Positions 1 through 64,000 of a DNA stretch of 64,000 bases are shown here, piece by piece. How positions within the stretch are numbered: position 1 is the stretch's first letter; the number at the start of each line of letters is the position of its first letter. The notes under the pieces are model-generated. The model worked only from the letters and a program-made list of their open reading frames with translations. It had not been told where the DNA came from and made no database searches. The DNA comes from Candidatus Brocadiaceae bacterium (GTDB lineage Bacteria > Planctomycetota > Brocadiia > SM23-32). Position numbers and translations under genes: made by a program. The DNA is taken from positions 27,325 to 91,324 of the forward strand of contig PUMJ01000156.1 of the NCBI GenBank assembly GCA_003551305.1. Reading direction: 5' to 3'.

Positions 1-1088
1 TTGTCGTAGAACGTGCGCTCCTCGGTCAGCCCTTTGCCCTGGAGCAGCTTCACCGAGGCGTCAATCATGCCGGGGCTGCCGCAGAGGTAGACCTCTGTGT
101 CCGAGCAGTCCTCCACGCGCCGGTCAACGGCCTCGGTCACCAGCCCGGTCTCGCCGTCCCATTCCCCCTCGTGCCGGGCGACCACGGGCACGTACTCGAA
201 GTTCGGCACCTTCTGCTCGAACTCGCGCATCTCCTCGACCAGGTAGAGGTCGCGCAGTTCGTTGCAGCCGTAGAAGAAGGTCGCCCGCCGCGGGTTCTGC
301 TCCCGCTCCATCTGGAAGAGAATGGACCGGATGGGCGCGATGCCTGAACCGCCCGCGATGAACACGATCTCCCGGTCCGTCTCGCTCAGGACGAAGTCGC
401 CGTACGGGCCGTTGACGGTCGCCTCGTCGCCCTCCTCCAGCAGTTCGAACACGTACGTGGTGCAGATGCCGCCGGGCACCCGCCGGATTATCAGTTCGAT
501 GTAATCGCGGCGGTCGGCGGGCGAGGCCATCGAGTAGGCCCGGTAGACCGGCTCCGGCGTCAAGCCGTAGGCGGGCGTCTGAAGCTGGATATACTGCCCG
601 GCCTTGAACTTCAGCTCCGGCGGCTCCACCATCTCCAGCCGGACCATGCGGGTGTCGTAGTTCAACTCTGTTATGCGCTTGACCCGCGTCTTGTACTCCT
701 GCAGGCTCAGTATCTCTTCGGGCAGTTCGAGGGCCATATCGCCGCGGATCTTGAGCTGGCAGGAGAGCCGCCAGTGGTCCTCTCTCTCCTCTTCGGTCAG
801 GTGGGGCATCTCTGTCGGCAGCAGGGGCCCGCCGCCTTCGAGCACCTTCACCTTGCACAGGCCGCAGGAGCCGCGTCCGCCGCAGGCCGAGGGCACGAAG
901 ATACCCTCGTCCATCAGCCCGGCCAGCAGGGAGTTGCCGCCCTCCACGACCTTCTCCTCTTCCTCGTTGATGGTGAGGGTGCACTCGCCGTAGGCGAGCA
1001 GAACGGCGTCGGCCGTCAGCAAAAGGAGCGCCAGCAAGGCCGACAGGGCGGCGATGACGGCGACGGCCACCAGCAGTTCGGTCATCAT
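1..1088 (-). CDS. nqrF: Na+-translocating NADH:quinone oxidoreductase subunit F (NqrF), C-terminus cut by window edge
   Basis: Own minus-strand translation from ATGATG at 1088..1083 gives MMTELLVAVAVIAAL (TM helix). It continues with a plant-type 2Fe-2S motif SACGGRGSCGLCKV, FNR-like RAYSMAS and FIAGGSGIAP, and a C-terminal EVYLCGSPGMIDASVKLL that runs off position 1. Track ORF 124..984 is a different, GC-rich junk frame. Confidence 0.8.
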   Translation of the reverse strand, partial: MMTELLVAVAVIAALSALLALLLLTADAVLLAYGECTLTINEEEEKVVEGGNSLLAGLMDEGIFVPSACGGRGSCGLCKVKVLEGGGPLLPTEMPHLTEEEREDHWRLSCQLKIRGDMALELPEEILSLQEYKTRVKRITELNYDTRMVRLEMVEPPELKFKAGQYIQLQTPAYGLTPEPVYRAYSMASPADRRDYIELIIRRVPGGICTTYVFELLEEGDEATVNGPYGDFVLSETDREIVFIAGGSGIAPIRSILFQMEREQNPRRATFFYGCNELRDLYLVEEMREFEQKVPNFEYVPVVARHEGEWDGETGLVTEAVDRRVEDCSDTEVYLCGSPGMIDASVKLLQGKGLTEERTFYD

Positions 1089-1107
1089 TGCGGTCAGCGC
1101 CCCCCTA

Positions 1108-1698
1108 TCATTGCGGCGGTGTCAGGGCCCCGGCCAGGCCCAGGAAGGCCAGCGCCATGATGCCCGCTATGATCAGCGTGATGCCCGGCCCTTCCAGGCC
1201 CTTAGGTATGCGCGCCTTCTGCATCTTCTCCCGTATGCCGGCCATGGCGATGATGGCCAGCGCCCAGCCCACGCCGCTGCCGGCACCGTAGAAGAAGGAC
1301 ATCACGGCGCCCATCTCCCGGATGATCATGAACAGGGAGACGCCCAGGATGGCACAGTTGACCGTGATGAGCGGCAGGAAGATGCCCAGTGCGTAGTAAA
1401 GGACGGGCGAAAAGCGCTCTATGACGATCTCCACGAACTGCACGAACGCCGCTATGACGATGATGAACGCGATGAAACGCAGGTATTCCAGCCCGAACGG
1501 CACCAGCAGCCGGTGATAGACGAACCAGTTGAGCACGCTGGTGCATGCGAGGACGAAGGTAACGGCCGCCCCGAGCCCCACGGCCGTCTTGATCTGGCGG
1601 CTGACGGCCAGAAACGAGCACATGCCCAGAAAGCGGGCCAGCAGAATGTTGTCGGTGAAGATGGCCGAGAAGAAGATGATCAGCATTTGCGCGGTCAT
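1108..1698 (-). CDS. nqrE: NQR subunit E (NqrE/RnfA family)
   Basis: From Met44 of track ORF 1108..1827: MTAQMLIIFFSAIFTDNILLARFLGMCSFLAVS...LPLITVNCAILG, a typical NqrE polytopic membrane protein. ATGA overlap with nqrD stop at 1695..1698. Confidence 0.85.
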   Translation of the reverse strand: MTAQMLIIFFSAIFTDNILLARFLGMCSFLAVSRQIKTAVGLGAAVTFVLACTSVLNWFVYHRLLVPFGLEYLRFIAFIIVIAAFVQFVEIVIERFSPVLYYALGIFLPLITVNCAILGVSLFMIIREMGAVMSFFYGAGSGVGWALAIIAMAGIREKMQKARIPKGLEGPGITLIIAGIMALAFLGLAGALTPPQ

Positions 1699-2348
1699 TG
1701 AGGCGGCCCTCCTGTCTGCTGCTCGGCGGCGGGCGGCTCGGCATGGCGGCGGGCTATCCAGACGGCCAGGGCCAGCGCGAAAAACGCCCCCGGCGGCATG
1801 ACCATGATGGTCCACGGCCGCCACCACTCGCCCAGCAACTGGACGTGGAACAGCGTACCCTGTCCCATCAGTTCGCGCGGGATGGTGATGGCGATGAGGA
1901 TGATGGAGTAACCTATACCACAGGCCACGCCGTCCACCAGCGAGGGCCAGGGCGGGTTCGAGGACGCGAAGCCCTCCGCCCGGCCCATGATGATGCAGTT
2001 TGTGATGATCAGGCCGACGTAGGCGCCCAGCGCTTCGGAGACGTCCGGCAGGTAGGCATCAAGCAGTATCTTCACCACGATGACGTAGGCGGCGATGATG
2101 AGGGTCTGCACGATCATGCGGATGCGGCGGGGCGTGTAGTTGCGCAACAGGCTGACGGTGACGTTCGAGCAGGCCAGCACGAATATGAGCCCCGCCGACA
2201 TGACCACCGTGTTGACCATCAGGTTCGTGATGGCCAGCGTGGAGCAGATGCCCAGTATCTGGCGGAAGATGGGGTTCTCGTTCCAGACCCCCGTCTTGAA
2301 CACCTGCCAGGAACGCGAAAGGGCGATCTTCTTCATCATATCCGGCAT
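1695..2348 (-). CDS. nqrD: NQR subunit D (NqrD/RnfE family)
   Basis: MPDMMKKIALS...ILGICSTLAITN...GLIITNCIIMGRAEGFA matches NqrD. GAGGAG RBS 7 nt upstream. Confidence 0.85.
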   Translation of the reverse strand: MPDMMKKIALSRSWQVFKTGVWNENPIFRQILGICSTLAITNLMVNTVVMSAGLIFVLACSNVTVSLLRNYTPRRIRMIVQTLIIAAYVIVVKILLDAYLPDVSEALGAYVGLIITNCIIMGRAEGFASSNPPWPSLVDGVACGIGYSIILIAITIPRELMGQGTLFHVQLLGEWWRPWTIMVMPPGAFFALALAVWIARRHAEPPAAEQQTGGPPQ

Positions 2349-2359
2349 GCGGTCGCTCC

Positions 2360-3004
2360 TCAGTCGCTTTCCGCCATGGCCTGCATGAACCTGCCGAGCG
2401 CGTGGTTGATGATCTCCTGGACGGCATCGCTGGTGCCGGTGGCGCCTGTGATGGCGTCAGCGTCGTGCTCGCCCGGCTCCACACCGGCCGGCACAAGGCG
2501 CACGTACCTGCCGTCGGGTCCCGGTTCGTCCGGCAGCGGCAGGTCGCGGAACTGGGCCATGAACCACTCCCGGGTTATCTCCCCGCCCAGCCCGGGGGTT
2601 TCGTTCTGCTCGTGCCAGGCCAGCCCCAGTATGAGGTCCAGCTCCAGGCTGATGGCCAGATACCCCCGTATGGCGTCCCAGACCCCCCGCCCGACGATCT
2701 CGAATGCGTAGCCCATCGGCTCCCCCTGCTCATCCAGCCCCTCCAGGATGGGGTGCTCCTCCTCGCGTATGGTCACCGTTCGGCCGGTGTCCTGGACGCG
2801 CTGCCGGTAGACCTGTTCGATCTCCTCGAAGCCGGCGCCGCGCCTGACCTCGATGCCCAGCGCCCTGAGCACCACGCGGGCGCGCATCGCTTCCCGGTTG
2901 CGCTCGATGCGCTCCCGGTTCAGCAGGTGCACCCCGGAGGTGACTCCCGTAAAGCCCGCGGCTATGAGGACCATGTACAGCACCGTGTAGAAGTTCTCTT
3001 TCAT
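2360..3004 (-). CDS. nqrC: NQR subunit C (NqrC/RnfG family, FMN-binding)
   Basis: From Met38 of track ORF 2360..3115: MKENFYTVLYMVLIAAGF... with NETPGLGG and AITGATGTSDAV (S/T-GAT FMN-attachment motif). 4-nt overlap with nqrB stop. Confidence 0.8.
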   Translation of the reverse strand: MKENFYTVLYMVLIAAGFTGVTSGVHLLNRERIERNREAMRARVVLRALGIEVRRGAGFEEIEQVYRQRVQDTGRTVTIREEEHPILEGLDEQGEPMGYAFEIVGRGVWDAIRGYLAISLELDLILGLAWHEQNETPGLGGEITREWFMAQFRDLPLPDEPGPDGRYVRLVPAGVEPGEHDADAITGATGTSDAVQEIINHALGRFMQAMAESD

Positions 3005-4029
3005 CCCACCCCCGCTCTCGCCTTGCGCATCTGTTGCACCTCCCGCACGTAGTGGTCCATGATCGGGTTGAACGTGTTCATCAGCAATATGGCGAACATG
3101 GTGCCCTCCGGCCATCCGGCGAAGCCCCGGATGATGACCACGAGCGCCCCGATAAGGAACCCGTATATCCAGCGCCCGGTGCCCGTCTGGGCCGCCGAGA
3201 TGGGGTCCGTGGCCATGAAAAACGACCCCAGCAGAAAACCGCCGGAAAGCAGCGTGAACATCGGCCCCGGCACCGCGGTCACCCCGCTGTAGTGCAGCGC
3301 CGTGCTCATAAGCACCGCGCCCACCAGGCAGGAGACCACGATCCGCCAGTCGGCCGTCTTCGTGTAGAGCAGGTAGAGCCCCCCGATAACGAGCAACACA
3401 GCGGACGTCTCCCCCAGGCTGCCCGCCACGCTGCCGGTGAGCAAGTCGCCCAGGGCCGCCACGGACTCACCGGCCTGGAAGTCCCTGAGCGGGGTGGCGC
3501 GCGTGAGGGCGTCCGCGCCCCGCGCCCACCGGGCGAACCCGCCCGGCAAGCCGCTGTACGGCGCCAGCCACTGGACGGTCATCTCCACCGGAAAGCAGAT
3601 AAACACGAAACACCGCCCGACCAGCGCGGGGTTGAAGACGTTGCGCGCGAATCCCCCGAAGACCTCCTTGCCGAAGGCGATGCCCACCACGATGCCGACG
3701 ATGACCACCATGTAGGGCACCCGCGGCGGCAGGGTAAGGGCATACAGGACGGCGCTGACGAAAACCGCTGTACTGACCGGCTCGCCCCGCTTGCGGCAGA
3801 AGGACCACTCCGTCAGCACGGCGAACGCGATGCTGACCAGCACAACCCCCAGGGCGCGCCAGCCGAAGAAGTAGACGGCCCCACCCATCGCGGGCAGGGT
3901 GGCCGTCAGCACGCGCACCATCGGCTTCTGGTAGCGGAAGAACTCCCAGAACCGAAAACCGAACAAGCCCCCGCTCTCCTCGGGTGCGGCGCCGGGCCTT
4001 TCGGCGGCGTCGGATTCCCTGGCTGTCAT
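3001..4029 (-). CDS. nqrB: NQR subunit B (NqrB/RnfD family)
   Basis: 342 aa; VYFFGWRAL..., FGKEVFGG, FNPAL, ...GSFFMATDPISAAQTGTGRWIYG...GWPEGTMFAILLMNTFNPIMDHY is the NqrB/RnfD signature. Called Nqr rather than Rnf because the operon ends in an NqrF-type subunit. Confidence 0.75.
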   Translation of the reverse strand: MTARESDAAERPGAAPEESGGLFGFRFWEFFRYQKPMVRVLTATLPAMGGAVYFFGWRALGVVLVSIAFAVLTEWSFCRKRGEPVSTAVFVSAVLYALTLPPRVPYMVVIVGIVVGIAFGKEVFGGFARNVFNPALVGRCFVFICFPVEMTVQWLAPYSGLPGGFARWARGADALTRATPLRDFQAGESVAALGDLLTGSVAGSLGETSAVLLVIGGLYLLYTKTADWRIVVSCLVGAVLMSTALHYSGVTAVPGPMFTLLSGGFLLGSFFMATDPISAAQTGTGRWIYGFLIGALVVIIRGFAGWPEGTMFAILLMNTFNPIMDHYVREVQQMRKARAGVG

Positions 4030-4152
4030 CCCCCGATGTCCCCCTGACCGGAAAGCAAGGAAAAACGAATTTACCCACTCAGCCCCGGGGCGTCAAGCGA
4101 GAGGGGGCTCCGGCAAAACGCCTCCCCCCCACGGCGGGAAAGCAGCGGGGAC

Positions 4153-4407
4153 TCACCACTCCGGCAACGGACCGTCCTGCCCCTCCCGGAACTGCTGCCA
4201 CAGCCGCCGGAACCGGCTCTCGTAGACCATCTCGAACAGACGCACGCGGTCCGGGAACCGCTCCCGGGCGAACTCCCGCAGCTTGCGTATCTCTATGACG
4301 ATGTCAATGGCGGGGTAGTCACTGGCCACAATGAGGGAGCTGAGCCGGTCAGCCCGCCGCTGCAGCAGGACGTAATCCCGTTTGCCGTCACGCGCTGATT
4401 CCATCAC
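4153..4407 (-). CDS. hypothetical small protein (84 aa) upstream of nqrB
   Basis: Track ORF MMESARDGKRDYVLLQRRADRLSSLIVASDYPAIDIVIEIRKLREF... has a non-degenerate amino-acid composition. RBS is weak (GGAG only 2 nt from ATG). Confidence 0.3.
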   Translation of the reverse strand: MMESARDGKRDYVLLQRRADRLSSLIVASDYPAIDIVIEIRKLREFARERFPDRVRLFEMVYESRFRRLWQQFREGQDGPLPEW

Positions 4408-4572
4408 TCCGGCTACCTCCAGGCCTCTCGGGCCATTCTACTCGCCGGGGCGAACGGCTCCCCGAAGACGCCGGGCCTTTGTGCCCCAGCGAGACGCCCG
4501 TCCACCGCCGAGCGCCGTCCCGACCAAGCCGCCCGGAGCATCCCGTCGGAGGTCCCTTCCGCATACCAGGGG

Positions 4573-4632
4573 GCAAATGGATTCGTTTCGCAGAGACCCC
4601 CCCGATGCACCCAAATCGGACAGCAGCGCCCG
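4573..4632 (+). repeat. 60-nt element B (partner of 46910..46969, opposite orientation)
   Basis: gcaaatggattcgtttcgcagag...cccaaatcggacagcagcgcccg; intergenic, upstream of the 84-aa ORF on the minus strand. Confidence 0.6.
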
Positions 4633-4847
4633 CACCCCTGCTGCCGCGAGCGCCAGTGCGCTGTGGTCCTGGCCAGGGCTCCCGCATCATACTAAACGTT
4701 CGTAGGGTTTGCATCAAGCGTTTTCCCGCGCACCCCCGGCAAGGGGTATGTCGCCCGCCCCTCGGCCGGCCGCGTCTCTCATGTCGAGTTCGCCGTACGG
4801 CGAAGAAGACGTCAGCCCTGCCCCCGGGACCTTCAACCCCGCTGCGC

Positions 4848-6215
4848 TCACCGCCGGTTGCCGCCCTCCAGGAACCGGGCGTGCAGCCGTCGCCTCAACT
4901 CCGACACCACTTTCGGCCGGTCGGCGGCGACGTTGCGCAGTTCGTCCGGGTCTTCCTGGAGGTCGTAAAGCTCGTCCGGCGCGTTGTAGTTGTCTATCAG
5001 CTTATAGCGACGGGTGCGGATGGCGCGGAAGTTCGTGATGGCGCTGACGGCGTCCTCCCGGTGCTCGTCGGTCTCGCCCCGCAACAGCGGCGCCACGGAC
5101 CGGGCGTCCACGTTTTCCTGCGGGGGCAGGCCGGCCAGCTCGCAGATGGTGGGGTTGACGTCAATCAGTTCCACCAGCCCGTCCGACACGCGGCCGCCCT
5201 CGACGCCCGGCCCGGCGACGATGAGAGGCACCCGCACGGATGCCTCGTAGGCGACGCTCTTGGTGTAGAGGCCGTGGTCGCCGAGCATCTCGCCGTGGTC
5301 GCTGGAGAACAGCACGATGGTGTTCTCCAGCATCCCGCGCTCTTCGAGGGCGTCCAGCATCAGGCCGACCCGGTCGTCAATGAGCCGGATGGCGCCGCAG
5401 TACTGCCGCCGGGTGACGGCGACCTGCTCCGGCGTGGCGTCCTTCATACGTCGCCGCACCCAGGCCGGCTTGCCATCCCCCGGCTCGATGATGGGCGGGG
5501 GCACTTCCGCATCGCGGTACATGTCGGCGTACTCGGTGGGCGGGTCGAAGGGGTCATGCGGGCCGACAAAGCTGACGAAGTAGCACCAGGGGAAGTCGTC
5601 CGGGACGGTGCGGATCCAGTCGGCCGCCCGCCGCCCGATGTAAGAGTCCTCGAAGTGCTCGGTGGGCAGCACCGAGTCCCACGAGGCGCCGACGTTCCAG
5701 CCCCGGGCGGCCCGCTTCTTGTAGTCTTCGTGGAACTGCTGCAGCAGCCCGTGCTCCTGCAGGTAGAAGTTGTAGGGGCCGCGGGGCGTTGCAGAATTGC
5801 CCGCGTGCATCTTGCCCTCGCACTCCTCCGGGTGCGTGAAGCCCCAGCCGTAGACGCAGGGTCTGTCGCCGTGGCGGCCGTTGTAGGGGTCGGGTTTGGC
5901 CAGGTCGAGCTTTCCGATGCAGCCGACGCGGTAGCCGGCGTCGCGCAGCCGCTGGTAATAGGTGCGCGTGCTGAACGGGAGGAAGGCGCCATTGCCCAGA
6001 GCCCCCAGGCGCGCCGGCTGCAGCCCGGAGGCCAGCCCGATGCGAGCCGGAGCGCAGACGGGGCTGTTGGTGATGCACTGAGTGAAGCGCACCCCCCGCT
6101 CGGCCAGCCGGTCCAGGTTCGGCGTGTGCAGGAAGCCGGCCCCCGCGCAGCCCATGTAGTCGTGCCGGTGCTGGTCGTCCATGATGAATAGAATGTTGGG
6201 GCGGCCGGCGGGCAT
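4848..6215 (-). CDS. sulfatase (Cys-type, formylglycine-dependent)
   Basis: MPAGRPNILFIMDDQHRHD N-terminus; C-x-P-x-R motif SPVCAPARIGLASG; sulfatase-like length and C-terminus; GGTGGAGAG RBS. No signal peptide. Confidence 0.85.
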   Translation of the reverse strand: MPAGRPNILFIMDDQHRHDYMGCAGAGFLHTPNLDRLAERGVRFTQCITNSPVCAPARIGLASGLQPARLGALGNGAFLPFSTRTYYQRLRDAGYRVGCIGKLDLAKPDPYNGRHGDRPCVYGWGFTHPEECEGKMHAGNSATPRGPYNFYLQEHGLLQQFHEDYKKRAARGWNVGASWDSVLPTEHFEDSYIGRRAADWIRTVPDDFPWCYFVSFVGPHDPFDPPTEYADMYRDAEVPPPIIEPGDGKPAWVRRRMKDATPEQVAVTRRQYCGAIRLIDDRVGLMLDALEERGMLENTIVLFSSDHGEMLGDHGLYTKSVAYEASVRVPLIVAGPGVEGGRVSDGLVELIDVNPTICELAGLPPQENVDARSVAPLLRGETDEHREDAVSAITNFRAIRTRRYKLIDNYNAPDELYDLQEDPDELRNVAADRPKVVSELRRRLHARFLEGGNRR

Positions 6216-6251
6216 CGGTGCTCTCCACCTCGGGCAGGCAGGGGGCGCGCG

Positions 6252-7007
6252 TCACTCGATCTCGAGCAGCTCCACCTCGAAGATGAGCAGCTGGTTGGGG
6301 CCGATGACGTCACCCGCGCCGCGTTCGCCGTAGGCGAGGTGGGGGGGAACGTAGAGCCTCCACTGCGCGCCCTTGCGCATCATCTGGAGCGCCTCTGTCC
6401 AGCCCTCGATGACTCCGTCCACGGGGAAGGTGGCGGGCTGACCACGTTCTCTCGAACTGTCGAAGACGGTGCCGTCCGGCAGCGTGCCGTGGTAGTGAAC
6501 CGTCACGGTGTCGTTGAAGCGCGGACGCCGGCCGTCTCCCTCGCGCAGTATCTCGTACTGGAGGCCGTTGGGGGCCGTCTGCACCCCCTCGCGCTCCTTG
6601 TTCTGTTCCAGGAAGCGCTCGGCCTCTTCCAGGTTGCGGTCGGCCAGGTCCTGGCGGGCCTCCACCTGCTCGGCCTGCCGCGCCAGCCGCCGCCGGTTGA
6701 ACACCTGGATCGCCGACGCCAACTGGGCGTCATCGAGCGCCGGCTCGGCTTCCGTGAACCCGTCGCGGAAGCCGCGTATATACGCCTCCAGGCTGACATC
6801 GAGCCCGGCCTCCTTGAGCTGTTGTCCACCGCTCAGCCCCAGCACGTAACTCATCTGGGCCGTATCGCTGGTCAGTTCGACCTCCGGCTCCTGCCCGGCC
6901 GCCGGCTCATCTTGCCGCTCGTGCGGCTCCTCCGCCCTCGCCAGCGCCACCGCGAGCGCGATGAAGCACAGACCCGCCGCCACGTAGATTCCAACTCGCC
7001 TGCCCAT
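6252..7007 (-). CDS. FKBP-type peptidyl-prolyl cis-trans isomerase (FkpA-like), secreted
   Basis: Signal peptide MGRRVGIYVAAGLCFIALAVALARA; N-terminal dimerisation/coiled region; C-terminal FKBP domain (GLQYEILREGDG...VTVHYHGTLPDGTVFDSS...LLIFEVELLEI). Start chosen at Met13 of the track ORF (GGAGGAG 6 nt upstream). Confidence 0.8.
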   Translation of the reverse strand: MGRRVGIYVAAGLCFIALAVALARAEEPHERQDEPAAGQEPEVELTSDTAQMSYVLGLSGGQQLKEAGLDVSLEAYIRGFRDGFTEAEPALDDAQLASAIQVFNRRRLARQAEQVEARQDLADRNLEEAERFLEQNKEREGVQTAPNGLQYEILREGDGRRPRFNDTVTVHYHGTLPDGTVFDSSRERGQPATFPVDGVIEGWTEALQMMRKGAQWRLYVPPHLAYGERGAGDVIGPNQLLIFEVELLEIE

Positions 7008-7050
7008 GACCATCTCCTCCATCAGGAAAGACTTCCAACACAACCTGAGT

Positions 7051-9720
7051 CTAAGGCGTCAGCTTAAGGGTCGTCAAGCCGCGGGCCGGTACCGTCGGGC
7101 AGGGTGCGTCGTCGCGGAGCGGACAGGGCGCAACGAGGGCCTCGTTCAGGTCGGTCAGTCGGGCGTCGCTCACCGACTCCCACGTGCCCAGCGGGGCCGG
7201 AAGTTCACGGTCTTGCGGGTTCCACAGGCGCACGACGACGCCGTCGTCGTCCTCAGCCTTCTTCAGGGCCGAGACGACAAGGCGCGCGTCGGTCCGGAGG
7301 AATGAGCCCGTCGCCGGAAGTCCGCCGGGGTTCAGACCGGTCCCATCGGCGAGCGGCGGCACGGTGTAGTCGTGCGCCGCGGGCAGGCACCCGCCGGCCT
7401 GCCAGTCGGCCGGATGCGGCCTGACGGCGTATTCGAAAGTGTGCTCGCCCGGGCATTGGGCGCCGGGCACGGGATGGTCCGCCCCGGCCGGCGGGCCGAG
7501 CCGGCCCACGCAACGCAGCAGCGTCAGGTAGAGCCGCGCCCCGCCCTCGCATCGGACCGCCTCGAACTCCGGCAGACCGCGGTTCATCACGCAGAGCCCC
7601 GCTTCGCCGTCGGAGACGTCCACGAATGACTGCTGGGGGTAGCCTTCCATGCTCTCCTCCGGGCGGGACACCGGCCGCTCCGTGATGCTGAAGTTGCCCT
7701 CGGCGGCCGAGACCTCCGCCTCCAGGCCGGTTGCGAAGACGGCACGGAGCCGGTGGTCGCGGCAGCGGTTCACCAAGCGCGTGCGGACCTCCACGCGGTC
7801 CTTGCCTGCAAAAAGCGTGACATCGGAGACGATGTGCGCGTCCTCGGTCGCCTCCGATCGGTGCTCCGGCCCTGCACAGGCGGGCAGGCGCCACGGCACC
7901 TCCACGCGCCAGGTCACGCGGAAGGGCAACTGCTGCTGGAGCGTCAGCTCCGCCTTCGCGTGCCGCGTGCTGCGGACGTCGGGCCTCTCGTAGTGGCGGT
8001 GCCCGTAGGCGTCGCCGATGTCCTCGGTGTCCTCGAACCAGTGCAGCGCGGGGAAGCGCCGCCCCGTGCGGCGGTCCGTCAGGTCGAACGTGCCGTCGGG
8101 GTTGAAGCGGACGCGCAAGAACTCGTTCTCCATCCCGTCCCCGGTGGCGCGGACCGCCGGCTCGGGGTCCGGCTCCGGTCCCGGCGCCAGCCAGAAGGTG
8201 CGGTGCCCCATCGGCGGCAGGCCGGGAGCCAGGAACTCGACCTCCAGCACCGTGAAGACATCGTCCTCCGGCCGCTCAGGCTCGGCGTCCTTCGACAGCA
8301 CGGTGCCGAGTTGCCGCGTGGTCATCGGCAGCGACTCCAGGTCCATCCGCTTGCGCGCCTGCACACGGATGCGGGCGGGCACGGGCCGCCCCTCGCCGTC
8401 CACCAGGTGGAACTCGTCTCCCTCCAGGCGCCTCGGCACGCGCACCCACTGGCGCACGACGCCGTCCCGGCCGGCACCGAGCGTGTTGAACACCACGACG
8501 GCCGCGAGCGCGCCCCCCGGTCCGGAGGTGTCCACCCGGGGCGTCAACTCGCGCGTGGCGTCCTCGGTCAGCATCTCGCCGGCGTCCTGGATGCGGGCGT
8601 AACGGTTCGCCATGTCCTCATGCACCCGGTCCAGGCTGCAGCCGCAGATGGAGTCATGCGGATGATTCGCCACCAGCATCCGCCAGAGGCGGCCCAGCAG
8701 TCCCGCCGGGTATTCGCTGCCGGCAACCTGCATGGCCATGGTGCAGAGCGGCTCCACGTAGCGCTCCAGCAGGCGCTGGGCCCGGAAATTGGCCTGCTTG
8801 AGCCGGATGTGCGAAGACGTCACACCGTTGAACTGCCGCACGTTCTGCCCGCGCATCTCGCCGACGTAGACGGGCAGCTCCGGCGCCTCGCGCTCGACGG
8901 CGCGGGCAAACTCCGCCGCCGAGGCGATGAGGAAGTCGCAGTCCTCGACATGTTCGTTCAGGTACGCGATTATGCCGGGCAGGGATTCGCGCGGCTCCAT
9001 GTGGTCCACGCCGACCGGGAGGTAGAGGTTCGGCGTCGTCTCCCCCCGCGCCAGCTCGGGCCGCCTGCTGCGGAACGTGTCCGCCGCCTCGGGGCCGGTG
9101 GGGAGGGCCCGGCGGATGTCGGTCCATATCTCCGGATAGCTGAGGAACAGGCCGCCGGCGTATCCGTGGTTGATGGCCAGCGCCTCGGTGCCGTCCGGCG
9201 CCCGCCAGGTGAACTCGCGCTTGCCCTCGGCGATGCCCTCGGGCCGCCCCCGCCCGAACATGATGTAAGGCAGCCCGAACCCGCGCGCGAGCATGGGCAG
9301 CGTCTCGATGCTGCCGAAGGAGTCCGGCACGTAGCAGACCTGCATCGGCTCGCCGCCCATCCGCCGGGCCATGCGCATGCCTATCATCAGGTTGCGGACC
9401 GTGGACTCGGCGTCCTGGAGGAACTGGTCCGCCAGCACGTACCACGGCCCCAAGATGAGCCGTCCCTCCCGCACCAGGCGTTCCAGGGTCGGACGGTTTT
9501 CCGGCCGGACCTCCAGGTAGTCTTCAAGGGCGATGGTCTGGCCGTCAAGGACGAAGCAGGTGTAGTCCGGGTCGCCCTCGAGTATGCGGATGAGCCGGTC
9601 CACCAGGCGCACCAGCCGTATGCGGAACTGCTCGAGCGGTTGAACCCACTCGCGGTCCCAGTGGGTAGTGGGGCTGACGAAGACGCGGTATCCCATCGGC
9701 GCTTCTCCCGGGGGCGTCAT
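7051..9720 (-). CDS. glycoside hydrolase family 38 alpha-mannosidase
   Basis: Real start is Met344 of track ORF 7051..10749 (MTPPGEAPMGYRVFVSPTTHWDREW...); its ATG overlaps the upstream sulfatase TGA (ATGA). GH38 core YVPDSFG and downstream GH38 regions. The first 343 aa of the track ORF are an out-of-frame read through the sulfatase. Confidence 0.8.
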   Translation of the reverse strand: MTPPGEAPMGYRVFVSPTTHWDREWVQPLEQFRIRLVRLVDRLIRILEGDPDYTCFVLDGQTIALEDYLEVRPENRPTLERLVREGRLILGPWYVLADQFLQDAESTVRNLMIGMRMARRMGGEPMQVCYVPDSFGSIETLPMLARGFGLPYIMFGRGRPEGIAEGKREFTWRAPDGTEALAINHGYAGGLFLSYPEIWTDIRRALPTGPEAADTFRSRRPELARGETTPNLYLPVGVDHMEPRESLPGIIAYLNEHVEDCDFLIASAAEFARAVEREAPELPVYVGEMRGQNVRQFNGVTSSHIRLKQANFRAQRLLERYVEPLCTMAMQVAGSEYPAGLLGRLWRMLVANHPHDSICGCSLDRVHEDMANRYARIQDAGEMLTEDATRELTPRVDTSGPGGALAAVVVFNTLGAGRDGVVRQWVRVPRRLEGDEFHLVDGEGRPVPARIRVQARKRMDLESLPMTTRQLGTVLSKDAEPERPEDDVFTVLEVEFLAPGLPPMGHRTFWLAPGPEPDPEPAVRATGDGMENEFLRVRFNPDGTFDLTDRRTGRRFPALHWFEDTEDIGDAYGHRHYERPDVRSTRHAKAELTLQQQLPFRVTWRVEVPWRLPACAGPEHRSEATEDAHIVSDVTLFAGKDRVEVRTRLVNRCRDHRLRAVFATGLEAEVSAAEGNFSITERPVSRPEESMEGYPQQSFVDVSDGEAGLCVMNRGLPEFEAVRCEGGARLYLTLLRCVGRLGPPAGADHPVPGAQCPGEHTFEYAVRPHPADWQAGGCLPAAHDYTVPPLADGTGLNPGGLPATGSFLRTDARLVVSALKKAEDDDGVVVRLWNPQDRELPAPLGTWESVSDARLTDLNEALVAPCPLRDDAPCPTVPARGLTTLKLTP

Positions 9721-11066
9721 ATCTCTGGCAGCTCGAACTCGTCGCCCGTCTCGGCGATCCACGCGGCCAGTCTGCCCTGAAGGCGCCGGCGCTCGGCGCG
9801 GAAACGCGTGTTGTGGGCCAGGTTGGCCTGCTCGTACGGGTCCTCGTTCAAATTGAACATCAGCCAGGGCTGCCCCTCCAGGCAGGCATATTTCCACCCA
9901 TCCGGGGTGACCACCGCCCGCCAGGGCCGGTCCACGCTGTCGCCGTGGCCGGTGGGGACCACCAGTTGCAAGTAGGCCGAGTCCGGCTCCTCGCGCCGCT
10001 CGCGGCCCCGGACGATGCGGCCGGAGTAGTCGGTGCCGCGCATCGCGTCGGGCGGCTCGATGCCGCACAGGCCCAGGCTGGTCGGCGCGATGTCCACGTG
10101 GTTGACGGGCGCCCGCGGCCGGCCGTGGTGGTGCGTGTAGCGCCCGCCGAAGCGGTAGACGATGAACGGCATGCGGACGGATTCCTCCCAGGCGGTCGTC
10201 TTGCGGAACTGCCCGTGCGAGCCGTGCATGTCCCCGTGGTCGGAGAAAAAGACGACGTAGGTGTCTTCGGCGAGACCGGCCTCCCGCAGCGCCTCGTTGA
10301 CGCGGCCGACGTTCCAGTCCAGGTTCTCTATCTGCGCGTAGTAGCCGGCCAGTTCCCGGCGGGCCTGCTCCACGACGCGCGGCACGTCCGGGACGTTCGG
10401 CCGCAGTTCCACGGCGCCGGGCGTGTGCTGCGCCATCCACTCCTGCGGCGCCACGTAGGGGCCATGGGGCGGCTGCACGCTGAGGACCGCGAAGAAGGGT
10501 CGGTCCGCCCGTTCGCCTTCGCCGCCCTCGTGGATATAGTCTATGAGCATGTCGGTCAGGCAGTCGGTCTCGTAGCCCGGCAGGCGGTAATGGAAGGCGT
10601 CCTCCCCCTCGCCGCCGTGCACCCAGCAATCCCACTGGGCGTTGTTGTTGTCGTAGCCGGTCCAGACATCGAAACCGCCCCGCCGCTCCGGGGGCACGAT
10701 GTGCATGGCGGACCGGCCGTTGCCCTCCTTGAAGCCGTCCAGGTGCCACTTGCCGAAGTAGGCGGTCTGGTATCCGGCGTCACCGAACGCGTGGGCGACG
10801 GTCGGCTGCTCGGGCGGCATGGGGTATTCGTGGCCCGGCACGCACTCGTGGGGATAGAGGCCCGTCAAGAGCGAGCCGCGGAACGGGCAGCAGAGGGGGC
10901 AGCCGGCCACGGCGCCGGGGAAGGAGATGCCCTCGGCCGCCATGCGGTCCAGGTTCGGCGTGTGGACGTTGGGGTCGCCGGCATGGCCGACGGCCTGGCC
11001 GCGGTGCTGGTCTCCGAATATCCAGATGACGTTCGGCCTGCGAGACTCCTGGGTCTGTTCGCTCAC
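9717..11066 (-). CDS. sulfatase (Cys-type)
   Basis: RRPNVIWIFGDQHRG...CPLCCPFRGSLLTG (C-x-P-x-R)...FFSDHGDMHGSHG. Probable GTG start at 11066 (AGGAAG 8 nt upstream); the track Met at 11267 lies in unlikely GC-rich sequence. Confidence 0.75.
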   Translation of the reverse strand: MSEQTQESRRPNVIWIFGDQHRGQAVGHAGDPNVHTPNLDRMAAEGISFPGAVAGCPLCCPFRGSLLTGLYPHECVPGHEYPMPPEQPTVAHAFGDAGYQTAYFGKWHLDGFKEGNGRSAMHIVPPERRGGFDVWTGYDNNNAQWDCWVHGGEGEDAFHYRLPGYETDCLTDMLIDYIHEGGEGERADRPFFAVLSVQPPHGPYVAPQEWMAQHTPGAVELRPNVPDVPRVVEQARRELAGYYAQIENLDWNVGRVNEALREAGLAEDTYVVFFSDHGDMHGSHGQFRKTTAWEESVRMPFIVYRFGGRYTHHHGRPRAPVNHVDIAPTSLGLCGIEPPDAMRGTDYSGRIVRGRERREEPDSAYLQLVVPTGHGDSVDRPWRAVVTPDGWKYACLEGQPWLMFNLNEDPYEQANLAHNTRFRAERRRLQGRLAAWIAETGDEFELPEI

Positions 11067-11267
11067 CGGGAGGGTCTTCCTTTCGCGCTGGGGCGATGGC
11101 GTCGGCCTATCGTGCCCCAGGGCTGCGGCCCTGTCAAACGGGAATGCTGAACATGTCCGCCGGTGCGACGGGGACCTGCGGCCTTTGCAGGAAGGGAAGA
11201 CGAAGGCGTCTCCCCCACCCGGCGGGGGCGGCACAATGAGCCCGACGGCCCCCCTGGGGCGCCACAC

Positions 11268-12122
11268 TCAACGCGCACACTGCGGGGCGGGGCACCAGCG
11301 GGCCTTGTAGAGGTTCTCCGAGGGCATCGAGATGGCGGCCTGCGGCCGCAGGAACCTGAGGTGGTGCGACCACCAGTGATCACCCTCGGCCTGCACCCAG
11401 ACGAGCCGCCCCGTGGCCGGGTGGACGTCTATGCTCTTGACCCTGGCCCGGTCGGCCAGTTCCGGATGGGGCCGGAACTCGCGCCGGTCCCGGTCGAAGT
11501 GCCAGCAAGCCGACTGCGTGGTGACCGAGAGCAGGGCCGAACCGGGCACCGCGTTCAGGTCGTGCCCGTTGGGGTCCGGCAGCCCGAAAGCCACCTCGAG
11601 CCTCAGGGAACGATCGTCCGTCACCCGGTAGGCGCGCAGTTCGTCATGCCCCAGGGCCCACAAGACGCCCCGCTCGTCATCCCAGACGGCGCCGTGGGCG
11701 GAGGGCAGCGGGTCGTCGGCCAGCTCCGCCCCGTTGCTCAGGCGATACAGGATCAGGCGGTTGCCGCCCGGCCCCGTGCTGGCGGCGACGGCTGCCAGGC
11801 CGCCCGGCAGGGCCTCGATGGAGTGGGCGTTCGTGACGGGCGCGCAGAAAAGCACCCGTCCGTCCGACCGCTCGATCAGGGCAGCACCGCCGCCCGAGGA
11901 GGTGACCAGCACGCGGCGCCCGCCGTCAACGGGCTTGCACTCATCCGTCGTGCCGAAGCTCCCGCGCATCGGCTCGGGCAGGCCGGGAGCGTCGGCGGCG
12001 TGCCAGCTCCAGGTCCTCTCGACATCGGGCAGGGCGGCGGTCCGCAGGCAGAACACCTCGTCCCAGCCGCAGACGAGCAGTTCGTCGGGCCTCGGCTCGT
12101 TTTCGGGCGGTGGCGTCCTCAC
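11268..12122 (-). CDS. hypothetical protein (possible beta-propeller-like), GTG start
   Basis: C-terminal 285 codons of track ORF 11268..13106 have protein-like composition (LLVCGWDEVFCL...GHDELRAYRVTDDRSLRLEVAFGLPDPNGHDLNAV...). GTG at 12122 overlaps the upstream gene stop (GTGA). No family recognised. Confidence 0.4.
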   Translation of the reverse strand: MRTPPPENEPRPDELLVCGWDEVFCLRTAALPDVERTWSWHAADAPGLPEPMRGSFGTTDECKPVDGGRRVLVTSSGGGAALIERSDGRVLFCAPVTNAHSIEALPGGLAAVAASTGPGGNRLILYRLSNGAELADDPLPSAHGAVWDDERGVLWALGHDELRAYRVTDDRSLRLEVAFGLPDPNGHDLNAVPGSALLSVTTQSACWHFDRDRREFRPHPELADRARVKSIDVHPATGRLVWVQAEGDHWWSHHLRFLRPQAAISMPSENLYKARWCPAPQCAR

Positions 12123-12934
12123 GGGTTCTCCGGGTCTTCGTCGGCCGACGGGGGGTCCTGGGCGTTGGCGGCCTCCTGCAGGCGCCGGAGTTCGGCTTCG
12201 GCCTGGACCATCTGGCGGTGGGCAGCCTCGCCGGGCCAGCCGGCCTCGCGGCGGTCCAGGTCCGCCAGCGGCTCGCGGCGGCCGTAGAGCAGCAGGGTGT
12301 CGCCCGCCTCGATGCTCGTGGTGCCGCGGGGGCTGCCCAGGTAGGTGCCGTCCCGTCGCCGGATGCCCAGCACGATGATGCCCTCGGCCAGCAGGTTGCA
12401 CTCCTGCAGGGCCTTGCCGGCGATCCAATCCCCGGGCTGCACCTGGGACTCGACGATGGCGTAGTCGCCGCTCAGGCGCAGCAGGGCGGCGTAGTCGCGC
12501 GCGTCCACGTCCGTCCATCGGCTCAGGGCCCGGGTGATGAGGCGGCGCAGCCAGCGGTCGAACACCGAGCTGCGGGCCAGCAGCCAGAGCACCAGCACCC
12601 CCAGCACGATGTAGATGAGCCGCTGCCAGACGGGCGGACCTGCGACGGAATCGGCCTCGGAAAAGGCCAGTATGAGCGAGACCACGATGGTGGCCAGCCC
12701 GGCGCTGTGCAAAATCATCAGCGTCATCACGATGCGGCGGCGCACCGGGTGGTTGACGGCGCCCTCGGCCTCCTGCGTGGTGAAGCCGACGCCCGAGAGC
12801 GCCGAGCGGGCCTGGAAGCGCGCCGCCTCCTCCGACATGCCGGTCAGGGTGAGCGCCACCGTGGCCACGCGCGTGATGATAAGCGAGAGCAGCAGCGCTA
12901 CGAACAGGGCGATGATGGCGGCGATGGCCAGCAT
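12119..12934 (-). CDS. TrkA-C (RCK_C) domain membrane protein, putative ion transporter component
   Basis: MLAIAAIIALFVALLLSLIITRVATVALTLTGMSEEAARFQARSALSGVGF... has two N-terminal TM segments plus a C-terminal RCK_C-like region. Confidence 0.55.
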   Translation of the reverse strand: MLAIAAIIALFVALLLSLIITRVATVALTLTGMSEEAARFQARSALSGVGFTTQEAEGAVNHPVRRRIVMTLMILHSAGLATIVVSLILAFSEADSVAGPPVWQRLIYIVLGVLVLWLLARSSVFDRWLRRLITRALSRWTDVDARDYAALLRLSGDYAIVESQVQPGDWIAGKALQECNLLAEGIIVLGIRRRDGTYLGSPRGTTSIEAGDTLLLYGRREPLADLDRREAGWPGEAAHRQMVQAEAELRRLQEAANAQDPPSADEDPENP

Positions 12935-13127
12935 GTCCGGCTCCGATATACCACAAGTGGCGGCTAAGACAGGCGAACCGACGCCCACTGCCCGTCCCGC
13001 GGCAGGGGCCGCGCCGGCATGGCTTTTGACCCCCGGCGGGCCGGGCCGTACAATGGAGGGTTCTACGCAGTGGAACGTACCATTCTGCCCGTTGCCTCCC
13101 CCTCATTCAAGAGCGGAGCCCGCCCCG

Positions 13128-14447
13128 ATGCTTCAGGCCGTCATGGAGGCGCCGGTCATCGTCAAGGTGATGGCGGCGCTGGCCATAATACTGCTGGTGA
13201 GCCGGTTCTGCCGCCACCTGATCGTCAGCATCGCCGTGGGGGCGGTGGTACTGGCGCTCTGGGCCGGCTATCCGCTCGCCGGGGCGGCCTCCATCGCCTG
13301 GGGGGCCATCATCTCGCTGGACACCATCCTGCTGGCGATCATCGTGCTGCAGGTCATCTGGCTCAGCTCGGTGATGACGGCCGGGGGCGTAATGGACGAC
13401 CTGGTGGGGGCGGTGCGCTCACGCGTCTCACAGCGGGGCTCGATGGCCGTGCTGCCCGCCGTGATCGGGCTGCTGCCCATGCCGGGGGGGGCCCTGTTCT
13501 CGGCGCCGCTGGTGGATAGTTGCGACGTCAACGGGGACGTCTCGGCGGCGCTGAAGACGCAGACCAACCACTGGTTCCGCCACATCTGGGAATACTGGTG
13601 GCCGCTGGCGGCGGGAGTGCTGCTGGCGGTGGACATCGCCGGGCTGGAAATATGGCAGTTCATGGCCCTGCAGGCGCCGTTCACGCTCTTCGCTGTCGGC
13701 GCGGGCTACTGGTTCCTGCTGCGTCGCATCGAGCAGCCCCATTCAGGACCCACTATGGAGAAGGACGACGGTGCTCCGCACTTTCTGTCCCTGGTGCTGC
13801 CCATTGTGCTGGTCATCGGCACGTACGCGGTCGTCAAGATTGCCCACGCCGGCCTGGAGGCGCGATGGGGCGAGGCCGTCCCGGCGCTGCACCGGTACGT
13901 GCCGATGATGATCGGCCTTGTCGTCGCCTTGCTGGCGCTGCAGGTGCAGCGGCCTTTGGGTGTGCAGAAGTGGAAGGAGATACTGCTGTCCCGGCGCGCC
14001 TTCATGATGGCCGCCATCGTGGTGGTGGTGCGCATCTACGGCGCCTTCATCGAAGGTGAGCTTCCCAACGGCGTGCTGCTGGTTGACCAAATGCGGCAGG
14101 AGATGGCCCGGTGGGGTATACCGATGGTGGCCATCATGATGGCGCTGCCCTTCATCAGCGGCTTCGCCACAGGGCTCTCGGTTGCCTTCGTGGGGGCCAG
14201 CTTCCCCATCGTCATCAACCTGCTCGGTTCCAACCCCGCGGCCGGCGAACTGCTGCCCACCGTGCTGCTGGCCTACGCGTTCGGCTACGTGGGGGTGATC
14301 ATATCGCCGGTCCACGTCTGCCTGGTGGTGGCCAGCGAGCACTTCGGCACGCACCTGCTGGAGAACCTCGTGGCGCTGCTCAAGCCCTCGGCGGCCGTGT
14401 TGATGGTCGCCTTCATGGGCTACCACGTGGTGGGCTGGCTCCTCTGA
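13128..14447 (+). CDS. DUF401-family polytopic membrane protein
   Basis: From Met172 of track ORF 12615..14447: MLQAVMEAPVIVKVMAALAIILLV..., about 440 aa, many TM helices, DUF401-like layout. The upstream part of the track ORF is antisense to the TrkA-C gene. Confidence 0.55.
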   Translation: MLQAVMEAPVIVKVMAALAIILLVSRFCRHLIVSIAVGAVVLALWAGYPLAGAASIAWGAIISLDTILLAIIVLQVIWLSSVMTAGGVMDDLVGAVRSRVSQRGSMAVLPAVIGLLPMPGGALFSAPLVDSCDVNGDVSAALKTQTNHWFRHIWEYWWPLAAGVLLAVDIAGLEIWQFMALQAPFTLFAVGAGYWFLLRRIEQPHSGPTMEKDDGAPHFLSLVLPIVLVIGTYAVVKIAHAGLEARWGEAVPALHRYVPMMIGLVVALLALQVQRPLGVQKWKEILLSRRAFMMAAIVVVVRIYGAFIEGELPNGVLLVDQMRQEMARWGIPMVAIMMALPFISGFATGLSVAFVGASFPIVINLLGSNPAAGELLPTVLLAYAFGYVGVIISPVHVCLVVASEHFGTHLLENLVALLKPSAAVLMVAFMGYHVVGWLL

Positions 14448-14473
14448 GCCGCCCCCCGGGCATAGCGCGCCGC

Positions 14474-15130
14474 TCACCGCGGCTTTTTGAAGCCGATGGG
14501 CGTGTCTTCGTCCTCCGAGGTGCGCTTGCGCCGCCTGCGGGCACGGCGCCGCGTCAGGCTGGCTCGGCTGCTCATCTCGCGGTAGGCCCGCTGCACGTCC
14601 TCGCTGTCCCGTCGGAAGTTGTAGGAGTCCTCCTCGCGCACGCCCATCCGGCGCCCCTCGCTGATCGCGTCCTGCTCTGCGGCCAGGAAGATGAACTCCC
14701 AGTCATGCTTCTGCCTCTGCTCGTTGATCAGTTCGAAGACGCGCTCCCGGGTGTATTCGCGGCTGGAGTTTTCGAGCCCGTCGGTCAGGATGGCCACCAG
14801 CACGGCGGTGGGTCGCTCCTGCTGCGGCATGGCCGCGATGCGGGTGCGGGCGGTGTCCACCGCCGTGCCCACCGCGTCCAGCAGGGCCGTCATCCCGCCG
14901 ACGGCGTAGGTGCGGGAGTCGAGTTCGGGCACCTGCTGCAGGTCCAGACCGTCGCAGAGCAGCTCGTACGTCTGGTTGAACAGCACGAGACTGAACCGCG
15001 CCCGGCCGCTCTCCTTCTTCTGCTCGCGCAGAAACTTGTTGAACCCGCCGATGGCGTCCGCCTCGACGGCGCCCATGGACCCCGACCTGTCCATGACGCA
15101 GATGATCTCGACATGGCCGCTCTCACTCAT
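14474..15130 (-). CDS. von Willebrand factor type A (vWA) domain protein with basic C-terminal tail
   Basis: MIDAS motif ICVMDRSGSMG; vWA fold features (TALLDAV, ILTDGLEN); AAGGAGG RBS before Met19 of the track ORF; C-terminal RRRARRRRKR tail. Confidence 0.75.
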   Translation of the reverse strand: MSESGHVEIICVMDRSGSMGAVEADAIGGFNKFLREQKKESGRARFSLVLFNQTYELLCDGLDLQQVPELDSRTYAVGGMTALLDAVGTAVDTARTRIAAMPQQERPTAVLVAILTDGLENSSREYTRERVFELINEQRQKHDWEFIFLAAEQDAISEGRRMGVREEDSYNFRRDSEDVQRAYREMSSRASLTRRRARRRRKRTSEDEDTPIGFKKPR

Positions 15131-15522
15131 CTTTCCGCCTCCTTGTTGAGTTAGGGTTGAACCGGCCGGCGAGACGTTACGCACAGGCTGTGCCAGGAAT
15201 GGACGCCCGGACGAAGACGTGGCGTAAAGCGCTTTGAAACAAGAGCTTATATATTGTTAAACTCAGATGACGGGAGGCCCGGAAAGCGCAGAAGAGCTCA
15301 ATTGCTGCCGCCGACCGGTCAGAATATGACCTGGTGTGAAGGCTTCGCATCCACAGCCTGTTGAACCGGAGTGGCCACGCGCCCCGGCCGGGCCCCCGTC
15401 CGCAGCGAGGATGAACGGACGCACCGCGTTCGGCGGCCGGTTCGTTGGTTCTTGGGCCCGAAGCGCCCTCTTACGCGGGCAAGGCCCCGGCTGCCCCCCG
15501 AGGGCGGGGTGAGAAAGTGAAG

Positions 15523-15554
15523 AGGGCGCGGTCGGTCGGTTCCGACCGCGCCCT
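15523..15554 (-). terminator. putative intrinsic terminator downstream of the tRNA pair
   Basis: Perfect 13-bp stem agggcgcggtcgg/ccgaccgcgccct with a 6-nt loop. On the transcribed strand it is followed by CUCUUCACUUUCUC, 7 nt after the tRNA-Glu 3' end. Confidence 0.45.
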
Positions 15555-15561
15555 TCGTATG

Positions 15562-15639
15562 TGGTAGCCCCAAGGGGATTTGAACCCCTGTTACCGGAAT
15601 GAGAGTCCGGCGTCCTGGACCGGGCTAGACGATGGGGCC
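15562..15639 (-). tRNA. tRNA-Glu (anticodon CUC)
   Basis: Reverse complement folds as acceptor GGCCCCA/UGGGGCU, D-arm GUCUAG..CCAGGAC, anticodon stem CCGGA/UCCGG with loop CUCUCAU (CUC), T-arm AGGGG-UUCAAAU-CCCCU. Discriminator A and CCA are encoded. Close to E. coli tRNA-Glu. Confidence 0.8.
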
Positions 15640-15653
15640 ACGTAATCTGAAGA

Positions 15654-15727
15654 TGGCTGAGGAACCAGGATTCGAACCTGGAATACCTGATCCAGAGTCA
15701 GGCGTGTTACCGTTACACCATTCCTCA
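15654..15727 (-). tRNA. tRNA-Gln (anticodon CUG)
   Basis: Reverse complement UGAGGAA UG GUGU AACGGUA ACAC G CCUGA CUCUGGA UCAGG UAUU CCAGG UUCGAAU CCUGG UUCCUCA G CCA. U1:A72 and G73 are typical of tRNA-Gln; CCA is encoded. Confidence 0.85.
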
Positions 15728-15898
15728 GCTAAAACCCCAGTATATCAGCCCGCACCCGGCCGTTCAAGCGAGCGAACGGACCCACGGGTGCCCGCTCTGT
15801 TGATGTAACCGCTCACTTTTCCTGCGCACCGCCCGGTCGGCGCTATTTTTCAGCAACACGCGGTTGCGCAGGACACGCCCGCCCGCGTGCCGGGAGCA

Positions 15899-17410
15899 TC
15901 ACAGCAGGAGCCACACCGGCGAGGACCAGGCAAGCTGCCCTGCCGCCCCCTCGACCTTGACGTCGTAGAAGACAAACGGCCGCTCGCTGCGCGGCGCCTC
16001 GTTGATGCAGATGTTCTCCAACGGCTCCTCGTCCGTGAAGCTGAACTCCCCAAGCGGACCGGCAACCCGCTCCTCGGCCAGGACTTCGTTATTGCGGTGG
16101 AGCGTCACCCGGCCACCGGCGGGCGCGGCCAGCAGCGTCCGCACCTGGCGGCGCCGCCGCAGTTCGGCGTCCGCCTGGACCTCGGTGCCCATGGGCCGCC
16201 CGCTCACCGCCAGTTCCAGCACCGGCCGCCACCACGTGGTGGCGTAGCAGCGGCGCTCCAGCAGGGCGTCGAACAGCGACCCGCGTTCCAGCTCGTCGGC
16301 ATAGACGGCCGCCATGCCCTGGCAGTTCAGCCGGTGCTGGGCATAGTGGTAGTTCTCCGCGTTGACCGGATACGGCGTTCCGGGCATTGTGTGATGGGTG
16401 TCGCTGGAGCCTATGACCCCGTAGCGGTAGCCCAGTTCGAGTGCGTCCCGCCAGTAGGCGCGCCGGTCCGTCTTGCCGCCCTTCAGGTAGAGGTCATCGT
16501 GGCGTCCCTCCGAACTCCCCCACCAGGAGTACAGCTCCAGCACCGTCTCGCGTTCGGGGTTGTGATAGGGGTCCTCGAAGTCGCGGTACTTGCTGGCGCG
16601 GCCGGTGTGGTGGGGTATGCTCAGGTAAGGGACGCCCTGCTCATCGAGCCACTGCCAGAGCTGGTCCAGGGTGACCTGCGGGGTGCCGCCCTTCATGTCC
16701 TCGCGGTCCCGCCAGAAGTGGTCGGCCTCCTCGGCGCGGTAGTAGACGTTGTTGTCGCCGCCGTAGCCGCGGGCGTGGGAGGACTCGAAGCCGAGCAGGG
16801 GCACGAACTCGCCGGGCTCGTAGAAGTCGCGGACGCATTCCTTGAGGCGGCCCCAGTGGCTCTTGTCGCGGTGGATGCCGCGCAGGTGGTCGGCGGCGGC
16901 ACAGAAGTCCGTCAGCGCCACGTTGCGCCCGTACCAGTAGCCGAACTCGGGGCTCTTGCAGTTGTCCGGATGGCAGTTGCTGATCAGCGTGTGCACGTGG
17001 AGGTCGCCCCAGAAGAGGCGCGGCCCCCGGGCCCGGGCCAGCGCAGAGTTGCTGGTGGGGGGGCGTCCGGGGCAGCCCGGCGGGGTGGCCGTCACGTAGA
17101 AGGCCCCCTCCTTCTCCGCCACCAGCCCCTCGAGCCTTTTTCGCCCCATGTCGCCCGGGCCGAACTCGAGCGCCGCGGGCGCTCGGAGGGCCGCGTCGTT
17201 CGGCTCCAGGGGCACCCGGCCCGTCCAGTCCTCGGCCGGCATGCCCCGGGCGTCCATCATGACGGCCTTCAACGGGAAAGGCTCCCCCGGCCGGACCACG
17301 GACGGCAGGACGATGTGAAGGAAGTGCGACTCCGCGTCGAATCTGTCGGCAAACTCGCTGAACTCATCCCGGTACGACTCCATCGCAGCCATCCTCTGAG
17401 CAGAAGCCAT
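15899..17410 (-). CDS. DUF3604 family protein (PHP-like metal-dependent hydrolase fold)
   Basis: FWGDLHVHTLISNCHPD..., about 500 aa. Start placed at Met35 (MASAQRMAAMESYRDEF) of track ORF 15899..17512; the start is uncertain and no clear RBS was found. Confidence 0.55.
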   Translation of the reverse strand: MASAQRMAAMESYRDEFSEFADRFDAESHFLHIVLPSVVRPGEPFPLKAVMMDARGMPAEDWTGRVPLEPNDAALRAPAALEFGPGDMGRKRLEGLVAEKEGAFYVTATPPGCPGRPPTSNSALARARGPRLFWGDLHVHTLISNCHPDNCKSPEFGYWYGRNVALTDFCAAADHLRGIHRDKSHWGRLKECVRDFYEPGEFVPLLGFESSHARGYGGDNNVYYRAEEADHFWRDREDMKGGTPQVTLDQLWQWLDEQGVPYLSIPHHTGRASKYRDFEDPYHNPERETVLELYSWWGSSEGRHDDLYLKGGKTDRRAYWRDALELGYRYGVIGSSDTHHTMPGTPYPVNAENYHYAQHRLNCQGMAAVYADELERGSLFDALLERRCYATTWWRPVLELAVSGRPMGTEVQADAELRRRRQVRTLLAAPAGGRVTLHRNNEVLAEERVAGPLGEFSFTDEEPLENICINEAPRSERPFVFYDVKVEGAAGQLAWSSPVWLLL

Positions 17411-17567
17411 GGCAATACCTTTCGACAGCCGGCCGGCACATGGTAATAGGGTGTACCGCCTCGCGCAACGCGCGCTCGTCCGGCGCTTGACAAAAAGCTG
17501 CGCAAGCCCCATCCTTCACCGCTTCGACGCCCGCGCCGACTGCCCGTCCCCCACAGGAGACCACCAG

Positions 17568-18422
17568 GTGCTCGCGACATTCAGCGACATCACGCCCCTG
17601 CTCGAATCGAAACGCGTCTGCGTGCCCGCCCTGGACATCGGCGGCGGCCAGCCGGACTTCCTGCTGGGCGTGCTCAGGGCGTGCCAGGAGGCCCGCTGCC
17701 CCGCCGTCATGCTCATCTGGGGCCCGGCTGCACAGGACTACATGGGCCTGGACGCCGTCGCCGCTCTCACGGCCCATTACGCCCGCGACTCCGCCGTCCC
17801 CGTCGTGCTGCACCTGGACCACGGCACCGAGGAGTTGGTCAGGAAGGCGCTGGACGTCGGCTTCCGCAGCGTCATGTTCGACGGCTCGGACCTGCCCCTC
17901 GACCAGAACATCGCGCTCACCCGCCGCATGGCCGAGCTGGCCCATGACCACGGCGCCAGCATCGAGGGCGAACTGGGCAAGTTCGGACGCGAGCAGGCCG
18001 AACAGGCCGGCGACACGGCCCTGACGGACCCCGCCGAAGCGGAACGCTTTGTCCGCGAGACGGGGGTGGACATCCTCGCCCCCGCTGTGGGCAACGCGCA
18101 CGGTTTCTACAACGCGCCGCCCCGCCTGCGGTTCGAACTGATGGAAGAGATGACCACCCGCACCGGCGTGCCCCTCAGCCTGCACGGCGGCACCGGAATA
18201 CCCATGGGGGACGTGCGCCGCGCCGGGCGGCTGGGCATGCGCAAGATCAACATCGCCTCCCGGCTTCACCGCGATTTCGCCGAGGCCATGAAGCAGGCCA
18301 ACCGCGAGGTGGACGACCGCAAGTTCAGCTGGCGCAAGGCCCTCGGCGCGGGGCGCGAGGCCCTGCACCGGCGCGCGCTCGAATACATCCGCGACCTCGG
18401 CTGCGAGGGGCTCATACCATGA
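17568..18422 (+). CDS. class II ketose-bisphosphate aldolase (fructose/tagatose-1,6-bisphosphate aldolase family)
   Basis: GTG start 7 nt after AGGAGA; VLATFSDITPLLESKRVCVPALDIGG...VVLHLDHG...LHGGTGIP motifs; 284 aa. 4-nt overlap with the downstream kinase. Confidence 0.75.
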   Translation: MLATFSDITPLLESKRVCVPALDIGGGQPDFLLGVLRACQEARCPAVMLIWGPAAQDYMGLDAVAALTAHYARDSAVPVVLHLDHGTEELVRKALDVGFRSVMFDGSDLPLDQNIALTRRMAELAHDHGASIEGELGKFGREQAEQAGDTALTDPAEAERFVRETGVDILAPAVGNAHGFYNAPPRLRFELMEEMTTRTGVPLSLHGGTGIPMGDVRRAGRLGMRKINIASRLHRDFAEAMKQANREVDDRKFSWRKALGAGREALHRRALEYIRDLGCEGLIP

Positions 18423-19351
18423 CGGCGCTGCGGGGCAAAGTCGTCGGCATAGGGCTGGCCGTGCTGGACCTGCTGCTGCTGTGGGACGACATGGCCCGGC
18501 CTGTGGTGGAGGCCACCGTCACGGAGTGCGAGTTCCAGGGCGGCGGCATGGTGGCGACCGCCCTGGTGGCTGCCGCCCGGCTGGGGGCCCGGACGGAGTT
18601 CCGGGGCCGGGTGGGCGCCGACTGGATGGGCGAACTCATGCTGCAGGGTCTGCGCGAGGAGGATGTGGACGTAAGGCGCGTGCGGCAGCCCCCCGGCTCT
18701 TCGGGCCCACTCGCGGTCGTCTGCGTGGACGGAGACGGCGGCGAGAGGCACTTCAAGCGCTTCCTCAGGTCAGGACTCGGCGCCGAAGAACTCGAGGGGG
18801 CCGAGAACCTGGAGGGGGCGGGCTGCCTGCTGGTGGACGGAACCCTGCCCGAGGCCACTACGCGGGCCGCCCGCAGGGCGCGGGAGCTGGGCATACCGGT
18901 CGTAGCCGACTTCGGCGGCAACCTCGGCGGCGGGCGTCGCCGCCTCATGCAGTTCGTGGACCACGCCATCCTGGACGAACGGGCCATCGCCGGCCTGGCC
19001 ACGCAGGGCGGAGCGCGCGCCGCCTGCGAAGCCGCCCGGCAGATGGGGCCTCACCACGTGGCCATCACCCGCGGCGAACGGGGCGTGGCCTCCCTGGACG
19101 GGCAGACGTACCGCGAACTGGACGCCTTCTCCGTGGACGTGGTGGACACCACCGGGGCGGGGGACGTCTTCCACGGCGCCTTCTGCTACGGGCTGGTGGC
19201 CGGCTACGAGGTGGAGGCCAACCTCGTCTTCTCCTCGGCTGTCGCCGCGATGAAGTGCACGCGCCTGGGCGGTCGCGCCGGCATCCCGACGCTCCAGCAG
19301 GTCCGCGACTTCCTGCGGGAACGGGACATCGAACCGCCCGCCCTCCCCTGA
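18419..19351 (+). CDS. PfkB-family sugar kinase (ribokinase-like)
   Basis: VVGIGLAVLDLL...; C-terminal anion-hole motif DTTGAGDVFHGAF. Translationally coupled to the aldolase. Confidence 0.8.
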   Translation: MTALRGKVVGIGLAVLDLLLLWDDMARPVVEATVTECEFQGGGMVATALVAAARLGARTEFRGRVGADWMGELMLQGLREEDVDVRRVRQPPGSSGPLAVVCVDGDGGERHFKRFLRSGLGAEELEGAENLEGAGCLLVDGTLPEATTRAARRARELGIPVVADFGGNLGGGRRRLMQFVDHAILDERAIAGLATQGGARAACEAARQMGPHHVAITRGERGVASLDGQTYRELDAFSVDVVDTTGAGDVFHGAFCYGLVAGYEVEANLVFSSAVAAMKCTRLGGRAGIPTLQQVRDFLRERDIEPPALP

Positions 19352-19607
19352 CGGGCAGCCCCGATGCCGGTTTCTTTCATGCCCGGTTCGCCGCACGCCG
19401 AATGGAGGGCCTCTGCGATTGTGTGCGCCCGCATCCGGAACGACCTCCGCCCGGTCCTGCGGCCTCTGCGAGCGTCGAACCCGCCCGCCGGGTTGGAAAG
19501 CGTGCGTCGGGATTACCCCGTTCAAAGGCTCCGGGACCGGGACAGAACGCTCCTGTTTGGGGACTCCCGGAAGTCGCCCCGCGCCACGTCTGAGGCGGCC
19601 GCTCCGC

Positions 19608-20639
19608 TCAGCCGACCTCCAGGACGATCTTGCCGAACTGCTCGCCGGCTTCCAGGCGTCGGCTCGCCTCGCGCACATCGGCCAGCGGAAAGACGCTGTC
19701 AACCACGGGTTCGAACCGGCTGACCTCGATGGCGCAGAGCATGTCGTGCAGCTCGGCGTCGGAGCCGAGGGTGGAGCCCATCACGGTGAGCTGGTTCCAG
19801 TAGATCGCCTGCAGGTCGGTCGGGGCCTCGGCCCCGGTGGTGACGCCGCAGGTCACGACGCGGCCTCCCCGCCGCACCACCTGCAGGTCCACCGCCCAGG
19901 TGGCCGCGCCCACGGAGTCGAACACCACGTCCACGCCGCGTTCCCCGGCCAGTTGACGGACACGGGCCGCCAGGTCGCCCACGGAGCGGTAGTTGATCGT
20001 CTCGTCGGCGCCGAGTTCGCGGGCCCGGGCGAGCTTCTCGTCGGAGGAGGAAGTCACGACGGCGCGGGCCCCGGCCATCCGCACAAACTGCAGGGCGGCC
20101 AGCGCCACCCCGCCGCCGATGCCGTGTATCAGCACCGTCTCCCCCGGCCGGATGCGGGCCCGCGTGAACAGCATCCGCCAGGCGGTCAGGTAGGCGACGC
20201 CGAGGGCGGCGGCCGGCGCGAAGTCGAGGTGCTCCGGCACGGGCGCCACGCAGCGAGCGGGCACGGCGGTCTTCTCGGCGAAGGTGCCCGGCCTGTGCAT
20301 GCCGACGATGCCGAAGTCCCGGCACAGGCTGTGCCGCCCCTCCCGACAGAAGCGGCAATGCCCGCAGGCGAGCCCCGGGTTGACGATGACGGGCTCCCCC
20401 ACCTCGAGCCCGGCCACGCCCGGCCCGAGGGCGCTGACGAGACCGGCGGCGTCGCTGCCCGGCACATGGGGCCACTGCAGTTCCTGGCGCCCTCCCCGCC
20501 GGACCCAGATGTCCAGGTGGTTGAGCGCGGCGGCTTTCACGTCCACCAGCACTTCCCCGGCGGCGGGTTCCGGGTCGGGCACTTCCTCCAGTCGGATGAC
20601 GTCGGGTTCACCATGCTCGCGGATAACGGCGGCTTCCAT
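19608..20639 (-). CDS. zinc-binding alcohol dehydrogenase / MDR-family oxidoreductase
   Basis: GEVLVDVKAAALNHLD...GHCRFCREGRHSLC (structural Zn site)...GIGGGVALAALQ (NAD(P) binding). Confidence 0.8.
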   Translation of the reverse strand: MEAAVIREHGEPDVIRLEEVPDPEPAAGEVLVDVKAAALNHLDIWVRRGGRQELQWPHVPGSDAAGLVSALGPGVAGLEVGEPVIVNPGLACGHCRFCREGRHSLCRDFGIVGMHRPGTFAEKTAVPARCVAPVPEHLDFAPAAALGVAYLTAWRMLFTRARIRPGETVLIHGIGGGVALAALQFVRMAGARAVVTSSSDEKLARARELGADETINYRSVGDLAARVRQLAGERGVDVVFDSVGAATWAVDLQVVRRGGRVVTCGVTTGAEAPTDLQAIYWNQLTVMGSTLGSDAELHDMLCAIEVSRFEPVVDSVFPLADVREASRRLEAGEQFGKIVLEVG

Positions 20640-20819
20640 CGGCGCGGCCCTCCGGGTCAGAGATGAGCAAGAATGTAGCTGGTTGTTGCGAGGTAAGAGC
20701 TTTGCGATGAGGGCGGAGGCGTCCCTACCCCGTCGTCTTCTCGATCTGCTCCCTTCCCTGCAAGTCCGGTGAAGCGCCAGGGCTGCGCGCGGCAGATCGG
20801 GCGGCCCCCCTGTCGCGCT

Positions 20820-21905
20820 CTATTCGGATGACTTGAGCCCCCCTCCCGGCGTGCCGGGCACACCGGGCAGCTTCGTCAGGGGCGTCAGGCTGGCGTTCGG
20901 CCTATGGCCGAGCGCTTCCAGCAGGTTGCGCCCCAGGCGGCTGCGCACCTCCTCGGCGGTGTTCTCTTCATCCAGTGGGATGCGGCCGCCGGCCACCATG
21001 CCGTGGCCGCCGGCCAATTGCGTGCTGCCGACAACGCAGCAGACAAGCTGCCCGGCGCAGGCGTCCGGCTCCCGGGTGCGCAGGGACAGCACCAGCTCAC
21101 CACCATAGCAACCGGTGCAGAGCACCCACGTGATTCCCTGCACGTCCATCAGCATGTCGGCCATCTCCGCCACGGTTTCGGCGATGCTGACGTCGGGGAT
21201 GTGGCAGATGAGGACGTCTTCGAGGACGCCGGCGGCGCTGATGGCCTGCTGCAGGTCGGCGAAGAAGGCCGGCGTGCGGCGAGGGTGGTGCAGTCGGCCC
21301 AGCAGGGGCTGGTTCGAGACGGGGAACGCCTGCAGGTAGGCGGCGATGTCGGCCTCGGCGGCCTCCCGCCCCAGGTCCTGCGTCTCGCTGCTGATGCCGT
21401 AGCAGATGGCGGTGGCGAGGCGCGGGTCCAGTTCGAGGCCGGCGCTGACCAGGTACTCCGTCGCGATGGTGGTGACGGCGCCGTAGTCCGGCCGGATGTC
21501 CACCAGGCCGGCTTCGATTCCGGTGGGCTGCTCGTGATGGTCCAGCACGGCGACCACACGGGCGTCCGGCGGCAGGGAGTTGTTGCCGAAGCCGGGCTGG
21601 GTGTCCACCGTTATGAAGACGTCATCGTGGCGGAACTTGATATTACCCACTGACCAGAGGGGTATCTCCAGCGCCTCCACCATGTGGCGGTTTTCCGCCC
21701 GCCCGATCAGCCCCCCGTAGGCGATGCGGGGCCTGGCCGGGCCGAGCGCCGCGACCAGGAAGGAGAGGCAGAGCGCCCCGGCCATCGAGTCGGGGTCGGG
21801 ATTGTCGTGCGTGAAAATCAACACGCGCGGAGCGTCCTCGATCAGTTTCGTAAGGCTTTCTACCTGCCGGGCGCTGGAAGGGAGCTGCGGCCTGTCGTGG
21901 TGCAC
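20820..21905 (-). CDS. DHH-family phosphoesterase (NrnA-like nanoRNase/pAp phosphatase)
   Basis: THDNPDPDSMAGALCL..., VLDHHEQ (DHH motif), GGHGMVAGG (DHHA1-like). Confidence 0.7.
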   Translation of the reverse strand: MHHDRPQLPSSARQVESLTKLIEDAPRVLIFTHDNPDPDSMAGALCLSFLVAALGPARPRIAYGGLIGRAENRHMVEALEIPLWSVGNIKFRHDDVFITVDTQPGFGNNSLPPDARVVAVLDHHEQPTGIEAGLVDIRPDYGAVTTIATEYLVSAGLELDPRLATAICYGISSETQDLGREAAEADIAAYLQAFPVSNQPLLGRLHHPRRTPAFFADLQQAISAAGVLEDVLICHIPDVSIAETVAEMADMLMDVQGITWVLCTGCYGGELVLSLRTREPDACAGQLVCCVVGSTQLAGGHGMVAGGRIPLDEENTAEEVRSRLGRNLLEALGHRPNASLTPLTKLPGVPGTPGGGLKSSE

Positions 21906-21920
21906 TGGAATGCCTCCTTT

Positions 21921-22838
21921 TCATCCGCGGCACCGCCCCCCGGCGGCGCTCCTGCGGCTCTCCGAGGGTCGGTGCGTCAGGCTCACCGTGAACTTCTCGA
22001 CCATGTGATGGGGGTGGTAGCTCTCTTTGGCTTTGCGCAGGCCGGGGATGCCGAGGTCCTGTTCGCGGTTGACGAACTCGAACGCGCCCAGGCTCTCACG
22101 GCAGAACCACTGGTTTACCACCTGATAGAGGCCGTTGAAGCGACTCATGGCCTTCTCGAAGTGGACGACCGCCGTCTGCGGGTTCAGCCTCCCGCCGATG
22201 GTGTAGGCTTCCAGTCGGCCTTCAATGCGGACGGCCCCGCCCATCAGGTCGAGTTCCTTGTAGTGGAGCAGCGTCTGGCGGATGGCCCTGTACTCGGCGC
22301 ACAGGCCCCTGCGCTCCCGGCAGTTACGTTCGTCACACCATCGTTCCTGCAGTTCGGCAACCTCCTCCAGGATGTCCGGCGTTATCTCGCACCAGGAGCA
22401 GTCATGGGCGGCGAGGCACTGGTTGACCAGGTTCCGCTGGCGATGGTAGCGGTTGCCCGCCAGTTCGGCCAAATCTTCGCGCCGGTAAACGTAGTCGGCG
22501 TTGTCCCGGTCGGATTCGGGCTCGAAGCCTTCGGCCTCGAGGGCTTCGGCGGCGGGGGCCGGCAGCCGCTCCGCGCGAGAAACGTCGGCGCGGGCCAGCT
22601 CCTCCAGCAGCTCCGCCGGGGATGCCTCACCCAGGGGCGGCCCCAGCAGGGCCCGCCGGCCGTCCTGCTCGCTCAGGAAGACGAGGCAGCCCTGCGACTT
22701 GCCGAGCAGCACGGGCCGGTGGTGTCTCCAGGCGAACAGGTTTACAAAGGTGTGTTCCGATATCTCCGGCGGGTAGCGGCGCAGGCGGTCGCTGACGAGC
22801 GACAGGTGATCAAGCGAGATGGGTTCCCGGTCGGCCAT
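21921..22838 (-). CDS. DUF2156 domain protein (lysyl-phosphatidylglycerol synthetase C-terminal-domain-like)
   Basis: From Met62 of the track ORF (AAGGAG RBS): MADREPISLDHLSLVSDRLRRYPPEISEHTFVNLFAWRHH.... Confidence 0.5.
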   Translation of the reverse strand: MADREPISLDHLSLVSDRLRRYPPEISEHTFVNLFAWRHHRPVLLGKSQGCLVFLSEQDGRRALLGPPLGEASPAELLEELARADVSRAERLPAPAAEALEAEGFEPESDRDNADYVYRREDLAELAGNRYHRQRNLVNQCLAAHDCSWCEITPDILEEVAELQERWCDERNCRERRGLCAEYRAIRQTLLHYKELDLMGGAVRIEGRLEAYTIGGRLNPQTAVVHFEKAMSRFNGLYQVVNQWFCRESLGAFEFVNREQDLGIPGLRKAKESYHPHHMVEKFTVSLTHRPSESRRSAAGGRCRG

Positions 22839-22848
22839 GGGGGCTCCT

Positions 22849-24927
22849 TCAGCTATCAGACAACAGGGCGGCGAGTTGCTCCAGCAGTTGCTCGGGCGAG
22901 TGGACGGGCCGCTGACAGGCTCCCCCGGAGCAGAGATATGCGGCGGGGCGCCCGGCGGCCTCCTTGCCCTGCAGGATGGGGACTTCGGCGGCGGCCTGCT
23001 GCACCTGTCCCGGCGCGGCACCGGCCCGGGCCAGGTGCGGCATATAGTGCCGGTCGGCGGCCTTGCTGAGCGCGCCGGCGGGCGGCTCTATGAGCACGAG
23101 TTCGTGCGGCTCGGCCATGCGGCGCAGGACGGCCGAGAGCAGGTTGCCCGTGGCGGTCGGACTGCGCTCCATCAGGCCGGCCGTCCTCTCCAGCATCTGC
23201 TCGGCCAGTCCCGCTCCGCTTTCCTCGTAACCGAGCGCGCGCAGCCGCAGGAACACATGACAGGCCGCCGAGGCGCCGGAGGGGACGGGCTCGTCGTTCA
23301 GGTCAGTCCCCGTGCCCATTATCTTCTCGTGCGCGGGCCCTATCTCCCGCAATAGACCGCGGTCTTCGTCCCAGAAGTCTTCCACCATGCGGGCGGCGAG
23401 CCGGCGGGCCTGGCTCAGGTGATCGAGTTCGAACGTACACTCGTAGAGGTCCAGCAAGGCGCCCGCCATCAGCGCGCAGTCGGCGAGGAACGCCGGCACG
23501 CCGCAGGGGCCGTCGCGCCAGGCGTGTCCGAGGCGGCCTTCCCGGTCGGTGTTGCCCAGAACGAAGGCGGCCGCCTGCAGGGCCGCCTGCAGGTAGTCGG
23601 TCTCGGCCGTGGCACGGTAGAGCCGCGTCAGGGCGCTGACCGCCAGGCCGTTCCAGTCGGTCAGGACCTTTTCGTCCAGGGCGGGCGGCACGCGCCGGCG
23701 CCGTCTCTGGAGTAGTAGCTCCGAGGCTTCGGCTATGATCTCGCGCGCCTCATCCTCGCTGACGCCCTCGAGCTGGTCGGGCGGCACGGCGCGATAGAGG
23801 ACGTTGAGCCCTTCTTCCCAGTTGCCCTCGCGCGTGGCCCCGAAATGGCGGGCCACCACCGCCCCCTTCTCGCGTCCCAGGCAGTCCATCAACTCCCGCC
23901 AGGTCCATGCGTAGTAGCGGCCCTCGATGCCCTCGCTGTCGGCGTCCCGCGCGCAGCAGAAGGCGCCGTCGGGATGCCTCAACTCCTCCAGCATGCAGCG
24001 GGCCGCTGCCCGCGCGGTCTGCAGGTAGTCGGGGCGGTCGAACGCGCGGGACGCGTCGGCATAGAGGGCGGCGAGCTGGGCGTTATCGTAGAGCATCTTC
24101 TCGAAATGCGGCACACGCCACCACCGGTCCACGGCGTAGCGATGGAAGCCGCCCCCCACCTGGTCACAGAAGCCGCCGGCCTGCATGTTGTCCAGCGTCA
24201 TGGTCAGCATCAGGCGGGCTCGCTCGTCGCCGGTGGCGTGCCACAGCCGCAGCAGCCAGTCCAGCACGGGGCTCTGGGGGAACTTCTGCCCGGTGCCCAG
24301 GCCGCCGGCCTTCAGGTCGAACCGCGAGGCGATCTCGCGCAGGGCGCTCTCCAACAGGGCCGGGCCCAGGCCATCCTCGGGCGCCGGCGGCACCAGCTCC
24401 TCGCTGACGGCCTCGCGCACGTCCCCGGCGGTGGCGCTGACGTCCTCGCGGCGGTTGTCCCATGCCTCCCGCACGGACCTGAGCACGCGGGGAAAGCCGG
24501 GCCGCTCGCCGCGGTCCTCGGGCGGGAAGTAGGTGCCGCCGTAGAAAGGGACCAGCTCGGGCGTCAGAAACACCGTCAGGGGCCAGCCGCCCGAGCCGGT
24601 CATCATCTGCACCGCCCGCATGTAGACCCTGTCGAGGTCCGGCCTCTCCTCGCGGTCCACCTTGATGTTGACGAAGTTCTCGTTCATCAGGCGGGCGATC
24701 TCGGGGTCCTCGAAGCACTCCCGCTCCATCACGTGACACCAGTGGCAGGCCGAATAGCCGATGCTCAGCAGGATGGGTTTGTCCGCCTCGCGGGCCTTGT
24801 GGAGGGCCTCGGGGCCCCAGGGATACCAGTCCACGGGATTGTGGGCGTGCTGCCGCAGGTAGGGGCTGGCGCAGTCTATGAGGCGGTTGGGGGGCCGCGA
24901 CTCGCTGGTCCGGTCTTTATCGGTCAT
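22849..24927 (-). CDS. thioredoxin-domain protein YyaL (DUF255 N-terminus plus six-hairpin-glycosidase-like domain)
   Basis: [61 protein letters not shown] is the conserved YyaL/DUF255 N-terminus; 692 aa. Confidence 0.8.
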
Positions 24928-25616
24928 GACTCCTGCCCGTCTGCCCGCGTGGACTCGCGCAGTATCTGCACCGCCTCCCGGTCCGTCAGGTCTCGCCAGC
25001 GGCGGTAGAACGACGCCACCGCGAAGGGCCCCGGTCCCTGCGCCCTGAGGCAGTAGATTTCGTCCACCTCCGGTTCTATCCGGCGAAGCGTTCGTTCCGG
25101 GGCGGCCGGCGCCGCCACCGCCAAAGCGGCGGGGCCCGTGCGGCGCACCTCGCCCACGGCGGCCCGCATGGTGACTCCGCTGGCCAGCCCGTCATCCACC
25201 AGCACCACCCGGCGCCCCGTGAGGGATGCCCACGGCCGGACCTCCTCAAAGGCGTGCCCGCGTCTACGCAGATCCTCCAGCACCTCCTCCATTATGGCCT
25301 CGATCCGCTCCGGCGTCAGACCCGCCCGCTCAACCAGGGGCTCGTTCAGCACGAGTTCTCCTTCGAGCGTGACGGCGCCGAAACCGGCCTCCGGGGAGAC
25401 GGGCAGCGGCAGCTTGCGCACCAGGACCACGTCCAGCGGTGCCCCGAAGCGCTCGGCCACCGGGACGGCCACGGCCACGCCGCCGCTGGGCACGGCGATG
25501 ACGACCTCGGGCGAGGCCCCCTCGCGGTCCATGAACTCGGCCAGGGCCCGGCCGGCCTCGGCGCGGTCGTCGAAGTCAGGGCGCGGCCCGGCGACCATCT
25601 CCGCCACGTGATGCAT
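24924..25616 (-). CDS. phosphoribosyltransferase-family protein
   Basis: PRPP-binding motif [14 protein letters not shown]; 230 aa; 4-nt overlap with yyaL. Confidence 0.7.
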
Positions 25617-25647
25617 CCTCGACTCCCCCTTTTCGTGAGCGCTCAGG

Positions 25648-26667
25648 TCAACCGAGTACGAGCGGCAGCCGCCGTCCGCACTCCGGGCACCGCGGTTCGG
25701 TGATGCCCACCTTCGGCCGGGCGAAACCCCTGCGCCGCACCAGCACTCGGCCGCAGTCCGGGCAGCGCGTGTTCTGGCCCTCGGCCGTCATCACGTTGCC
25801 CAGGTATATGTAGTGCAGGCCCGCCTCTCGACCGAGCTCGAACGCCCGCTCCATCGTCTCGATGGGCGTGGCGGGCAGCGCGGTCTCCTGGTAGTCGGGG
25901 CGAAACCGGGAAATGTGCCAGGGCATCTCGGGCGAGACGCCCGCGATAAAGCCGGCGATGCCGCGCAACTGCTCCTCCTCGTCGTTCTGTCCCGGCACCA
26001 CCAGCGTTGTCACCTCCACGTGGATGCCGGCTTCGTGCATGAGTCGGATGGCGTCCAGCACCGGCTGCAACTCCGCCCGGCAGAAGTGGCGGTAGAACTC
26101 ATCGCTGAACGCCTTCAGGTCCACGTTGGCGGCGTCTATGAGGCCGGCCATCGCCTCGACAGCCTCCGGCGACTGGTAGCCGTTGGTGACGAACACGTTC
26201 TTGAGGCCCTGCTCGCGCGCCAGCCTGGCGCAGTCGAGAGCGTACTCCATGAAGATCGTCGGCTCGGTGTAGGTGTAGGCGATGCTGGCGGCGCCCTCGC
26301 CCCGAGCACGCCGGACGACCTCCTCCGGTTCGACATACCCCAACGACTCGAAGGCCGGGCCGGCATCCACCTGGGAGATGCGCCAGTTCTGGCAGAACGA
26401 GCAGCGGAAGTTGCACCCGGGCGTGGCGATCGAGTAGGAACTTGTGCCGGGCAGCACGTGGTAGAGCGGTTTCTTCTCGATGGGGTCCAGTTGCTCGGCG
26501 ATCAGGCGGCCGTAAGTGTGCGTGTAGAGGTCGCCGCCCCGGTTCTGGCGCACGCGGCAGAACCCGCGTCCGCCCGGGGCGACGTGGCAGCGGTGGCTGC
26601 ACAGGTGACAGTCCACCTTCCCGTCGTCGGCCGCGCGGTAGAACCTGGCCTTGACGCCGCCCTTCAT
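25648..26667 (-). CDS. AmmeMemoRadiSam-system-type radical SAM enzyme
   Basis: From Met137 of track ORF 25648..27075 (ATGA overlap with tpx stop): KVDCHLCSHRCHVAPGGRGFCRVRQNRGGDLYTHTYG...DPIEKKPLYHVLPG...GCNFRCSFCQNW (CxxxCxxC). This is the conserved layout of that rSAM family. Confidence 0.75.
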   Translation of the reverse strand: MKGGVKARFYRAADDGKVDCHLCSHRCHVAPGGRGFCRVRQNRGGDLYTHTYGRLIAEQLDPIEKKPLYHVLPGTSSYSIATPGCNFRCSFCQNWRISQVDAGPAFESLGYVEPEEVVRRARGEGAASIAYTYTEPTIFMEYALDCARLAREQGLKNVFVTNGYQSPEAVEAMAGLIDAANVDLKAFSDEFYRHFCRAELQPVLDAIRLMHEAGIHVEVTTLVVPGQNDEEEQLRGIAGFIAGVSPEMPWHISRFRPDYQETALPATPIETMERAFELGREAGLHYIYLGNVMTAEGQNTRCPDCGRVLVRRRGFARPKVGITEPRCPECGRRLPLVLG

Positions 26668-27188
26668 CCGGCCCCGACCTCCCGGGCCGCCGCCAGGGCC
26701 GCCTCGTAGTCGGGGTGGTCGGTCACCTCCGGGACCAGTTCCTTGTACGCTACCCGGCCCTCCCCGTCTATCACCCACACCGAGCGGGCCAGCAGGCGGA
26801 CCTGCTCGATGAGCACGCCGTAGCGCATCCCGAATTCCGAGAAGACGTGGTCGGAGAGCACCCGGATGCGGTCCACCCCCTCGGCCCCGCAGAAGCGCGC
26901 CAGCGCGGGTGGCAGGTCCTGGCTGATGGCTATCACGGCGACGCCGTCCGGCAGAGCGGATGCCTCCTCGTTGAACCTCTGCGTCTGCACCGCGCAGAGG
27001 TCGGTGTCCACGCTGGCGGCCGCGCTGATGAGGACGACTTTGCCCTCGAAGTCGCGCAGATGGACATGGTTCCACTCGCGGTCAACGGCGATGAACTCCG
27101 GCGCCCGGTCTCCGACCTGAAGATCGGGTCCGAGCAGCGTAACCGGTTCACCCTCCAGCGTGACGGCCCCTTCTCGTTTCTCGACCAT
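26664..27188 (-). CDS. tpx: thiol peroxidase (Tpx / atypical 2-Cys peroxiredoxin)
   Basis: 174 aa redoxin: VGDRAPEFIAVDRE...ISAAASVDTDLCAVQTQRFNEEA...VLSDH.. Confidence 0.75.
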   Translation of the reverse strand: MVEKREGAVTLEGEPVTLLGPDLQVGDRAPEFIAVDREWNHVHLRDFEGKVVLISAAASVDTDLCAVQTQRFNEEASALPDGVAVIAISQDLPPALARFCGAEGVDRIRVLSDHVFSEFGMRYGVLIEQVRLLARSVWVIDGEGRVAYKELVPEVTDHPDYEAALAAAREVGAG

Positions 27189-27354
27189 TGCTCCTTACCC
27201 CCTTTTGAAGTCGGTCTGTCCCGCCCGCAAACTCCCGGGCTCGCCGCAGGCGGGCCGGCGGGCTTCAGGCGAGGCTCCGGCAGTGTGAGCCCCTCCGTCC
27301 AGCGGACCAACTTGTGCCCAGCGGCGGCGGCCCCCGGCTCGCGGGCTGGTGCTC

Positions 27355-28440
27355 TCAGTAGCCGTAGTCAGCGCTCACGCCGCTGCCCATCGGCTTGGCG
27401 TCCGGCTCTATGAGTTGCCTGGCTTCGTCGGTCAATGCGCTGAACTTGTGCCACCAGGGCTTGCTGACCTTCTCGGCCAGGCCCTTTATCTGGCGCATCC
27501 TGGGCAGTGCTATGCAGGCGAAGGACCGCTCCAGCGAGTCCAGGTCCGCGGTCTCTGGCACGGTGAAAGCTTCTTTGAAGTAGGCCCTGCCGCACATGGG
27601 CCCGGCGAACAGGTCGCTGACCAGCGCGTACTGGGCGGCGTATTGCTCGAAGTCCACCGCCGCGCTCAGAAGCAGCATGGGGCGGTCCACGATCGAGTAC
27701 ATGGTGACCGCTGCGCTGCGGACCTCGTCCGGCGAGCTTATCCGCTCGATGGCGCCGTCCTTGTTCTCGATCCAGAGCACGGGCACCTGGGTCTTGTAGA
27801 AGTGGCCCAGGGGGCCGAAGTCCTCGGCCATGCGCACGACGCCGTCGGGCAGGCGGCGCGCCATCTCGGCCTTGCTCTCTGCGGGCCGCTGGGCGATGAG
27901 CGTCTCGTTGAACAGCGGCTTGCCCAGTTCACAGCAGGTCTCGAACACGCCCTGGAGCCACTCCAGGTTACGCTGCCAGCTTTCCTCGTGGTCGGGGTCC
28001 AGCTTGACCAGGGTCTTGAAGCCGTCAACGCGCTCGGCCACCTCCTCGGGCTGGACGGCCAGTTGGGCCAGCTGGCCGCGCCCGCCGTCAATTTCGACGG
28101 TGTTGGTGTCCTCCAGCCGGCCGATCAGCATGGTCTTATCGCCGAGCAACTCGCGAAAGCCCGGGCTCAGGTAGGCCAGGTGGTTGAACAGGGCCGCCGA
28201 CGGCACGCCCCCCAGGGCGCGGGCGAAGCGGCGGCAGATGTCGCGCACGTCGTCGTCGGTCGCCTCGCGTTCCTCGCCCACGTGCTGCAGGTAGGAGCCG
28301 AACAGCCGCAGATACGAGCTGTGCTGGTCGGAGGCGAACACGTCCAGCGTGCCCCCCGGCGCGAAGCGCGCCAGCACGCGGAAGACCTCTTCGCTCACAC
28401 CCGTCCCGTCCTCGAACTGCGCCCATTGCGTCATCGGCAC
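27355..28440 (-). CDS. class I aldolase of the LacD / YihT (tagatose-1,6-bisphosphate / sulfofructose-phosphate aldolase) family
   Basis: GTLDVFASDQHSSYLRL and GPMCGRAYFKEAF resemble LacD motifs (IISALAFDQRGALKRM and GVLCGRATW); 361 aa. Confidence 0.5.
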   Translation of the reverse strand: MPMTQWAQFEDGTGVSEEVFRVLARFAPGGTLDVFASDQHSSYLRLFGSYLQHVGEEREATDDDVRDICRRFARALGGVPSAALFNHLAYLSPGFRELLGDKTMLIGRLEDTNTVEIDGGRGQLAQLAVQPEEVAERVDGFKTLVKLDPDHEESWQRNLEWLQGVFETCCELGKPLFNETLIAQRPAESKAEMARRLPDGVVRMAEDFGPLGHFYKTQVPVLWIENKDGAIERISSPDEVRSAAVTMYSIVDRPMLLLSAAVDFEQYAAQYALVSDLFAGPMCGRAYFKEAFTVPETADLDSLERSFACIALPRMRQIKGLAEKVSKPWWHKFSALTDEARQLIEPDAKPMGSGVSADYGY

Positions 28441-28522
28441 TCACCTCTTCTTCGTCGAAAGCAACAGCATGTTACGAGGGCCGTCCGTCCGTCGGACCAC
28501 CCGACCCGGAGGGCTGCCCCGG

Positions 28523-28963
28523 TCAGGTTATGACGATCTTCCTGACGCCCTCACGCTTCTTTTTCGGCATCGTTACCGTCAGGACGCCGTCCTCGTAGCG
28601 GGCGCCGGTGGCGTCGGCATCAACATCCACCGGCAGGTGGATGATGCGGTGGAAGTCGCCGACGGCGCGCTCGCGGTAGTAGGGCTCCGCCCCCTCGGCC
28701 ACCTCGGAAGGCGGCCGGGAGCCTTCGACGAGAAGGTGCTGTTCCCTGAGCGAGACGGAGACATCCCGCCCCTCCATGCCGGGCAGATCGAGCTGCACGA
28801 CGATCCGGTCATCGCAGTCGTAGATGTCCACGGCCGGATGCCAGAGCCCCTCACGGCTCACAGGCAGCACGGGGCCGCCCATCATGCGGCGCCACATCTC
28901 GCCCATACGCTCTTCGAGACTCGGCTCGTCCGGCCTGGCGTCACGAACAGGTATCTTGGCCAT
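28523..28963 (-). CDS. Hsp20/alpha-crystallin small heat-shock protein
   Basis: alpha-crystallin domain: AVDIYDCDDRIVVQLDLPGMEGRDVSVSLREQHLLVEG...GDFHRIIHLPVDVDADATGARYEDGVLTVTMPK. Confidence 0.8.
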   Translation of the reverse strand: MAKIPVRDARPDEPSLEERMGEMWRRMMGGPVLPVSREGLWHPAVDIYDCDDRIVVQLDLPGMEGRDVSVSLREQHLLVEGSRPPSEVAEGAEPYYRERAVGDFHRIIHLPVDVDADATGARYEDGVLTVTMPKKKREGVRKIVIT

Positions 28964-28986
28964 CGTTGCCCCCCCGTAGATGTGAT

Positions 28987-29013
28987 GACCGCCGGCCCGG
29001 CGGACCGGCGGTC
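28987..29013 (-). terminator. GC-rich hairpin just after the ferredoxin stop (putative terminator, no U-tract)
   Basis: 9-bp stem gaccgccgg/ccggcggtc with a 9-nt loop, 8 nt downstream of the TAA at 29021..29023 on the transcribed strand. Confidence 0.3.
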
Positions 29014-29020
29014 GCTCTGG

Positions 29021-29209
29021 TTATTCCTCCACCACGATTATGGCCTCTGTCGGGCATTCTTCGACCGATTGCATGACGGCTTCTTCGTGCTCCTCGGGCA
29101 CCTCGTCCACGATGACTTCGGCGAACTCATCCCCCATAACGAAAACCTCGGGGCAGGTGTCCTCGCACAGTCCGCAAAGAATGCAATCTTCGTTGATCTC
29201 GACCTTCAT
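29021..29209 (-). CDS. small single-cluster ferredoxin
   Basis: MKVEINEDCILCGLCEDTCP...ECPTEAI gives a CxxCxxC...CP cluster ligand pattern in a 62-aa acidic protein. Confidence 0.7.
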   Translation of the reverse strand: MKVEINEDCILCGLCEDTCPEVFVMGDEFAEVIVDEVPEEHEEAVMQSVEECPTEAIIVVEE

Positions 29210-29384
29210 CGCTGCTCCTCGCAAGCAGTTTCAGGAATGAAATGACAAAGCAATCTGTCCTCTGGGGTTAGGCAAACAGTCACCTGCCCCTCTCAGATAC
29301 CGACCCGCGGGCCGAATGTCAAGCAAACACCGCCCGAAATCGAACGGATCCGCTCGGGTTCACGCCGCATCCCCCGCGATTTCC

Positions 29385-30035
29385 TCACCGCCGCTCGGGG
29401 CGCATCTCCATCAGCGCACCCAGGATAGCACTATTGAACATCGGAATATCATCCGGCACGCGGGACGTGACGAGGTTATCGTCCATGACGACGGGTTCAT
29501 CGAGGTATTCGGCGCCGGCCTCGCGCAGTTCGTCAGCTATACCGCTGACGCCTGTGACGGTTCGGCCTTCGAGCACGCCGGCGGTCACGAGCACCTGCGG
29601 CCCGTGGCAGATGGCGGCGACAAGTTTGCCGGACTCGACGAAGGCCCGTGCGAACTCGACCGCCGGTTCATGCTCACGCAACACCCCCGGCCCATGCCCA
29701 CCGGGCAGAATGAGGCCGTCAAACTCCTCGACGCTCGCATCGGCCACGGCCATCTCGATCTGCACGGTCTGGTCGCTGTTGTACGCCGTCACCTCACCGA
29801 CCGCGGGGCCGATGATGACCGTCTGCGCCCCCTGGTCTTCCAGATACTCCTTCGGCCTCAGTGTCTCGCCGTCGTGGAAACCTTCGGCCACCATGATGGC
29901 CACGCGCACGCCCTCCAGCATCTGCACCGGCTCCGGCGGCGTCGGAGGCTCCACAACCGGCTCTTCCGGGCAACCCGTACCGACCAGGACCACGGCCAAC
30001 ATCACGACACATACCAGCACGGACAGAGGTCTCAT
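29385..30035 (-). CDS. DJ-1/PfpI-family protein (class I glutamine-amidotransferase-like), probable lipoprotein
   Basis: From Met22 (GGGAGGTG RBS): MRPLSVLVCVVMLAVVLVGTGC (signal/lipobox-like); nucleophile elbow AAICHGP; DGLILPGGHG. Confidence 0.75.
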   Translation of the reverse strand: MRPLSVLVCVVMLAVVLVGTGCPEEPVVEPPTPPEPVQMLEGVRVAIMVAEGFHDGETLRPKEYLEDQGAQTVIIGPAVGEVTAYNSDQTVQIEMAVADASVEEFDGLILPGGHGPGVLREHEPAVEFARAFVESGKLVAAICHGPQVLVTAGVLEGRTVTGVSGIADELREAGAEYLDEPVVMDDNLVTSRVPDDIPMFNSAILGALMEMRPERR

Positions 30036-30450
30036 TGCAGCACCTCCCGGGTAAAAGGATGTCAAGAGGCTGCCAGAACCCTCAGGCCTCTCACTCAACT
30101 TCTCCCCCTGAGGAGATCGAAAGCCCCATCGTTCTAACAGCTCGACTATCTCCCTCCCTATAAGGTGAGGCTTCAGGCGCGTTTGTCAAGGGATTTTTCT
30201 GTCGGATTCGCAACTGGAGTCCTCGCAGGGGTTCAGGCTCGTGCAATTCCCTGGTCCCGGGCGGGGAGATGCCGCCCCGCCGGGGGGCAACGGCGATGGA
30301 ACTGCCGCCGCCACAGCCCGCCCTACGGCGGGCGGCTCAGAGGTAGGCCGGCGCGACCGCCGGGAACCCCGGGCACAAGAGGTCCCCTCCCCCGTCCGGC
30401 GCCTGTGCGCGTTGCCCACGGGAACCGGAACGCGTTATTTGCCCGGACAG

Positions 30451-30774
30451 TCACAGCACGGGCGAGCCGGGCGAAAGGTCTTCGGCCAGCGTCAGCACCA
30501 CCACCTTGTCCCCGTCCTGAGCGGCCAGAAGCATGCCCTCGCTCTTGACGCCGCGCAACTGGGCCGGCTCCAGGTTCGTCACCACCACTATCTGCATCCC
30601 TTCGAGCTCTTCCGGCTCGTAGTAATCCTTCAGCCCGGCCACGAGCGTGCGGGGCCGGTCCTCCCCCACGTCCACCCGCATGACCATCAGCTTGTCCGCG
30701 TCCGGATGGTCCTCCACGGAGATGACCCTGCCGGTCTTCATCTCGACCTTCTTGAAATCCTGGATGCTTATCAT
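30451..30774 (-). CDS. tRNA-binding domain protein (CsaA/Trbp111-like OB fold)
   Basis: From Met88 of the track ORF (AAGGAGTG RBS): MISIQDFKKVEMKTGRVISVEDHPDADKLMVMRVDVGE...VTNLEPAQLRGVKSEGMLLAA, 107 aa. Confidence 0.7.
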   Translation of the reverse strand: MISIQDFKKVEMKTGRVISVEDHPDADKLMVMRVDVGEDRPRTLVAGLKDYYEPEELEGMQIVVVTNLEPAQLRGVKSEGMLLAAQDGDKVVVLTLAEDLSPGSPVL

Positions 30775-31099
30775 CGTCCCACTCCTTTCAGCCGAACCGC
30801 CCATCTGGCTTGGTGCTCTGAACGCCGAGGTGTTATGGTAGGGGCGGCTTCGCGAGGTTTCAAGGCGTTTCGCTCCCCGGCAGTTGGGGGAGGCGATGGG
30901 TGATAAGCGCCATAACACTCTGTGTAAGGTAGTTCCTGGATAAGAGGTTCGACATGCCGACCGTGCGCGTCCGGTGGCGCAAGGTATCGGTGGAAGAGTC
31001 GGTCGAAGCAGATTCCGCAACCGGGACCGGCCCACACAGGCGGGAAATCCCGAAGTCCTGGTGACATCCGCGAGGGGTGATCAAGCAAGGAGGGAGACC

Positions 31100-33298
31100 A
31101 TGGCCACGCAATCCCAACCGCAACCCGACGAACCCGACACGCCCGCCCTGGCCCCGCCCGAGGTGCACAGGGGCCCCGACCCGACCCGGGCCGTCAGGAC
31201 CCGCGCCTTCCAGGGCATCCCCAGTCTCGCCTGCGGTCCGCAGCGCCGCCGTTACGCCGTCTGGTACGGCGGCCCGACCCCCGGGGAGGACGACAATAAC
31301 TACGTAATCCTGGCGGTCAGCGTGGACGACGGCGCCACCTGGTCGGAGCGGCTGATCATCGACCCCGACGGCCCGGGGCCGGTGCGCGCCTTCGACCCGC
31401 AGGTCTGGCTGACCCCCGACGGCCGGCTGTGGGTTTTCTGGGCCCAGGAAGCAAAAGCCTCTCGCCCCGGCGGCCCCTGTGGCGTGTGGGCCATCTCGGC
31501 CCCCGAGGAGGCATGCTGCGCCCCGGACTGCCCGTGGTCGGAACCGCGCCGGCTCTGCGACGGCGTGATGATGGGCAAACCCCTGACCCTGACCGACGGC
31601 ACCTGGGCCCTGCCGGTTTCCTTCTGGAACCGGCGCGAGGCGGCCAGCGCGGGGATGGTGGTCTCGACCGATGCCGGGGCCACCTGGTCCGAGCGCGGGG
31701 CCTGCACCGTGCCCGAGGAGGTCCGCGACCACGACGAGCATCAGATAGTCGAGCGGCGCGACGGCTCCCTGTGGATGCTGGTGCGCACCCGCACCGGCAT
31801 CGGCGAGAGCCGCTCCGAGGACAGCGGGCGCACCTGGTCCGATCTGGAGCCGTCGGACATCCCTCACGTCGTCTCCCGCTTCTTCATCCGGCGCCTGCAC
31901 TCGGGGAATCTGTTGCTGGTGCGGCACGACCCCGCCGACGGCGACTTCGCAGACGGCACCTCGCGGGGCACCCGCTCGCACCTCACCGCGTTCGTCTCCG
32001 ACGACGACGGCGCCTCCTGGCAGGGCGGCCTGCTGCTGGACGAGCGCACCCACGTCTCTTACCCCGACGGCGACCAGGCCGAGGACGGCACCATCTGGAT
32101 CACCTATGACTACCGGCGCACCGCCGACCGCGCCATCCTGCTGGCCGGTTTCACCGAGGCCGATATCCGGGCCGCCGATGCCGATGCACCCTCCGTGCGG
32201 CGACGGATGGTGATAAGCGCCCCGCCGTCCGGCATCGACGTCGGCGTCGAACCGCCTGACCCGCCCAACGACGGGATCCTGTTCGTGGACCACTCAAGAG
32301 ACGGGCGCAGTGGCCATCTGGGCCACGCCCTGGTTGAGTACGGGCCGGGGAAGATTCTGGCCTTTTATGCGAACTGTTCGGACGACAACGGCGGACATTC
32401 GGCCGTCGGCTGGATGGAGTACAGGCGCTCCGAGGACGGCGGCCGCACCTGGGGCGCAGCGGTGGCCCTGGACTACTCGAAGCGCACGTACGAGGCCGGC
32501 GCCGGCCGGTCGGTCATGTGTGAGAAGGCGATTTGCACGGACGAAGGCGACATCGTCCTGTTCAACCTCGAATGCGACATCGCCACCAGCGCCCTGTGGC
32601 GACCCTACGGAACACCCACCTGCCTGCGCAGTTCGGACGACGGGCACACCTGGTCGGATGCCAGGCCCTTGAGCGATCAGCGGGGGCGGGTCTATGACGT
32701 CATTCGCCACAAGGATGCCATCCTGGCCCTGGAGTTCTGCAATGACGCGACCGAGACCTGGACCGGCACTCGGCCGGAGCACGTGTACACTCTCTACGCC
32801 AGCACGGACGGCGGGGAGACCTTTTGCCCCCGCAGCATCCTGCCTTTCGATACCGAGGGCCGGGGCTACGGCACCATGGCGGTGCTGCGCGACGGCAGCT
32901 TGATTGCATACATCTACAACAAGGCCGACGAACAGCACCTCGATTACGTGATCAGCCATGACGACGGAAGGACCTGGAGCAGACCCGGCCGGGCGTTCTT
33001 CGCCCGACACATCCGCAACCCGCAGATGGCCGCGTTCAAGGACGGCTACGTGCTGCACGGCCGCAGCGGCAATTTCGGGGAAGAGGCCGCCAAAGGGCAT
33101 CTGGTGCTTTACACCTCGGGCGACGGCATCCACTGGGATGAAGGCCGCTACCTGCAACGTCGTAGCGCCGGGCTCGGCGCCTACTCGAACAACCTGCTTG
33201 TCCACGACCCCGAGGCGCAGCGCGAACGCCTGCTCATCCAGGCATCGCACGCCTACGACCGCAACATGACCAACATCCACCACTGGTGGCTGACGTAA
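31100..33298 (+). CDS. BNR-repeat (sialidase/GH33-like) two-propeller protein, no signal peptide
   Basis: Start at Met43 (AGGAGGGAGACC-ATG). At least 8 Asp-box motifs: SVDDGATWS, STDAGATWS, SEDSGRTWS, SDDDGASWQ, SEDGGRTWG, SSDDGHTWS, STDGGETF, SHDDGRTWS. Confidence 0.75.
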   Translation: MATQSQPQPDEPDTPALAPPEVHRGPDPTRAVRTRAFQGIPSLACGPQRRRYAVWYGGPTPGEDDNNYVILAVSVDDGATWSERLIIDPDGPGPVRAFDPQVWLTPDGRLWVFWAQEAKASRPGGPCGVWAISAPEEACCAPDCPWSEPRRLCDGVMMGKPLTLTDGTWALPVSFWNRREAASAGMVVSTDAGATWSERGACTVPEEVRDHDEHQIVERRDGSLWMLVRTRTGIGESRSEDSGRTWSDLEPSDIPHVVSRFFIRRLHSGNLLLVRHDPADGDFADGTSRGTRSHLTAFVSDDDGASWQGGLLLDERTHVSYPDGDQAEDGTIWITYDYRRTADRAILLAGFTEADIRAADADAPSVRRRMVISAPPSGIDVGVEPPDPPNDGILFVDHSRDGRSGHLGHALVEYGPGKILAFYANCSDDNGGHSAVGWMEYRRSEDGGRTWGAAVALDYSKRTYEAGAGRSVMCEKAICTDEGDIVLFNLECDIATSALWRPYGTPTCLRSSDDGHTWSDARPLSDQRGRVYDVIRHKDAILALEFCNDATETWTGTRPEHVYTLYASTDGGETFCPRSILPFDTEGRGYGTMAVLRDGSLIAYIYNKADEQHLDYVISHDDGRTWSRPGRAFFARHIRNPQMAAFKDGYVLHGRSGNFGEEAAKGHLVLYTSGDGIHWDEGRYLQRRSAGLGAYSNNLLVHDPEAQRERLLIQASHAYDRNMTNIHHWWLT

Positions 33299-33399
33299 CG
33301 TGAAAGCATCGCCCCCGGGGGCATGCCTGCGTGCGGCTGCGCCCGGCGCCGCGAAACACGCAACTTTCGCAGAACCGGACAAACAGTGAAGGAGAGATC

Positions 33400-34737
33400 A
33401 TGCGGCTTCGGGTTAGCCCCGACGGGCATTTTCTGCAGCATGCAGACGGAACGCCGTTCTTCTACCTGGCCGACACGGCGTGGATGCTGGCCAACAAGCT
33501 GACGGAAGCGGAAGCACGCCGCCTGTTCGAGGACCGGGCCGCGAAGGGCTTCACGGCGATCCAGGCCGTGGTCTTTCGAGACATGTTCGAGGTCAACACC
33601 CCGAACGTGTACGGCGTCCGTCCTTTCGCCGGCGAGGCTGAACTGCACGCCGTGGAGATCAACCCCCGGTGGATCGAGTATGTGGTCCGCCTGACGAACG
33701 TGGCGGCGGAATACGGTCTGGTGATGGCCTGGCTGCCCACGTGGGGCGACAAGTGGAATGAGCACTCCAACTCGGCAGGCCCCGTCGTCATGGACGAGCG
33801 CTCGGGCGAGGCCTACTGCCACGATCTTTCCGATGCCCTCGGGGAGTGTGAGAACGTGATCTGGATCCTCGGCGGGGACAGTCCCATCAGGACCCAGGCG
33901 CACGCCGATATCGTGCGCGCCATGGCGCACGGTATCCGGGCCGGTGCGAGCGGGGACCGGTTGATCAGCTACCATCCCTCGGGTGGCTCGTCGTCGGCCA
34001 TCTTCCACGCTGAAGCCTGGCTGGACATCAACGCCGTGCAGTCGGGGCACGCCCGGTTGAACGTGCCGAACTACCGCTCGATCGAAACGTTCTATCACAC
34101 GTCGCCCCCCAAGCCCTGCCTGGATTTCGAGCCCAACTACGAGGGGATGCCGGTCGGCTTCGGCCGCCAGAACGGCATCGAACCGGAGCAGCGCGCCTTC
34201 TTCGACGACTACGACGTGCGCCGGAGCCTCTACCGCAGCGTGCTGGCGGGCGCGGCGGGCTTCACGTACGGCTGCGATCCGGTGCGCCAGATCTACCGGC
34301 CCGGCGACCGATGCCATGCATGGGACGGTCGCTGCATCGAGACGTGGAGCGAAGCACTCGATGCGCCGGGTTCGTCCCAACTGCAACTGCTGAAGCAACG
34401 GCTGTTGGAGCGCAGCTACTTCTCCCGGCTGCCCGCCCAGGAACTGCTGCTGGAGCCGAAAAGCGACGGCGCCGACCATCCCGTCGCGCACGCCGCCGTC
34501 GCGCGCTGCAGCGAAGGCGGTTACATTATGGTGTATGTCCCGATCCGTCAGATGCTTACCATTGACACATCGGTCCTGGCGGCCCGGCGACTCCGCGTAT
34601 CCGTCTACGGCCCCGAAGCCTGCGTATGCCGTCGATCATGGGAAATGGACAACGAGGGAGTCTTCCGTTACATCCCGCCACGGAGGCTTGACACGTTCAT
34701 CACGATCGACGCGGTGGAGCCGGAGGGTACGGTGTGA
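33400..34737 (+). CDS. DUF4038 (GH140-like) putative glycoside hydrolase
   Basis: From Met24 (GAAGGAGAG RBS): MRLRVSPDGHFLQHADGTPFFYLADTAWMLANKLTEAEARRLFEDRAAKGFTAIQ is the conserved DUF4038 N-terminus. Confidence 0.65.
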   Translation: MRLRVSPDGHFLQHADGTPFFYLADTAWMLANKLTEAEARRLFEDRAAKGFTAIQAVVFRDMFEVNTPNVYGVRPFAGEAELHAVEINPRWIEYVVRLTNVAAEYGLVMAWLPTWGDKWNEHSNSAGPVVMDERSGEAYCHDLSDALGECENVIWILGGDSPIRTQAHADIVRAMAHGIRAGASGDRLISYHPSGGSSSAIFHAEAWLDINAVQSGHARLNVPNYRSIETFYHTSPPKPCLDFEPNYEGMPVGFGRQNGIEPEQRAFFDDYDVRRSLYRSVLAGAAGFTYGCDPVRQIYRPGDRCHAWDGRCIETWSEALDAPGSSQLQLLKQRLLERSYFSRLPAQELLLEPKSDGADHPVAHAAVARCSEGGYIMVYVPIRQMLTIDTSVLAARRLRVSVYGPEACVCRRSWEMDNEGVFRYIPPRRLDTFITIDAVEPEGTV

Positions 34738-36176
34738 TAGACAGGAGTAGCCCCACGCGGGCTGCCGCCACCTGTCCGACATGTTCTATCCTATTCGCCT
34801 TGAGCAAAACGCGGCCAAACGACCGAAAGGGCCATATTGTGGTCAATTCACCGCCACCGGGATCGAAACCGCCGCTGCGCTTCGAAGTCATTGTGTGCGG
34901 CGGCGGACCGGCCGGGATATGCGCCGCCATCACCGCCGCCGAGACCGGGCGACGGACGCTTCTGGTCGAGGCCGCCGGACGACTGGGCGGGACCGGCGTC
35001 AACGCCCTGGTCAACCAGATTCGCCGCTGGACCGACACCTCATACGTGGAGCGCTTCCTCGATCGCCTGGACGGCTTTGTGGACGACAGCGAGTTCCTCG
35101 ACCTGCGCTATGCTGACCTGGTGCAAGAGGCCGGCGCCGAGATACTTCTGCATGCCACCGTGGGGGAGACGGTGCTGCGGCCTGTTGCGCAAGGGAGTGG
35201 GGGGCCGACGGTGGCCGGTGTGCGCCTGGCCACACCCTCCGGACCGCTGACGGTCGAGGCCGAACGTGTGGTCGATGCCAGCGGCGATGGTGTCGTCGCC
35301 TTCCTGGCCGGTGCGGCCTTCGACTGCGGTCGCCCGGAAGACGGCCTGATGCAGCCGGCGACCATCATGTTCAGGGTCGGCGGCGTCGACCACCCGGCGA
35401 CTATGGAGGCCCGGGGCGGCCGCGGCAGCTACCGCTTCCCCGATGGTTCCACCTGGGACCAACTTACCATGGCTGCCTGCGCCCGCGGCGAGTTGCCGCC
35501 CAATGTCGGCAAGGTACGGACCTATCCGGCCGAGCGCCGGGACGAACGCTACATCAATGCTACCCAGATTAACCATGTCGACGGAACCGACCCCTTCGAC
35601 CTCACCCACGCCGAACTGGAGGGGCGCCGCCAGGTGCCTGTGATCATGGACTTCCTGCGTCGATACGCCCCGGGCTTCGCAGATGCCTACGTGTCTTTGA
35701 TGCCGGCGGTGGTGGGGATTCGGGAAACACGGCGCTTCCGTGGGCTGTACACTCTACGCCGCGAGGACTGCCTGACCGGTCGGAGGTGGGATGATGCGGT
35801 GGTGACCGGTTGCCGGGCACCGATAGACATCCACAACCCGGATGGACCGGGACAGGTCGAAGGAGTTTCGAAGGAACACCCGGCCGGACGTGACCCCGCC
35901 CCGCAACCCTACGACATCCCCTACGGTTGCCTGGTACCCGAGGCTCTCGACGGTCTGCTGCTGGCCGGCCGCTGCATCAGCGGTGACCATGGCGCCCACG
36001 CCTCCTACCGCTGGCAATCGCTGTGCATGGCCACCGGGGCAGCCGCCGGCTTCGCCGCCGCCGCATCACTGGATCAGAATGTGCAACCTCGCGATCTTGA
36101 CATCCGCCCCGTCCAGAACGCCCTGGGGATCGTCCGTCCGCAGGACGCCTCCAACGCGGAAGGGACCCAACCATGA
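34734..36176 (+). CDS. FAD-dependent oxidoreductase (PF12831-like), paralog 1
   Basis: FEVIVCGGGPAGICAAITAAETG (GxGxxG)...GDGVVAFLAG... Start uncertain: the track GTG at 34734 overlaps the upstream TGA (GTGA); an alternative GTG lies at 34839. Confidence 0.6.
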   Translation: MIDRSSPTRAAATCPTCSILFALSKTRPNDRKGHIVVNSPPPGSKPPLRFEVIVCGGGPAGICAAITAAETGRRTLLVEAAGRLGGTGVNALVNQIRRWTDTSYVERFLDRLDGFVDDSEFLDLRYADLVQEAGAEILLHATVGETVLRPVAQGSGGPTVAGVRLATPSGPLTVEAERVVDASGDGVVAFLAGAAFDCGRPEDGLMQPATIMFRVGGVDHPATMEARGGRGSYRFPDGSTWDQLTMAACARGELPPNVGKVRTYPAERRDERYINATQINHVDGTDPFDLTHAELEGRRQVPVIMDFLRRYAPGFADAYVSLMPAVVGIRETRRFRGLYTLRREDCLTGRRWDDAVVTGCRAPIDIHNPDGPGQVEGVSKEHPAGRDPAPQPYDIPYGCLVPEALDGLLLAGRCISGDHGAHASYRWQSLCMATGAAAGFAAAASLDQNVQPRDLDIRPVQNALGIVRPQDASNAEGTQP

Positions 36177-37501
36177 CTGACAATGCTGAACGCATCACCT
36201 GGAACCGCCGCCTCCCACTGCGCTACCGCTGCGACGTGGCGGTGATCGGCGGCGGCATCGCCGGGGTCTGCGCCGCCTGCGCGGCCGCCGTCGAGGGGGC
36301 CGAGGTCATCCTTGTGGAGCGCTTTGCCGTGACCGGCGGCAACGCCACGGTCGGTGGTGTGGCCAACTGGTCGGGCGAGACCGCCGGCCAGGGCGCCATC
36401 TTTGATGAGATTATCGCGGACCAGGAGGAGTGTAACAGCATCGCCCCCTATCGCGGCCCTTACGCCCGCGAGCGCGCCAACCGGACCTTCGACCACGAGA
36501 TACTGGCTGTAATCCTCCAGGAACTGCTGCTGCGGCATGGGGTGCGCCTGCTGCTGCACACACGCTTTGTGGACATCCAGCGGGAAGGTGGTCGGCTGGG
36601 GCCCGCGGTGCTGGCCGGCGCGTCCGGCCTGGAAGCGCTCGACGCCGAGGTGTTCGTCGACACATCGGGTGGCGCGGTGGTGGCCCGGGCCGCCGGCTGC
36701 GCGCTGCTGCCGCCGGGCGGTCTCGGCCCGTTGCCCCCGTCGCTGATGTTCTTCGTGCGTGAACTGGCGGAGCCGGTCGGCCCGCAACTGCCCGACGGCT
36801 GGTTCGAGCCGGTCCGGAGCGAAGGGGACCTGCCGATGACCAGCACCTGGCCCGATGGCCCGGGCGGCAAGGCGCTGAAGCTCAAGGTTCCCGGTTACGA
36901 CAGCGGCGACACTGAATCCATGACCGCCCTCGAGGTCCGGGCGCGCCGGAGGATGTGGGAGGTGCTCGACTACTATCAGCGCGACTTCCGGGGCGAAGCC
37001 GCGCCCGCACTACGAAACCAGCCGAAAAACGCCGGGGTGCGAAACTGGCGGTTCGGGCACGCTTCCCCTATCATCGGCCTGCGCGAGACCCGGCGCATCG
37101 CGGGGGACTACGTGCTGACCGTTGACGATCTGCGGGCCGGCCGGGCTTTCGACGACGGCGTCGCCCGCGGCGTCTTCTACCTCGACGCCATGCGCCCCGA
37201 CGACGAGCAACGCACCTATCTGTTGAGCAAGGATGAGCAAGTCGTGCCGCCCTATCACATCCCGTACCGCAGCCTGATTGCGCGCGACACCGCCAACCTG
37301 CTGATGGCCGGCCGCTGCTTCTCGGCCGACCAGATGGCCCTCTCCTCGGCCCGGGTCATGCCGACCTGCGCGATGATGGGCCAGGCCGCCGGCATCGCCG
37401 CCGCCTGGAGCGCCGATCGGGGTTGCCGACCACGCGATCTCGATGGACGCGAGCTGCGGCGGCGGCTCGAAGCGCGCGGCGCGAACCTGAATCTGCCATG
37501 A
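36173..37501 (+). CDS. FAD-dependent oxidoreductase (PF12831-like), paralog 2
   Basis: CDVAVIGGGIAGVCAACAAAVEGAEVILVER (GxGxxG)...; ATGA overlap with paralog 1; same domain order. Confidence 0.65.
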   Translation: MTDNAERITWNRRLPLRYRCDVAVIGGGIAGVCAACAAAVEGAEVILVERFAVTGGNATVGGVANWSGETAGQGAIFDEIIADQEECNSIAPYRGPYARERANRTFDHEILAVILQELLLRHGVRLLLHTRFVDIQREGGRLGPAVLAGASGLEALDAEVFVDTSGGAVVARAAGCALLPPGGLGPLPPSLMFFVRELAEPVGPQLPDGWFEPVRSEGDLPMTSTWPDGPGGKALKLKVPGYDSGDTESMTALEVRARRRMWEVLDYYQRDFRGEAAPALRNQPKNAGVRNWRFGHASPIIGLRETRRIAGDYVLTVDDLRAGRAFDDGVARGVFYLDAMRPDDEQRTYLLSKDEQVVPPYHIPYRSLIARDTANLLMAGRCFSADQMALSSARVMPTCAMMGQAAGIAAAWSADRGCRPRDLDGRELRRRLEARGANLNLP

Positions 37502-37511
37502 AGGAAAGACG

Positions 37512-37673
37512 ATGAGTGATCGCCCCGGCATCCTGCTGCTGATGACCGACCAGCAGCGCCGGGATTCCCTCGGCCCTGTGACACTGTCCGGACCGCGTCG
37601 GTATCCGCGACTTGCTGCTGGAACGCCTGCTCGACTGGTTCAGCACACATGAGCTGATACCGCAAAGGACACC
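37512..37673 (+). pseudogene. internally deleted sulfatase remnant (N-terminal and C-terminal fragments only)
   Basis: RBS AAGGAAAG then ATG: MSDRPGILLLMTDQQRRDSLG (canonical sulfatase N-terminus). After a frame change: IRDLLLERLLDWFSTHELIPQRTP (sulfatase-like C-terminal helix), whose TGA overlaps the ATG of intact sulfatase 37674. Confidence 0.5.
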
Positions 37674-38978
37674 ATGAAGAAACGTCAACCCAACATCATC
37701 CTCTTCCTTTCCGACGATCTCGGTTACAATGACCTGTCATGCTACGCGCCGGAACGGCATCACACCCCGCATATGGATCGTCTGGCCGAGGAGGGGCTCC
37801 GCTTCACGGATTTCCACAGCAACGGCGCCGTCTGTTCGCCGACCCGCGCCGCGCTTCTGACCGGCCGGTACCCCCAGCGCTGCGGCGTGGAACACGTCCT
37901 GCCCGGCATCAAGCCCGGCGGCGGCAAGGCGCGCGCTGGTGAGCGGGCGACGTTATCCCCATCGGACTTCAACCTGGGCCGCGCGTTCGCGCAGGCCGGA
38001 TACGCGACCGCGTTTTTCGGCAAGTATCACACGGGATACCTTCCCGATCAATCGCCGCTCAAAATGGGGTTCGCCGAGTTCCGCGGCATCTGCGGCGGCA
38101 TGGATCACCATTCCCGCTACAACCGCTGGGGGGCTCTCAACTGGTGGGTCGGTCAGACCCCGCAGCAGGAAGATGGCTACGCCACCGATCTTATCACCGA
38201 TCACGGCCTGCGTTTCATCACGGAACATCGTGACGAACCCTTCCTGCTGTATCTGGCGGACTGGTGCGTCCATTTCCCCTGGCAGGGCCCCCATGATCCG
38301 GCCGATTTCCGCGACGGGGTCGACAACGACCGCACCCCGGGCAAATGGGGGAGCCAGTATCCCCGACGCCACCGCCAGGCCTACCGCGAGATGGTCGAGG
38401 CCCAGGACCGCAACCTGGGCCGGATCGCCGACACCCTGGACGCACTGGGGCTACGCGAAGACACCCTGCTGATCTTCTGTTCGGACAACGGCGGCCATCA
38501 TGAGGTGACGGACAATGCCCCCCTGCGCGGCCACAAGGGCGACATGTTCGAGGGCGGCCACCGGGTGCCGGCCTTCTGTCGCTGGCCGGGGCGCATCCCG
38601 GCCGGACGCGTCAGCCAGGACGCGGCCATGACCATGGACCTGTTGCCCACCCTGCTGTCCATTTCCGGCATCGCACCCCCGAAGGGCGGGGACTTCGACG
38701 GGATCGACCTGTCCGCACATCTCTTCCGGGGCACCCCCCTGCCGGAACGGCCGCTGTTCTGGCGGGGGGGTTCCGAGAAGGCCGCCGCCCGCCAGGGCCG
38801 CTGGAAATACGTCCGACAGGGCGGTCGGGAATGGCTCTTCGATCTGGCCGAGGACCTCGGCGAGAGCACCGACCTTCTGGCGGGCTACCCCGAGCGGGCC
38901 GCCCGGCTCAGGCAGGCCCTGGCCCATTGGGAGCAGGATGTCGACACCTCCTACCAGCTATCACGGAGCGGAACATGA
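37674..38978 (+). CDS. sulfatase (Cys-type)
   Basis: MKKRQPNIILFLSDDLGYNDLS...AVCSPTRAALLTGRY (C-x-P-x-R)...IFCSDNGGH...GHKGDMFEGG; no signal peptide. Confidence 0.85.
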   Translation: MKKRQPNIILFLSDDLGYNDLSCYAPERHHTPHMDRLAEEGLRFTDFHSNGAVCSPTRAALLTGRYPQRCGVEHVLPGIKPGGGKARAGERATLSPSDFNLGRAFAQAGYATAFFGKYHTGYLPDQSPLKMGFAEFRGICGGMDHHSRYNRWGALNWWVGQTPQQEDGYATDLITDHGLRFITEHRDEPFLLYLADWCVHFPWQGPHDPADFRDGVDNDRTPGKWGSQYPRRHRQAYREMVEAQDRNLGRIADTLDALGLREDTLLIFCSDNGGHHEVTDNAPLRGHKGDMFEGGHRVPAFCRWPGRIPAGRVSQDAAMTMDLLPTLLSISGIAPPKGGDFDGIDLSAHLFRGTPLPERPLFWRGGSEKAAARQGRWKYVRQGGREWLFDLAEDLGESTDLLAGYPERAARLRQALAHWEQDVDTSYQLSRSGT

Positions 38979-39026
38979 ACCAGACCTGTTCTCAACAGCG
39001 AATTGCTGAATCCGAGGAATGGTAGC

Positions 39027-39968
39027 ATGCGCGTGTTCAATCCTTATGAGAACGCTTTTTCGCGTCACTGGTTCAAAGGCGATCTTCATCTGCACAGTGA
39101 TCGCAGTGACGGCCGCGCTTCCGTGCCGCAGATCCTGGATCGGCTGCGAGCGTGCGGCTTTGATTTCGCCGCATTATCCGATCACGAATGTTATGGCCCT
39201 ACCGATGAGCGAACCTCGCCCATACTCATCGGCAACAGCGAAATGCGCAGCGCCGAGGGTGGTGACGTGCTGACATTGTTCGCCGAGGTGTCGAACGATC
39301 CTGGGGGAGCGGGCGTACAGGATTTAATCGACCGGACGCGCGCCAACGGTGGGCTAGCCGTGCTGGCTCATCCGAAAATCGGTGAATTCGGAACAACCAA
39401 GCATCACTGGGCCTATCCATGCCATGCGTTGATCGGCAATTATCATGGCTATGCTGGCCTGGAAGTCTATACGCACAATGTCGGCAGTGGTTTCCAGACA
39501 GCCATCGACAGGCTTGATGCCGTCTGGATCGCAGGCTGCCGGGACGCAAACGAATCGATGGCGATCTGGGGACTGGCCGGCAGTGATGCGCATGATCTCA
39601 ACTGCATCACGCCCGATGTGGGGATTCTTGTCTCGGCGACCGAATGCTCGGCATCCGCTCTGCGCGCCGCCATTCAACAAGGCAGTTTCTACTCCCTGGC
39701 CGGATCGTGCGCCCGCTTTACCGACATCAGCGTCACCGGCAATCGACTGCGCGTAGAAGCTGAGAACGCCAAAATGATACGGATCAAGGGCGGTCCACTA
39801 TCCAGCAATCCAGGAGACCGAACGACCCATGCCGTGGCATGGGCCGGAGACAGCGAAAGTGTATTGTGTGAATACGAGATTCGTGGGTCGGAAGGGTTTG
39901 TGAGGGCTGAAGCATCGGATCGGCACGGCGGCCTTATTTTTGCGAACCCAATCCGTTTAGGCCGATAG
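39027..39968 (+). CDS. PHP-domain metal-dependent phosphoesterase (CehA/McbA-like)
   Basis: From Met9 of the track ORF: MRVFNPYENAFSRHWFKGDLHLHSDRSDGRASVPQILDRLRACGFDFAALSDHE...LAHP...GSDAHD. Confidence 0.7.
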   Translation: MRVFNPYENAFSRHWFKGDLHLHSDRSDGRASVPQILDRLRACGFDFAALSDHECYGPTDERTSPILIGNSEMRSAEGGDVLTLFAEVSNDPGGAGVQDLIDRTRANGGLAVLAHPKIGEFGTTKHHWAYPCHALIGNYHGYAGLEVYTHNVGSGFQTAIDRLDAVWIAGCRDANESMAIWGLAGSDAHDLNCITPDVGILVSATECSASALRAAIQQGSFYSLAGSCARFTDISVTGNRLRVEAENAKMIRIKGGPLSSNPGDRTTHAVAWAGDSESVLCEYEIRGSEGFVRAEASDRHGGLIFANPIRLGR

Positions 39969-39970
39969 CA

Positions 39971-40141
39971 ATGAGCAACAGGCACGATCCCGCCCACAAA
40001 CACATCCGCGACCGCTTACTGGAAAGCCTGCTTGTCTGGTTACGGCAACACGAACCAGTGACCCACAGGAGCACGATGACCCGTCGACCCAACATCATTT
40101 TCTTCCTCGCCTCCTATCACTCCGTGAGGAACCACCCATGA
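39971..40141 (+). pseudogene. sulfatase-array junction remnant (C-terminal fragment of one sulfatase plus N-terminal fragment of the next) as a 56-codon ORF
   Basis: MSNRHDPAHKHIRDRLLESLLVWLRQHEPVTHRST-MTRRPNIIFFLASYHSVRNHP*. The IRDRLLESLLVWLRQHE part is homologous to the tail at 37583..37673. MTRRPNIIFFLAS is a sulfatase start with AGGAG 5 nt upstream. The TGA overlaps the BNR gene ATG. Confidence 0.45.
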
Positions 40142-41406
40142 ACCAGACATACCACCATATCCGCGTGACCGACCGGGGGGATCAGGTGGCGACCATCGAC
40201 ATGGTGCCGCCGGAGCGCACGCCCCGCTGGGCCGAGGGCGTGGCGGCCGGTAATCGCCCCTGGTCGCCGCCGACCGAAGAGCCGGTCTTCCACCCGCCCA
40301 TCGCCTTCGTCGTGCCGCCGCCGGAGGGTTCCGGCGAGCCCTTCTACTCCCACAACCATCAGCCCGCCATCACCTGGTGCGCCAACGGCGATTTGCTGGC
40401 GGCATGGTACTCGACCGAGCGAGAGCGCGGCACCGAGATGACCGTGCTGGCCAGCCGTCTGCGCACGGGCCGCCAGGCCTGGGATCCGGCCGCCGAGTTT
40501 TTCAAGGCCCCGGACCGCAACATGACCGGCACCGCGCTCTACCACGACGGCCGCGGCACCCTCTACCATTTCAACGGCATGGGGCTCGAGGGCACAGAAG
40601 GCTGGGAGCGGCTCGCCCTGCTGCTGCGCACCAGCACCGACCACGGGGTCACTTGGTCGCCGGCCCGGCCCATCTCCTCGGGTTCCCGTTACCAGCGCCG
40701 GCATCAGGTGATTGCCGGCACCAGCCGCGGCCCCGACGGCCTGCTGATCCAGCCCTGCGACGCCACACCGACCGGCAAAGGTTCCAGCTGCGTCCATCTC
40801 AGCACTGACGGCGGGCAGACGTGGCACGATCCGGGCGGCGACATCCGTGGCATCCACGCCGGGGTGGTCGCCCTCGACGATGGCCGCCTGCTGGCCTTCG
40901 GGCGCGCGCAGGCCCTCGACGGTCGCATGCCGATGAGCATCTCCGATGACCGGGGTGCGAGCTGGCGCTCGCTGCCCGGCCCCTTCCCGCCGATCGGCAC
41001 CGCCCAGCGCTTGGTGCTGCTGCGCCTGCGCGAAGGGCCGTTGCTGCTGGCCTCCTTCACCGGCGCGACCCATCGCCTGCCGCGTGAGCAGTGGCCCGGC
41101 ATGCCCTTCCAGGACGCCAGGGGGCGCTCCTTCACCGGCTACGGGCTGTTCGTCGCCTGCTCGTGGGATGCCGGCCAGACCTGGCCGTTGCGCCGGCTGC
41201 TGACCCCGGGGGCCGGCACCTGGGACGGCGGCGGCCACACCGGCCTTTTCACCGGCAGCGCCACCGAGGCCGAACCAAAGGGCTACCTGGCCGCCACCCA
41301 GCCCCCGAACGGCGTGATCCACCTGATCTCCAGCCGACTGCACTACCGCTTCAACCTGCCCTGGCTGACCGGGGGCGGTGAGCATGGCGGCAGTGACCAA
41401 CGATGA
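40138..41406 (+). CDS. BNR-repeat sialidase-like beta-propeller protein
   Basis: Asp-boxes STDHGVTWS, STDGGQTWH, SDDRGASWR, SWDAGQTWP; 422 aa; no signal peptide. Confidence 0.7.
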   Translation: MNQTYHHIRVTDRGDQVATIDMVPPERTPRWAEGVAAGNRPWSPPTEEPVFHPPIAFVVPPPEGSGEPFYSHNHQPAITWCANGDLLAAWYSTERERGTEMTVLASRLRTGRQAWDPAAEFFKAPDRNMTGTALYHDGRGTLYHFNGMGLEGTEGWERLALLLRTSTDHGVTWSPARPISSGSRYQRRHQVIAGTSRGPDGLLIQPCDATPTGKGSSCVHLSTDGGQTWHDPGGDIRGIHAGVVALDDGRLLAFGRAQALDGRMPMSISDDRGASWRSLPGPFPPIGTAQRLVLLRLREGPLLLASFTGATHRLPREQWPGMPFQDARGRSFTGYGLFVACSWDAGQTWPLRRLLTPGAGTWDGGGHTGLFTGSATEAEPKGYLAATQPPNGVIHLISSRLHYRFNLPWLTGGGEHGGSDQR

Positions 41407-42230
41407 CCGGGCAACCGGAAGGATCCGCGATGACAGACGACACCCCGGCGCAGCCGACCTTCGGCGGGCACGAAGCGTTGCCCGGGTTCACCAGCACCCC
41501 TCACCCGCTGCCGGACGGTCGGGAACTGACCGCTTGGAGTCGTCCCGGAAATGGCCCGACCCTCATCCTGATCCCCGGCACCTGGGGCGATCTGCAGAGT
41601 TGGTCCCCGCTGATCTCACGCCTGCCGCCGGAGCAGGCCATCATCGTGGTGGAGTTGTTCTGGCAGGGCGGTCGAGCGTTGCTGGACGGCCCGCTGGACA
41701 TCCCGGTGCTCGCCGATGCCGTCCAAAGGGTCATTGATGCTCTGCAGCCGGGCCCGTTCGTGATCGGCGGCATAAGCCTGGGCGGGATGATCACAGTGGA
41801 GATCGCCGGGCGGAATCCTGCCGGCCTGGTCGCGGCCATCCCGATGGAGGGCTGGACACATCATAGCGTGCGCGAAACGGCATTCCACGGCCTTGTCCAC
41901 ACTCCTCTGAGCCCGGATCAGGAGCGGCGCCGTCTCGCCGAACGGAGCCGCCGTCTGGCGCACCTGTCCCCCGAACAGCAGGCCGCCGTCGGGTCCATCT
42001 GGCGGCGGTGGAACGGCGCCGACGCCCTTGCCCGCTCCACGGTCCCCATCCTCCACATCTGGGGCGACAGGGGCCGCCCGCGCCCCGAACCCGCCGACCT
42101 GCAGATCCCGCGGCGGCCGAACATTACCGTAGCCTGGATCGCTGGTTCGTCACATCGTTTGCTGCTCCAGGCGCCCGATGCCCTGGTTCGGACGGTGCGC
42201 AACTTCCTGGCCTCAGCGGGTTCTCCATGA
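41403..42230 (+). CDS. alpha/beta-hydrolase fold protein
   Basis: Nucleophile elbow GGISLGG; LILIPGTWGD; 275 aa; ATGA overlap with the upstream gene. Confidence 0.7.
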   Translation: MTGQPEGSAMTDDTPAQPTFGGHEALPGFTSTPHPLPDGRELTAWSRPGNGPTLILIPGTWGDLQSWSPLISRLPPEQAIIVVELFWQGGRALLDGPLDIPVLADAVQRVIDALQPGPFVIGGISLGGMITVEIAGRNPAGLVAAIPMEGWTHHSVRETAFHGLVHTPLSPDQERRRLAERSRRLAHLSPEQQAAVGSIWRRWNGADALARSTVPILHIWGDRGRPRPEPADLQIPRRPNITVAWIAGSSHRLLLQAPDALVRTVRNFLASAGSP

Positions 42231-42357
42231 CCCGTCTGCTGATACTAACTCCGCACCCCGGCAAGCCGAATGACCGACATCCACGACAGGGGCCCCGCCC
42301 GATCGCAACGTGCAGCCCGTTGCCCCCGCCATACCCATTCATAGATTGGACTCCCGT

Positions 42358-43830
42358 ATGAACAGGCCGAACATCCTCTTGATCCAGACAGATCAGCACA
42401 ATGCGCACCTGGCCGGGTTTGCCGGCCATGGCACCGTCCGGACTCCGGCTCTGGACCGTTTGGCGGCGCGTGGCACGGTCTTCGATGCCGCTTACTGCCA
42501 ATCGCCGCTCTGCGTACCAAGCCGCACCAGCATGCTGGCGGGCACCTACGTGCCGAAGTGCGGGGCCTGGGACAACGGATCGGTCCTCTTCCCCGAACAC
42601 ACCACACTGCCGGGGTGGATGGGCGATCATGGTTACGTCAGCGCCGCTGTGGGGAAGATGCACTTCCGCGGCCGCGAACAGATGCACGGCTGGCAGCATC
42701 GCCCCTTTGGCGACCTGGTGGAATGCATCGCCCCGATGCATCAGCCCGATCCACCGGAGACCGCCGACGGGCGCTGGAACCGTCACGCCGTCGGTCGGTT
42801 CCCCTTCGCCGGGCCGACGCACATCCCCGAGGGTCTGCTGGCCGACCCCCTCATCACCCGCGAGAGCCTGGCCTGGCTCGCCGAATACACCGCGTCCGGC
42901 GACGATCGGCCCTGGTTTTTCTGCGCCTCTTACCAGCGGCCACATTTCCCCCTCACCGCCCCCGAACGCTACATCCGGGCCGCCCTCGATGCCGACCCGG
43001 ACCTGCCCGAACCGCCCCCCGACGACCTTGATCAGCTGCATCCCCATGATCGGTTCATCGTCGAGGATTTCCGACTGCGGAGATTTGCACCGGAGGAGCA
43101 TCGCCGTGCCCTGGCGGGCTACCATGCCTGCGTCGCCTTTGTCGACGATTGCATCGGCGACTTGCTCGCCGGCATGGAGCGGCTGGGGCTGTTGGAGAAC
43201 ACCTGCATCGTTTACACCTCCGACCACGGCGACATGGCTGGCGAGCACGGCCTGTGGTGGAAGCGGACCTACTACGAGGCCTCGGCCCGCGTGCCGTTGA
43301 TCATCGCCGGGCCGGGCCTGCCCGCCGCCGAACGCGTTGCGACCCCGGTCGAGCTGGTTGATCTCTTCCCCACCCTGTGCAACTGGGGCGGATTCGGAGT
43401 GCCCGAGGGGCTGGACGGCGAGGATCTCTCCTGCCTGCTCGACCCGGCTCGCAGACAGCAGCGGCGCAAGCGGGTAGCCCGCTCAGAACTGCTGGGGGAG
43501 ACAACGTCCACCCGGTTCCGCATGGTCCGTGATGAACGCTGGAAGCTGGTCGCCTTTCCCGAGGCACCCTCCCGGCTGTTCGATCTCCGCGACGACCCCG
43601 ACGAACGGACGGACCTCGCCGGTTCGCCACCGGCCGACGCGCCGATGGAACAGTTGCAGGACGCCCTCCGTGGGGGCCACGACTGGCAGGATCTCGAGCG
43701 CTGCCGGCAGCGGGACCGCCAGCGCGCCGCCGCCTTCCGCAGTGACACACGCAGCCCGAGCACCATGCAATACCGCCTGCGCGACGGACGCATCATCCCC
43801 GGCGACGCCCAGTTGTACGACCTGGCGTGA
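42358..43830 (+). CDS. sulfatase (Cys-type)
   Basis: MNRPNILLIQTDQHN...YCQSPLCVPSRTSMLAGTY (C-x-P-S-R)...YTSDHGDMAGEHG; no signal peptide; start at Met17 of track ORF 42310. Confidence 0.85.
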   Translation: MNRPNILLIQTDQHNAHLAGFAGHGTVRTPALDRLAARGTVFDAAYCQSPLCVPSRTSMLAGTYVPKCGAWDNGSVLFPEHTTLPGWMGDHGYVSAAVGKMHFRGREQMHGWQHRPFGDLVECIAPMHQPDPPETADGRWNRHAVGRFPFAGPTHIPEGLLADPLITRESLAWLAEYTASGDDRPWFFCASYQRPHFPLTAPERYIRAALDADPDLPEPPPDDLDQLHPHDRFIVEDFRLRRFAPEEHRRALAGYHACVAFVDDCIGDLLAGMERLGLLENTCIVYTSDHGDMAGEHGLWWKRTYYEASARVPLIIAGPGLPAAERVATPVELVDLFPTLCNWGGFGVPEGLDGEDLSCLLDPARRQQRRKRVARSELLGETTSTRFRMVRDERWKLVAFPEAPSRLFDLRDDPDERTDLAGSPPADAPMEQLQDALRGGHDWQDLERCRQRDRQRAAAFRSDTRSPSTMQYRLRDGRIIPGDAQLYDLA

Positions 43831-43860
43831 GAACCTCGCTTGCTGTTCAACAGCGGGGGG

Positions 43861-44062
43861 CCACAGGCTGCACGTGCGCAGCCGGCTGCGGGGGATCACG
43901 CGTGAAAGGCTCTCAGCGTGCCCTGCTTCGGACAAGCGGAGCCGAGCAAGTGCAGCGGCTCAGTCGCCGCTGTGCCGCTTGCTCCTCCCGCTTCTCTGCG
44001 CCGCGAATACCTCCACAGGCCTTTCCGATGGAGCGGGTGCCCGTCTGGGAAGGAGCGGGGGA
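43861..44062 (+). repeat. intergenic repeat family A, copy 1 (~202 bp)
   Basis: About 88% identical to 46615..46817 by eye over its full length. Contains nested palindromes ggctgcacgtgcgcagccggctgc and an imperfect long inverted repeat gagcaagtgcagcggc...gccgctgtgccgcttgctc. Confidence 0.7.
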
Positions 44063-44212
44063 AAACAGGAGTTTCCCCGAAAACCGGAGGGGGTGGGCAG
44101 CAAGTGGTTGGCCTGACGAGGGTTATGCTTTTGGGGATATGGAAGGCAGGATTCTCCGGTAAGATAGGCTAACCGAGGTGGTCCTTTTGGGGAATCTCCG
44201 GGTAGGAAAACC

Positions 44213-44241
44213 TTGACCTCCCCCAACCCGCCCCCTAAAGT
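44213..44241 (+). promoter_or_regulatory. putative sigma70-like promoter for the GH-A gene
   Basis: TTGACC - 17 nt - TAAAGT, about 70 nt upstream of ATG 44311. Confidence 0.3.
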
Positions 44242-44310
44242 GAACGGAGACGGTAAACACTTACGGCCGCGTTTCGCCCGCACTAATATGACCTTCGAAA
44301 CGAGTCTGCG

Positions 44311-46575
44311 ATGTCCAATCCGTTGCTGACCATTCTGGCCGGATGTTTCCTGATCACCGTCGGCCTGCAGGCCGCCTCCGCCGCAACCGAGGGCGAGTCG
44401 CCCCGTCAACTCCAGGAGCGGACGACCTGGCCCTGTCCGCTTCCGCCCGACACGCTCGATCCCGCCGCGCTGTTGGACCTGCGCTATCTGAACGAGGAGC
44501 AGGCCGGCATGCACGGGTTCGTCAGCGTCGACGCCGAGGGCGGCTTCCGGCGTGGCGACGGTGAACCGCTGCGTTTCTGGTCCACGGTCGTGAAGTGGCA
44601 GACCAAAGACCCGGCCGAGATGGACCGCCTCGCCGGCTGGCTGGCCAAGCGGGGCGTGAACCTGGTGCGGCTGCACCCGCGGATCTGGACGCGCGAGGTC
44701 AAGCAGTTCGGTCAGATCGACCGCCAGGAGCACGACCACGTCCGCCAGATGGTGGCGGCCCTGAAGAACCACGGCATCTACACCCAGTTGCTGCTCTACA
44801 GCGCCATGGACGGCCAGGGGCTGCATGACCGCGTCGAAGGCGTGCCGGTCGGGCGGGAAGTCCGCTCGCCGCTGCAGACGGGCATCCTGTTTCTGCACGA
44901 GGGGCTCCAGGAGTTCCTGAAAGAATGGACCACCGCTCTGTTGACCGAGCCCAACCCCCATACGGGACTGCCGCTGGCCGAGGACCCGGCCGTGGCCCTG
45001 ATCGAGATCCAGAACGAAGACTCGCTGCTGTTCCACACTGTCAGAAACCTCCAGGGCGAAGACCTCAGGCTGGCCCAGTCGCTGTACGGCCAATGGCTGG
45101 CCCAGCGGTACGGCAGTCTGGAGCAGGCGCTCACGGCCTGGGGCGGTGCGCGGGCGGAGGGCGATGATCTCGCCGAAGGCCGGGCCGGCTTCTACCACCT
45201 CTGGGACCTGACCCGCGCGGGCATGGCCCACCATCGTCCCAGCGCGGCCGCGCGCCGGCGAATGGCCGACCAGACGCAGTGGTACACCGAGACGATGCGC
45301 AACTTCAACAAGGAGTTCATCACGTTCCTTCGCGAGGAGTGCGGCGTACGGGTGCCGACTATCCCGGGCAACTGGCGCACCGCCGACGACGTGACTCTCA
45401 TCGAGAACGAGCGCTACAGCTATGCCGTCGGCGAGGTGATCGCCGCCAACCGCTACTTCACCGGCGTCCACGCCGGGTCCAGGACGCACTACTGGGTCAG
45501 CCAGGACGACCACTTCGCGCCGGCCGCGATCGTGCTGGAGCCCGAGAGGCTTCCGATCAATGTCCGCCAGTTCAAAGGCAAGGCCTTCGCCGTCCCCGAG
45601 ACGATGTGGGTCGAGCCCAACACTTACCAGAGCGAGGGCGCACTGGCGATCGCGGCCTACCAGTCGCTCACCGGGGTCGACATCGTGCATTGGTACCACC
45701 AACGCGGCGACGACTGGCATACCCCCGCCACCTGGCGGCCAGGCTACGGGAAGTTCTCGGCCAACACACCGATGATCCAGGGCCTCTGGCCCGCGGCGGC
45801 GCTGCTGTTCCGTCAGGGGTACCTGCAACAGGCCCGGCCGGTGCTCATCGAGCGCCGCAGCCTGCAGGCGCTGTGGCAGCGCGAGGAGCCGGTCATCGCC
45901 GAGCAGGCCGTCTTCGACCCCAACCGCGACATCAGCGATGAGGCTCGGGCAAGCGGCTTTGAGGGCCCGGTCGATCCACTGGCGTTCATGGTCGGGCCGG
46001 TGCTGGTGGACTATTCCGAGGATCCCCAGCCCAGCGAGCTCATCGACCTGACGCCCTACATCGACCGGGACGGCCGGATCGTGCGGGCACGGACCGGCGA
46101 GATCGCGCTCGACTACGGCCTGGGTCTGCTCCGCGTGGAAGCCCCGAAGGTGCAGGCGGCCGCGGGCTTCCTCGGGCGGGCCGGGCGGCAGGAGTTCGCC
46201 GACGTCACCATCGACAGCGGCAACGAGTTCGCCAGCGTCATCATCATCGCGATGGACGATCGGCCCCTGCGCGAGTCGGCCCGGGTGCTCGTCCAGGTCG
46301 GCACGCGCCAGGAGCCGACAGGCTGGGACGTGGAAGAGGCCGAGTTCACCACCAGGGACCAGACCGTCCAGGGCTTCAAGATCGTCGATGTCGGCGGTCC
46401 CCCGTGGCAGATCGAGCGGGCCGACGTGCGGGTCCGCGTGGCGAACCCGTCCCTGCGCACGGCACACGTGCTCGACATCAACGGCATGCCTGTCGCCACC
46501 GTGCCGCTTGATCGCGACACCGACAGCGTGACCTTCCGCTTCCCGGTCGACGCGTTGTACGTCGTGCTTGAGTAG
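44311..46575 (+). CDS. secreted clan GH-A (TIM-barrel, GH5-like) glycoside hydrolase
   Basis: Signal peptide MSNPLLTILAGCFLITVGLQAASA; acid/base-like IEIQNEDS; 754 aa; family not assigned. Confidence 0.6.
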   Translation: MSNPLLTILAGCFLITVGLQAASAATEGESPRQLQERTTWPCPLPPDTLDPAALLDLRYLNEEQAGMHGFVSVDAEGGFRRGDGEPLRFWSTVVKWQTKDPAEMDRLAGWLAKRGVNLVRLHPRIWTREVKQFGQIDRQEHDHVRQMVAALKNHGIYTQLLLYSAMDGQGLHDRVEGVPVGREVRSPLQTGILFLHEGLQEFLKEWTTALLTEPNPHTGLPLAEDPAVALIEIQNEDSLLFHTVRNLQGEDLRLAQSLYGQWLAQRYGSLEQALTAWGGARAEGDDLAEGRAGFYHLWDLTRAGMAHHRPSAAARRRMADQTQWYTETMRNFNKEFITFLREECGVRVPTIPGNWRTADDVTLIENERYSYAVGEVIAANRYFTGVHAGSRTHYWVSQDDHFAPAAIVLEPERLPINVRQFKGKAFAVPETMWVEPNTYQSEGALAIAAYQSLTGVDIVHWYHQRGDDWHTPATWRPGYGKFSANTPMIQGLWPAAALLFRQGYLQQARPVLIERRSLQALWQREEPVIAEQAVFDPNRDISDEARASGFEGPVDPLAFMVGPVLVDYSEDPQPSELIDLTPYIDRDGRIVRARTGEIALDYGLGLLRVEAPKVQAAAGFLGRAGRQEFADVTIDSGNEFASVIIIAMDDRPLRESARVLVQVGTRQEPTGWDVEEAEFTTRDQTVQGFKIVDVGGPPWQIERADVRVRVANPSLRTAHVLDINGMPVATVPLDRDTDSVTFRFPVDALYVVLE

Positions 46576-46614
46576 ACCCAGCTTCGATGCGGCAATACGC
46601 CCGCAGGTGGATGT

Positions 46615-46817
46615 CCACAGGCTGCACGTGCGCAGCCGGCTGCGGGGTGATCGCGCACGAAAGGATCTCAGCGTGCGCTGCTGCCGACTACCGGAGCCGG
46701 GCAAGTGCAGCGGCTCAGCCGCCGCTGTGCCGCTTACTCCTCCCGCTTCCCTGCGCCGCGAATACCACCACAGGCCTTTCCGATGGAGCGGGTGGCCGTC
46801 TGGGAAGGAGCGGGGGA
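46615..46817 (+). repeat. intergenic repeat family A, copy 2 (~203 bp)
   Basis: Direct-orientation copy of 43861..44062 in the next intergenic region downstream. Confidence 0.7.
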
Positions 46818-46909
46818 CAAGCCCTTGACATATCCTATACAGTCGAATAAGCTTGGTTCCAGGCGACAGGACCGGCTGGCGGGATCGGAAGGGGAGGAGG
46901 CGGCCCACT

Positions 46910-46969
46910 CGGGCGTTACTGACCGATTTGGGCGGGTGGCGGTGTGCTCTGCGAAACGAATCCATTTGC
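46910..46969 (+). repeat. 60-nt element B (inverted copy of 4573..4632)
   Basis: The reverse complement shares an exact 23-mer (gcaaatggattcgtttcgcagag) and a further cccaaatcgg.cag...cgcccg block with 4573..4632. Confidence 0.6.
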
Positions 46970-47216
46970 TCCTTGACGTGCTTAAGATAACATCGTGCAA
47001 CACTGAAGCAGTCGTACAATCGCCGTCGTCTGTGCATCCGGCCACAAAGCCGGCGGGCAAGCGTCGTGGTTACCCTGGTTCCTGCGCCCACAATCCCTGC
47101 TCAGGCGGGCGAGGAACCCGTCGCGCAACCCCGGTGCCTGTCTACGCGTCTCTTGAATCGTCAGATGGCTAATCGACCTGTTGCTCACTGACCTTAAGGA
47201 TAGAAGGGCTGCACCG

Positions 47217-48794
47217 ATGAGTGAGACGCTGTACAACGGCATCAGCCTGCCGGACGAGTGGCCGCCGCGCGACCAGTCGCCGGCCACCTCCCAGCCCATG
47301 CGCGTGCCCTATCTGCAGCGGCCGCCGGATGTGATCCCCATCGACGGCGGACGCCAGCTTCTGGTGGACGACTTCCTGATCGAGGACTCGATGATGCCCC
47401 GGGCCTTCCACCGCCCGGTCAAGCATACGGGCAACCCGGTTCTCTACCCCCAGACCGCCGACGAGTGCAACGAGGCCCTGCCGCCGACCGCCATCCCCAA
47501 GTGCGGCGGGGTCTGGTACGACGAGCGCGACCGGCTCTTCAAGATGTGGTACATGGCCAGCTATCTCGGAGCCATGGCCTACGCGGTCAGCAGCGACGGC
47601 ATCCACTGGGAGCGCCCGTCTCTGGACGTGGTGCCCGGGACCAACCTCACCCTGCCGCGGGATGTCCACCCCGATTCCGGCACCGCCTGGCTCGATCATG
47701 AGGCGGCCGACCCGGCGGAGCGCTTCAAGATGCAGATCCGCGAACCGAACAGCCCCGAGAAGGGCGGGAACTTCGGGGCGCTCATGCTGACCTCACCCGA
47801 CGGCATCCACTGGAACCAGCGACAGAGGACGGGGCCGATGGGCGACCGCAGCACCATGTTCTACAACCCGTTCCGGAAGGTCTGGGTGCAGAGCATCCGC
47901 AGCGGGGCGCCCGGCCGCGGGCGCTGCCGCCGTTACTTCGAGCACCCGGAGTTTCTGGCCTCGGGGAACTGGCAAGAGGGAGAACCGGTGTTCTGGACCG
48001 CAGCCGACTGCATGGACCTGGGCCGCGATGCCCGGGCGGAGTTGTACAATCTGGACGCGGTGGCCTATGAAAGCCTGATGGTGGGCTTCTACCAGGTCCT
48101 CAAGGGACCGCCGAATCACATCGGCCAGCGGACAGGCGAGCCCAAGCTGACCGAACTGGTGCTGGCCACCAGCCGGGACGGCTTTCACTGGCACCGCCCC
48201 GACCGCCGGGCCTTCATCGGCGCCCGCCGCGAGCCGGGCTCGTGGGAGTACGGATACGTCGAATCCACCGGCGGGATTATGCTCGTGGTTGAGGACGAAC
48301 TGTGGTTCTACTACTCGGCCTACGGGGGCGATCCCGACCGCATAACCGATGACTGGCACACCAACGGCATGTACGGCAACGGAGCGGTCGGCCTGGCCCG
48401 GCTCCGCCGTGACGGCTTCGCCTCGCTGCAGGGCCGTTTCCCGGGCGCCGGCATGACCACTCGCCCGCTGCGGTTCTCCGGCGACCGGCTTTTCGTCAAC
48501 GCCGGCACCGTCGGCACGCGCCTCAGAGTGGAGTGCCTCGACGAGCAGCGGCAAGCCATCCCGGGATACTCCCTGGAGGACTGCGAGGGCTTCGTCGGCA
48601 ACTCCACCCGGGCCGAGATCCGGTGGAAGGACGGGGCCGGCATCGGGCAACTGGCCGGCCGAGCGGTGCGCCTGCGTTTCCAGATGGACCGGGGCGACCT
48701 CTACTCCTTCTGGGTGAGTGCGCACGAGGACGGACGCTCCGGCGGTTACCTTGCCGCAGGTGGGCCGGGTTTCACCGAGGCGAGGCACATTTGA
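47217..48794 (+). CDS. beta-propeller glycoside-hydrolase-like protein (GH43/GH32/GH130-type fold), family unassigned
   Basis: From Met13 of the track ORF: ...TGNPVLYPQ...GGVWYDERDRLFKMWY...SSDGIHWERP...LATSRDGFHWHRP...WFYYSAYG. No signal peptide. Confidence 0.45.
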   Translation: MSETLYNGISLPDEWPPRDQSPATSQPMRVPYLQRPPDVIPIDGGRQLLVDDFLIEDSMMPRAFHRPVKHTGNPVLYPQTADECNEALPPTAIPKCGGVWYDERDRLFKMWYMASYLGAMAYAVSSDGIHWERPSLDVVPGTNLTLPRDVHPDSGTAWLDHEAADPAERFKMQIREPNSPEKGGNFGALMLTSPDGIHWNQRQRTGPMGDRSTMFYNPFRKVWVQSIRSGAPGRGRCRRYFEHPEFLASGNWQEGEPVFWTAADCMDLGRDARAELYNLDAVAYESLMVGFYQVLKGPPNHIGQRTGEPKLTELVLATSRDGFHWHRPDRRAFIGARREPGSWEYGYVESTGGIMLVVEDELWFYYSAYGGDPDRITDDWHTNGMYGNGAVGLARLRRDGFASLQGRFPGAGMTTRPLRFSGDRLFVNAGTVGTRLRVECLDEQRQAIPGYSLEDCEGFVGNSTRAEIRWKDGAGIGQLAGRAVRLRFQMDRGDLYSFWVSAHEDGRSGGYLAAGGPGFTEARHI

Positions 48795-48820
48795 GCAAGG
48801 TGCAGTCGGCGCGCGGGTTG

Positions 48821-49915
48821 TCAGTCCAGCACGGCGAGGGCGGCATCGCGGATGATGTCTTCGGGCACGCCCTCCCGCTCGGTCCAACGGCCTATGCCCT
48901 CCAGCAGCACGAAGCGGTTCTTGCCGGTGACGAACTTCTTGTCGTGCTGCATCAGCCGGAGGACCTGCTCCAGTTCGAGTCCCTCGACGCGGACGGGCAG
49001 TCCGGCGCTCTGCAGTACGGCGCGCAGGCGGCGTGTCACTTCCGCGTCGCAGAGCCCGCACCGGACGCTGATGTCGGCGGCGGCCACCATGCCTACGGCC
49101 ACGGCCTCGCCGTGGGTGAGGCGTCCGGCGGCGGCCTTCTCCATCGCGTGGCCCAGGGTATGGCCGAAATTCAGGCAGACGCGCACATGCGCCTCGTCCC
49201 GTTCGTCTCTTCGCACCACGTCGGCTTTCAACTCGACACAGGTCGGCACGACGCGCATGAGCGCCTCCCGGTCCAGGGCCACGAGCGCCTCCACATTCGC
49301 CTCCAGGAACTCGAACAGGTCCACGTCTACGGCGCCGTACTTGATGACCTCGGCCGTGCCGGAGCGCACCTGGCGGGGGTCGAGCGTCGCCAGCGTGGCG
49401 AGGTCCATGTAGACGAGGCCCGGCTGATAGAAGGCGCCGACCAGGTTCTTGCCCTCCGGCAGGTTGACGGCTGTCTTGCCGCCGACGCTGCTGTCCACGG
49501 CGGCCAGCAGGGTGGTGGGCGCCTGCACGTAGGGTACGCCGCGGCGGAAGCAGGCGGCCGCGAAACCGCCCAGGTCGCCGACCACGCCGCCCCCGAGGGC
49601 GACCACGACGGGGCGGATGGAAGGGTCCGGGGCGAACCGGGCCAGCCAGCGCACCGCGCGGGCGAAGTTCTCCAGGTTCTTGTTCTCCTCGCCGTCGGGC
49701 AGATCCCAGCGGTCAACGTGGCCGAAGCCCGCCGCCCGCAGGCCGGCGGCGGCCGCCTCGTAGTAGAGGCCGCCGATGCGAGGGCTGGTGATGAGGGCCA
49801 CGTTGTCGCGTGCCACGCCGCGCTCGCGCATGGCGGCACCGAGGTCGCCCAGACAGTCGAAGCCGATCAATATGTCGTAGGACCGCTCGCCGAGCGGTAT
49901 GCGAACCGTGCGCAT
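48821..49915 (-). CDS. aroB: 3-dehydroquinate synthase
   Basis: VALGGGVVGDLGGFAAACFRRGVPYVQAPTTLLAAVDSSVGGKTAVN...LNFGHTLGHAME: classic AroB motifs. Confidence 0.85.
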   Translation of the reverse strand: MRTVRIPLGERSYDILIGFDCLGDLGAAMRERGVARDNVALITSPRIGGLYYEAAAAGLRAAGFGHVDRWDLPDGEENKNLENFARAVRWLARFAPDPSIRPVVVALGGGVVGDLGGFAAACFRRGVPYVQAPTTLLAAVDSSVGGKTAVNLPEGKNLVGAFYQPGLVYMDLATLATLDPRQVRSGTAEVIKYGAVDVDLFEFLEANVEALVALDREALMRVVPTCVELKADVVRRDERDEAHVRVCLNFGHTLGHAMEKAAAGRLTHGEAVAVGMVAAADISVRCGLCDAEVTRRLRAVLQSAGLPVRVEGLELEQVLRLMQHDKKFVTGKNRFVLLEGIGRWTEREGVPEDIIRDAALAVLD

Positions 49916-49963
49916 GGCCGGTGCTCACCTGGGGGAATGTGGAGGCAGTATGTAATCACGTTT

Positions 49964-50005
49964 GGCGCCCGCCTGCAACTGAGGGGGCGGCACAGGGCGG
50001 GCGCC
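49964..50005 (-). terminator. GC-rich hairpin immediately after the mutL stop (putative terminator)
   Basis: 10-bp stem ggcgcccgcc/ggcgggcgcc with an internally structured loop, 2 nt after the TGA at 50008..50010. Confidence 0.35.
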
Positions 50006-50007
50006 GT

Positions 50008-51747
50008 TCAGGTGCGGTGGAACTTCCTGTCCAGTTCGGCCCGGCTCAGGTGGATGGTGGTGGGGCGGCCGTGCGGGCAGTTTCCGCTTTCGCCGGCCTC
50101 GGCCCGCTGCTCCAGCAGGTCCCGGAGTTGCCGGGGGCTGAGCCTCTGGCCCGCCTTCACGGCCGCCCGGCAGGCCATCAGCTGCAGTATCTTCTCCAGG
50201 CGCCCATCCACTTTGCGCGCCCCGCGGGGTCCTTCAAGCTCGGCGAGCAGTTCCTCGAAAAAGCTCTTGGCGTCGAAGTTGCCCAGTATCTGCGGAAAGG
50301 AGCGGACGATGACCGAGCGGTCCCCGAAGGACTCCATCTCCAGCCCGAAGCGCGCCAGGTCCTCCTGCAGGTCCATGACGGCGAAGAACTCCTGTTTCGG
50401 CAGTTCCACCACGTCCGGCACAAGCAACTGCTGGCTGTTGAGCGGCCCTTCAGCCAGACGGGGCTTGGTCTTGTTGTAGAGGATGCGCTCGTGCAGCGCA
50501 TGTTGATCAATGATGTTCAGTCCGTCGGCGACCTCCTCGATGATGAAGCTGTCCAGCACCTGCATGCAGTTGCCGAAGCGAACCTCATGGCGGGGCTGCG
50601 CGGCCGGGGCGCGGCCGGGCGCCCCCGAGCCGCCGGGCCCGGGGCGGGCTCCCTGCGAGGAGGCCTCGGACTGCCCGGCGAAGAAGTCGCCTATGGCGCG
50701 CCGCACCGACTCCCGCGCCGGGTCGGGCTCCGGCTCGGCGAGGGCCACCTGGGGCGTTATCCGGGCCTGCCGGAGGCAGTCGCGCATCGCGCCCAGCACC
50801 TGCTGGTGCACCTCCCGCGGCCTGCGGAAACGCACCTCCAGCTTGGTGGGATGCACGTTGACGTCCACCTGGCGTGGCGGCAGGGTCAGGAACAGGAAGC
50901 AGACCGGCCGCCGCGCGGAGGTCATCAGTTGCCTGTAGGCCTCGGCGATGGCGTGCATCAGCGTCTTGTTGCGCACGTAGCGGCCGTTGACGAACGTGTA
51001 CTGCATGCGCGTGTTGCGGCGGTCTATGGACGGGGGCAGCAGGAAGCCCTCGATCTCCAGCTCCGGCTCCCGCCCCGCGAGCGGGATGAGGTTGTCGGCC
51101 ACCTCACGGCCGAAGAACTCCCCGATGCGCTGGGCGCGGTCGGCGGCGGGTGGCAGGTTGAAGACGCGCCGCCCGTTGTGTTTCAGCACGAAGTGAATGT
51201 CCGGGCGCACCAGGGCCAGGCGGGTGACGGCCTCGGTGATGTGGGCCATCTCCGTCGCGGTTGTCTTGAGGAACTTCTTGCGCACCGGGACGTTGTAGAA
51301 CAGGTTACGCACCTCCACCTGCGTGCCCACGGGGGCGCCGCAGGCCTTCACCGGGCTGATGACGCCGTCCTCGACCTCCACCTCGTGGCCGCTGTCGCTC
51401 GGCGGCGTGCGGCTGACGATGCGCGCGTGGCTGACGGCGCCGATGCTAGCCAGGGCCTCCCCCCGGAAACCCATGGTGGTGATGTCGAAGAGGTCCTCCT
51501 CGTCCGTCAGCTTGCTGGTGGCGTGACCGGCGAAGGCCAGAGCGAGATCATCGGCGTCCATACCGCAGCCGTCATCCACCACGCGTATGAGGCGCGCTCC
51601 GCCGTCCTCCAGTTCCAGTTCGATGCGCCCTGCCCCGGCGTCCAGCGAGTTCTCCACAAGCTCCTTCACGACGGAGGAAGGGCGTTCGATGACTTCACCG
51701 GCCGCTATCTTGTTGGCCAGATTGCTGGGCAGGATGTGGATTGCCAT
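50008..51747 (-). CDS. mutL: DNA mismatch repair protein MutL
   Basis: N-terminal GHKL ATPase: MAIHILPSNLANKIAAGEVIERPSSVVKELVENSLDAGA...VVDDGCGM; 579 aa. Confidence 0.9.
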   Translation of the reverse strand: MAIHILPSNLANKIAAGEVIERPSSVVKELVENSLDAGAGRIELELEDGGARLIRVVDDGCGMDADDLALAFAGHATSKLTDEEDLFDITTMGFRGEALASIGAVSHARIVSRTPPSDSGHEVEVEDGVISPVKACGAPVGTQVEVRNLFYNVPVRKKFLKTTATEMAHITEAVTRLALVRPDIHFVLKHNGRRVFNLPPAADRAQRIGEFFGREVADNLIPLAGREPELEIEGFLLPPSIDRRNTRMQYTFVNGRYVRNKTLMHAIAEAYRQLMTSARRPVCFLFLTLPPRQVDVNVHPTKLEVRFRRPREVHQQVLGAMRDCLRQARITPQVALAEPEPDPARESVRRAIGDFFAGQSEASSQGARPGPGGSGAPGRAPAAQPRHEVRFGNCMQVLDSFIIEEVADGLNIIDQHALHERILYNKTKPRLAEGPLNSQQLLVPDVVELPKQEFFAVMDLQEDLARFGLEMESFGDRSVIVRSFPQILGNFDAKSFFEELLAELEGPRGARKVDGRLEKILQLMACRAAVKAGQRLSPRQLRDLLEQRAEAGESGNCPHGRPTTIHLSRAELDRKFHRT

Positions 51748-51753
51748 GGGCGC

Positions 51754-53010
51754 TCATTCGGGCGTCAGCTCGGGCGGGTTGAGCTTAGGCCGCAGGGTCT
51801 CCTCCGGCAGGGCCGCCTTCAGCACCCGCGCCTGCGTGCGCACGGGCAGCCCGTGCAGCGCGATGAACCCCAGGGCCGCCTGATGGTCGAACTGGTCCCC
51901 TTCGTCGTAGGTGGCCAGTTCCTTCCGGTAAAGGGCCAGGGGGCTTTTGACGCCGACCTTGGTCGCCTGCCCCTTGTAGAGCTTCATGCGCACGGTGCCG
52001 CTGACGACCTGCTGGCTGCTGAGCACGAAGGCGGCCATGTCCTGGTGGAACTTGCTGAACCAGAGGCCGTCGTAGATCATGTCGGCGTAGTGGGTGCTGA
52101 CGGTCTGCTTGAAACGCAGGGCCGGGCGGGTCAGCGTCATCTCTTCCAGCGCCCTGTGGGCGGCGTGGAGCAGGACGGCAGCGGGGGCCTCGTATATCTC
52201 GCGGCTCTTGATGCCGACGACCCGGTTCTCCAGGTGGTCTATGCGGCCGACGCCGTGCGGGCCGGCGCGGCGGTTCAACTCGTGGATCAGTTCGGGCCCG
52301 TCCATTTTGCGCCCGTCGAGGCCGACGGGCACGCCGCACTCGAACTCGACCTCGACGTACTCGGCCTCGTCGGGCGCTTCGGCGGGCGCGGTCGTCCAGG
52401 CGTAGGCGTCCTCAGGTGGTTCAGCCCAGGGGTCCTCCAGCACACCGCACTCGATGCTGCGGCCCCACAGGTTTTCGTCGGTCGAGTAGGGGCTCTTGCG
52501 GGTGACGTCAACCGTGATGCCGTGCTCGGCGGCGTAGTCCATCTCGTCCTCGCGGGTCATGCCCCACTCACGGGCGGGGGCGATGATCTCCATCTCGGGG
52601 GCGAGCGTCTTTATGGCGACGTCGAAGCGGACCTGGTCGTTGCCCTTGCCGGTGCAGCCGTGGGCGACGGCACGGGCGCCGTGGCGCCGGGCGGTGTCCA
52701 CCAGCAGCTTGGCGATCAGCGGACGCCCCAGGGCCGTGGCCAGCGGGTAGACGCCCTCGTAAAGGGCTCCCGCCTGCAGGGCCGGCCAGATGAAGTAGTC
52801 CACGAACACTTCGGTGGCGTCAACGACCAGCGCCTTCACGGCGCCCACTTCCAGGGCGCGGCGGCGGATGGACTCCAGGTCCTCCTGCGTGCCCAGGTCG
52901 ATGGTGAGGGTGATGACCTCCAGGTCGTAGGTCTCCTTTATCCAGGTGACGGCCACAGAGGTGTCCAGGCCGCCGGAGTAGGCCAGAACGACGGTGTCTT
53001 TCTCGGTCAC
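51754..53010 (-). CDS. argG: argininosuccinate synthase
   Basis: VVLAYSGGLDTSVAV (PP-loop)...AHGCTGKGNDQVRFD... Confidence 0.9.
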   Translation of the reverse strand: MTEKDTVVLAYSGGLDTSVAVTWIKETYDLEVITLTIDLGTQEDLESIRRRALEVGAVKALVVDATEVFVDYFIWPALQAGALYEGVYPLATALGRPLIAKLLVDTARRHGARAVAHGCTGKGNDQVRFDVAIKTLAPEMEIIAPAREWGMTREDEMDYAAEHGITVDVTRKSPYSTDENLWGRSIECGVLEDPWAEPPEDAYAWTTAPAEAPDEAEYVEVEFECGVPVGLDGRKMDGPELIHELNRRAGPHGVGRIDHLENRVVGIKSREIYEAPAAVLLHAAHRALEEMTLTRPALRFKQTVSTHYADMIYDGLWFSKFHQDMAAFVLSSQQVVSGTVRMKLYKGQATKVGVKSPLALYRKELATYDEGDQFDHQAALGFIALHGLPVRTQARVLKAALPEETLRPKLNPPELTPE

Positions 53011-53180
53011 GGGTTTCTCCTCGGGGGTTTTGCGCCGCCGGCGCGCACGACGAATACCGATAGCGTCCTGCGGGGGGAAAAGGCGCCGACCACCGCACAG
53101 GCCCCATTGCCATACCGGGTTGCGCCAAAAAGGGTTATATCACAGCCCTTTGGCCCTGTCAATGAAGCTGACGTTTGCGT

Positions 53181-53209
53181 GTGACGCGCCCGCGGGTCGC
53201 TGCTATAAT
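53181..53209 (+). promoter_or_regulatory. putative sigma70-like promoter for the anSME gene
   Basis: GTGACG - 17 nt - TATAAT (perfect -10), about 67 nt upstream of ATG 53276, in the divergent argG/anSME intergenic region. Confidence 0.4.
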
Positions 53210-53275
53210 GAGCGGGAGACGCCGGCCGGCCATCGACGCGGCCGGGCATTCGCGACTGCGAGACGCCGTGATGCG

Positions 53276-54622
53276 ATGAGAAAACCCCACCTGGGCATCC
53301 TGATAAAGCCGGTCAGCTACGACTGCAACATGGCCTGCGACTACTGCTACTACCGGCCGGTGGAGGCGCTCTACCCGGACCGGAAGCGCCCCCGCATGAG
53401 CCCGGAGGTCTTCGATGCCGTCTGCCGCCAGTACCGCGCCCTGGAACCGCGCCGGATAAATGTCGGCTGGCAGGGCGGAGAGCCAACCCTGATGGGGCTG
53501 GACTTCTTCCGCCGCGTCATCGAAATAGAGACCAGCAACGCCCGCCGGGGCGACTGCTGGGGCAACAGCCTCCAGACTAACGGCGTCGTGCTGGACGATG
53601 AGTGGTGCGAGTTTCTGGCCCGCCATCACTTCCTGGTCGGCCTGAGCGTGGACGGGCCGGGCGAGCTGAACACCATGCGCCGCTTTCCCAACGGCAAGCC
53701 TGCCTTCGACATCACAATGCGCGCCCTCGAACTGCTCCGCAAGCACCAGGTCGAGCACAACCTCCTGGTGGTCATCAGCCGCACGAACGTGGAGCAGCCG
53801 GACAGGATCTTCCAGTTCCTCGTGGACAATGACTGCCACTATGCCCAGTTCATCCCCTGCACCGAGCCAGCGGGACCGGTGGGCGGCCTCAGCGGCCACT
53901 CCATCACGGCCGAGCAGTACGCCGACTTCATGCTGGCGATGTTCGACCTCTGGGTGGAGAACGACGATCCGACCTACTACATCCGGCGCCTGGACAACTG
54001 GATCCACCAGTTTTTCGGCCTGCCTCCCGAATGCTGCGAGTACCGCGAGGACTGCTCGAACCTGGTGACCATCGAGTGGAACGGGGACGTCTACCCCTGT
54101 GATTTCTACGTCACCGAAGAGTACCGGATGGGCAACGTGCGCAAGAGCACGCTGGAGCAGATGCTCAACGGCCCGGAGTTCAGGAAGTTCGTGCGCCGGG
54201 CGGAGGCGCTCCCGCCGATGTGCGACGGCTGCGAGTGGCTGAAGGTCTGCCACGGCGGATGCTACCGCCACCGGGCCAAGCTCGGCATAGAACAGCAGGA
54301 GACGCCCTACCTGTGCGAGGCGAAGAAGCGCATTTTCGGGCACGTTTTCGAGACGCTGGAGCGCATCAAGGGCGGGCCGGCGGACAACGAACTGCACCGG
54401 TTTCTGAACCATATCGGTCGGCGGGTCGCACAGGAGCGGATGGCGGCGCGGGCCCCGGCGCCGGCGCGCGGCGGGGCGCCCTCTGGTCGCCGGACCTCTT
54501 CGGCCCGTCGGGCGGCCGCCCCGCCCTCGGGCGCGGGGCGCAACGAGCCCTGCCCCTGCGGCAGCGGCCGCAAGTTCAAGCACTGTTGCGCCTCCAGGGC
54601 GCCCAGCGGCCGCCGGGGGTAG
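53276..54622 (+). CDS. anaerobic sulfatase-maturating enzyme (radical SAM/SPASM) with C-terminal SEC-C motif
   Basis: From Met95 of the track ORF: MRKPHLGILIKPVSYDCNMACDYCYY (CxxxCxxC)...SPASM Cys clusters (CTEPAG, CEYREDCSNL, CDGCEWLKVCHGGC); Ala/Arg-rich linker; terminal CPCGSGRKFKHCC. Confidence 0.8.
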   Translation: MRKPHLGILIKPVSYDCNMACDYCYYRPVEALYPDRKRPRMSPEVFDAVCRQYRALEPRRINVGWQGGEPTLMGLDFFRRVIEIETSNARRGDCWGNSLQTNGVVLDDEWCEFLARHHFLVGLSVDGPGELNTMRRFPNGKPAFDITMRALELLRKHQVEHNLLVVISRTNVEQPDRIFQFLVDNDCHYAQFIPCTEPAGPVGGLSGHSITAEQYADFMLAMFDLWVENDDPTYYIRRLDNWIHQFFGLPPECCEYREDCSNLVTIEWNGDVYPCDFYVTEEYRMGNVRKSTLEQMLNGPEFRKFVRRAEALPPMCDGCEWLKVCHGGCYRHRAKLGIEQQETPYLCEAKKRIFGHVFETLERIKGGPADNELHRFLNHIGRRVAQERMAARAPAPARGGAPSGRRTSSARRAAAPPSGAGRNEPCPCGSGRKFKHCCASRAPSGRRG

Positions 54623-54626
54623 GTGT

Positions 54627-55187
54627 TTGCACATGGTAAAGAGCATGGAAAACGAAACCGACGGGAGCGTTGAGGTCGCCATTCTGGGCAAGTGTGTGTA
54701 TCTGAAGCCGCTGGGGTTCGCCACCCAGCGCAACAGCCTGGGCATCCCGGAGTTCCTGGACGCCATGTTCCGCACCGGCTGCACGCACGCCGTCTTTGAC
54801 CTGTCCAAGTGCCCGGGCATGGACAGCACCTTCCTGGGCGTCATCGCTGACGCCGCCACGGCCCTGCCCCGGCGCCGCGGCAAAACGGTCACCATCCTGA
54901 ACGCCAATGAGAGGAGCCGGCGCCAGCTTCATCGCGTCGGGCTGATGCCTCTGGTCAGGCTGCACGAGGGGGAGCTTTACCCGCTGGAAGAACTCCGGTT
55001 GCGCAAGATGGACTTCGTGGACTTTCCCCGGAACCGATCTGACAGGCTGGAGAAGATACGCGACCTCCACCAGAAGCTGGTGCGGCTCAACGAGGGCAAC
55101 CAGGAGCTTTTCGGCTCCTTTATCCGCATGGTGGAAGAAGAGCTTGAGCAGAACCGGCGGGCCGAGGAAGAGCAGCGGCAGCAGTGA
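54627..55187 (+). CDS. STAS-domain protein (anti-sigma-factor-antagonist-like) with charged C-terminal extension
   Basis: ...VEVAILGKCVYLKPLGFATQRNSLGIPEFLDAMFRTGCTHAVFDLSKCPGMDSTFLGVIA...; 186 aa. Confidence 0.55.
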   Translation: MHMVKSMENETDGSVEVAILGKCVYLKPLGFATQRNSLGIPEFLDAMFRTGCTHAVFDLSKCPGMDSTFLGVIADAATALPRRRGKTVTILNANERSRRQLHRVGLMPLVRLHEGELYPLEELRLRKMDFVDFPRNRSDRLEKIRDLHQKLVRLNEGNQELFGSFIRMVEEELEQNRRAEEEQRQQ

Positions 55188-55210
55188 CCACATACCAGGG
55201 AGACCGCGCG

Positions 55211-56032
55211 ATGAAGTTCGGCATGTGTAACGAGTTTTGTGAGGACTGGGAGTTCGAAGATGTCTGTGGGCTGGCGGCTTCGGCCGGCTACCAGGGTGTC
55301 GAGATCGCCCCTTTCACCCTGGCGGACTCGGTGGAGGACATCACCTGGCAGCGGCGCCAGGACCTCCGCAGCACCGCCGCCGACCACGGGCTGGAGATTA
55401 TCGGGCTGCACTGGCTGCTGGTCAAGCCGGAGGGGCTGCACCTGAACTCCCTCGACCCCACCGTGCGCAAGCGCACCGTGGACTACCTGCGGGCCGAGGT
55501 CGACTTCTGCTCCGACATCGGTGGGCGGGTGATGATCGTGGGTTCGCCCAAGCAGCGCAACGTCCTGCCGGGGCAAGCCTACCCGGAGGTCTGGCAGCGG
55601 AGCATCGAGGTGTTTGGCGGCCTGGCCGAGCACGCCGGGCAACGCGACGTCTGCCTCTGCATCGAGCCGCTGGGCGCCAACGAGACGAACTTCATCCACA
55701 CCGCCGAACAGGCGCGCCGCCTGGTCCAGGCCGTCGGGCACCCGAACTTCCAGATGATGCTGGACGTGAAGGCGATGTGCCAGGATGAAGAGCCGATACC
55801 CGACATCATCCGCGCCTCCGCCCCGTACCTGAAGCACTTCCACGCCAACGACGAGAACCTGCTGGGCCCCGGTTTCGGGCAGACGGACTTCGGCCCCATC
55901 GCGCAGGCCCTGCGGGAGATCAACTACGACGGTTACGTCTCGGTGGAGGTTTTCGACTTCTCCCCCGGCCCGCGCAAGATTGCCAACAAGAGTATCGAAC
56001 ACCTGCGCAAGGTCTTCGGCGCGGCCCACTGA
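55211..56032 (+). CDS. sugar phosphate isomerase/epimerase (xylose-isomerase-like TIM barrel)
   Basis: From Met10 (GGGAGA RBS): MKFGMCNEFCEDWEFEDVCGLAASAGYQGVEIAPF...CIEPLGANETNFIHT...HANDENL. Confidence 0.8.
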   Translation: MKFGMCNEFCEDWEFEDVCGLAASAGYQGVEIAPFTLADSVEDITWQRRQDLRSTAADHGLEIIGLHWLLVKPEGLHLNSLDPTVRKRTVDYLRAEVDFCSDIGGRVMIVGSPKQRNVLPGQAYPEVWQRSIEVFGGLAEHAGQRDVCLCIEPLGANETNFIHTAEQARRLVQAVGHPNFQMMLDVKAMCQDEEPIPDIIRASAPYLKHFHANDENLLGPGFGQTDFGPIAQALREINYDGYVSVEVFDFSPGPRKIANKSIEHLRKVFGAAH

Positions 56033-56058
56033 GCATCCATCTGACGGAGTGACGCACC

Positions 56059-57207
56059 ATGGACGACGTCCGCATACTGCTGGAAGGCAACCCGCGAACC
56101 GTAGATTTCTGCCCCGTCAGCGCCCGCGTCGAGAGGGCAGGCAAGGAACTGGAAAGCTGCGAACTGCTGGACGTGGCCGCCGGCCGGCCGGTGCCTTTCC
56201 AGGTCGAGCCCGCCGCCGGCGGCTCGGCTGTCCACTGGCTGGTGGACTCCCTGGCGCCGGGGCAGCGCCGCGAATACCTCCTGCGCGAGGCGGCCGGGCA
56301 GGCCCCCGGCCCGCAGGTTCGCCTCGAGGCCGACGAGGACAATGTGGCCGTCCTCATCGGCGACGAGCTCTTTACCCGCTACCTCTACGGGGGGGACGTG
56401 CCCAAGCCCTGCCTCTACCCCCTGATCGGGCCGTTCGGCTCCGGCGTCACACGCGCCTACCCCCAGGAGGAGGTCGAGGACGACTCGACCGACCACATCC
56501 ACCACCGCTCGCTCTACGTGGCCTGGGGCGACGTCAACGGCTCCGACAACTGGGGCGAGCACAAGGGCAGCGGCACCATGGCCCATCGCTACTTCGAGAC
56601 CGTCGAGAGCGGCCCCGTCTTCGGTCGGCTGGTCTCGCTCAACGACTGGCTCGACGCCGCGGGCAACCGCCTGATGCAGGACCGGCTCGAGTACCGCTTC
56701 TACAACGTGCCGGCCAGCTTCCGCCTGCTCGACGTGGACGTGACCTTTTACGCCAGCGACGGGGAGGTCACTTTCGGCGACACCAAGGAGGGCGGCATCC
56801 TGTCGGTGCGGGTCGCCTCCTCGATGGAGGTGGAGCGCACGGGACGGATAGAGAACGCCGTCGGCGGCGTCAACGAGAAAGAGACCTGGGGCAAGCGCGC
56901 AAGCTGGTGCGGCTACTCCGGCATGGTCGGTGACCACGAGGTCGGCATCGCCGTCTTCGACCACCCCTCCAACCTGCGCTATCCCACCTACTGGCACGTG
57001 CGCAACTACGGGCTGATGACGGCCAATCCGTTCGGACTGTCCTTTTTCGTGGACAAGAACGCCGACGGCTCCTACGTGCTGCCCGCCGGGGGGCGGCTGC
57101 GCTTCCGCTACCGCGTCTGCGTGCACGCGGGGGACGCCGCCGCCGGGCGCGTCGGCGACAGGTACCTCAACTGGACCTTCCCCCCCACCGCCACGGTCCA
57201 GGATTGA
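56059..57207 (+). CDS. PmoA-family protein (DUF6807)
   Basis: 382 aa; ...LYPLIGPFGSGVTRAYPQE...DHIHHRSLYVAWGDVNG...NYGLMTANPFGLSFF... matches the PmoA-family arrangement often found next to sugar-phosphate isomerases in Planctomycetes. Confidence 0.55.
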   Translation: MDDVRILLEGNPRTVDFCPVSARVERAGKELESCELLDVAAGRPVPFQVEPAAGGSAVHWLVDSLAPGQRREYLLREAAGQAPGPQVRLEADEDNVAVLIGDELFTRYLYGGDVPKPCLYPLIGPFGSGVTRAYPQEEVEDDSTDHIHHRSLYVAWGDVNGSDNWGEHKGSGTMAHRYFETVESGPVFGRLVSLNDWLDAAGNRLMQDRLEYRFYNVPASFRLLDVDVTFYASDGEVTFGDTKEGGILSVRVASSMEVERTGRIENAVGGVNEKETWGKRASWCGYSGMVGDHEVGIAVFDHPSNLRYPTYWHVRNYGLMTANPFGLSFFVDKNADGSYVLPAGGRLRFRYRVCVHAGDAAAGRVGDRYLNWTFPPTATVQD

Positions 57208-57223
57208 AGGGGGGTCAGAGACC

Positions 57224-58423
57224 ATGGAAAGACCGGGATTGTGGAAGCTGGAGCCGGAAGTCGTCACCAAGCCGTGGGGGTTGGTGCACCAGAGCGCACA
57301 GGATATAACGGGCATCCAGGTGGGCCTGGGTGAGCTGTGGCTGGCCTCGGCCCAAACCGGGCCGGGCAACTATTCCAATACCGTCAGCGACCCCGTGCTG
57401 CGCAGAACGCTTGCCGGGCTGCTGGAGGAGGCGGCGGCCGAGGGTGGCGCAGCCCTGAGGCAACTGCTGGGGCCCCGCGCCCTGCGCCACCTGCAGGAGA
57501 ACCCTCACCGCGGCAAGACCGAGGCCTGGTACGTCCGCATGGCGCAGGGACGCACCGGCGTGGTGGCCGGCCCCCGCACCGCCGAGGACGCCGAGCGCCT
57601 GAAAGAGATCATCCAGACCGACGGGCTGCGCCCGGACATCGAGTCATGGTCGGAGGAGGTCCGGCAGCTGTTGGGCATCATCGAGCCGCTCAAAGGCGGC
57701 CAGGTCTTCATGGTGCCGGCCGGCACGCTGCACACCATGTTCGCGGTCGGCCCGGACAGCCGCCTCATCATAGACGAACTGCAGCAGGGCTACGGCGAGG
57801 CCCTCCTGCCCACGCTGAGCAAGATACTGCTGGTGCAGGACGACCTGCTGAGCGTGCAGGTCCATCCCGACGACGCGACGGTGGCGGCCGCCGCCGAGGG
57901 GCGGCTGAGCATCCGCCAGAACCTGCAGGAGAACCCGACCGTGCGGGTCTACGACTTCGGCCGGCGCCCCGGCGAGTATCCCGATCTGGGTTTCCGGCTG
58001 ACGGATCCGGGGGCGGGCCTGAGGTTAGCCGAACCCCTGCGGGTCACCGTGGCGCGCGGGCATGCCTGCGAGGTGATGATGGCCGACCCGAACCTGGCCC
58101 GCAACCGCCACCTGCTCGAAGCCGGCGCCCAGGCCGACCTCGGCCCCCGCTACGGCAGCTACCGCGTGCTGCACTGCCTGCGCGGCGAGGTCGAACTGCA
58201 GGTGCCCGGCCGCGCCATGGTGCTTCTGCGGGGCGAGACGGCTTTCGTGCCCGGCTGCCTGGAGGACGACCTGCGCATGATGGCGCGCACCGACTGCGAG
58301 CTGTTCGACGACGCCTTCCCCGATATCACCGTGCTGAGCAGCTTCCTGGGCTGCCGGGGCGTCCAGGCCGGCCAGATAGAGGCCCTGCTGAGCCCACCGC
58401 GCGCCCTGCCGCCACAGGACTGA
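57224..58423 (+). CDS. type I mannose-6-phosphate isomerase-like cupin protein
   Basis: VTKPWGLVHQ...GLGELWLASAQ...GKTEAWYV...SVQVHPDD are PMI type I motifs. Confidence 0.6.
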   Translation: MERPGLWKLEPEVVTKPWGLVHQSAQDITGIQVGLGELWLASAQTGPGNYSNTVSDPVLRRTLAGLLEEAAAEGGAALRQLLGPRALRHLQENPHRGKTEAWYVRMAQGRTGVVAGPRTAEDAERLKEIIQTDGLRPDIESWSEEVRQLLGIIEPLKGGQVFMVPAGTLHTMFAVGPDSRLIIDELQQGYGEALLPTLSKILLVQDDLLSVQVHPDDATVAAAAEGRLSIRQNLQENPTVRVYDFGRRPGEYPDLGFRLTDPGAGLRLAEPLRVTVARGHACEVMMADPNLARNRHLLEAGAQADLGPRYGSYRVLHCLRGEVELQVPGRAMVLLRGETAFVPGCLEDDLRMMARTDCELFDDAFPDITVLSSFLGCRGVQAGQIEALLSPPRALPPQD

Positions 58424-58456
58424 CGGCCCCGCCCCTCCCCGACACGGAACAGAGCC

Positions 58457-59245
58457 ATGGACGAAATGCCGGACATCCTGGCCAGGATATGCCGCGCCAA
58501 GCGCGAGGAAGTGGCCGCGCTCAAGGCGGAAAAAGGCGCCGCCCTCCGCGAAGCCATCCGAAACGCCGGGCCCACCCGCGGGTTCCGCCGCGCCCTAACC
58601 GTCGACGAGACGGTGGCCCTCATCGCCGAGGTCAAGAAGGCGTCCCCCTCGGCGGGCCTCATCCGGCAGGACTTCGACCCCGTCCAGATAGCCCGCGCCT
58701 ACGAGCAGGCCGGCGCCGCCTGCGTCAGCGTGCTGACCGACCGGCAGTTCTTCCAGGGCGAGCCGAACTACCTGGCCCGCATACGCCGCGAAGTGCGCCT
58801 GCCCCTGCTGCGCAAGGACTTCATCCTGGACGAGTCGCAGGTGGTGGAGGCTCGCGCCCTGGGGGCAGACGCCTGCCTGCTTATCGTCGCAGCGCTGGAG
58901 CCCGCCCACCTGACGGAGCTGCTGGCCACCTGCTCGGAACTGCACATGGACGCGCTGGTCGAGGTCCACGACGAGACGGAACTGGAGATCGCGCTGGAGG
59001 CCGGCGCCGACCTGGTGGGCATCAACAACCGCGACCTGCGCACATTCCAGGTCGACCTTCAGACCTCCGAGCGGCTGGCGCCGCACGTGCCCGATGGCGT
59101 CGTCGTGGTGGCCGAGAGCGGCATCAGGATGCCCGACGATGTGCGCCGCCTCAAAGAGTGCGGCGTCCACGGGGTGCTGGTGGGAGAGACGCTGATGCGC
59201 GCCGCCGACGTGGAGGCCGCCGCCCGGACACTGGTGGGCATCTGA
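58457..59245 (+). CDS. trpC: indole-3-glycerol phosphate synthase
   Basis: ILARICRAKREEVAALK...LIAEVKKASPSAGLIRQDFDP...VSVLTDRQFFQG...VGINNRDL: canonical TrpC. Confidence 0.85.
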   Translation: MDEMPDILARICRAKREEVAALKAEKGAALREAIRNAGPTRGFRRALTVDETVALIAEVKKASPSAGLIRQDFDPVQIARAYEQAGAACVSVLTDRQFFQGEPNYLARIRREVRLPLLRKDFILDESQVVEARALGADACLLIVAALEPAHLTELLATCSELHMDALVEVHDETELEIALEAGADLVGINNRDLRTFQVDLQTSERLAPHVPDGVVVVAESGIRMPDDVRRLKECGVHGVLVGETLMRAADVEAAARTLVGI

Positions 59246-59405
59246 CCGTCGCGCCTGCCCAATACCACCCCGGGCCTTCGGAGGGGACAAACTTCGGACA
59301 GGGTGCTCCACGTTCACCCCAGCCGGCCCTCTCAACGGTATTCCGCGCAACGCGCATCCTCTTGCAGCGCCGGGGCCGGCCCCGCAGGCGCGCCCCAAAA
59401 ATTCC

Positions 59406-59433
59406 TTGACATACGCCGGCGGCAGGCTATAAC
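59406..59433 (+). promoter_or_regulatory. conserved promoter of DUF1559-like paralog 1
   Basis: TTGACA - 16 nt - TATAAC, then a 56-nt leader to ATG 59490. Same architecture as at 61591 and 62739. Confidence 0.4.
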
Positions 59434-59489
59434 GGGGATATCGGAAATCGGAGACCAGGACCGCGTCTGACCCAAGGGGAGGGAGGATC

Positions 59490-59981
59490 ATGAGGAAGGC
59501 TGCCGGTGTTCTTGCCGTGGTAATGCTTGCCGGTTTCATGGTGAACGGGGCGGCCCTGGCCGCCGACCCGGCGCAGGCGGCGCCGGCCGATGCGTTCCTC
59601 TACCTCGAGGTCAACCGCCCGGCAGTCCAGGAGGCCCTGGCCATGGCGGCCTTGCCGCCCGTGGTGGGGCTGATCCCGGACCTGGGGCCGTTCCACGACC
59701 CGTTTGGCCACCTGGACGAGCTTCTGGACCAGGAGGCCGGCACCGTCAACCAAGCGGTCCGCGCGCTGCAGCGGGCCGCCTTCTGCGTCGGGCCCGCCGG
59801 CCCGATGTTGCTGGTATCCTTTGACGAAGCGTTCGCCCCCGCCCGGATACTTCCCGACGACGGGGCGGAGGCAGAAGGCGTTCACGCGCTTGATGACTAC
59901 ATGGCGCTGGCCGTCAGGGGACAGATTGTGTGTTTTGCCTCGCCGGAGGTGGGCCGCCGTTTCGTGGCGGGCGATTACTAG
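59490..59981 (+). CDS. secreted hypothetical protein; reading frame continues past an in-frame TAG into the next ORF
   Basis: GGGAGGGAGG RBS; signal peptide MRKAAGVLAVVMLAGFMVNGAALAADPAQA. The TAG at 59979..59981 is followed, with no further stop, by ORF 60039..61463 in the same frame. Confidence 0.5.
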   Translation: MRKAAGVLAVVMLAGFMVNGAALAADPAQAAPADAFLYLEVNRPAVQEALAMAALPPVVGLIPDLGPFHDPFGHLDELLDQEAGTVNQAVRALQRAAFCVGPAGPMLLVSFDEAFAPARILPDDGAEAEGVHALDDYMALAVRGQIVCFASPEVGRRFVAGDY

Positions 59982-60038
59982 GCCCTGGCGGGTCGAGAGC
60001 GCTTCCGTGCGGCACGGCAAGAACGCGGTCGCGCGGAC

Positions 60039-61463
60039 GTGTGGGCTTTCGCCGACGCTCCGGCCCTCATGCAGCTTGCCTTCGCCCAGGCCACGCGCGC
60101 AGAAGCCAAGAGAATGGAACTGGCGGTTGATCTCCTCGGTCTGGACGACGCCGAATACGCCGCCTTCGAATACGCCACGGATGAGCGGGCCGTGAACCTG
60201 ATGCTGAGGCTGGGGCAACCGGCCGACGGAGTCCTCTACCGGTTCCCCGAAGGGGCGCTCGACCTGGTGTCCCTCGTACCGGCGGAGCCGTCCGCTGCCC
60301 TGGTGTTCCGCTGGGACGACCCGGTCGCTTTCCTGGGCGGGGTGCGAGACGACATGATCCGGGTTGACACCACCCACTTTGAGGGTCCATTGGGGGAGGA
60401 CATCGCCGCCGCCGAGGAGGCGCTGGCCCTGAGGTTCGACGATCTGTTCGCGCAGCTTGGCGCGGGCTTCGCCCTCGTGCTGCCCCAGCCCGGCCCGGAC
60501 GGCCTGCTGCGCCCTGAGCAGTCTTACGCCGTCCTGCCGCTGGCGGACAGGGAGGGGTTCCGCGCCTCGCTGGGGCGGATAGCCGCAGCCGTAACGGGCG
60601 CGGCCCCTGCCGAGCGAACCGTGGCTGGCCTGCCGGCCGACTCCCTCATGATGCCGCCGCTGACGGTCGCCTACCTGGAGGACCGGGCCGTCATCGGCCT
60701 GGCCCCGGCCGCCATCGAGGCGTACGCGGCCTGGATCGAGGGCGACGGGCCGCCGATGATGGAAGAGCCGCCGCAGGCCGCCGGCCTGCTTTACCTGGAC
60801 ACGGGCCTGCTGATAAGCAGCTATCCGGAGCCGCTACCCGGCACGCAACTGCATCTCACTCTTGGCCGGACTGACCGGGATGTGCGGCTCACCGCCCGCG
60901 AGGCGGGTCCGCCGCTGTCACTGGGGCAGGCATACAAGGGCTATGCGGCGGTCATGGCCGCCATGCTGATGCCGGCCCTGAGCCGGGCCAGGGGGGAAGC
61001 CGGGAGAGCCGCAGACCGGGCCAATCTCCGCAATATCGGCCTTGCCCTGGCCATGTACAGATCCGAACACGACGAACACTATCCCCCGGGACTGTATGCG
61101 CTGGTCGAGAAGGGCTACCTCCACTCACCGGAGAACCTGGTCTCTCCGGGAGACCCCGACCCTCCCCGCATCGGGCCGCAGGGCTCCCCCTGCAGCTACG
61201 AGTACCCCGGCTCGCTGCCGGCCGACGTGCCTTGGGATGCCGCTGTGGCTTACACGCGGCGGGGCGTCTTCGCCGATGGCCGCCATGTCCTCTTCGCGGA
61301 CGGCAATGTGATCTTCGTGCCGGAGAGCCAGATTGCGAGCGGTTGGACGGGGCTCGGTTCGCTGCAGGAAACCTACAACTGGCTCATGGAGCGGCGAGAG
61401 GAGTGGCCCGAGGACGCCGACCCCGACCGCATCGCGGACTTCTACGGCATGCCGCGGCGGTGA
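60039..61463 (+). CDS. degenerate DUF1559 (H-X9-DG)-like protein with a long N-terminal extension; possible pseudogene or read-through fusion with 59490..59981
   Basis: C-terminal 190 aa (YAAVMAAMLMPALSRARGEAGRAADRANLRNIGLALAMYRSEHDEHYPPGL...GRHVLFADGNVIFV...NWLMERREEWPEDADPDRIADFYGMPRR) are paralogous to 61675..62232 and 62823..63395. The GTG start at 60039 is arbitrary; the frame is open back to 59490. Confidence 0.5.
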   Translation: MWAFADAPALMQLAFAQATRAEAKRMELAVDLLGLDDAEYAAFEYATDERAVNLMLRLGQPADGVLYRFPEGALDLVSLVPAEPSAALVFRWDDPVAFLGGVRDDMIRVDTTHFEGPLGEDIAAAEEALALRFDDLFAQLGAGFALVLPQPGPDGLLRPEQSYAVLPLADREGFRASLGRIAAAVTGAAPAERTVAGLPADSLMMPPLTVAYLEDRAVIGLAPAAIEAYAAWIEGDGPPMMEEPPQAAGLLYLDTGLLISSYPEPLPGTQLHLTLGRTDRDVRLTAREAGPPLSLGQAYKGYAAVMAAMLMPALSRARGEAGRAADRANLRNIGLALAMYRSEHDEHYPPGLYALVEKGYLHSPENLVSPGDPDPPRIGPQGSPCSYEYPGSLPADVPWDAAVAYTRRGVFADGRHVLFADGNVIFVPESQIASGWTGLGSLQETYNWLMERREEWPEDADPDRIADFYGMPRR

Positions 61464-61590
61464 ATCCCCGCCTGGCAAGAGCCGTCTACGGCTGAGGCGC
61501 CCCGAGCGCGGCCGTTGTGTGGGAAATCCGCGTGGTGTGCATTCTCTCTGCGGCGCCCGAGTCAGGCTCGGCGGGTGCGCCGTAACCCTT

Positions 61591-61618
61591 TTGAAATACG
61601 CTCCTTACAGGGTAAGAA
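61591..61618 (+). promoter_or_regulatory. conserved promoter of DUF1559-like paralog 2
   Basis: TTGAAA - 16 nt (tacgctccttacaggg) - TAAGAA, then a 56-nt leader to ATG 61675. Confidence 0.35.
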
Positions 61619-61674
61619 GGAGATGTCGGCAGCCGGGCGCCGGGACCTTGTCCGCTCAAGCGGGGGAGGGAACA

Positions 61675-62232
61675 ATGAGGAAGACCTTCCGCGTGGTTGG
61701 CGTGGTGATTCTCGCGGCTTTGGCGGTATTGTTGGCCGTCATGATAACACCGTCGCTTTTGGAGCCTCGGCGCAGGTCAAATGACCGCTCCAATCTTCGT
61801 ATGGTCGGCCTTGGACTGGTTCTTTACGGGTCCCAGCACGAGGGGCGTTTCCCCCCGGGACTGCATACGCTGGCAGAGGAAGGGCACATCGATTCGCCGA
61901 GGAGGTTGGTCTCGCCGGGGGACTCCAACCCTCCCAGTATCGGGCCGCAGGGCTTTCCGTGCAGCTACGAGTACCCGGGCCCACTGCCGGTTCGTGTGCA
62001 CCGGGGAATCGCTGTGGCTTACACGAGGCGGGGCGTCTTCCCCGACGGCCGCAATGTCCTCTTCGCCGATGGCAGTGTGCGCTTCGTGCGAGAGAGTCAT
62101 TTTTCGCGCGGTTGGACAGGGCGCGTTTCGCTCCAGGACGCATACAACTGGCTGATGGAGCGGAAGGAGTATCTGCCGGAGAACGCCGACCTGGACCGCA
62201 TCGCCGACTTCTACGGCATGTCCCGGCCGTAA
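61675..62232 (+). CDS. degenerate DUF1559 (H-X9-DG)-like small membrane-anchored protein, paralog 2
   Basis: From Met115 of track ORF 61333 (GGGGGAGGG RBS): MRKTFRVVGVVILAALAVLLAVMITPSLLEPRRRSNDRSNLRMVGLGLVLYGSQHEGRFPPGL...DGRNVLFADGSVRFV...NWLMERKEYLPENADLDRIADFYGMSRP. Confidence 0.6.
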   Translation: MRKTFRVVGVVILAALAVLLAVMITPSLLEPRRRSNDRSNLRMVGLGLVLYGSQHEGRFPPGLHTLAEEGHIDSPRRLVSPGDSNPPSIGPQGFPCSYEYPGPLPVRVHRGIAVAYTRRGVFPDGRNVLFADGSVRFVRESHFSRGWTGRVSLQDAYNWLMERKEYLPENADLDRIADFYGMSRP

Positions 62233-62738
62233 ACCCGGCTCCGAGACCCCCCGGCTATGGCCGAGGCATCCGCGTTGCGGACTGTGACGCCGTCTTTGCC
62301 GGGAGGAAAGGCTGGGTAGTTTCCGCTGCCGGCAAGCCGGCGTACCTGTTTAGCGTGTATTCGATCCGGCGGATCGCAGGGGCAAGGATGCCCCCGCGTG
62401 GCCGGCAGGGATGCCGGCGCTACAAACGGTCGGGAAACGCAGCTCCCCACGTAGCGCCACCTTCCAACCTTCGCCTCCAGCGAACGCTGGCCACCTGCGG
62501 GCATCTTGCCCGCAGTAAAAGGCGCACGCTAAACAGGTACAAGCCGGCAGTCGAAAGAGCGGCGGCAAGCCGCCGCAATCCAGGGGCCGCTGCCCGCGCA
62601 CGCACGGGCCTTCGGAGGGGCAAGCTTTGGACCGGGTGCTCCACGTTCACCCCACGCGGCCTTCTCACCGGCATTCCGCGCAAGGCGCACCTTTTCGCAG
62701 CGCCCGAGCACGGCCCCGCAGGCCGCGCTCTAACCCTC

Positions 62739-62766
62739 TTGACATAAGCTCCTTACAGGGTATAAA
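62739..62766 (+). promoter_or_regulatory. conserved promoter of DUF1559-like paralog 3
   Basis: TTGACA - 16 nt (taagctccttacaggg) - TATAAA, then a 56-nt leader to ATG 62823. Confidence 0.4.
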
Positions 62767-62822
62767 GGAGATATCGGCAGTCGGGGACCGGGACCGCGTC
62801 TGCCCCAAGGGGAGTAGGAACC

Positions 62823-63395
62823 ATGAAAAAGACCTTCCTCGTGGTTGGCATGGTGATTCTTTGGGCTTTCGTGGGCGCGATGGTTCTCATGATGATCTGG
62901 TCGCACCCGTCCATCCTGAGGACGGGGCCCCGGCGTAGACCGACTGACCGCGGCAATCTCCGCAATATCGGGATCGCCCTTTCGATGTACAGGTCCGTGC
63001 ATGAGGAGCCCTATCCCCCGGGACTGCATACGCTGGTGGAGGAGGGGTTCCTCCAGGGCCAGGAGAGCCTGGTGTCCCCGAACGACCCCGACCCTCCCCG
63101 CATCGGGCCGCAGGGCTATCCCTGCAGCTACGAGTACCCGGGCCCGCTACCGGCCGACGTGCCCCCGGATTTCGTAGTGGCTTACACGCGGCGAGGCGTC
63201 TTGTCCGAGGGCCGCAATGTCCTCTTCGCCGATGGCGCTGTGGTCTACGTGCCGGAGAGCGACATTGCGCGCGGCGAGACAGGGCGCGTTTCGCTCCAGG
63301 ACGCATACAACTGGCTCATGGAGCGGAAGGAGGATCTGCCGGAGGACGCCGACCTGGACCGCATCGCGGACTTTTACGGCGTGCCGCGGCCCTGA
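62823..63395 (+). CDS. degenerate DUF1559 (H-X9-DG)-like small membrane-anchored protein, paralog 3
   Basis: MKKTFLVVGMVILWAFVGAMVLMMIW...RGNLRNIGIALSMYRSVHEEPYPPGL...GRNVLFADGAVVYV...NWLMERKEDLPEDADLDRIADFYGVPRP. Confidence 0.6.
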   Translation: MKKTFLVVGMVILWAFVGAMVLMMIWSHPSILRTGPRRRPTDRGNLRNIGIALSMYRSVHEEPYPPGLHTLVEEGFLQGQESLVSPNDPDPPRIGPQGYPCSYEYPGPLPADVPPDFVVAYTRRGVLSEGRNVLFADGAVVYVPESDIARGETGRVSLQDAYNWLMERKEDLPEDADLDRIADFYGVPRP

Positions 63396-63491
63396 ACCCA
63401 CGGCGGCGGGGCATGTCCCCCGGCGGCGCTTGACTTCCGGGGCGTGCCCGATTACTAAGGGGACGCTGCATCTTCCCGTAAGGAGGCCTTC

Positions 63492-64000
63492 ATGCGTGTT
63501 CCGATAGACCGTGACCCGTTTGCCGACCGCGCGGACACCGCCCGTCCCCTGTGGAGGGATGTCTTCGTGTGGCCGGCCCGCTGGATACACCCCCCCGAGC
63601 CGCCGGCCCCGCCCCTGGTGGTCGCCTATCGCTGCCGGGTTGAGCTGCCGAGCGCCCGCACCGTGCGGCTCCACGTGAGCGCCGACGAACGCTACGAGCT
63701 GTTCCTGGACGGCGCGCGCGTCGGCCGCGGCCCCGAACGCGGAGACGCCGCCAACTGGTTCTTCGAGACCTACGACCTGGACCTCTCCGGTGGCGAGCAT
63801 ATGCTGGTGGCGCGCGTCTGGAGCCTGGGGCCTGACCTGGCGCCGGCCGCGCAGGTGAGCGTCGAGCACGGGCTGCTGGTCTGCCCGCAGGAGGAAGAGC
63901 TCCTCGAAAGCCTGGCGACCGGGACGGCCCCCTGGGAGTGCCGGGTGCTGGAGGGCTACTCCTTCAGCGTGCCCTCGCGGGCGGGCCTGAGCGGCGCCCG
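63492..64000 (+). CDS. glycoside hydrolase, alpha-L-rhamnosidase (GH78)-like N-terminal region, 3'-truncated by window edge
   Basis: AAGGAGG RBS; MRVPIDRDPFADRADTARPLWRDVFVWPARWIHPPEPPAPPLVVAYRCRVELPSARTVRLHVSADERYELFLDGARVGRGPERGD resembles the bacterial rhamnosidase N-terminal domain. The reading frame is open to the window end. Family call is tentative. Confidence 0.4.
   Translation, partial: MRVPIDRDPFADRADTARPLWRDVFVWPARWIHPPEPPAPPLVVAYRCRVELPSARTVRLHVSADERYELFLDGARVGRGPERGDAANWFFETYDLDLSGGEHMLVARVWSLGPDLAPAAQVSVEHGLLVCPQEEELLESLATGTAPWECRVLEGYSFSVPSRAGLSGA

Follow-up and report, generated by a model that had tools for sequence, protein, structure and literature searches.

Directly upstream of an intact sulfatase gene, here called sulfB, lies a 160-bp stretch of DNA that begins like a sulfatase in one reading frame and ends like a sulfatase in another. 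Is it a small gene in its own right, a regulatory leader for the gene that follows, or the residue of something larger? The answer developed below, for a window that comprises the whole 64,000-nt stretch of DNA under analysis, is that these 160 bp are very probably the two remaining ends of a sulfatase gene (sulfA) that suffered one internal deletion, and that together they form a non-functional scar. It is a case of ordinary gene decay and not a new element.

The locus and its operon

The region is one long plus-strand operon in which many genes are joined by 4-nt stop/start overlaps, and its closest genome matches are metagenome-assembled genomes (MAGs) of the PVC group. Bacteria of the PVC superphylum carry very large sets of sulfatase genes, with large tandem arrays (PMC6388578). 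The genes on either side of the scar are the following:

33331-34737, plus strand: apiosidase-like gene
34734-36176, plus strand: FAD_oxidored paralogue
36173-37501, plus strand: FAD2, an FAD-dependent oxidoreductase gene, intact and ending in TGA (Pfam PF12831, 4.5e-84)
37674-38978, plus strand: sulfB, intact gene for a 434-aa sulfatase (Pfam Sulfatase, 3.6e-58)
39027-39968, or from a TTG at 39003, plus strand: PHP-domain gene, complete
40138-41406, plus strand: BNR/sialidase-like gene, intact (Pfam PF13088, 5.9e-23)
41403-42230, plus strand: alpha/beta hydrolase gene
42310-43830, plus strand: another sulfatase gene

Between FAD2 and sulfB, comparison with three other genomes (L002, L020 and L025) resolves the scar into these parts:

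37501-37511, plus strand: SD-like AAGGA and spacer of the former sulfA, retained (read directly; collinear with L025 and L002)
37512-37652, plus strand: 46-codon ORF made of the N fragment and an out-of-frame read-through, ending 22 nt 5′ of the sulfB ATG
37512-37574, plus strand: N-terminal sulfA fragment, codons 1-21, MSDRPGILLLMTDQQRRDSLG (18 of 21 residues identical to L025 sulfA)
37572-37581, plus strand: deletion junction, GGCCCTGTGA (from alignments with L002, L025 and L020)
37576-37677, plus strand: C-terminal sulfA fragment, the last 33 codons with their stop, shifted to the +1 frame with respect to the N fragment

The AAGGA (37501-37505) stands 6 nt 5′ of the ATG at 37512, from which the 46-codon ORF reads MSDRPGILLLMTDQQRRDSLGPVTLSGPRRYPRLAAGTPARLVQHT followed by a stop; the 21 codons of the N fragment are continued by 25 more up to the TGA at 37650-37652. 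In the +1 frame, 37576-37677 reads L, a stop, HCPDRVGIRDLLLERLLDWFSTHELIPQRTP and a second stop. As the initial annotation had claimed, this last TGA (37675-37677) overlaps the ATG (37674-37676) of the intact sulfatase gene at 37674-38978. The C fragment also contains the SD-like AAGGA of sulfB (37665-37669), 4 nt before the sulfB ATG. A Pfam hmmscan of both scar fragments returned no family at E-values up to 10, the fragments being too short, and the scar holds no sulfatase catalytic domain, since the CxPxR formylglycine motif falls in the deleted segment. The 46-residue product has no exact copy in a collection of 15 billion proteins.

An intact sulfatase gene at the same position

What the scar once was can be read from related genomes. 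L025, which was reached through a member of the 90% cluster of the window's own sulfB, carries in order the 3′ part of FAD2, an intact gene for a 480-aa sulfatase (879-2321), sulfB (2318-3607), BNR and the hydrolase, and its sulfA and sulfB share the same ATGA stop/start overlap. A check of related strains had been proposed for an intact extra sulfatase at this position, and L025 has one in precisely that place, with the FAD oxidoreductase on one side and the sulfB orthologue on the other. L020, found by looking up sulfB orthologues, likewise has an intact 480-aa sulfatase whose stop overlaps the start of the sulfB orthologue (ATGA), and it carries three sulfatases in a row. The sulfB orthologues are 95% (L002), at least 90% (L025) and 83% (L020) identical to that of the window. 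The L025 sulfA is a genuine S1 sulfatase, with matches to PDB sulfatases down to 1e-41 and a CxPSR motif. The scar was thus rightly taken for the lost member of a tandem sulfatase pair, the intact pair being present at the same position in L025 and in L020.

Both fragments match the ends of this gene. The N fragment is identical at 18 of 21 positions to residues 1-21 of the 480-aa sulfatase of L025 (E 1e-16), and the C fragment matches residues 453-474 of the same protein at 68% identity (E 1e-9). Because of these matches, the resemblance of the fragments to sulfatase ends is not a matter of chance. The view that an SD-preceded ATG opens an ORF with a sulfatase N-terminus holds as it was given. 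The proposed switch to a sulfatase C-terminal frame holds as to its likeness to sulfA, but the frame is broken by the TGA at 37579-37581 and is open only from 37582.

Alignments of the DNA place the deletion precisely. Positions 1-940 of L025 span FAD2 (its 3′ part, 1-868, at 91% DNA identity), the spacer and the first 62 nt of the sulfatase, and they align without a gap to 36634-37573 of the window (91%); on the other side, L025 2250-3631 aligns to 37603-38987 (84%). The window's 37529-37573 also matches L020 484-528 (93%). In L002, the N-side homology ends at L020 528 and the C-side homology starts at L020 1811, with L002 11403-12863 aligning to L020 1811-3271. The segment missing relative to L025 is nt 941-2221, a total of 1281 nt or 427 codons, in frame, with the 5′ breakpoint after nt 940 and the 3′ breakpoint before nt 2222, and L025 minus this segment aligns end to end with both L002 and the window. 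The internal deletion proposed by the initial annotation is thereby confirmed, although its size is 427 codons and not "about 400". Of the 480 residues of the protein, 22-448 are gone, and with them the catalytic CxPSR motif at residue 53. At the breakpoints there is only an imperfect repeat (GATTCCCTCGG and GAATGCCGCAG, 7 of 11 positions) and about 1 nt of exact microhomology.

By these comparisons, sulfA, an S1 (formylglycine-type) sulfatase gene, once sat between the FAD oxidoreductase gene and sulfB in a long and tightly packed operon for the breakdown of sulfated glycans, and a single in-frame deletion of 1281 nt joined its codons 1-21 to the last 33 codons.

Age and decay of the scar

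The closest relative, L002, is a MAG labelled Ca. Brocadiia with about 90-95% DNA identity to the window and with amino acid identities of 94% for FAD2 and 95% for sulfB. Window and L002 carry the deletion at identical breakpoints, and neither L025 nor L020 has it. We infer from this that the loss took place in an ancestor shared by the window organism and L002, once their lineage had separated from that of L025. In L002 the fusion is still an open ORF of 54 codons, MSDRLGPLLLMTDQQRRDSLGLWHDPDRLGIRDLLLERLIHWLRTHERMPARSA followed by a stop that overlaps the sulfB ATG. It matches sulfA 1-21 and 449-480 and was deposited as a hypothetical protein.

At the junction, where L002 reads CTCGG-CCTGTGGCAC, positions 37572-37581 of the window hold a window-specific extra C in a run of C and a TGG-to-TGA change (37579-37581). 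Compared with L002, L025 and L020, the window copy alone shows both the extra C (in the run 37574-37576) and the TGA, and these two changes broke, in the window copy, the fusion ORF that is still open in L002. The change of frame had at first been read as the mark of the deletion itself. The deletion is real, but it was in frame, as in L002, and the frame change is a later insertion of one C.

The rate at which the scar has changed is equally informative. Between the window and L002, the flanking genes have dS values of 0.147-0.187 and a dN/dS of about 0.17 (0.165 for sulfB), and their differences fall mostly in third codon positions (10:15:63 for FAD2 and 9:9:48 for sulfB). In the scar, 27 of 171 sites differ (JC 0.177), along with one indel; the differences by codon position are 8:6:11, with no bias, and 13 of 53 residues are changed, versus 5-6% in the neighbours. 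Polarisation with outgroups assigns 18 scar changes to the window lineage and 12 to that of L002. Since the divergence of the scar equals the synonymous rate of its neighbours and shows no codon-position bias, the scar is decaying neutrally: it drifts at the neutral rate on both lineages, as estimated from two scar-bearing genomes and 171 sites, and it is not a conserved leader peptide. Divergence is lower in the N fragment (5/63) than in the C fragment (20/98); at counts of this size, the difference could be noise or could stem from a weak constraint on the old start region. Everything by which a gene remnant is recognised is present here, namely collinear homology to a syntenic intact gene, loss of indispensable parts, and neutral evolution with disabling mutations.

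A second scar and a 1149-bp insertion

Downstream of sulfB, the window holds a second scar (rem2) within a segment of its own:

38974-38987, plus strand: direct repeat, left copy, CATGAACCAGAC(CT), at the sulfB stop/BNR start junction
38988-40136, plus strand: window-specific insertion of 1149 bp with the complete PHP gene and rem2, absent from L002 and L025
39971-40141, plus strand: rem2, an open ORF of 56 codons, MSNRHDPAHKHIRDRLLESLLVWLRQHEPVTHRSTMTRRPNIIFFLASYHSVRNHP followed by a stop
40137-40150, plus strand: direct repeat, right copy, CATGAACCAGAC(AT), at the start of the intact BNR gene

Three parts can be told apart in rem2, with the C-terminus of a sulfA paralogue at about 39981-40075, the first 12 codons of a sulfB paralogue at 40076-40111 and roughly the last 10 codons at 40109-40141. 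Its TGA overlaps the BNR ATG, and it has been called as a protein in public data (P0153). The stretch 39981-40108 is 76% identical to L020 1815-1944, which is the last ~98 nt of sulfA and the first ~35 nt of sulfB; 40111-40199 is 79% identical to L020 3183-3271, which is the last ~30 nt of sulfB and the BNR start; and rem2 is 70% identical to L025 sulfA 451-477. A CCTCC microhomology lies at the junction of the deletion in the sulfB paralogue. Judging from these alignments, rem2 joins the C-terminal end of a sulfA paralogue to a sulfB paralogue that has lost about 1.24 kb from its interior.

In L002 and L025, sulfB is followed directly by BNR. The only two occurrences of CATGAACCAGAC in the window flank the 1149-bp segment, and after the left one a BNR stub (38975-39025) has 4 BNR codons left (MNQT) before unrelated sequence runs on to 39025. 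The segment is most simply read as an insertion in the window lineage, because BNR stands directly after sulfB in L002, L025 and L024 and because L020 keeps the BNR start there. No intact donor with the order PHP-sulfA′-sulfB′-BNR was found around the PHP homologues (L018, L019, L026-L028), scans of metagenome contigs with sulfB and with the PHP protein returned no relatives, exact look-ups of the window's FAD2 and PHP (P0002) returned no contig, and the 5′ end of BNR shows no mismatch gradient that would mark a crossover point. The C-terminus of the PHP protein (SDRHGGLIF...) resembles the N fragment of the first scar (SDRPGILLL...); this is a coincidence, as all PHP homologues end the same way and this C-terminus is native to the family.

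Endpoints of the scars and other gene stubs

Other short stubs were seen in the relatives. At L002 14067-14111, only MTGQPEGSAMT (then NSI and a stop) is kept of the alpha/beta hydrolase, a gene that is intact in the window and in L025, and the window's 41435-47137 (the hydrolase, sulfC and more) is replaced in L002 by about 1.2 kb. At L020 3210-3272, about 21 codons of the BNR start follow sulfB (76% identical), the rest being unrelated Arg-rich sequence.

Endpoints of deletions and insertions fall repeatedly close to the ends of the genes that were lost, within their first 4-21 and their last 10-33 codons. This is seen in the first scar (remA), in both parts of rem2, in the BNR stubs of the window (at 38975) and of L020, and in the hydrolase stub of L002. 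Moreover, the 3′ breakpoint of the first scar (37576, L020 1811) and the left edge of the sulfA′ part of rem2 (39981, L020 ~1815) are about 4-10 nt apart when mapped to the intact gene, a coincidence expected at roughly 1-2% under uniform breakpoints. It is conceivable but doubtful that the scars of this operon family are not random leftovers, and that they are either "bridge ORFs" selected for the hand-over of ribosomes or products of a site prone to recombination where the C-terminal helix of the sulfatase begins. Chance, together with the way in which scars are recognised, may account for the near-end endpoints.

Could the scar still have a function?

The alternative that survives best, unlikely as it is, holds that selection has kept the scar as a bridge for translational coupling, so that only deletions that preserve both ends of a gene survive. 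Such a bridge would preserve the passage of ribosomes from FAD2 to sulfB and would explain why gene starts and ends persist. In its favour, 4-nt stop/start overlaps abound in the operon, and the deletion kept the reading frame as well as, in L002, the ATGA overlap. The second scar is also an open ORF that reaches from 2 nt past the PHP stop to the BNR ATG, and other scars keep the 5′ ends of genes, as with the MTGQPEGSAMT of the L002 hydrolase and the 21 BNR codons of L020. An in-frame deletion has a one-in-three chance of occurring anyway, however, and the scars in the sample are few, only recognisable ones being countable. Moreover, the window copy is out of frame and stops 22 nt early, yet the sulfB gene behind it is undamaged and conserved (dN/dS 0.165). 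An AAGGA of its own precedes the sulfB ATG by 4 nt, and sulfB orthologues elsewhere work from quite different upstream contexts.

As a decaying remnant, the scar is probably still transcribed as part of the operon, and ribosomes probably start at the old sulfA SD and ATG and yield a junk peptide of 46 residues, terminated 22 nt short of sulfB, while sulfB itself would use its own AAGGA inside the retained 3′ end of sulfA. The sole residual role that seems plausible from this arrangement is a passive one, in which the scar would serve as a spacer and as ribosome-binding context for sulfB.

A second alternative, and a highly improbable one, is that the short ORF is a functional leader peptide or regulatory uORF that controls sulfB and merely resembles the ends of a sulfatase. 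Its SD and ATG are kept, the 54-codon ORF of L002 (annotated as a hypothetical protein) is open with a stop overlapping the sulfB start, and the N fragment is fairly well conserved, with 5/63 differences. Against this, divergence is neutral and without codon-position bias, a frameshift and a nonsense codon separate the window from L002, and L025 and L020 carry a full gene where the scar lies. Conservation of the short ORF as such, which the initial annotation had named as an argument for a leader peptide, was not seen in the comparison with L002. Neither the scar nor a sulfA gene precedes the sulfB orthologues of L021, L022, L023 and L024, and this absence of the short ORF also argues against a leader peptide. 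In L022, an ORF of 55 codons (3337-3504) shares 4 nt with the beta-helix gene before it and another 4 nt with the sulfB orthologue (73%); its 55-aa product has no similarity to sulfatase ends.

Signals of a regulatory kind were likewise absent from the scar. It contains no sigma-70-like promoter and no intrinsic-terminator-like site; across 36900-40400, one promoter-like and two terminator-like sites occur, all inside the PHP gene and no more than in shuffled sequences. An Rfam scan of 37300-40300 gave a single chance-level match elsewhere (E 0.94), and the folding energy of the scar is no better than that of shuffles (z = -0.42), with no attenuator structure.

A third possibility is that the two fragments come from two different genes, with a larger deletion having removed several genes between them. 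The window taken by itself is compatible with such an origin, and tandem sulfatase arrays do exist, as in the three consecutive genes of L020. It is nevertheless very hard to credit, given that the single 480-aa gene of L025 fills the space between FAD2 and sulfB and that both fragments are collinear with it, the gap being exactly 1281 nt. The window's own four sulfatases (4848-6215 and ~9729-11075, both on the minus strand, sulfB and sulfC) did not give rise to the fragments, which they match at the family level only.

Least probable of all, an artefact of assembly or sequencing in a metagenome-assembled genome (a collapsed or chimeric contig, or homopolymer errors) might be invoked because the source appears to be a metagenome contig and the frameshift lies inside a CCC run, but mis-assembly is very unlikely because a separate Logan assembly (L001) has exactly the same sequence as the window and the same deletion with the same breakpoints occurs in L002, from a different sample and about 10% diverged at the DNA level, while the junction has no repeat long enough to mislead an assembler and the TGG-to-TGA change is not a homopolymer error. 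L001 may share the window's sample, so that the extra C is not independently replicated biologically; the TGG-to-TGA change does not depend on that C.

The neighbouring genes in other genomes

Several observations concern the neighbours of the scar. In sulfB and in the intact sulfA genes, the catalytic domain begins right at the start and no signal peptide precedes it, which suggests that the window's sulfatases may act in the cytoplasm; a 49%-identical homologue (L007 8450-9838) has a twin-arginine-like signal (MKSINRREFILLSAGTVGLGALS). Sulfatases of the sulfA type, 48-52% identical to L020 sulfA, adjoin FAD2 homologues in distant MAGs labelled Clostridiales and Spirochaetia (L005 10001-14315 and L015 10001-12820), an arrangement that hints at an old functional link between the PF12831 oxidoreductase and this type of sulfatase. 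MAGs labelled Brocadiia, Phycisphaerae and Lentisphaerae (L002, L014, L017) contain homologues with 90-94% identity to FAD2, so either the taxonomy of these bins is unreliable or the gene moves horizontally.

Implications for annotation

The finding matters mainly for annotation, in which the 46-codon ORF, the 56-codon ORF at 39971 and the 54-aa "hypothetical protein" of L002 should be marked as the gene scars they are rather than as small proteins. With the L002 ORF as query, a word-indexed protein search returned the 54-aa sequence itself only, and an exhaustive HMMER search against 1.84 billion representatives returned itself and one unrelated repeat protein (P0030). A literature search found no prior description of the scar. 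As an example of how an operon for sulfated glycans in a PVC-group bacterium loses and gains genes, the locus is small, well resolved and dated, and the loss here of one sulfatase that is kept in a close relative may reflect a narrower substrate range. The scar opens no new biological question.

Comparison with known systems

Among known systems, the S1 formylglycine-dependent sulfatases (PF00884) supplied the parts. With the intact 480-aa member of this family, the scar shares the N-terminal LLLMTDQQRxDSLG and the C-terminal helix, and the tandem arrangement with its ATGA overlap is retained. It differs in being without residues 22-448, including the CxPSR motif, and in having no Pfam match, and it cannot be an enzyme.

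With leader peptides and uORFs, the scar has in common a short ORF with an SD and an ATG directly 5′ of a structural gene and, in L002, the stop/start overlap. It differs from them in that the peptide is not conserved, no attenuator structure is formed and the ORF is absent with other orthologues.

The closest fit is the bacterial pseudogene that arises by internal deletion. Gene remnants of this kind reflect the deletional bias of bacterial genomes. The scar shares with them a syntenic intact orthologue, a lost catalytic core, disabling mutations and a synonymous-like rate of change, and nothing essential differs; its one peculiarity is that the deletion was in frame and left, in L002, a scar that came to be called a 54-aa "hypothetical protein".

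Follow-up and report, generated by a model that had tools for sequence, protein, structure and literature searches.

A lower-GC hydrolase gene followed by decayed sulfatase ends, probably inserted at a sulfatase/BNR gene overlap by short-homology recombination

The closest described process to the one discussed here is homology-facilitated illegitimate recombination (HFIR), known from foreign-DNA uptake in Acinetobacter baylyi, Streptococcus pneumoniae and Pseudomonas stutzeri, in which illegitimate joints of 3–10 bp form beside a homologous anchor (PMC6382021). The thresholds for RecA pairing lie at 9–15 bp, and that for strand exchange at about 26 bp (PMC6382021). As we read it, the present locus resembles HFIR in that foreign DNA adjoins sequence with a homologue in the recipient, in that a homologous joint is paired with an illegitimate one, and in that mobile-element machinery is absent. 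It differs in that the homologous tract is ~12–25 nt, whereas classical anchors exceed 150 bp, and in that classical events usually leave donor sequence in the anchor, whereas here there is none beyond ~12 nt. The outcome would also differ, resident sequence being interrupted, with a short stretch duplicated, instead of being replaced, and RecA dependence and transformation, as properties of the process, do not show in a sequence. Transposable elements offer another comparison: IS4-family elements generate target-site duplications of 11–13 bp, and an 11-bp direct repeat flanks our segment. Unlike such elements, the segment has neither inverted termini nor a transposase, and its right repeat copy appears to have come with it as a homologous junction. 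A Campbell-type single crossover yields the same topology, with an insert between two hybrid copies of a shared site, but the site shared here is 11 nt long and nothing points to a circular donor or a site-specific recombinase.

The segment lies in the 64-kb stretch of DNA analysed here (the window), within an operon that runs from an apiosidase-like gene through two FAD oxidoreductases, a collapsed sulfatase (X), an intact sulfatase (Y) and a BNR gene to an alpha/beta-hydrolase and a further sulfatase (Table 1). The 11-mer ATGAACCAGAC has exactly two copies in the window, the left one at 38975–38985, and each is an ATGA stop/start overlap whose ATG sits on the TGA of the upstream ORF. On the left this ORF is sulfatase Y (TGA at 38976–38978), and on the right it is a 56-codon ORF, remnant B, whose TGA overlaps the BNR ATG. 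The original prediction had described this repeat, placing its left copy one base off at 38976, and had seen only the PHP gene and the 56-codon ORF between the copies (38986–40137); the repeat and this gene content are both confirmed. It had also warned that chance matches of 11 nt are common in a sequence of 64 kb, which holds. The 11-mer did not occur in 100 shuffles, and across 154 fetched loci it was found at the sulfatase/BNR junction only, with no recurrence at unrelated sites. The repeat stands above chance because of external evidence, namely this restriction to one type of junction and the empty site in L002, and not because of the 11-mer alone.

Table 1. Features of the locus, in window coordinates.
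Feature	Coordinates	Strand	Basis or remark
Remnant A, collapsed sulfatase X	37512..37673	+	Three-frame translation, L002 sequence
Sulfatase Y, 434 aa, resident	37674..38978	+	Pfam PF00884, E 3.6e-58
Left junction copy	38975..38987	+	ATGAACCAGAC plus CT; resident Y stop/BNR start; 4 BNR codons left
16-codon ORF, MNQTCSQQRIAESEEW and stop	38975..39025	+	4 BNR codons, then insert sequence
Segment read as inserted foreign DNA	38988..40137	+	Absent from L002 and L156
PHP-superfamily (CehA/McbA-like) metallohydrolase, 313 aa, intact	39027..39968	+	NF038032 full-length match, below cut-off
Remnant B, 56-codon ORF, three apparent donor pieces	39971..40141	+	Alignment to L083 X, Y
X′ tail in B	~39977–40075	+	61% identity to L083 X residues 450–480
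Y′ first 13 codons in B	40076 to ~40109	+	Aligns to Y starts
Y′ last ~9 codons and stop in B	~40110–40141	+	L083 Y tail
Right 11-mer copy	40138..40148	+	Donor-type sequence on left, resident-type BNR on right
BNR_2 (sialidase-like beta-propeller), resident	40138..41406	+	Pfam PF13088, E 5.9e-23

A close relative carries the locus without the segment. L002, a Candidatus Brocadiia MAG with 90–96% nucleotide identity, matches the window collinearly to the left and right of the segment, but exactly the 1,163 nt from one copy to the other are absent (the exact ends of the indel being ambiguous within the repeat), and its sulfatase stop directly overlaps the BNR start. Window positions 30936–38987 align to L002 1976–10013 at 90.0% identity, and 40137–41434 align to L002 10000–11297 at 96.4%. 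The 14 nt common to both alignments, L002 10000–10013 (CATGAACCAGACCT), are present there in single copy and match both window copies. An independent assembly, L156 (SRR31818007), has the same uninterrupted arrangement. Synteny with L002 picks up again at window 47138–53148; these are therefore related genomes rather than carriers of a shared island. In the outgroup L083 (Y 83% identical in amino acids), the Y tail is followed by ATGAACCAGACCTACCATCAT and the junction is again uninterrupted. The left junction of the window is identical to the L002 and L083 sites at 13 of 13 nt, and base 40149, just past the right 11-mer, is A, in contrast to the C found at this position in the left copy, L002 and L083.

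Because the junction is empty in the outgroup as well, insertion in the window lineage is the parsimonious direction, and the empty sites of L002 and L156, the L083 junction and the foreign composition of the segment together favour insertion. For its timing relative to the split of the window and L002 lineages, parsimony is the only guide, since a precise loss could also be brought about by the repeat itself. The flanking genes show neither an identity step nor a donor tract against L002: sulfatase Y is 94.9% identical in nucleotides (95% in amino acids) and BNR is uniformly 96.4% identical, already reaching 0.96 in its first 250 nt. Among about 147 loci with genes for BNR relatives, none has a PHP homologue, and a metagenome scan with BNR returned relatives at ≤67% identity throughout, adding no informative close lineage.

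The stretch between the 11-mers has a GC content of 0.572 against a window mean of 0.678 (SD 0.025), a deviation of −4.2 SD; it is the lowest 1,152-nt stretch of the window, and 0.1% of stretches are as low. The GC3 of the PHP gene is 0.615, and that of its neighbours is 0.76–0.89 (0.818 for sulfatase Y); the overall GC of BNR is 0.712. The nearest PHP homologue, L080, is 81% identical in nucleotides over the CDS only and 77% in amino acids, and that of L081 is 72% identical in amino acids. Their contigs have GC contents of 0.572 and 0.52, homology ends at the ends of the CDS, and neither contig has flanking sequence in common with the insert or sulfatase remnants downstream. In checks at the left joint (left of 38988), the PHP homologues had no common upstream sequence, and a donor search by metagenome scan with the PHP protein found no relative. 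The segment and its surroundings contain no tRNA, no Rfam match and no promoter or terminator signal above background.

The PHP gene is intact. Its product covers positions 1–312 of 315 in NCBIfam NF038032 with a score of 71.2 bits, below the curated cut-off of 80, and matches Pfam PHP (PF02811) at E 2e-4 with a score of 22.1, below the cut-off of 26.4. It retains all 43 invariant columns of a 19-member alignment. H21, H23, D52, H53, E72, H115, H150 and D187, invariant in 19 homologues, are all present and include the predicted His/Asp/Glu metal ligands with the N-terminal HxH. The dN/dS of the gene is 0.22–0.25 against the L080 and L081 homologues. Upstream, the four BNR codons at the left junction read on into insert sequence as the 16-codon ORF, whose TAG stands 1 nt before the PHP ATG and which includes the PHP ribosome-binding site GAGGA. 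This mini-ORF, for which the original prediction had proposed a check, has no homologue except in the same organism's Logan contig.

Downstream of PHP, remnant B begins 2 nt past the stop codon. The earlier view of this ORF as a sulfatase tail fused to a sulfatase start is borne out as far as it goes: its IRDRLLESLLVWLRQHE portion aligns to the tail at ~37603–37673 and the MTRRPNIIFFLAS portion to the beginning of sulfatase Y, with ~72–75% identity over roughly 118 columns, and AGGAG at 40067–40071 precedes the internal ATG at 40076. Comparison with L083 reveals three pieces rather than two, namely an X′ tail (E 4e-6 against L083 X in one search and 1e-7 in another), a Y′ start and a Y′ tail. 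The last of these matches the L083 Y tail at 20 of 25 nt ungapped, a score reached by 0 of 2000 shuffles. The relation is evident only through L083, as the last 35 nt of B gave no significant match when aligned directly to the Y tail of the window itself, where 219 of 2000 shuffles scored as high. A search of 5.8 billion proteins with the whole ORF returned only itself. Because the ~27 nt preceding the right 11-mer are Y′ tail, this copy was not made by the insertion; judged by its sequence, it is the donor's own Y′/BNR′ junction, brought in with the insert. The original prediction had offered two possibilities: that PHP and a sulfatase–sulfatase junction were inserted and the junction thereby duplicated, or that a deletion took place in the opposite sense. 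Insertion is supported by L002, L156, L083 and composition, but the origin of the right copy must be amended. Remnant B keeps the Y/BNR junction type of L083 and resembles that lineage (a 65%-GC contig), whereas PHP resembles lineages of 52–57% GC; the two need not share a long history. The ~1.16-kb segment is probably lower-GC foreign DNA that combines an intact hydrolase gene with decayed donor sulfatase ends.

Remnant A, upstream of sulfatase Y, records a similar collapse in the resident cluster. It keeps the first ~21 codons of X (MSDRPGILLLMTDQQRRDSLG) and the last ~31, ending in IRDLLLERLLDWFSTHELIPQRTP and a TGA (37675–37677) that overlaps the ATG of Y. The tail at 37583–37673, to which B had been correctly related, is itself part of a second collapsed sulfatase, shared with L002. 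The window copy of this remnant carries a frameshift, whereas L002 has it as an open frame of 54 codons, which matches both ends of the intact 480-aa X of L083 (E 2.5e-4 at the N-terminus, 4e-5 at the C-terminus); B matches the X C-terminus. Its identity to L002 is 83.7% against 93–95% for the flanking genes, and therefore points to relaxed constraint. Gene X has had at least four independent fates: L083 has it intact and overlapping Y, the window and L002 retain its start and tail, L084 has it fused to Y, and in B the tail alone is left. Both remnants resemble decaying pseudogenes in being internally deleted sulfatase genes, with A evolving faster than its neighbours, but differ in keeping gene ends with the neighbours' stop/start overlaps and ribosome-binding sites. 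Elsewhere, the alpha/beta-hydrolase gene, which overlaps the BNR stop, is cut down in L002 to 11 codons that are followed by a different gene, and L083 retains 21 BNR codons before unrelated sequence; the same constraint is therefore visible at other junctions too. In L085, a 55-aa ORF that precedes the Y orthologue was considered as a BNR-start remnant and rejected, as it had no significant match to any BNR locus. For annotation, the ORFs at 37512–37652, 38975–39025 and 39971–40141 are remnants, not genes.

Short direct repeats ~1.2 kb apart are a known substrate for deletion. PHP and B could thus have been present in the ancestor of the window organism and L002 and been lost precisely from L002 by slipped-strand or RecA-independent deletion between the 11–13-bp repeats, and the L002 sequence is the exact product expected. 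We consider this unlikely, as it takes two events instead of one, the outgroup junction is empty, and a GC3 of 0.615 in a genome with GC3 near 0.8 suggests short residence; the original insertion would still be needed, and timing alone would change. Somewhat less plausible again is ectopic recombination or gene conversion from a paralogous PHP–X′–Y′–BNR′ island in another lower-GC region of the same genome. Only 64 kb of that genome are visible, such genomes are rich in sulfatase paralogues (at least four sulfatase-like matches in the window), and B, though only 63% identical in nucleotides to the resident copy, is clearly homologous to the resident X–Y–BNR junctions. That difference of ~37% nevertheless weighs against such a source, as do the lack of a second PHP or B-like sequence within the window and a segment composition equal to that of the nearest external PHP contig, and the ultimate origin would be foreign in any case.

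A single-gene insert flanked by a direct repeat also recalls a non-autonomous mobile element or integron-type cassette, with the 11-mer as target-site duplication or recombination core site. We regard this as highly improbable. An inverted-repeat search of 36000–42000 found no pair joining the insert ends (beginning CTGTTCTCAAC and ending GAGGAACCACCC), and PHP and the remnant ORF are the only genes of the segment, with no transposase or integrase between its ends and no copy elsewhere in the window or the 154 loci. The 170 nt 3′ of PHP are fully explained by sulfatase gene ends and hold neither an attC-like palindrome nor an Rfam match, and no integrase was found among the cluster genes scanned. 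Moreover, the 11-mer is a conserved coding junction found in insert-free relatives, and the left flanks of its two copies are homologous via the L083 Y tail, unlike those of a de novo duplication. An assembly chimera, in which a contig from an organism of 57% GC was built into one of 68% GC, is just as remote. The window is probably a metagenome-derived assembly, and two Logan contigs (run SRR490150) break inside PHP, L082 corresponding to window 36671–39387 and L001 to 39458–43515, with 39388–39457 uncovered. These separately assembled contigs nonetheless span both junctions at 100% identity, the k-mers used by assemblers are far longer than the 11 to 13 identical nt, and PHP is collinear with its homologues over its whole length.

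We therefore favour, at roughly 70% probability, insertion of a foreign ~1.15-kb fragment at the Y/BNR overlap, from a donor with a diverged version of the cluster, by an HFIR-like event. Ancestrally, Y and BNR would have been joined by the 4-nt ATGA overlap in a high-GC (68%) planctomycete-type operon for glycans or sulfated polysaccharides. The fragment, from a lower-GC (~57%) organism whose cluster may have run PHP hydrolase, decayed X′, decayed Y′ and BNR′, would have integrated exactly there. On the right, where donor Y′ tail and ATGAACCAGAC junction abut resident-type BNR, the donor Y′/BNR′ junction would have paired with its resident counterpart, and resident sequence would take over no more than ~12 nt from the BNR ATG; the left end would be an illegitimate joint lying 13 nt inside the resident BNR gene. 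The 11–13-nt direct repeat follows from the Y/BNR overlap and not from transposition, because an insertion that spares both genes must duplicate the junction. The likeliest route is recombination, short-homology or illegitimate, with the conserved junction as its anchor, and we infer a one-sided, homology-anchored pathway; the product would look no different if a circularised fragment had integrated at the 11-mer in Campbell fashion, or if a replicative template had been switched. The empty site, the foreign composition, the identity of every piece and the intactness of PHP are observed, whereas the order of the donor's genes and the recombination pathway are inferred.

A further reading, which we hold to be doubtful, is that the scars are more than decay products and are kept because they let translationally coupled frames follow one another across the insert with no break. 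The Y stop overlaps the 16-codon ORF, followed after 1 nt by PHP and after 2 nt by the 56-codon ORF, which is built in frame from three gene fragments and overlaps the BNR ATG. If so, selection to keep translation continuous, for coupling or against polarity, would filter indels in operons of overlapping genes, and would explain the near-identical ~100-nt tail in two apparently independent X remnants.

Taken together, the locus is an unusually well-resolved but ordinary gene gain, a new instance of a known process rather than a new kind of element or mechanism. It is a rare single-gene horizontal acquisition that can be read base by base, with empty site, filled site, outgroup and donor scars. 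Two genes with a 4-nt overlap can evidently take up a third between them and both stay undamaged, the insert supplying its own copy of the junction. More broadly, the locus shows that in these sulfatase-rich bacteria the polysaccharide-utilisation clusters change one gene at a time, and that the break-points fall a short way into the adjoining gene.

In the whole window there are exactly two copies of the 11-mer ATGAACCAGAC, one at 38975-38985 and the other at 40138-40148. The original prediction had described an 11-bp direct repeat at gene junctions here; the two copies and their stop/start positions stand, with the start coordinate corrected by one. At each copy, the preceding reading frame ends in a TGA that overlaps an ATG, giving ATGA. 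Between them lie, in order, a 41 nt spacer, a PHP-superfamily (CehA/McbA-like) gene, 2 nt, and a 56-codon ORF that we call remnant B. The neighbouring genes form one dense same-strand cluster with 4-nt overlaps at several of them, and its members are a large BNR protein, an apiosidase-like glycosidase, two FAD oxidoreductases, sulfatase Y, BNR_2, an alpha/beta-hydrolase, and another sulfatase. Among 154 fetched loci the 11-mer is confined to Y/BNR junctions, and it is a conserved coding junction. The filled site is backed independently by Logan contigs of SRR490150, which are 100% identical to the window over 36671-39387 and 39458-43515 and span both junctions.

A genome scan with the BNR protein as query surfaced a sole close relative, L002 (JAWODG010000137.1), a Candidatus Brocadiia MAG. 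L002 1976-10013 corresponds to window 30936-38987 at 90.0% identity and L002 10000-11297 to window 40137-41434 at 96.4%, with L002 10000-10013 (CATGAACCAGACCT) common to both alignments. Exactly the 1,163 nt that separate the repeat copies are therefore missing from L002, where the Y stop directly overlaps the BNR ATG. The same empty site is found in L156 (run SRR31818007), an independent assembly of an L002-type organism, so that the comparison with relatives proposed in the original prediction finds the PHP gene absent between Y and BNR in both. In the outgroup L083 (Logan, SRR34348025), an intact 480-aa sulfatase, X, overlaps Y (83% aa) through ATGA, and downstream of Y comes the same junction, as ATGAACCAGACCTACCATCAT. 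Synteny with L002 picks up again at window 47138-53148 (83.8%), and the two are therefore related chromosomes, more than co-carriers of one island. Just downstream of BNR lies a second cassette-like difference, with 5.7 kb in the window (41403-47138; an alpha/beta-hydrolase, a sulfatase at 42310-43830, and a long ORF region without Pfam match) and 1.2 kb in L002 (11270-12496), which carries an AstE/AspA-type deacylase gene. Opposite-strand ORFs of 1043 and 754 aa overlap there (window 43960-47091, minus strand, and 44311-46575, plus strand), neither with a Pfam match.

The segment between the 11-mers is foreign by composition. At 0.572, its GC is the lowest for its length anywhere in the 64 kb (the window mean is 0.678, SD 0.025), and GC3 is 0.615 in PHP against 0.76-0.89 in the eight neighbouring genes. 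The closest PHP homologues, at 77% and 72% aa (81% and 76% nt), sit on contigs with GC of 0.572 and 0.52, and similarity to them stops at the CDS boundaries. PHP has lost none of the residues that are invariant in its small family, the His/Asp/Glu metal ligands among them; its dN/dS against the homologues is 0.22-0.25, and the CehA/McbA metallohydrolase model aligns to it from end to end at 71.2 bits, just short of the 80-bit cut-off. It is a predicted functional gene. In other organisms, its homologues reside in glycan-degradation clusters, adjoining BNR_2 and further PHP or phosphoesterase genes; of about 147 loci that encode relatives of this particular BNR gene, none has a PHP homologue close by.

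Using L083 as a bridge, we resolved remnant B into three pieces, each from a donor's diverged counterpart (X′, Y′) of the resident sulfatases. The X′ tail matches L083 with an E value of 4e-6 in one search and 1e-7 in another, and none of 2,000 shuffles scored as high as the match between the Y′ and L083 Y tails. The Y′ tail leads into ATGA and the 11-mer. As it precedes the right 11-mer, that copy is the natural Y′/BNR′ junction of a diverged homologous cluster, and it arrived together with PHP; a duplication made at the target is ruled out by the same Y′ tail.

Features of the filled junction and of the sulfatase remnants (window positions unless stated)
Feature	Position	Description
Remnant A	37512-37673; L002 8539-8703; L156 3499-3663	collapsed sulfatase X
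Sulfatase Y	37674-38978	stop at left 11-mer junction
PHP-superfamily gene	39027-39968	intact, 313 codons
Remnant B (56-codon ORF)	39971-40141	stop at right 11-mer junction, coinciding with BNR_2 start
X′ tail in B	about 39977-40075	HDPAHKHIRDRLLESLLVWLRQHEPVTHRS vs L083 HDPAHTQTRDHLLAELLDWLRRHEPATSES, 61% identity
Y′ first 13 codons in B	40076 to about 40109	MTRRPNIIFFLAS vs L083 MMARRPNIILFLS
Y′ last ~9 codons in B	about 40110-40141	L083 Y tail, 20/25 nt ungapped
BNR_2 gene	40138-41406	start overlaps stop of 56-codon ORF

L002 and the outgroup L083 both have the Y/BNR junction uninterrupted, and B records it as a fossil for the donor lineage, which makes the empty state ancestral for the clade. 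The data are accounted for by a single insertion in the lineage of the window. An insertion predating the split from L002, followed by a precise deletion between the repeats in L002, would yield the same pair of states, but it requires two events and fits the un-ameliorated GC3 of PHP less well, and we regard it as improbable. The insertion interpretation of the original prediction is thus supported and sharpened, by the empty site in L002 and L156, the uninterrupted junction in L083, and the donor scars within B.

How the segment entered is constrained by its joints, both of which fall inside the same 13 nt of resident sequence. Resident-type sequence lies left of 38987 and right of about 40150, and BNR holds no donor tract, with 0.96 identity to L002 from its first 250 nt. 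The insert's donor end is homologous to the target. A search of the segment for inverted termini, a recombinase gene, an attC-like structure, a tRNA, or an RNA family found none, and without the first three a transposon or cassette reading is rejected. On the right, the conserved junction would have served as a short homologous anchor; on the left, the joint would be illegitimate. The closest known process is homology-anchored illegitimate recombination, and the integration proposed here resembles homology-facilitated illegitimate recombination (summarised in PMC6382021). An identical outcome would be expected if a circularised fragment had integrated by a single crossover at the shared 11-mer, or if a template switch had occurred during replication.

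Since Y and BNR overlap, no intergenic base is available for insertion. Both genes stay intact only if at least ATGA is duplicated, and selection therefore guarantees a junction repeat in surviving insertions. This logic also fits break-points in L002 and L083. In L002, the first 11 codons (MTGQPEGSAMT) of the alpha/beta-hydrolase gene are left, overlapping the BNR stop, before the AstE/AspA-type gene. In L083 (3210-3480), the BNR orthologue downstream of intact X and Y is cut down to its first 21 codons; unrelated sequence comes next, and another BNR_2-like gene, not the orthologue, sits at 3671.

Loss of gene X has occurred more than once and has left different scars. The sulfatase tail originally placed at 37583-37673 is indeed one, and is refined as part of remnant A, in which the first ~21 X codons (MSDRPGILLLMTDQQRRDSLG) are fused to the last ~31. 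In the L002-type assemblies, remnant A reads in frame as a 54-codon ORF and has been called as a gene; the window copy carries a frameshift. Its identity between window and L002 is 83.7%, against 93-95% for flanking genes, a faster divergence as expected of a pseudogene. L083 keeps X whole, the window and L002 keep its start and tail, and B keeps the tail alone, perhaps plus 3 start codons; the tails of the two X remnants, apparently independent, start 1-3 codons apart. A further relative, L084 (GCA_003557395.1, PWOM01000467.1; 2100-2215), has a Y orthologue (80% aa) with a chimeric 5′ end, in which the sequence upstream of X and its first five codons (MNDRP) run into Y from codon 6. Here, X seems to have been removed when the paralogous N-terminal regions of the two genes recombined. 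In a more distant relative, an uncultured Planctomycetaceae MAG (L003 3707-6237; BNR 66% aa), the FAD oxidoreductase leads directly to BNR with no sulfatase between, and the X-Y pair itself may be an older insertion into a FAD-BNR core.

After the insertion, the longest untranslated gap from Y to BNR is 2 nt, the reading frames running from Y through a 16-codon ORF, PHP, and the 56-codon ORF to BNR. Bridging ORFs arose by chance in 5.5% of spacer shuffles and 2.0% of B-region shuffles, both post hoc tests. The frames between Y and BNR are open in part because the fragments descend from coding sequence, and remnant A, frameshifted in the window, speaks against the idea. We consider a selected role as relay ORFs unlikely. 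Another relative (L085 3337-3504; GCA_036681025.1) has a 55-codon ORF with 4-nt overlaps to both neighbours, an upstream beta-helix protein gene and a Y orthologue (73% aa). No homology to X, BNR, or any fetched locus was detected for it, and it may be another bridging scar. Its contig and that of the nearest PHP homologue, L080, belong to one low-GC metagenome assembly.

Taken together, the evidence supports the horizontal acquisition of a PHP/CehA-like hydrolase gene, inserted where two genes overlap and accompanied by the scars of the donor's homologous sulfatase pair: an unusually legible new instance of an already known kind of event.

Follow-up and report, generated by a model that had tools for sequence, protein, structure and literature searches.

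The question raised by this locus is whether three neighbouring genes that share a protein module are decayed prepilins kept under common control, or the product of another history. In the window (the whole 64-kb stretch of DNA analysed), a module HMM run against the six-frame translation found exactly three copies of the module, one in each of the co-directional ORFs g1, g2 and g3, where it spans 150-175 aa. Amino acid identity among the three was 60-69% in a first alignment and 64-71% over the 154-aa module core. The first-pass annotation had reported three co-directional module genes with a common upstream layout, an observation that ORF translation and alignment confirmed. It had also taken g1 for a paralog of ~190 aa, which is wrong. 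The g1 gene (59490-61463, + strand, as are the other two) is a long form of 657 codons whose translation contains a Sec signal peptide, an N-domain of ~480 aa and, at the C-terminus, the pilin-like, DUF1559-related module (60939-61460; alignment, module HMM and hhalign), with an in-frame TAG (59979-59981) interrupting the reading frame. The short form g2 (61675-62232; 185 aa) consists of a 23-residue apolar N-terminal anchor plus the module. The short form g3 (62823-63395; 190 aa) has a 24-residue apolar anchor, a Pro/Arg-rich linker, a pilin-fold head and a two-helix tail.

DUF1559 (SBP_bac_10; PF07596) comprises prepilin-type proteins with a C-terminal H-X9-DG motif (TIGR04294) that are massively expanded in Planctomycetota, with 74 paralogs in R. 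baltica (PMC2754498), 68 in P. limnophila (PMC10632474) and 91 in T. immobilis (PMC8567305). The homology of the trio to this family, as first proposed, was sustained: hhalign matched the module to Pfam-verified prepilin DUF1559 proteins at 99.8% (E 3e-29), g2 scored 26.1 bits against TIGR04294 (cutoff 19), and several close relatives exceed the Pfam gathering threshold, below which the trio module itself scores. The homologous region runs from the alpha1-C helix (..AMLMPAL.RAR....NL..IGLA..MY) through the GRNVLFADG.V strand, and both groups occur in PVC-type uncultured bacteria. The module differs from DUF1559 in that the stretch between its conserved ends is ~75 aa, compared with ~210 in the Pfam model, in a two-helix tail of ~45 aa added after the DG motif, and in its apparent ancestral setting at the C-terminus of a Sec-exported protein of ~660 aa. 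Direct reading and alignment bore out the reported loss of signature residues. The prepilin cleavage/methylation motif is absent from the trio (no G-1, no E+5), a G-F-T-L-I-E-type motif was found nowhere in the window, and where H-X9-DG has its His the three copies carry F, F and L, with DG retained. The extra tail noted earlier (NWLMER...RIADFYG) is present, but it is not special to the trio, being conserved family-wide as ...SL..SY....G..LT.E....L..FYEVE; residues invariant in the trio are likewise conserved across the family.

In a sequence profile search of the PDB, pilins were the only matches at E<0.05, with weak matches to the GspG/EpsG/PulG pseudopilin and to the type IV pilins PilA4, PilE, PilV and ComP. 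The structural model of the module has a truncated type IV pilin/pseudopilin fold plus the two-helix tail, a domain of ~170 aa in g1. Unlike pilins and pseudopilins, however, the module lacks a class III signal peptide, Glu5 and the context of a Phe1 methylation site, and in the g3 model a Pro/Gly/Arg-rich linker parts the hydrophobic helix from alpha1-C. No T2SS or T4P genes were found near the trio.

The description of the trio as degenerate paralogs that had lost a prepilin signature fails for g1, a full-length protein of a widespread ~660-aa family with Sec signal peptides. Over its whole length it aligns with ten homologs of ~660 aa (30-36% identity), and a profile search retrieved 334 cluster representatives at E<1e-10, in which the module is mostly C-terminal. 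The long-form architecture is widespread across uncultured PVC-type bacteria, and in the long-form alignment P0007 and two more relatives bear an additional bona fide T2SSG domain. The signal peptides of g1 and of the long form in the syntenic relative L001 have an h-region of 12-15 residues followed by ALA|ADP. The g1 N-domain, as modelled, resembles Mog1/PsbP-like envelope lipid-binding folds. In homologs, the residue aligned with the TAG comes after a conserved GDY and varies (A, V, P, S or E), and L001 has GAG at this position; the nonsense codon would be a later gain by GAG to TAG change, or it could be a sequencing error. Three SBP_bac_10 proteins with Sec/SPI signal peptides are documented in the Tuwongella immobilis proteome, with counts and fractionation behaviour (PMC8567305). 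By description they resemble g1 in that a Sec signal peptide precedes a DUF1559-type domain, but that paper describes no long N-domain, C-terminal tail or tandem short derivatives. Long and short forms also alternate elsewhere: at the same syntenic position (AP_endonuc_2 ... der-uvrA), L002 has a long form and L081 a short form with a TM anchor.

We consider it probable that the locus arose by lineage-specific tandem expansion of an envelope protein, with g1 as the ancestral long form and g2 and g3 as deletion derivatives. The local amplification claimed at the outset is upheld by phylogeny and synteny. Bootstrap support for the g1+g2+g3 clade is 100%, with the ortholog P0003 outside it, and L001 has trpC followed by a single long form and no short copies; the duplication came after the split from this syntenic relative. 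The segment from just after trpC through g1 would have been duplicated, and an in-frame deletion of ~469 codons, its breakpoints taken from protein alignment alone (codons ~14-30 are too diverged for blastn), would have brought the initial ~16 codons of the signal peptide up against what remains of hydrophobic alpha1-C (AVMAAMLMPAL). In the duplicates the start codon would have been retained, along with the sigma-70-like promoter and the 56-nt leader with its ribosome-binding site. Repeat analysis and blastn showed DNA homology that is unbroken from the promoter across the ATG into ~50 nt of coding sequence. The g2 and g3 proteins begin MRKTFRV and MKKTFLV, the L001 long-form signal peptide MKRTVRV, and the 23-24 apolar residues of the short forms are not followed by a polar c-region. 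Branching order within the trio was weakly supported (g1+g3 63%, g2+g3 30%); a single deletion event predicts g2 and g3 as sisters, so rate differences or gene conversion are needed to fit the tree.

The upstream cassette described by the first-pass annotation (TTGACA or TTGAAA, a 16-nt spacer, a -10-like hexamer, 56 nt and a G-rich ribosome-binding site) was read directly in front of all three genes, again on the + strand. The g1 promoter is TTGACA-16 nt-TATAAC (59406-59433; -35 at 59406-59411), the g2 cassette is the promoter-like TTGAAA-16 nt-TAAGAA with a poor -10 hexamer (61591-61618; -35 at 61591-61596), and the g3 promoter is TTGACA-16 nt-TATAAA (62739-62766; -35 at 62739-62744); the g1 and g3 hexamers were also located by pattern search and those of g2 by alignment. 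A strict sigma-70 scan called none of the three promoters because their -10 hexamers have no T at position 6. The leaders, delimited by alignment, lie at 59434-59489 (g1, with the GGGGATATCGG box and a GGAGG ribosome-binding site), 61619-61674 (g2) and 62767-62822 (g3). In all three copies the distance from the -10-like hexamer to the ATG is exactly 56 nt and the ribosome-binding site is of the GGAGG type. The further claim that copies 1 and 3 share about 150 bp upstream holds for ~135 nt. The far-upstream segment of g1 (59271-59405) recurs 5' of g3 (62605-62738; repeat D5, blastn), the ~135-140 nt before the -35 being 86% identical within a blastn match of 59271-59481 to 62605-62814 at 81%. 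This segment has no counterpart in L001, and the similarity is therefore mostly a legacy of duplication. Upstream, the ortholog has in common with the trio only the ribosome-binding site, a GAT(A/G)TCGG box and the -35 and -10 hexamers; both g1 hexamers are identical in L001, with the spacer diverged.

Three other accounts of these data were weighed. In one, canonical DUF1559 prepilin paralogs lost Gly-1, Glu+5 and His by point mutation and were then amplified locally with their promoter. The g2 N-terminus aligns gap-free to a Lentisphaeria canonical leader (MRKTFRVVGVVIL... vs MRKNFTLVELLVV...; MRKTFRVVG vs MRKNFTLVE), with Phe+1 retained and Pro at residue 26 in both, and the hydrophobic helix of g3 coincides with canonical alpha1 in the hhalign alignment. 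Yet the spacing to the Pro differs in g3, the module of g1 lies 480 aa downstream of a typical Sec signal peptide, and the trio nests, together with P0003, within the long-form clade. Moreover, the 5' ends of g2 and g3 have DNA-level homology to the g1 signal-peptide coding region and resemble the L001 signal peptide, so that their N-termini appear to come from the Sec signal peptide of g1 by internal in-frame deletion instead of by decay of a prepilin leader. In-place degeneration is disfavoured, and we hold it to be quite improbable. We judge it unlikely, too, that g2 and g3 are non-functional partial copies becoming pseudogenes, with a cassette conserved through shared ancestry only. Such decay would fit the dN/dS of 0.38-0.52 among the copies, where ~0.45 indicates relaxed constraint, the decayed g2 -10 hexamer, the upstream non-coding identity of 68-86%, near that of fourfold-degenerate sites (74-77%), the ortholog's want of the far-upstream segment, the MITE in the spacer, the stop codon in the parent gene, and the GC content of g2 and g3 (62-65%), below that of g1 (69.5%). 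Against it, both ORFs are intact despite a dS of ~0.4-0.55; with ~3% of point changes creating a stop, neutral evolution should have produced several. The 95% CIs for dN/dS all lie below 1, and the copies are under purifying selection; the ribosome-binding site, start codon and 56-nt spacing are kept in all three, and the trio-invariant residues are those conserved in the family.

The remaining account, which extends the earlier suggestion of a riboswitch- or thermometer-like leader, is that the 56-nt leader acts as a cis-regulatory RNA (riboswitch, thermometer or attenuator) and exerts common post-transcriptional control over the trio. The exact match in length among the three leaders, the 85% identity of the g1 and g3 leaders and a GGRGATRTCGG box conserved also in the ortholog are in keeping with this. 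However, no leader folds better than shuffled sequences (z = +1.41 for g1, then -0.24, +0.64 and -0.59; range -0.6 to +1.4), the consensus structure reaches just -7.3 kcal/mol, its covariation term being ~0, and Rfam gave no match even at E<10. The ortholog leader, moreover, is 59 nt long and mostly different, and the window has no further occurrence of the leader motif. We regard this account as highly improbable; the tandem expansion is ordinary gene-family growth and no new regulatory system.

The designation of the trio as a non-piliated subfamily stands, in that its proteins cannot be prepilin-peptidase substrates. Because the short proteins have no Gly-1, no Glu+5 and no continuous alpha1, neither cleavage by prepilin peptidase nor polymerisation into fibres is expected of them. 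Hydropathy, on which the topology call rests, suggests that they would be inserted via the Sec pathway as N-in/C-out signal-anchored proteins with the tethered pilin-like head facing the periplasm. Judged from sequence, they would be expressed and serve as static binding or adaptor modules.

The 590-nt spacer between g2 and g3 contains a MITE-like insertion (62342-62540), which would have entered a palindrome there as a later event. It is like MITEs in its length of 199 bp, its lack of an ORF, its perfect 16-bp terminal inverted repeats (GTACCTGTTTAGCGTG; inverted-repeat search) and the perfect 8-bp direct repeats that flank it, the target-site duplications AAGCCGGC read directly at 62334-62341 and 62541-62548; it differs in having one copy only within the window. 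The fold z-scores of the insertion are -6.4 (+ strand) and -5.7 (- strand), and it had no Rfam, plasmid or phage match. Its ends may be IS66-like (GTA..., 8-bp duplication). In L080, an unrelated metagenome contig, the same termini enclose another interior and the flanks match imperfectly.

The three co-directional genes g1, g2 and g3 lie on the forward strand downstream of trpC, which encodes indole-3-glycerol phosphate synthase (58457-59245). The g1 gene runs from an ATG at 59490 to a stop at 61463, and it appears in the ORF listing as two ORFs of 163 and 474 aa in the same frame because of an in-frame TAG at 59979-59981. At its C-terminal end g1 has ~175 aa that match the whole of g2 (61675-62232; 185 aa) and of g3 (62823-63395; 190 aa) at 60-69% identity. 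This common C-terminal module is 64-71% identical among the three genes over a 154-aa core, and when all six frames of the 64-kb window were searched with a module HMM, these three copies alone were recovered. The first-pass annotation had described a tandem array of three degenerate paralogs; the module and the upstream layout stand, while the first gene is a long gene with a stop codon. The G+C contents of g2 and g3 (62.5% and 64.9%) are below those of g1 (69.5%) and of the whole window (67.8%).

That g1 is one more short degenerate paralog is contradicted by its full-length alignment to ~660-aa homologs. When the TAG is read through, g1 can be aligned from start to end with ten homologs (30-36% identity), and it keeps every invariant column of this alignment (A3), in which g1 is itself included. 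It has the Sec signal peptide, the ~480-aa N-terminal domain (N-domain) and the C-terminal module of a long-form family of ~660 aa. A HMMER search with the three-copy profile, covering 1.84 billion representatives of 50%-identity clusters, gave 7549 matches at E<1e-3, 334 at E<1e-10 and 24 at E<1e-30. Most of the strong matches have 650-670 aa and carry the module C-terminally, and several of the closest exceed the Pfam DUF1559 threshold. A word-index protein search with g3 returned only g3 itself and g2, an exact-protein lookup of g3 gave no record, and peptide-pattern scans of genome and metagenome contigs, drawn from the three-copy alignment, gave zero matches.

The nearest relative, P0003, is encoded on a syntenic contig (L001), where a single long form comes after trpC, next to it lies an opposite-strand mutY-like gene, and there are no short forms at the locus. 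In a neighbour-joining tree g1, g2 and g3 form a clade with 100% bootstrap support that leaves P0003 outside as its sister (100%), and the duplications are therefore placed after the split from the P0003 lineage; within the trio, g1+g3 are grouped at 63% and g2+g3 at 30%. The clade and the single-copy state of the L001 locus confirm the local amplification that had been proposed. The codon after a conserved GDY is TAG in the window and GAG in L001, and the L001 long form has a frameshift of its own (~795), upstream of the position matching the window TAG. The long form is broken at different places in the two relatives, reflecting either independent decay of this lineage's long form or assembly error.

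The simplest reading of these sequences is that g1 represents the common form and that g2 and g3 would be its derivatives by in-frame deletion of ~469 codons. DNA homology between g1 and g2/g3 is unbroken from the promoter across the ATG to ~50 nt inside the reading frame (repeat D2), and returns at the NLRNIG region, from 61014 onward, at 77-82%; the deletion junction is too diverged for proof at the DNA level. The N-termini of g2/g3 (MRKTFRV and MKKTFLV) are similar to the long-form signal peptide of L001 (MKRTVRV). In g1 and L001 an h-region of 12-15 residues is followed by ALA|ADP; in g2/g3 23-24 apolar residues stand in a row and are followed by a Pro/Arg-rich linker. The deletion would have joined the first part of the signal peptide to a remnant of the hydrophobic alpha1-C, resulting in a signal anchor. 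The g2 N-terminus can also be aligned without gaps to a canonical prepilin leader. The proposed history of the locus is ordinary in evolutionary terms: duplication and in-frame deletion, a stop codon gained by the parent gene, and the insertion of a MITE. Over the 149 ungapped codons of g1-g3, dN/dS was 0.38, 0.43 and 0.52, each with a 95% bootstrap interval below 1, at dS values of 0.37-0.55. About 3% of point changes create a stop codon, and the g2 and g3 ORFs are both intact. As g1 is interrupted, it may be that g2 and g3 alone still work.

In hhalign, a 65-sequence module alignment matched a canonical DUF1559 profile at 99.8% (E 3.1e-29, 132 columns), with a mild selection bias in that the comparators were chosen from loci that tblastn had already matched. 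Of the seven comparator proteins, six came from Lentisphaeria and Victivallales loci and were confirmed by Pfam to have both N_methyl and DUF1559, and the seventh was P0160. Because of this match, and because its alignment begins at the alpha1-C helix and extends to the GRNVLFADG strand, the module is a compact pilin-fold relative of DUF1559, and the suggested homology holds at the profile level. By structure comparison the module has the alpha1 helix on an antiparallel beta-sheet of the type IV pilin/T2SS pseudopilin fold.

Although homologous to the DUF1559 superfamily, g1-g3 fail its Pfam threshold and lack both its prepilin motif and its His. The PF07596 (DUF1559/SBP_bac_10) scores of g1, g2 and g3 (19.1, 18.7 and 13.3 bits) are below the gathering threshold of 23.3 bits, and the match is confined to the profile ends (positions 3-36 and 247-264 of 268); the close relatives P0004 (60.5), P0005 (32.8), P0025 (69.4) and P0007 (27.0) are above it. 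For TIGR04294 (cutoff 19 bits) g2 scored above at 26.1 bits, g3 below at 12.2 bits, and g1 had no match. The canonical His of H-X9-DG aligns with Leu in g3 and is replaced by Phe in g1 and g2, as its reported loss implied, and the DG is kept in all three, with the motif ~50 residues before the C-terminus. The prepilin signature is likewise missing as described: HMMs for N_methyl (PF07963/TIGR02532) found no match in g1-g3, the positions equivalent to the motif are T-1, F+1 and G+5 in g2/g3, and G-F-T-L-I-E is absent from every frame of the 64-kb window. The tail after the DG motif, modelled as two helices, had been considered an extra of the trio; it is conserved throughout the family (...SL..SY....G..LT.E....L..FYEVE). 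The subfamily to which g1-g3 belong is compact, has a tail and is missed by current models.

The long-form N-domain has 28 relatives among the fetched proteins by phmmer, and Pfam assigned it to no family; a weak DUF3352 match in one relative was not reproduced in others and was discarded. Its model presumably resembles Mog1/PsbP-like folds, which are typical of envelope lipid-binding proteins, and since the scores are modest this predicted likeness is only a hint. In other relatives the module stands behind DUF4190, in two cases also with a zinc ribbon. A 655-aa long form (L002:6247-8214) occupies the slot between AP_endonuc_2, a xylose-isomerase-like TIM barrel, and der-uvrA, and in another MAG the syntenic slot (L081:5541-6122/L082:5537-6118) holds a TM-anchored short form of 193 aa. 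The N-domain therefore seems to have been lost repeatedly, and the portability of the head as a module is evident. A 333-aa neighbour of another short form, P0033, was ruled out as a split-off N-domain, as it has no similarity to it.

In Planctomycetota, DUF1559 prepilins make up very large sets of paralogs whose function is unknown (PMC2754498, PMC10632474), and a few SBP_bac_10 proteins with a Sec signal peptide have been noted in Tuwongella (PMC8567305). DUF1559 is among the largest unexplained paralog expansions of Planctomycetota and related bacteria. The genes studied here suggest that the DUF1559 pilin-like core also exists in a compact, apparently fibre-incompetent form, joined to other domains or anchors and missed by current Pfam models, and that this form can be quickly reshaped by duplication and in-frame deletion, with promoter, leader and start codon coming along. 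We propose that g1-type proteins would be Sec-exported envelope proteins with a pilin head unfit for fibre assembly. The g2 and g3 proteins would be minimal versions that an uncleaved hydrophobic segment holds at the inner membrane, with a separate copy of the parental promoter driving each gene. In the periplasm they would presumably serve as static modules for binding or docking. As they have neither Gly-1 nor Glu+5, nor an unbroken alpha1 helix, they are predicted to be unable to act as prepilin-peptidase substrates or fibre subunits.

A wider possibility, which we advance tentatively and consider somewhat unlikely, is that the module represents an unrecognised PVC-type family of pilin heads that form no filaments and act as docking or ligand-binding units, to which no fewer than 334 cluster representatives from the profile search (50% identity, E<1e-10) would belong. 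If so, a truncated pilin fold with a two-helix tail would serve as the C-terminal domain of Sec-exported envelope proteins, or as a head on varied anchors (one TM helix, or DUF4190, to which a zinc ribbon may be added), and may couple lipid-binding-like N-domains to pseudopilus machinery or envelope glycans. The locus would then capture a head freed from its N-domain, the minimal anchored version replacing a decaying parent. The short proteins (185-190 aa), which are confidently modelled, are convenient targets for questions of what DUF1559 heads bind.

Each gene is preceded by a -35 hexamer (TTGACA at 59406, TTGAAA at 61591 and TTGACA at 62739, + strand), a 16-nt spacer and a -10-like hexamer (TATAAC, TAAGAA and TATAAA for g1, g2 and g3), which in all three is exactly 56 nt from the ATG, with a GGAGG-type ribosome-binding site. 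Direct reading thus agrees with the common promoter-leader architecture of the first-pass annotation, and also with its remark that copies 1 and 3 are alike further upstream, here over a further ~135 nt at 86% identity. Promoter plus leader are 68-79% identical in all pairs, and the g1-g3 leaders alone 85%. Because these upstream identities are close to the 74-77% of fourfold-degenerate sites in all pairs, the non-coding likeness is about that predicted by shared ancestry, with g1-g3 somewhat higher. Of this upstream sequence the ortholog keeps no more than the pair of hexamers, the ribosome-binding site and a GAT(A/G)TCGG box, and this speaks for a genuine sigma-70-like promoter. Conservation in the ortholog does not extend to the far-upstream segment, which argues against a special far-upstream regulatory element. 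A strict sigma-70 and terminator scan gave zero sites, rejecting these promoters because their -10 hexamers have no T at position 6, and the promoter call is therefore made from conservation alone.

The conserved spacing of the leaders had raised the idea of a common RNA structure, such as a riboswitch or RNA thermometer. Four leaders folded no better than shuffles (z = +1.41, -0.24, +0.64 and -0.59), their consensus fold was weak, with a covariation term of -0.06 kcal/mol and no covariation signal, and Rfam had no match to leaders or spacer (whole window at the gathering threshold; region at E<10), and the idea was rejected. Phase variation was dismissed, there being no simple-sequence tracts, and a wider regulon is ruled out within the 64-kb window, where the cassette motifs occur at g1-g3 only. 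A new regulatory mechanism is not indicated. The sole Rfam matches in the window at the gathering threshold are a pair of adjacent tRNA genes (15565-15727, - strand). The window has a second duplicated upstream cassette, a ~205-nt direct repeat (43861-44065 and 46615-46820; an identical stretch of 33 nt and after it 176 nt at 90%) whose copies lie upstream of consecutive + strand ORFs without Pfam matches (44311-46575, 754 aa; 47181-48794, 537 aa).

Within the g2-g3 spacer, a 199-bp element at 62342-62540 makes 62300-62600 fold much more stably than shuffled sequence, with z = -6.4 for the + strand and z = -5.7 for the - strand. The element has perfect 16-bp terminal inverted repeats (GTACCTGTTTAGCGTG, 16/16) and is directly flanked by a perfect 8-bp target-site duplication (AAGCCGGC, 62334-62341 and 62541-62548), and its insertion site is the palindrome GCTGCCGGCAAGCCGGCAGTC. 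Folding scores of z = -6.4 and -9.2 had favoured a structured ncRNA, which was abandoned since the flanking duplication and palindromic target fit a MITE; an integron attC site was ruled out by core motifs in the wrong order. The element is a MITE-like insertion with no part in the regulation of the gene family. Its termini occur once in the window, and when metagenome contigs were searched for exact matches to both arms, one further element came up, on Ga0114950_10106450 (L080:648-835), with the same termini and an unrelated interior and gene context; viral contigs, plasmids and phages gave no match. A weak Rfam Ms_IGR-4 match at 62557-62595 (21.7 bits; gathering score 55) is probably meaningless. 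This segment, GCGGCGGCaaGCCGCCGC, just outside the MITE, is one of two GC-rich palindromes of the form N6-8GGC-AA/TCT-GCCN6-8, the other being CTGCGGGCAtctTGCCCGCAG at 62495-62515, inside it.
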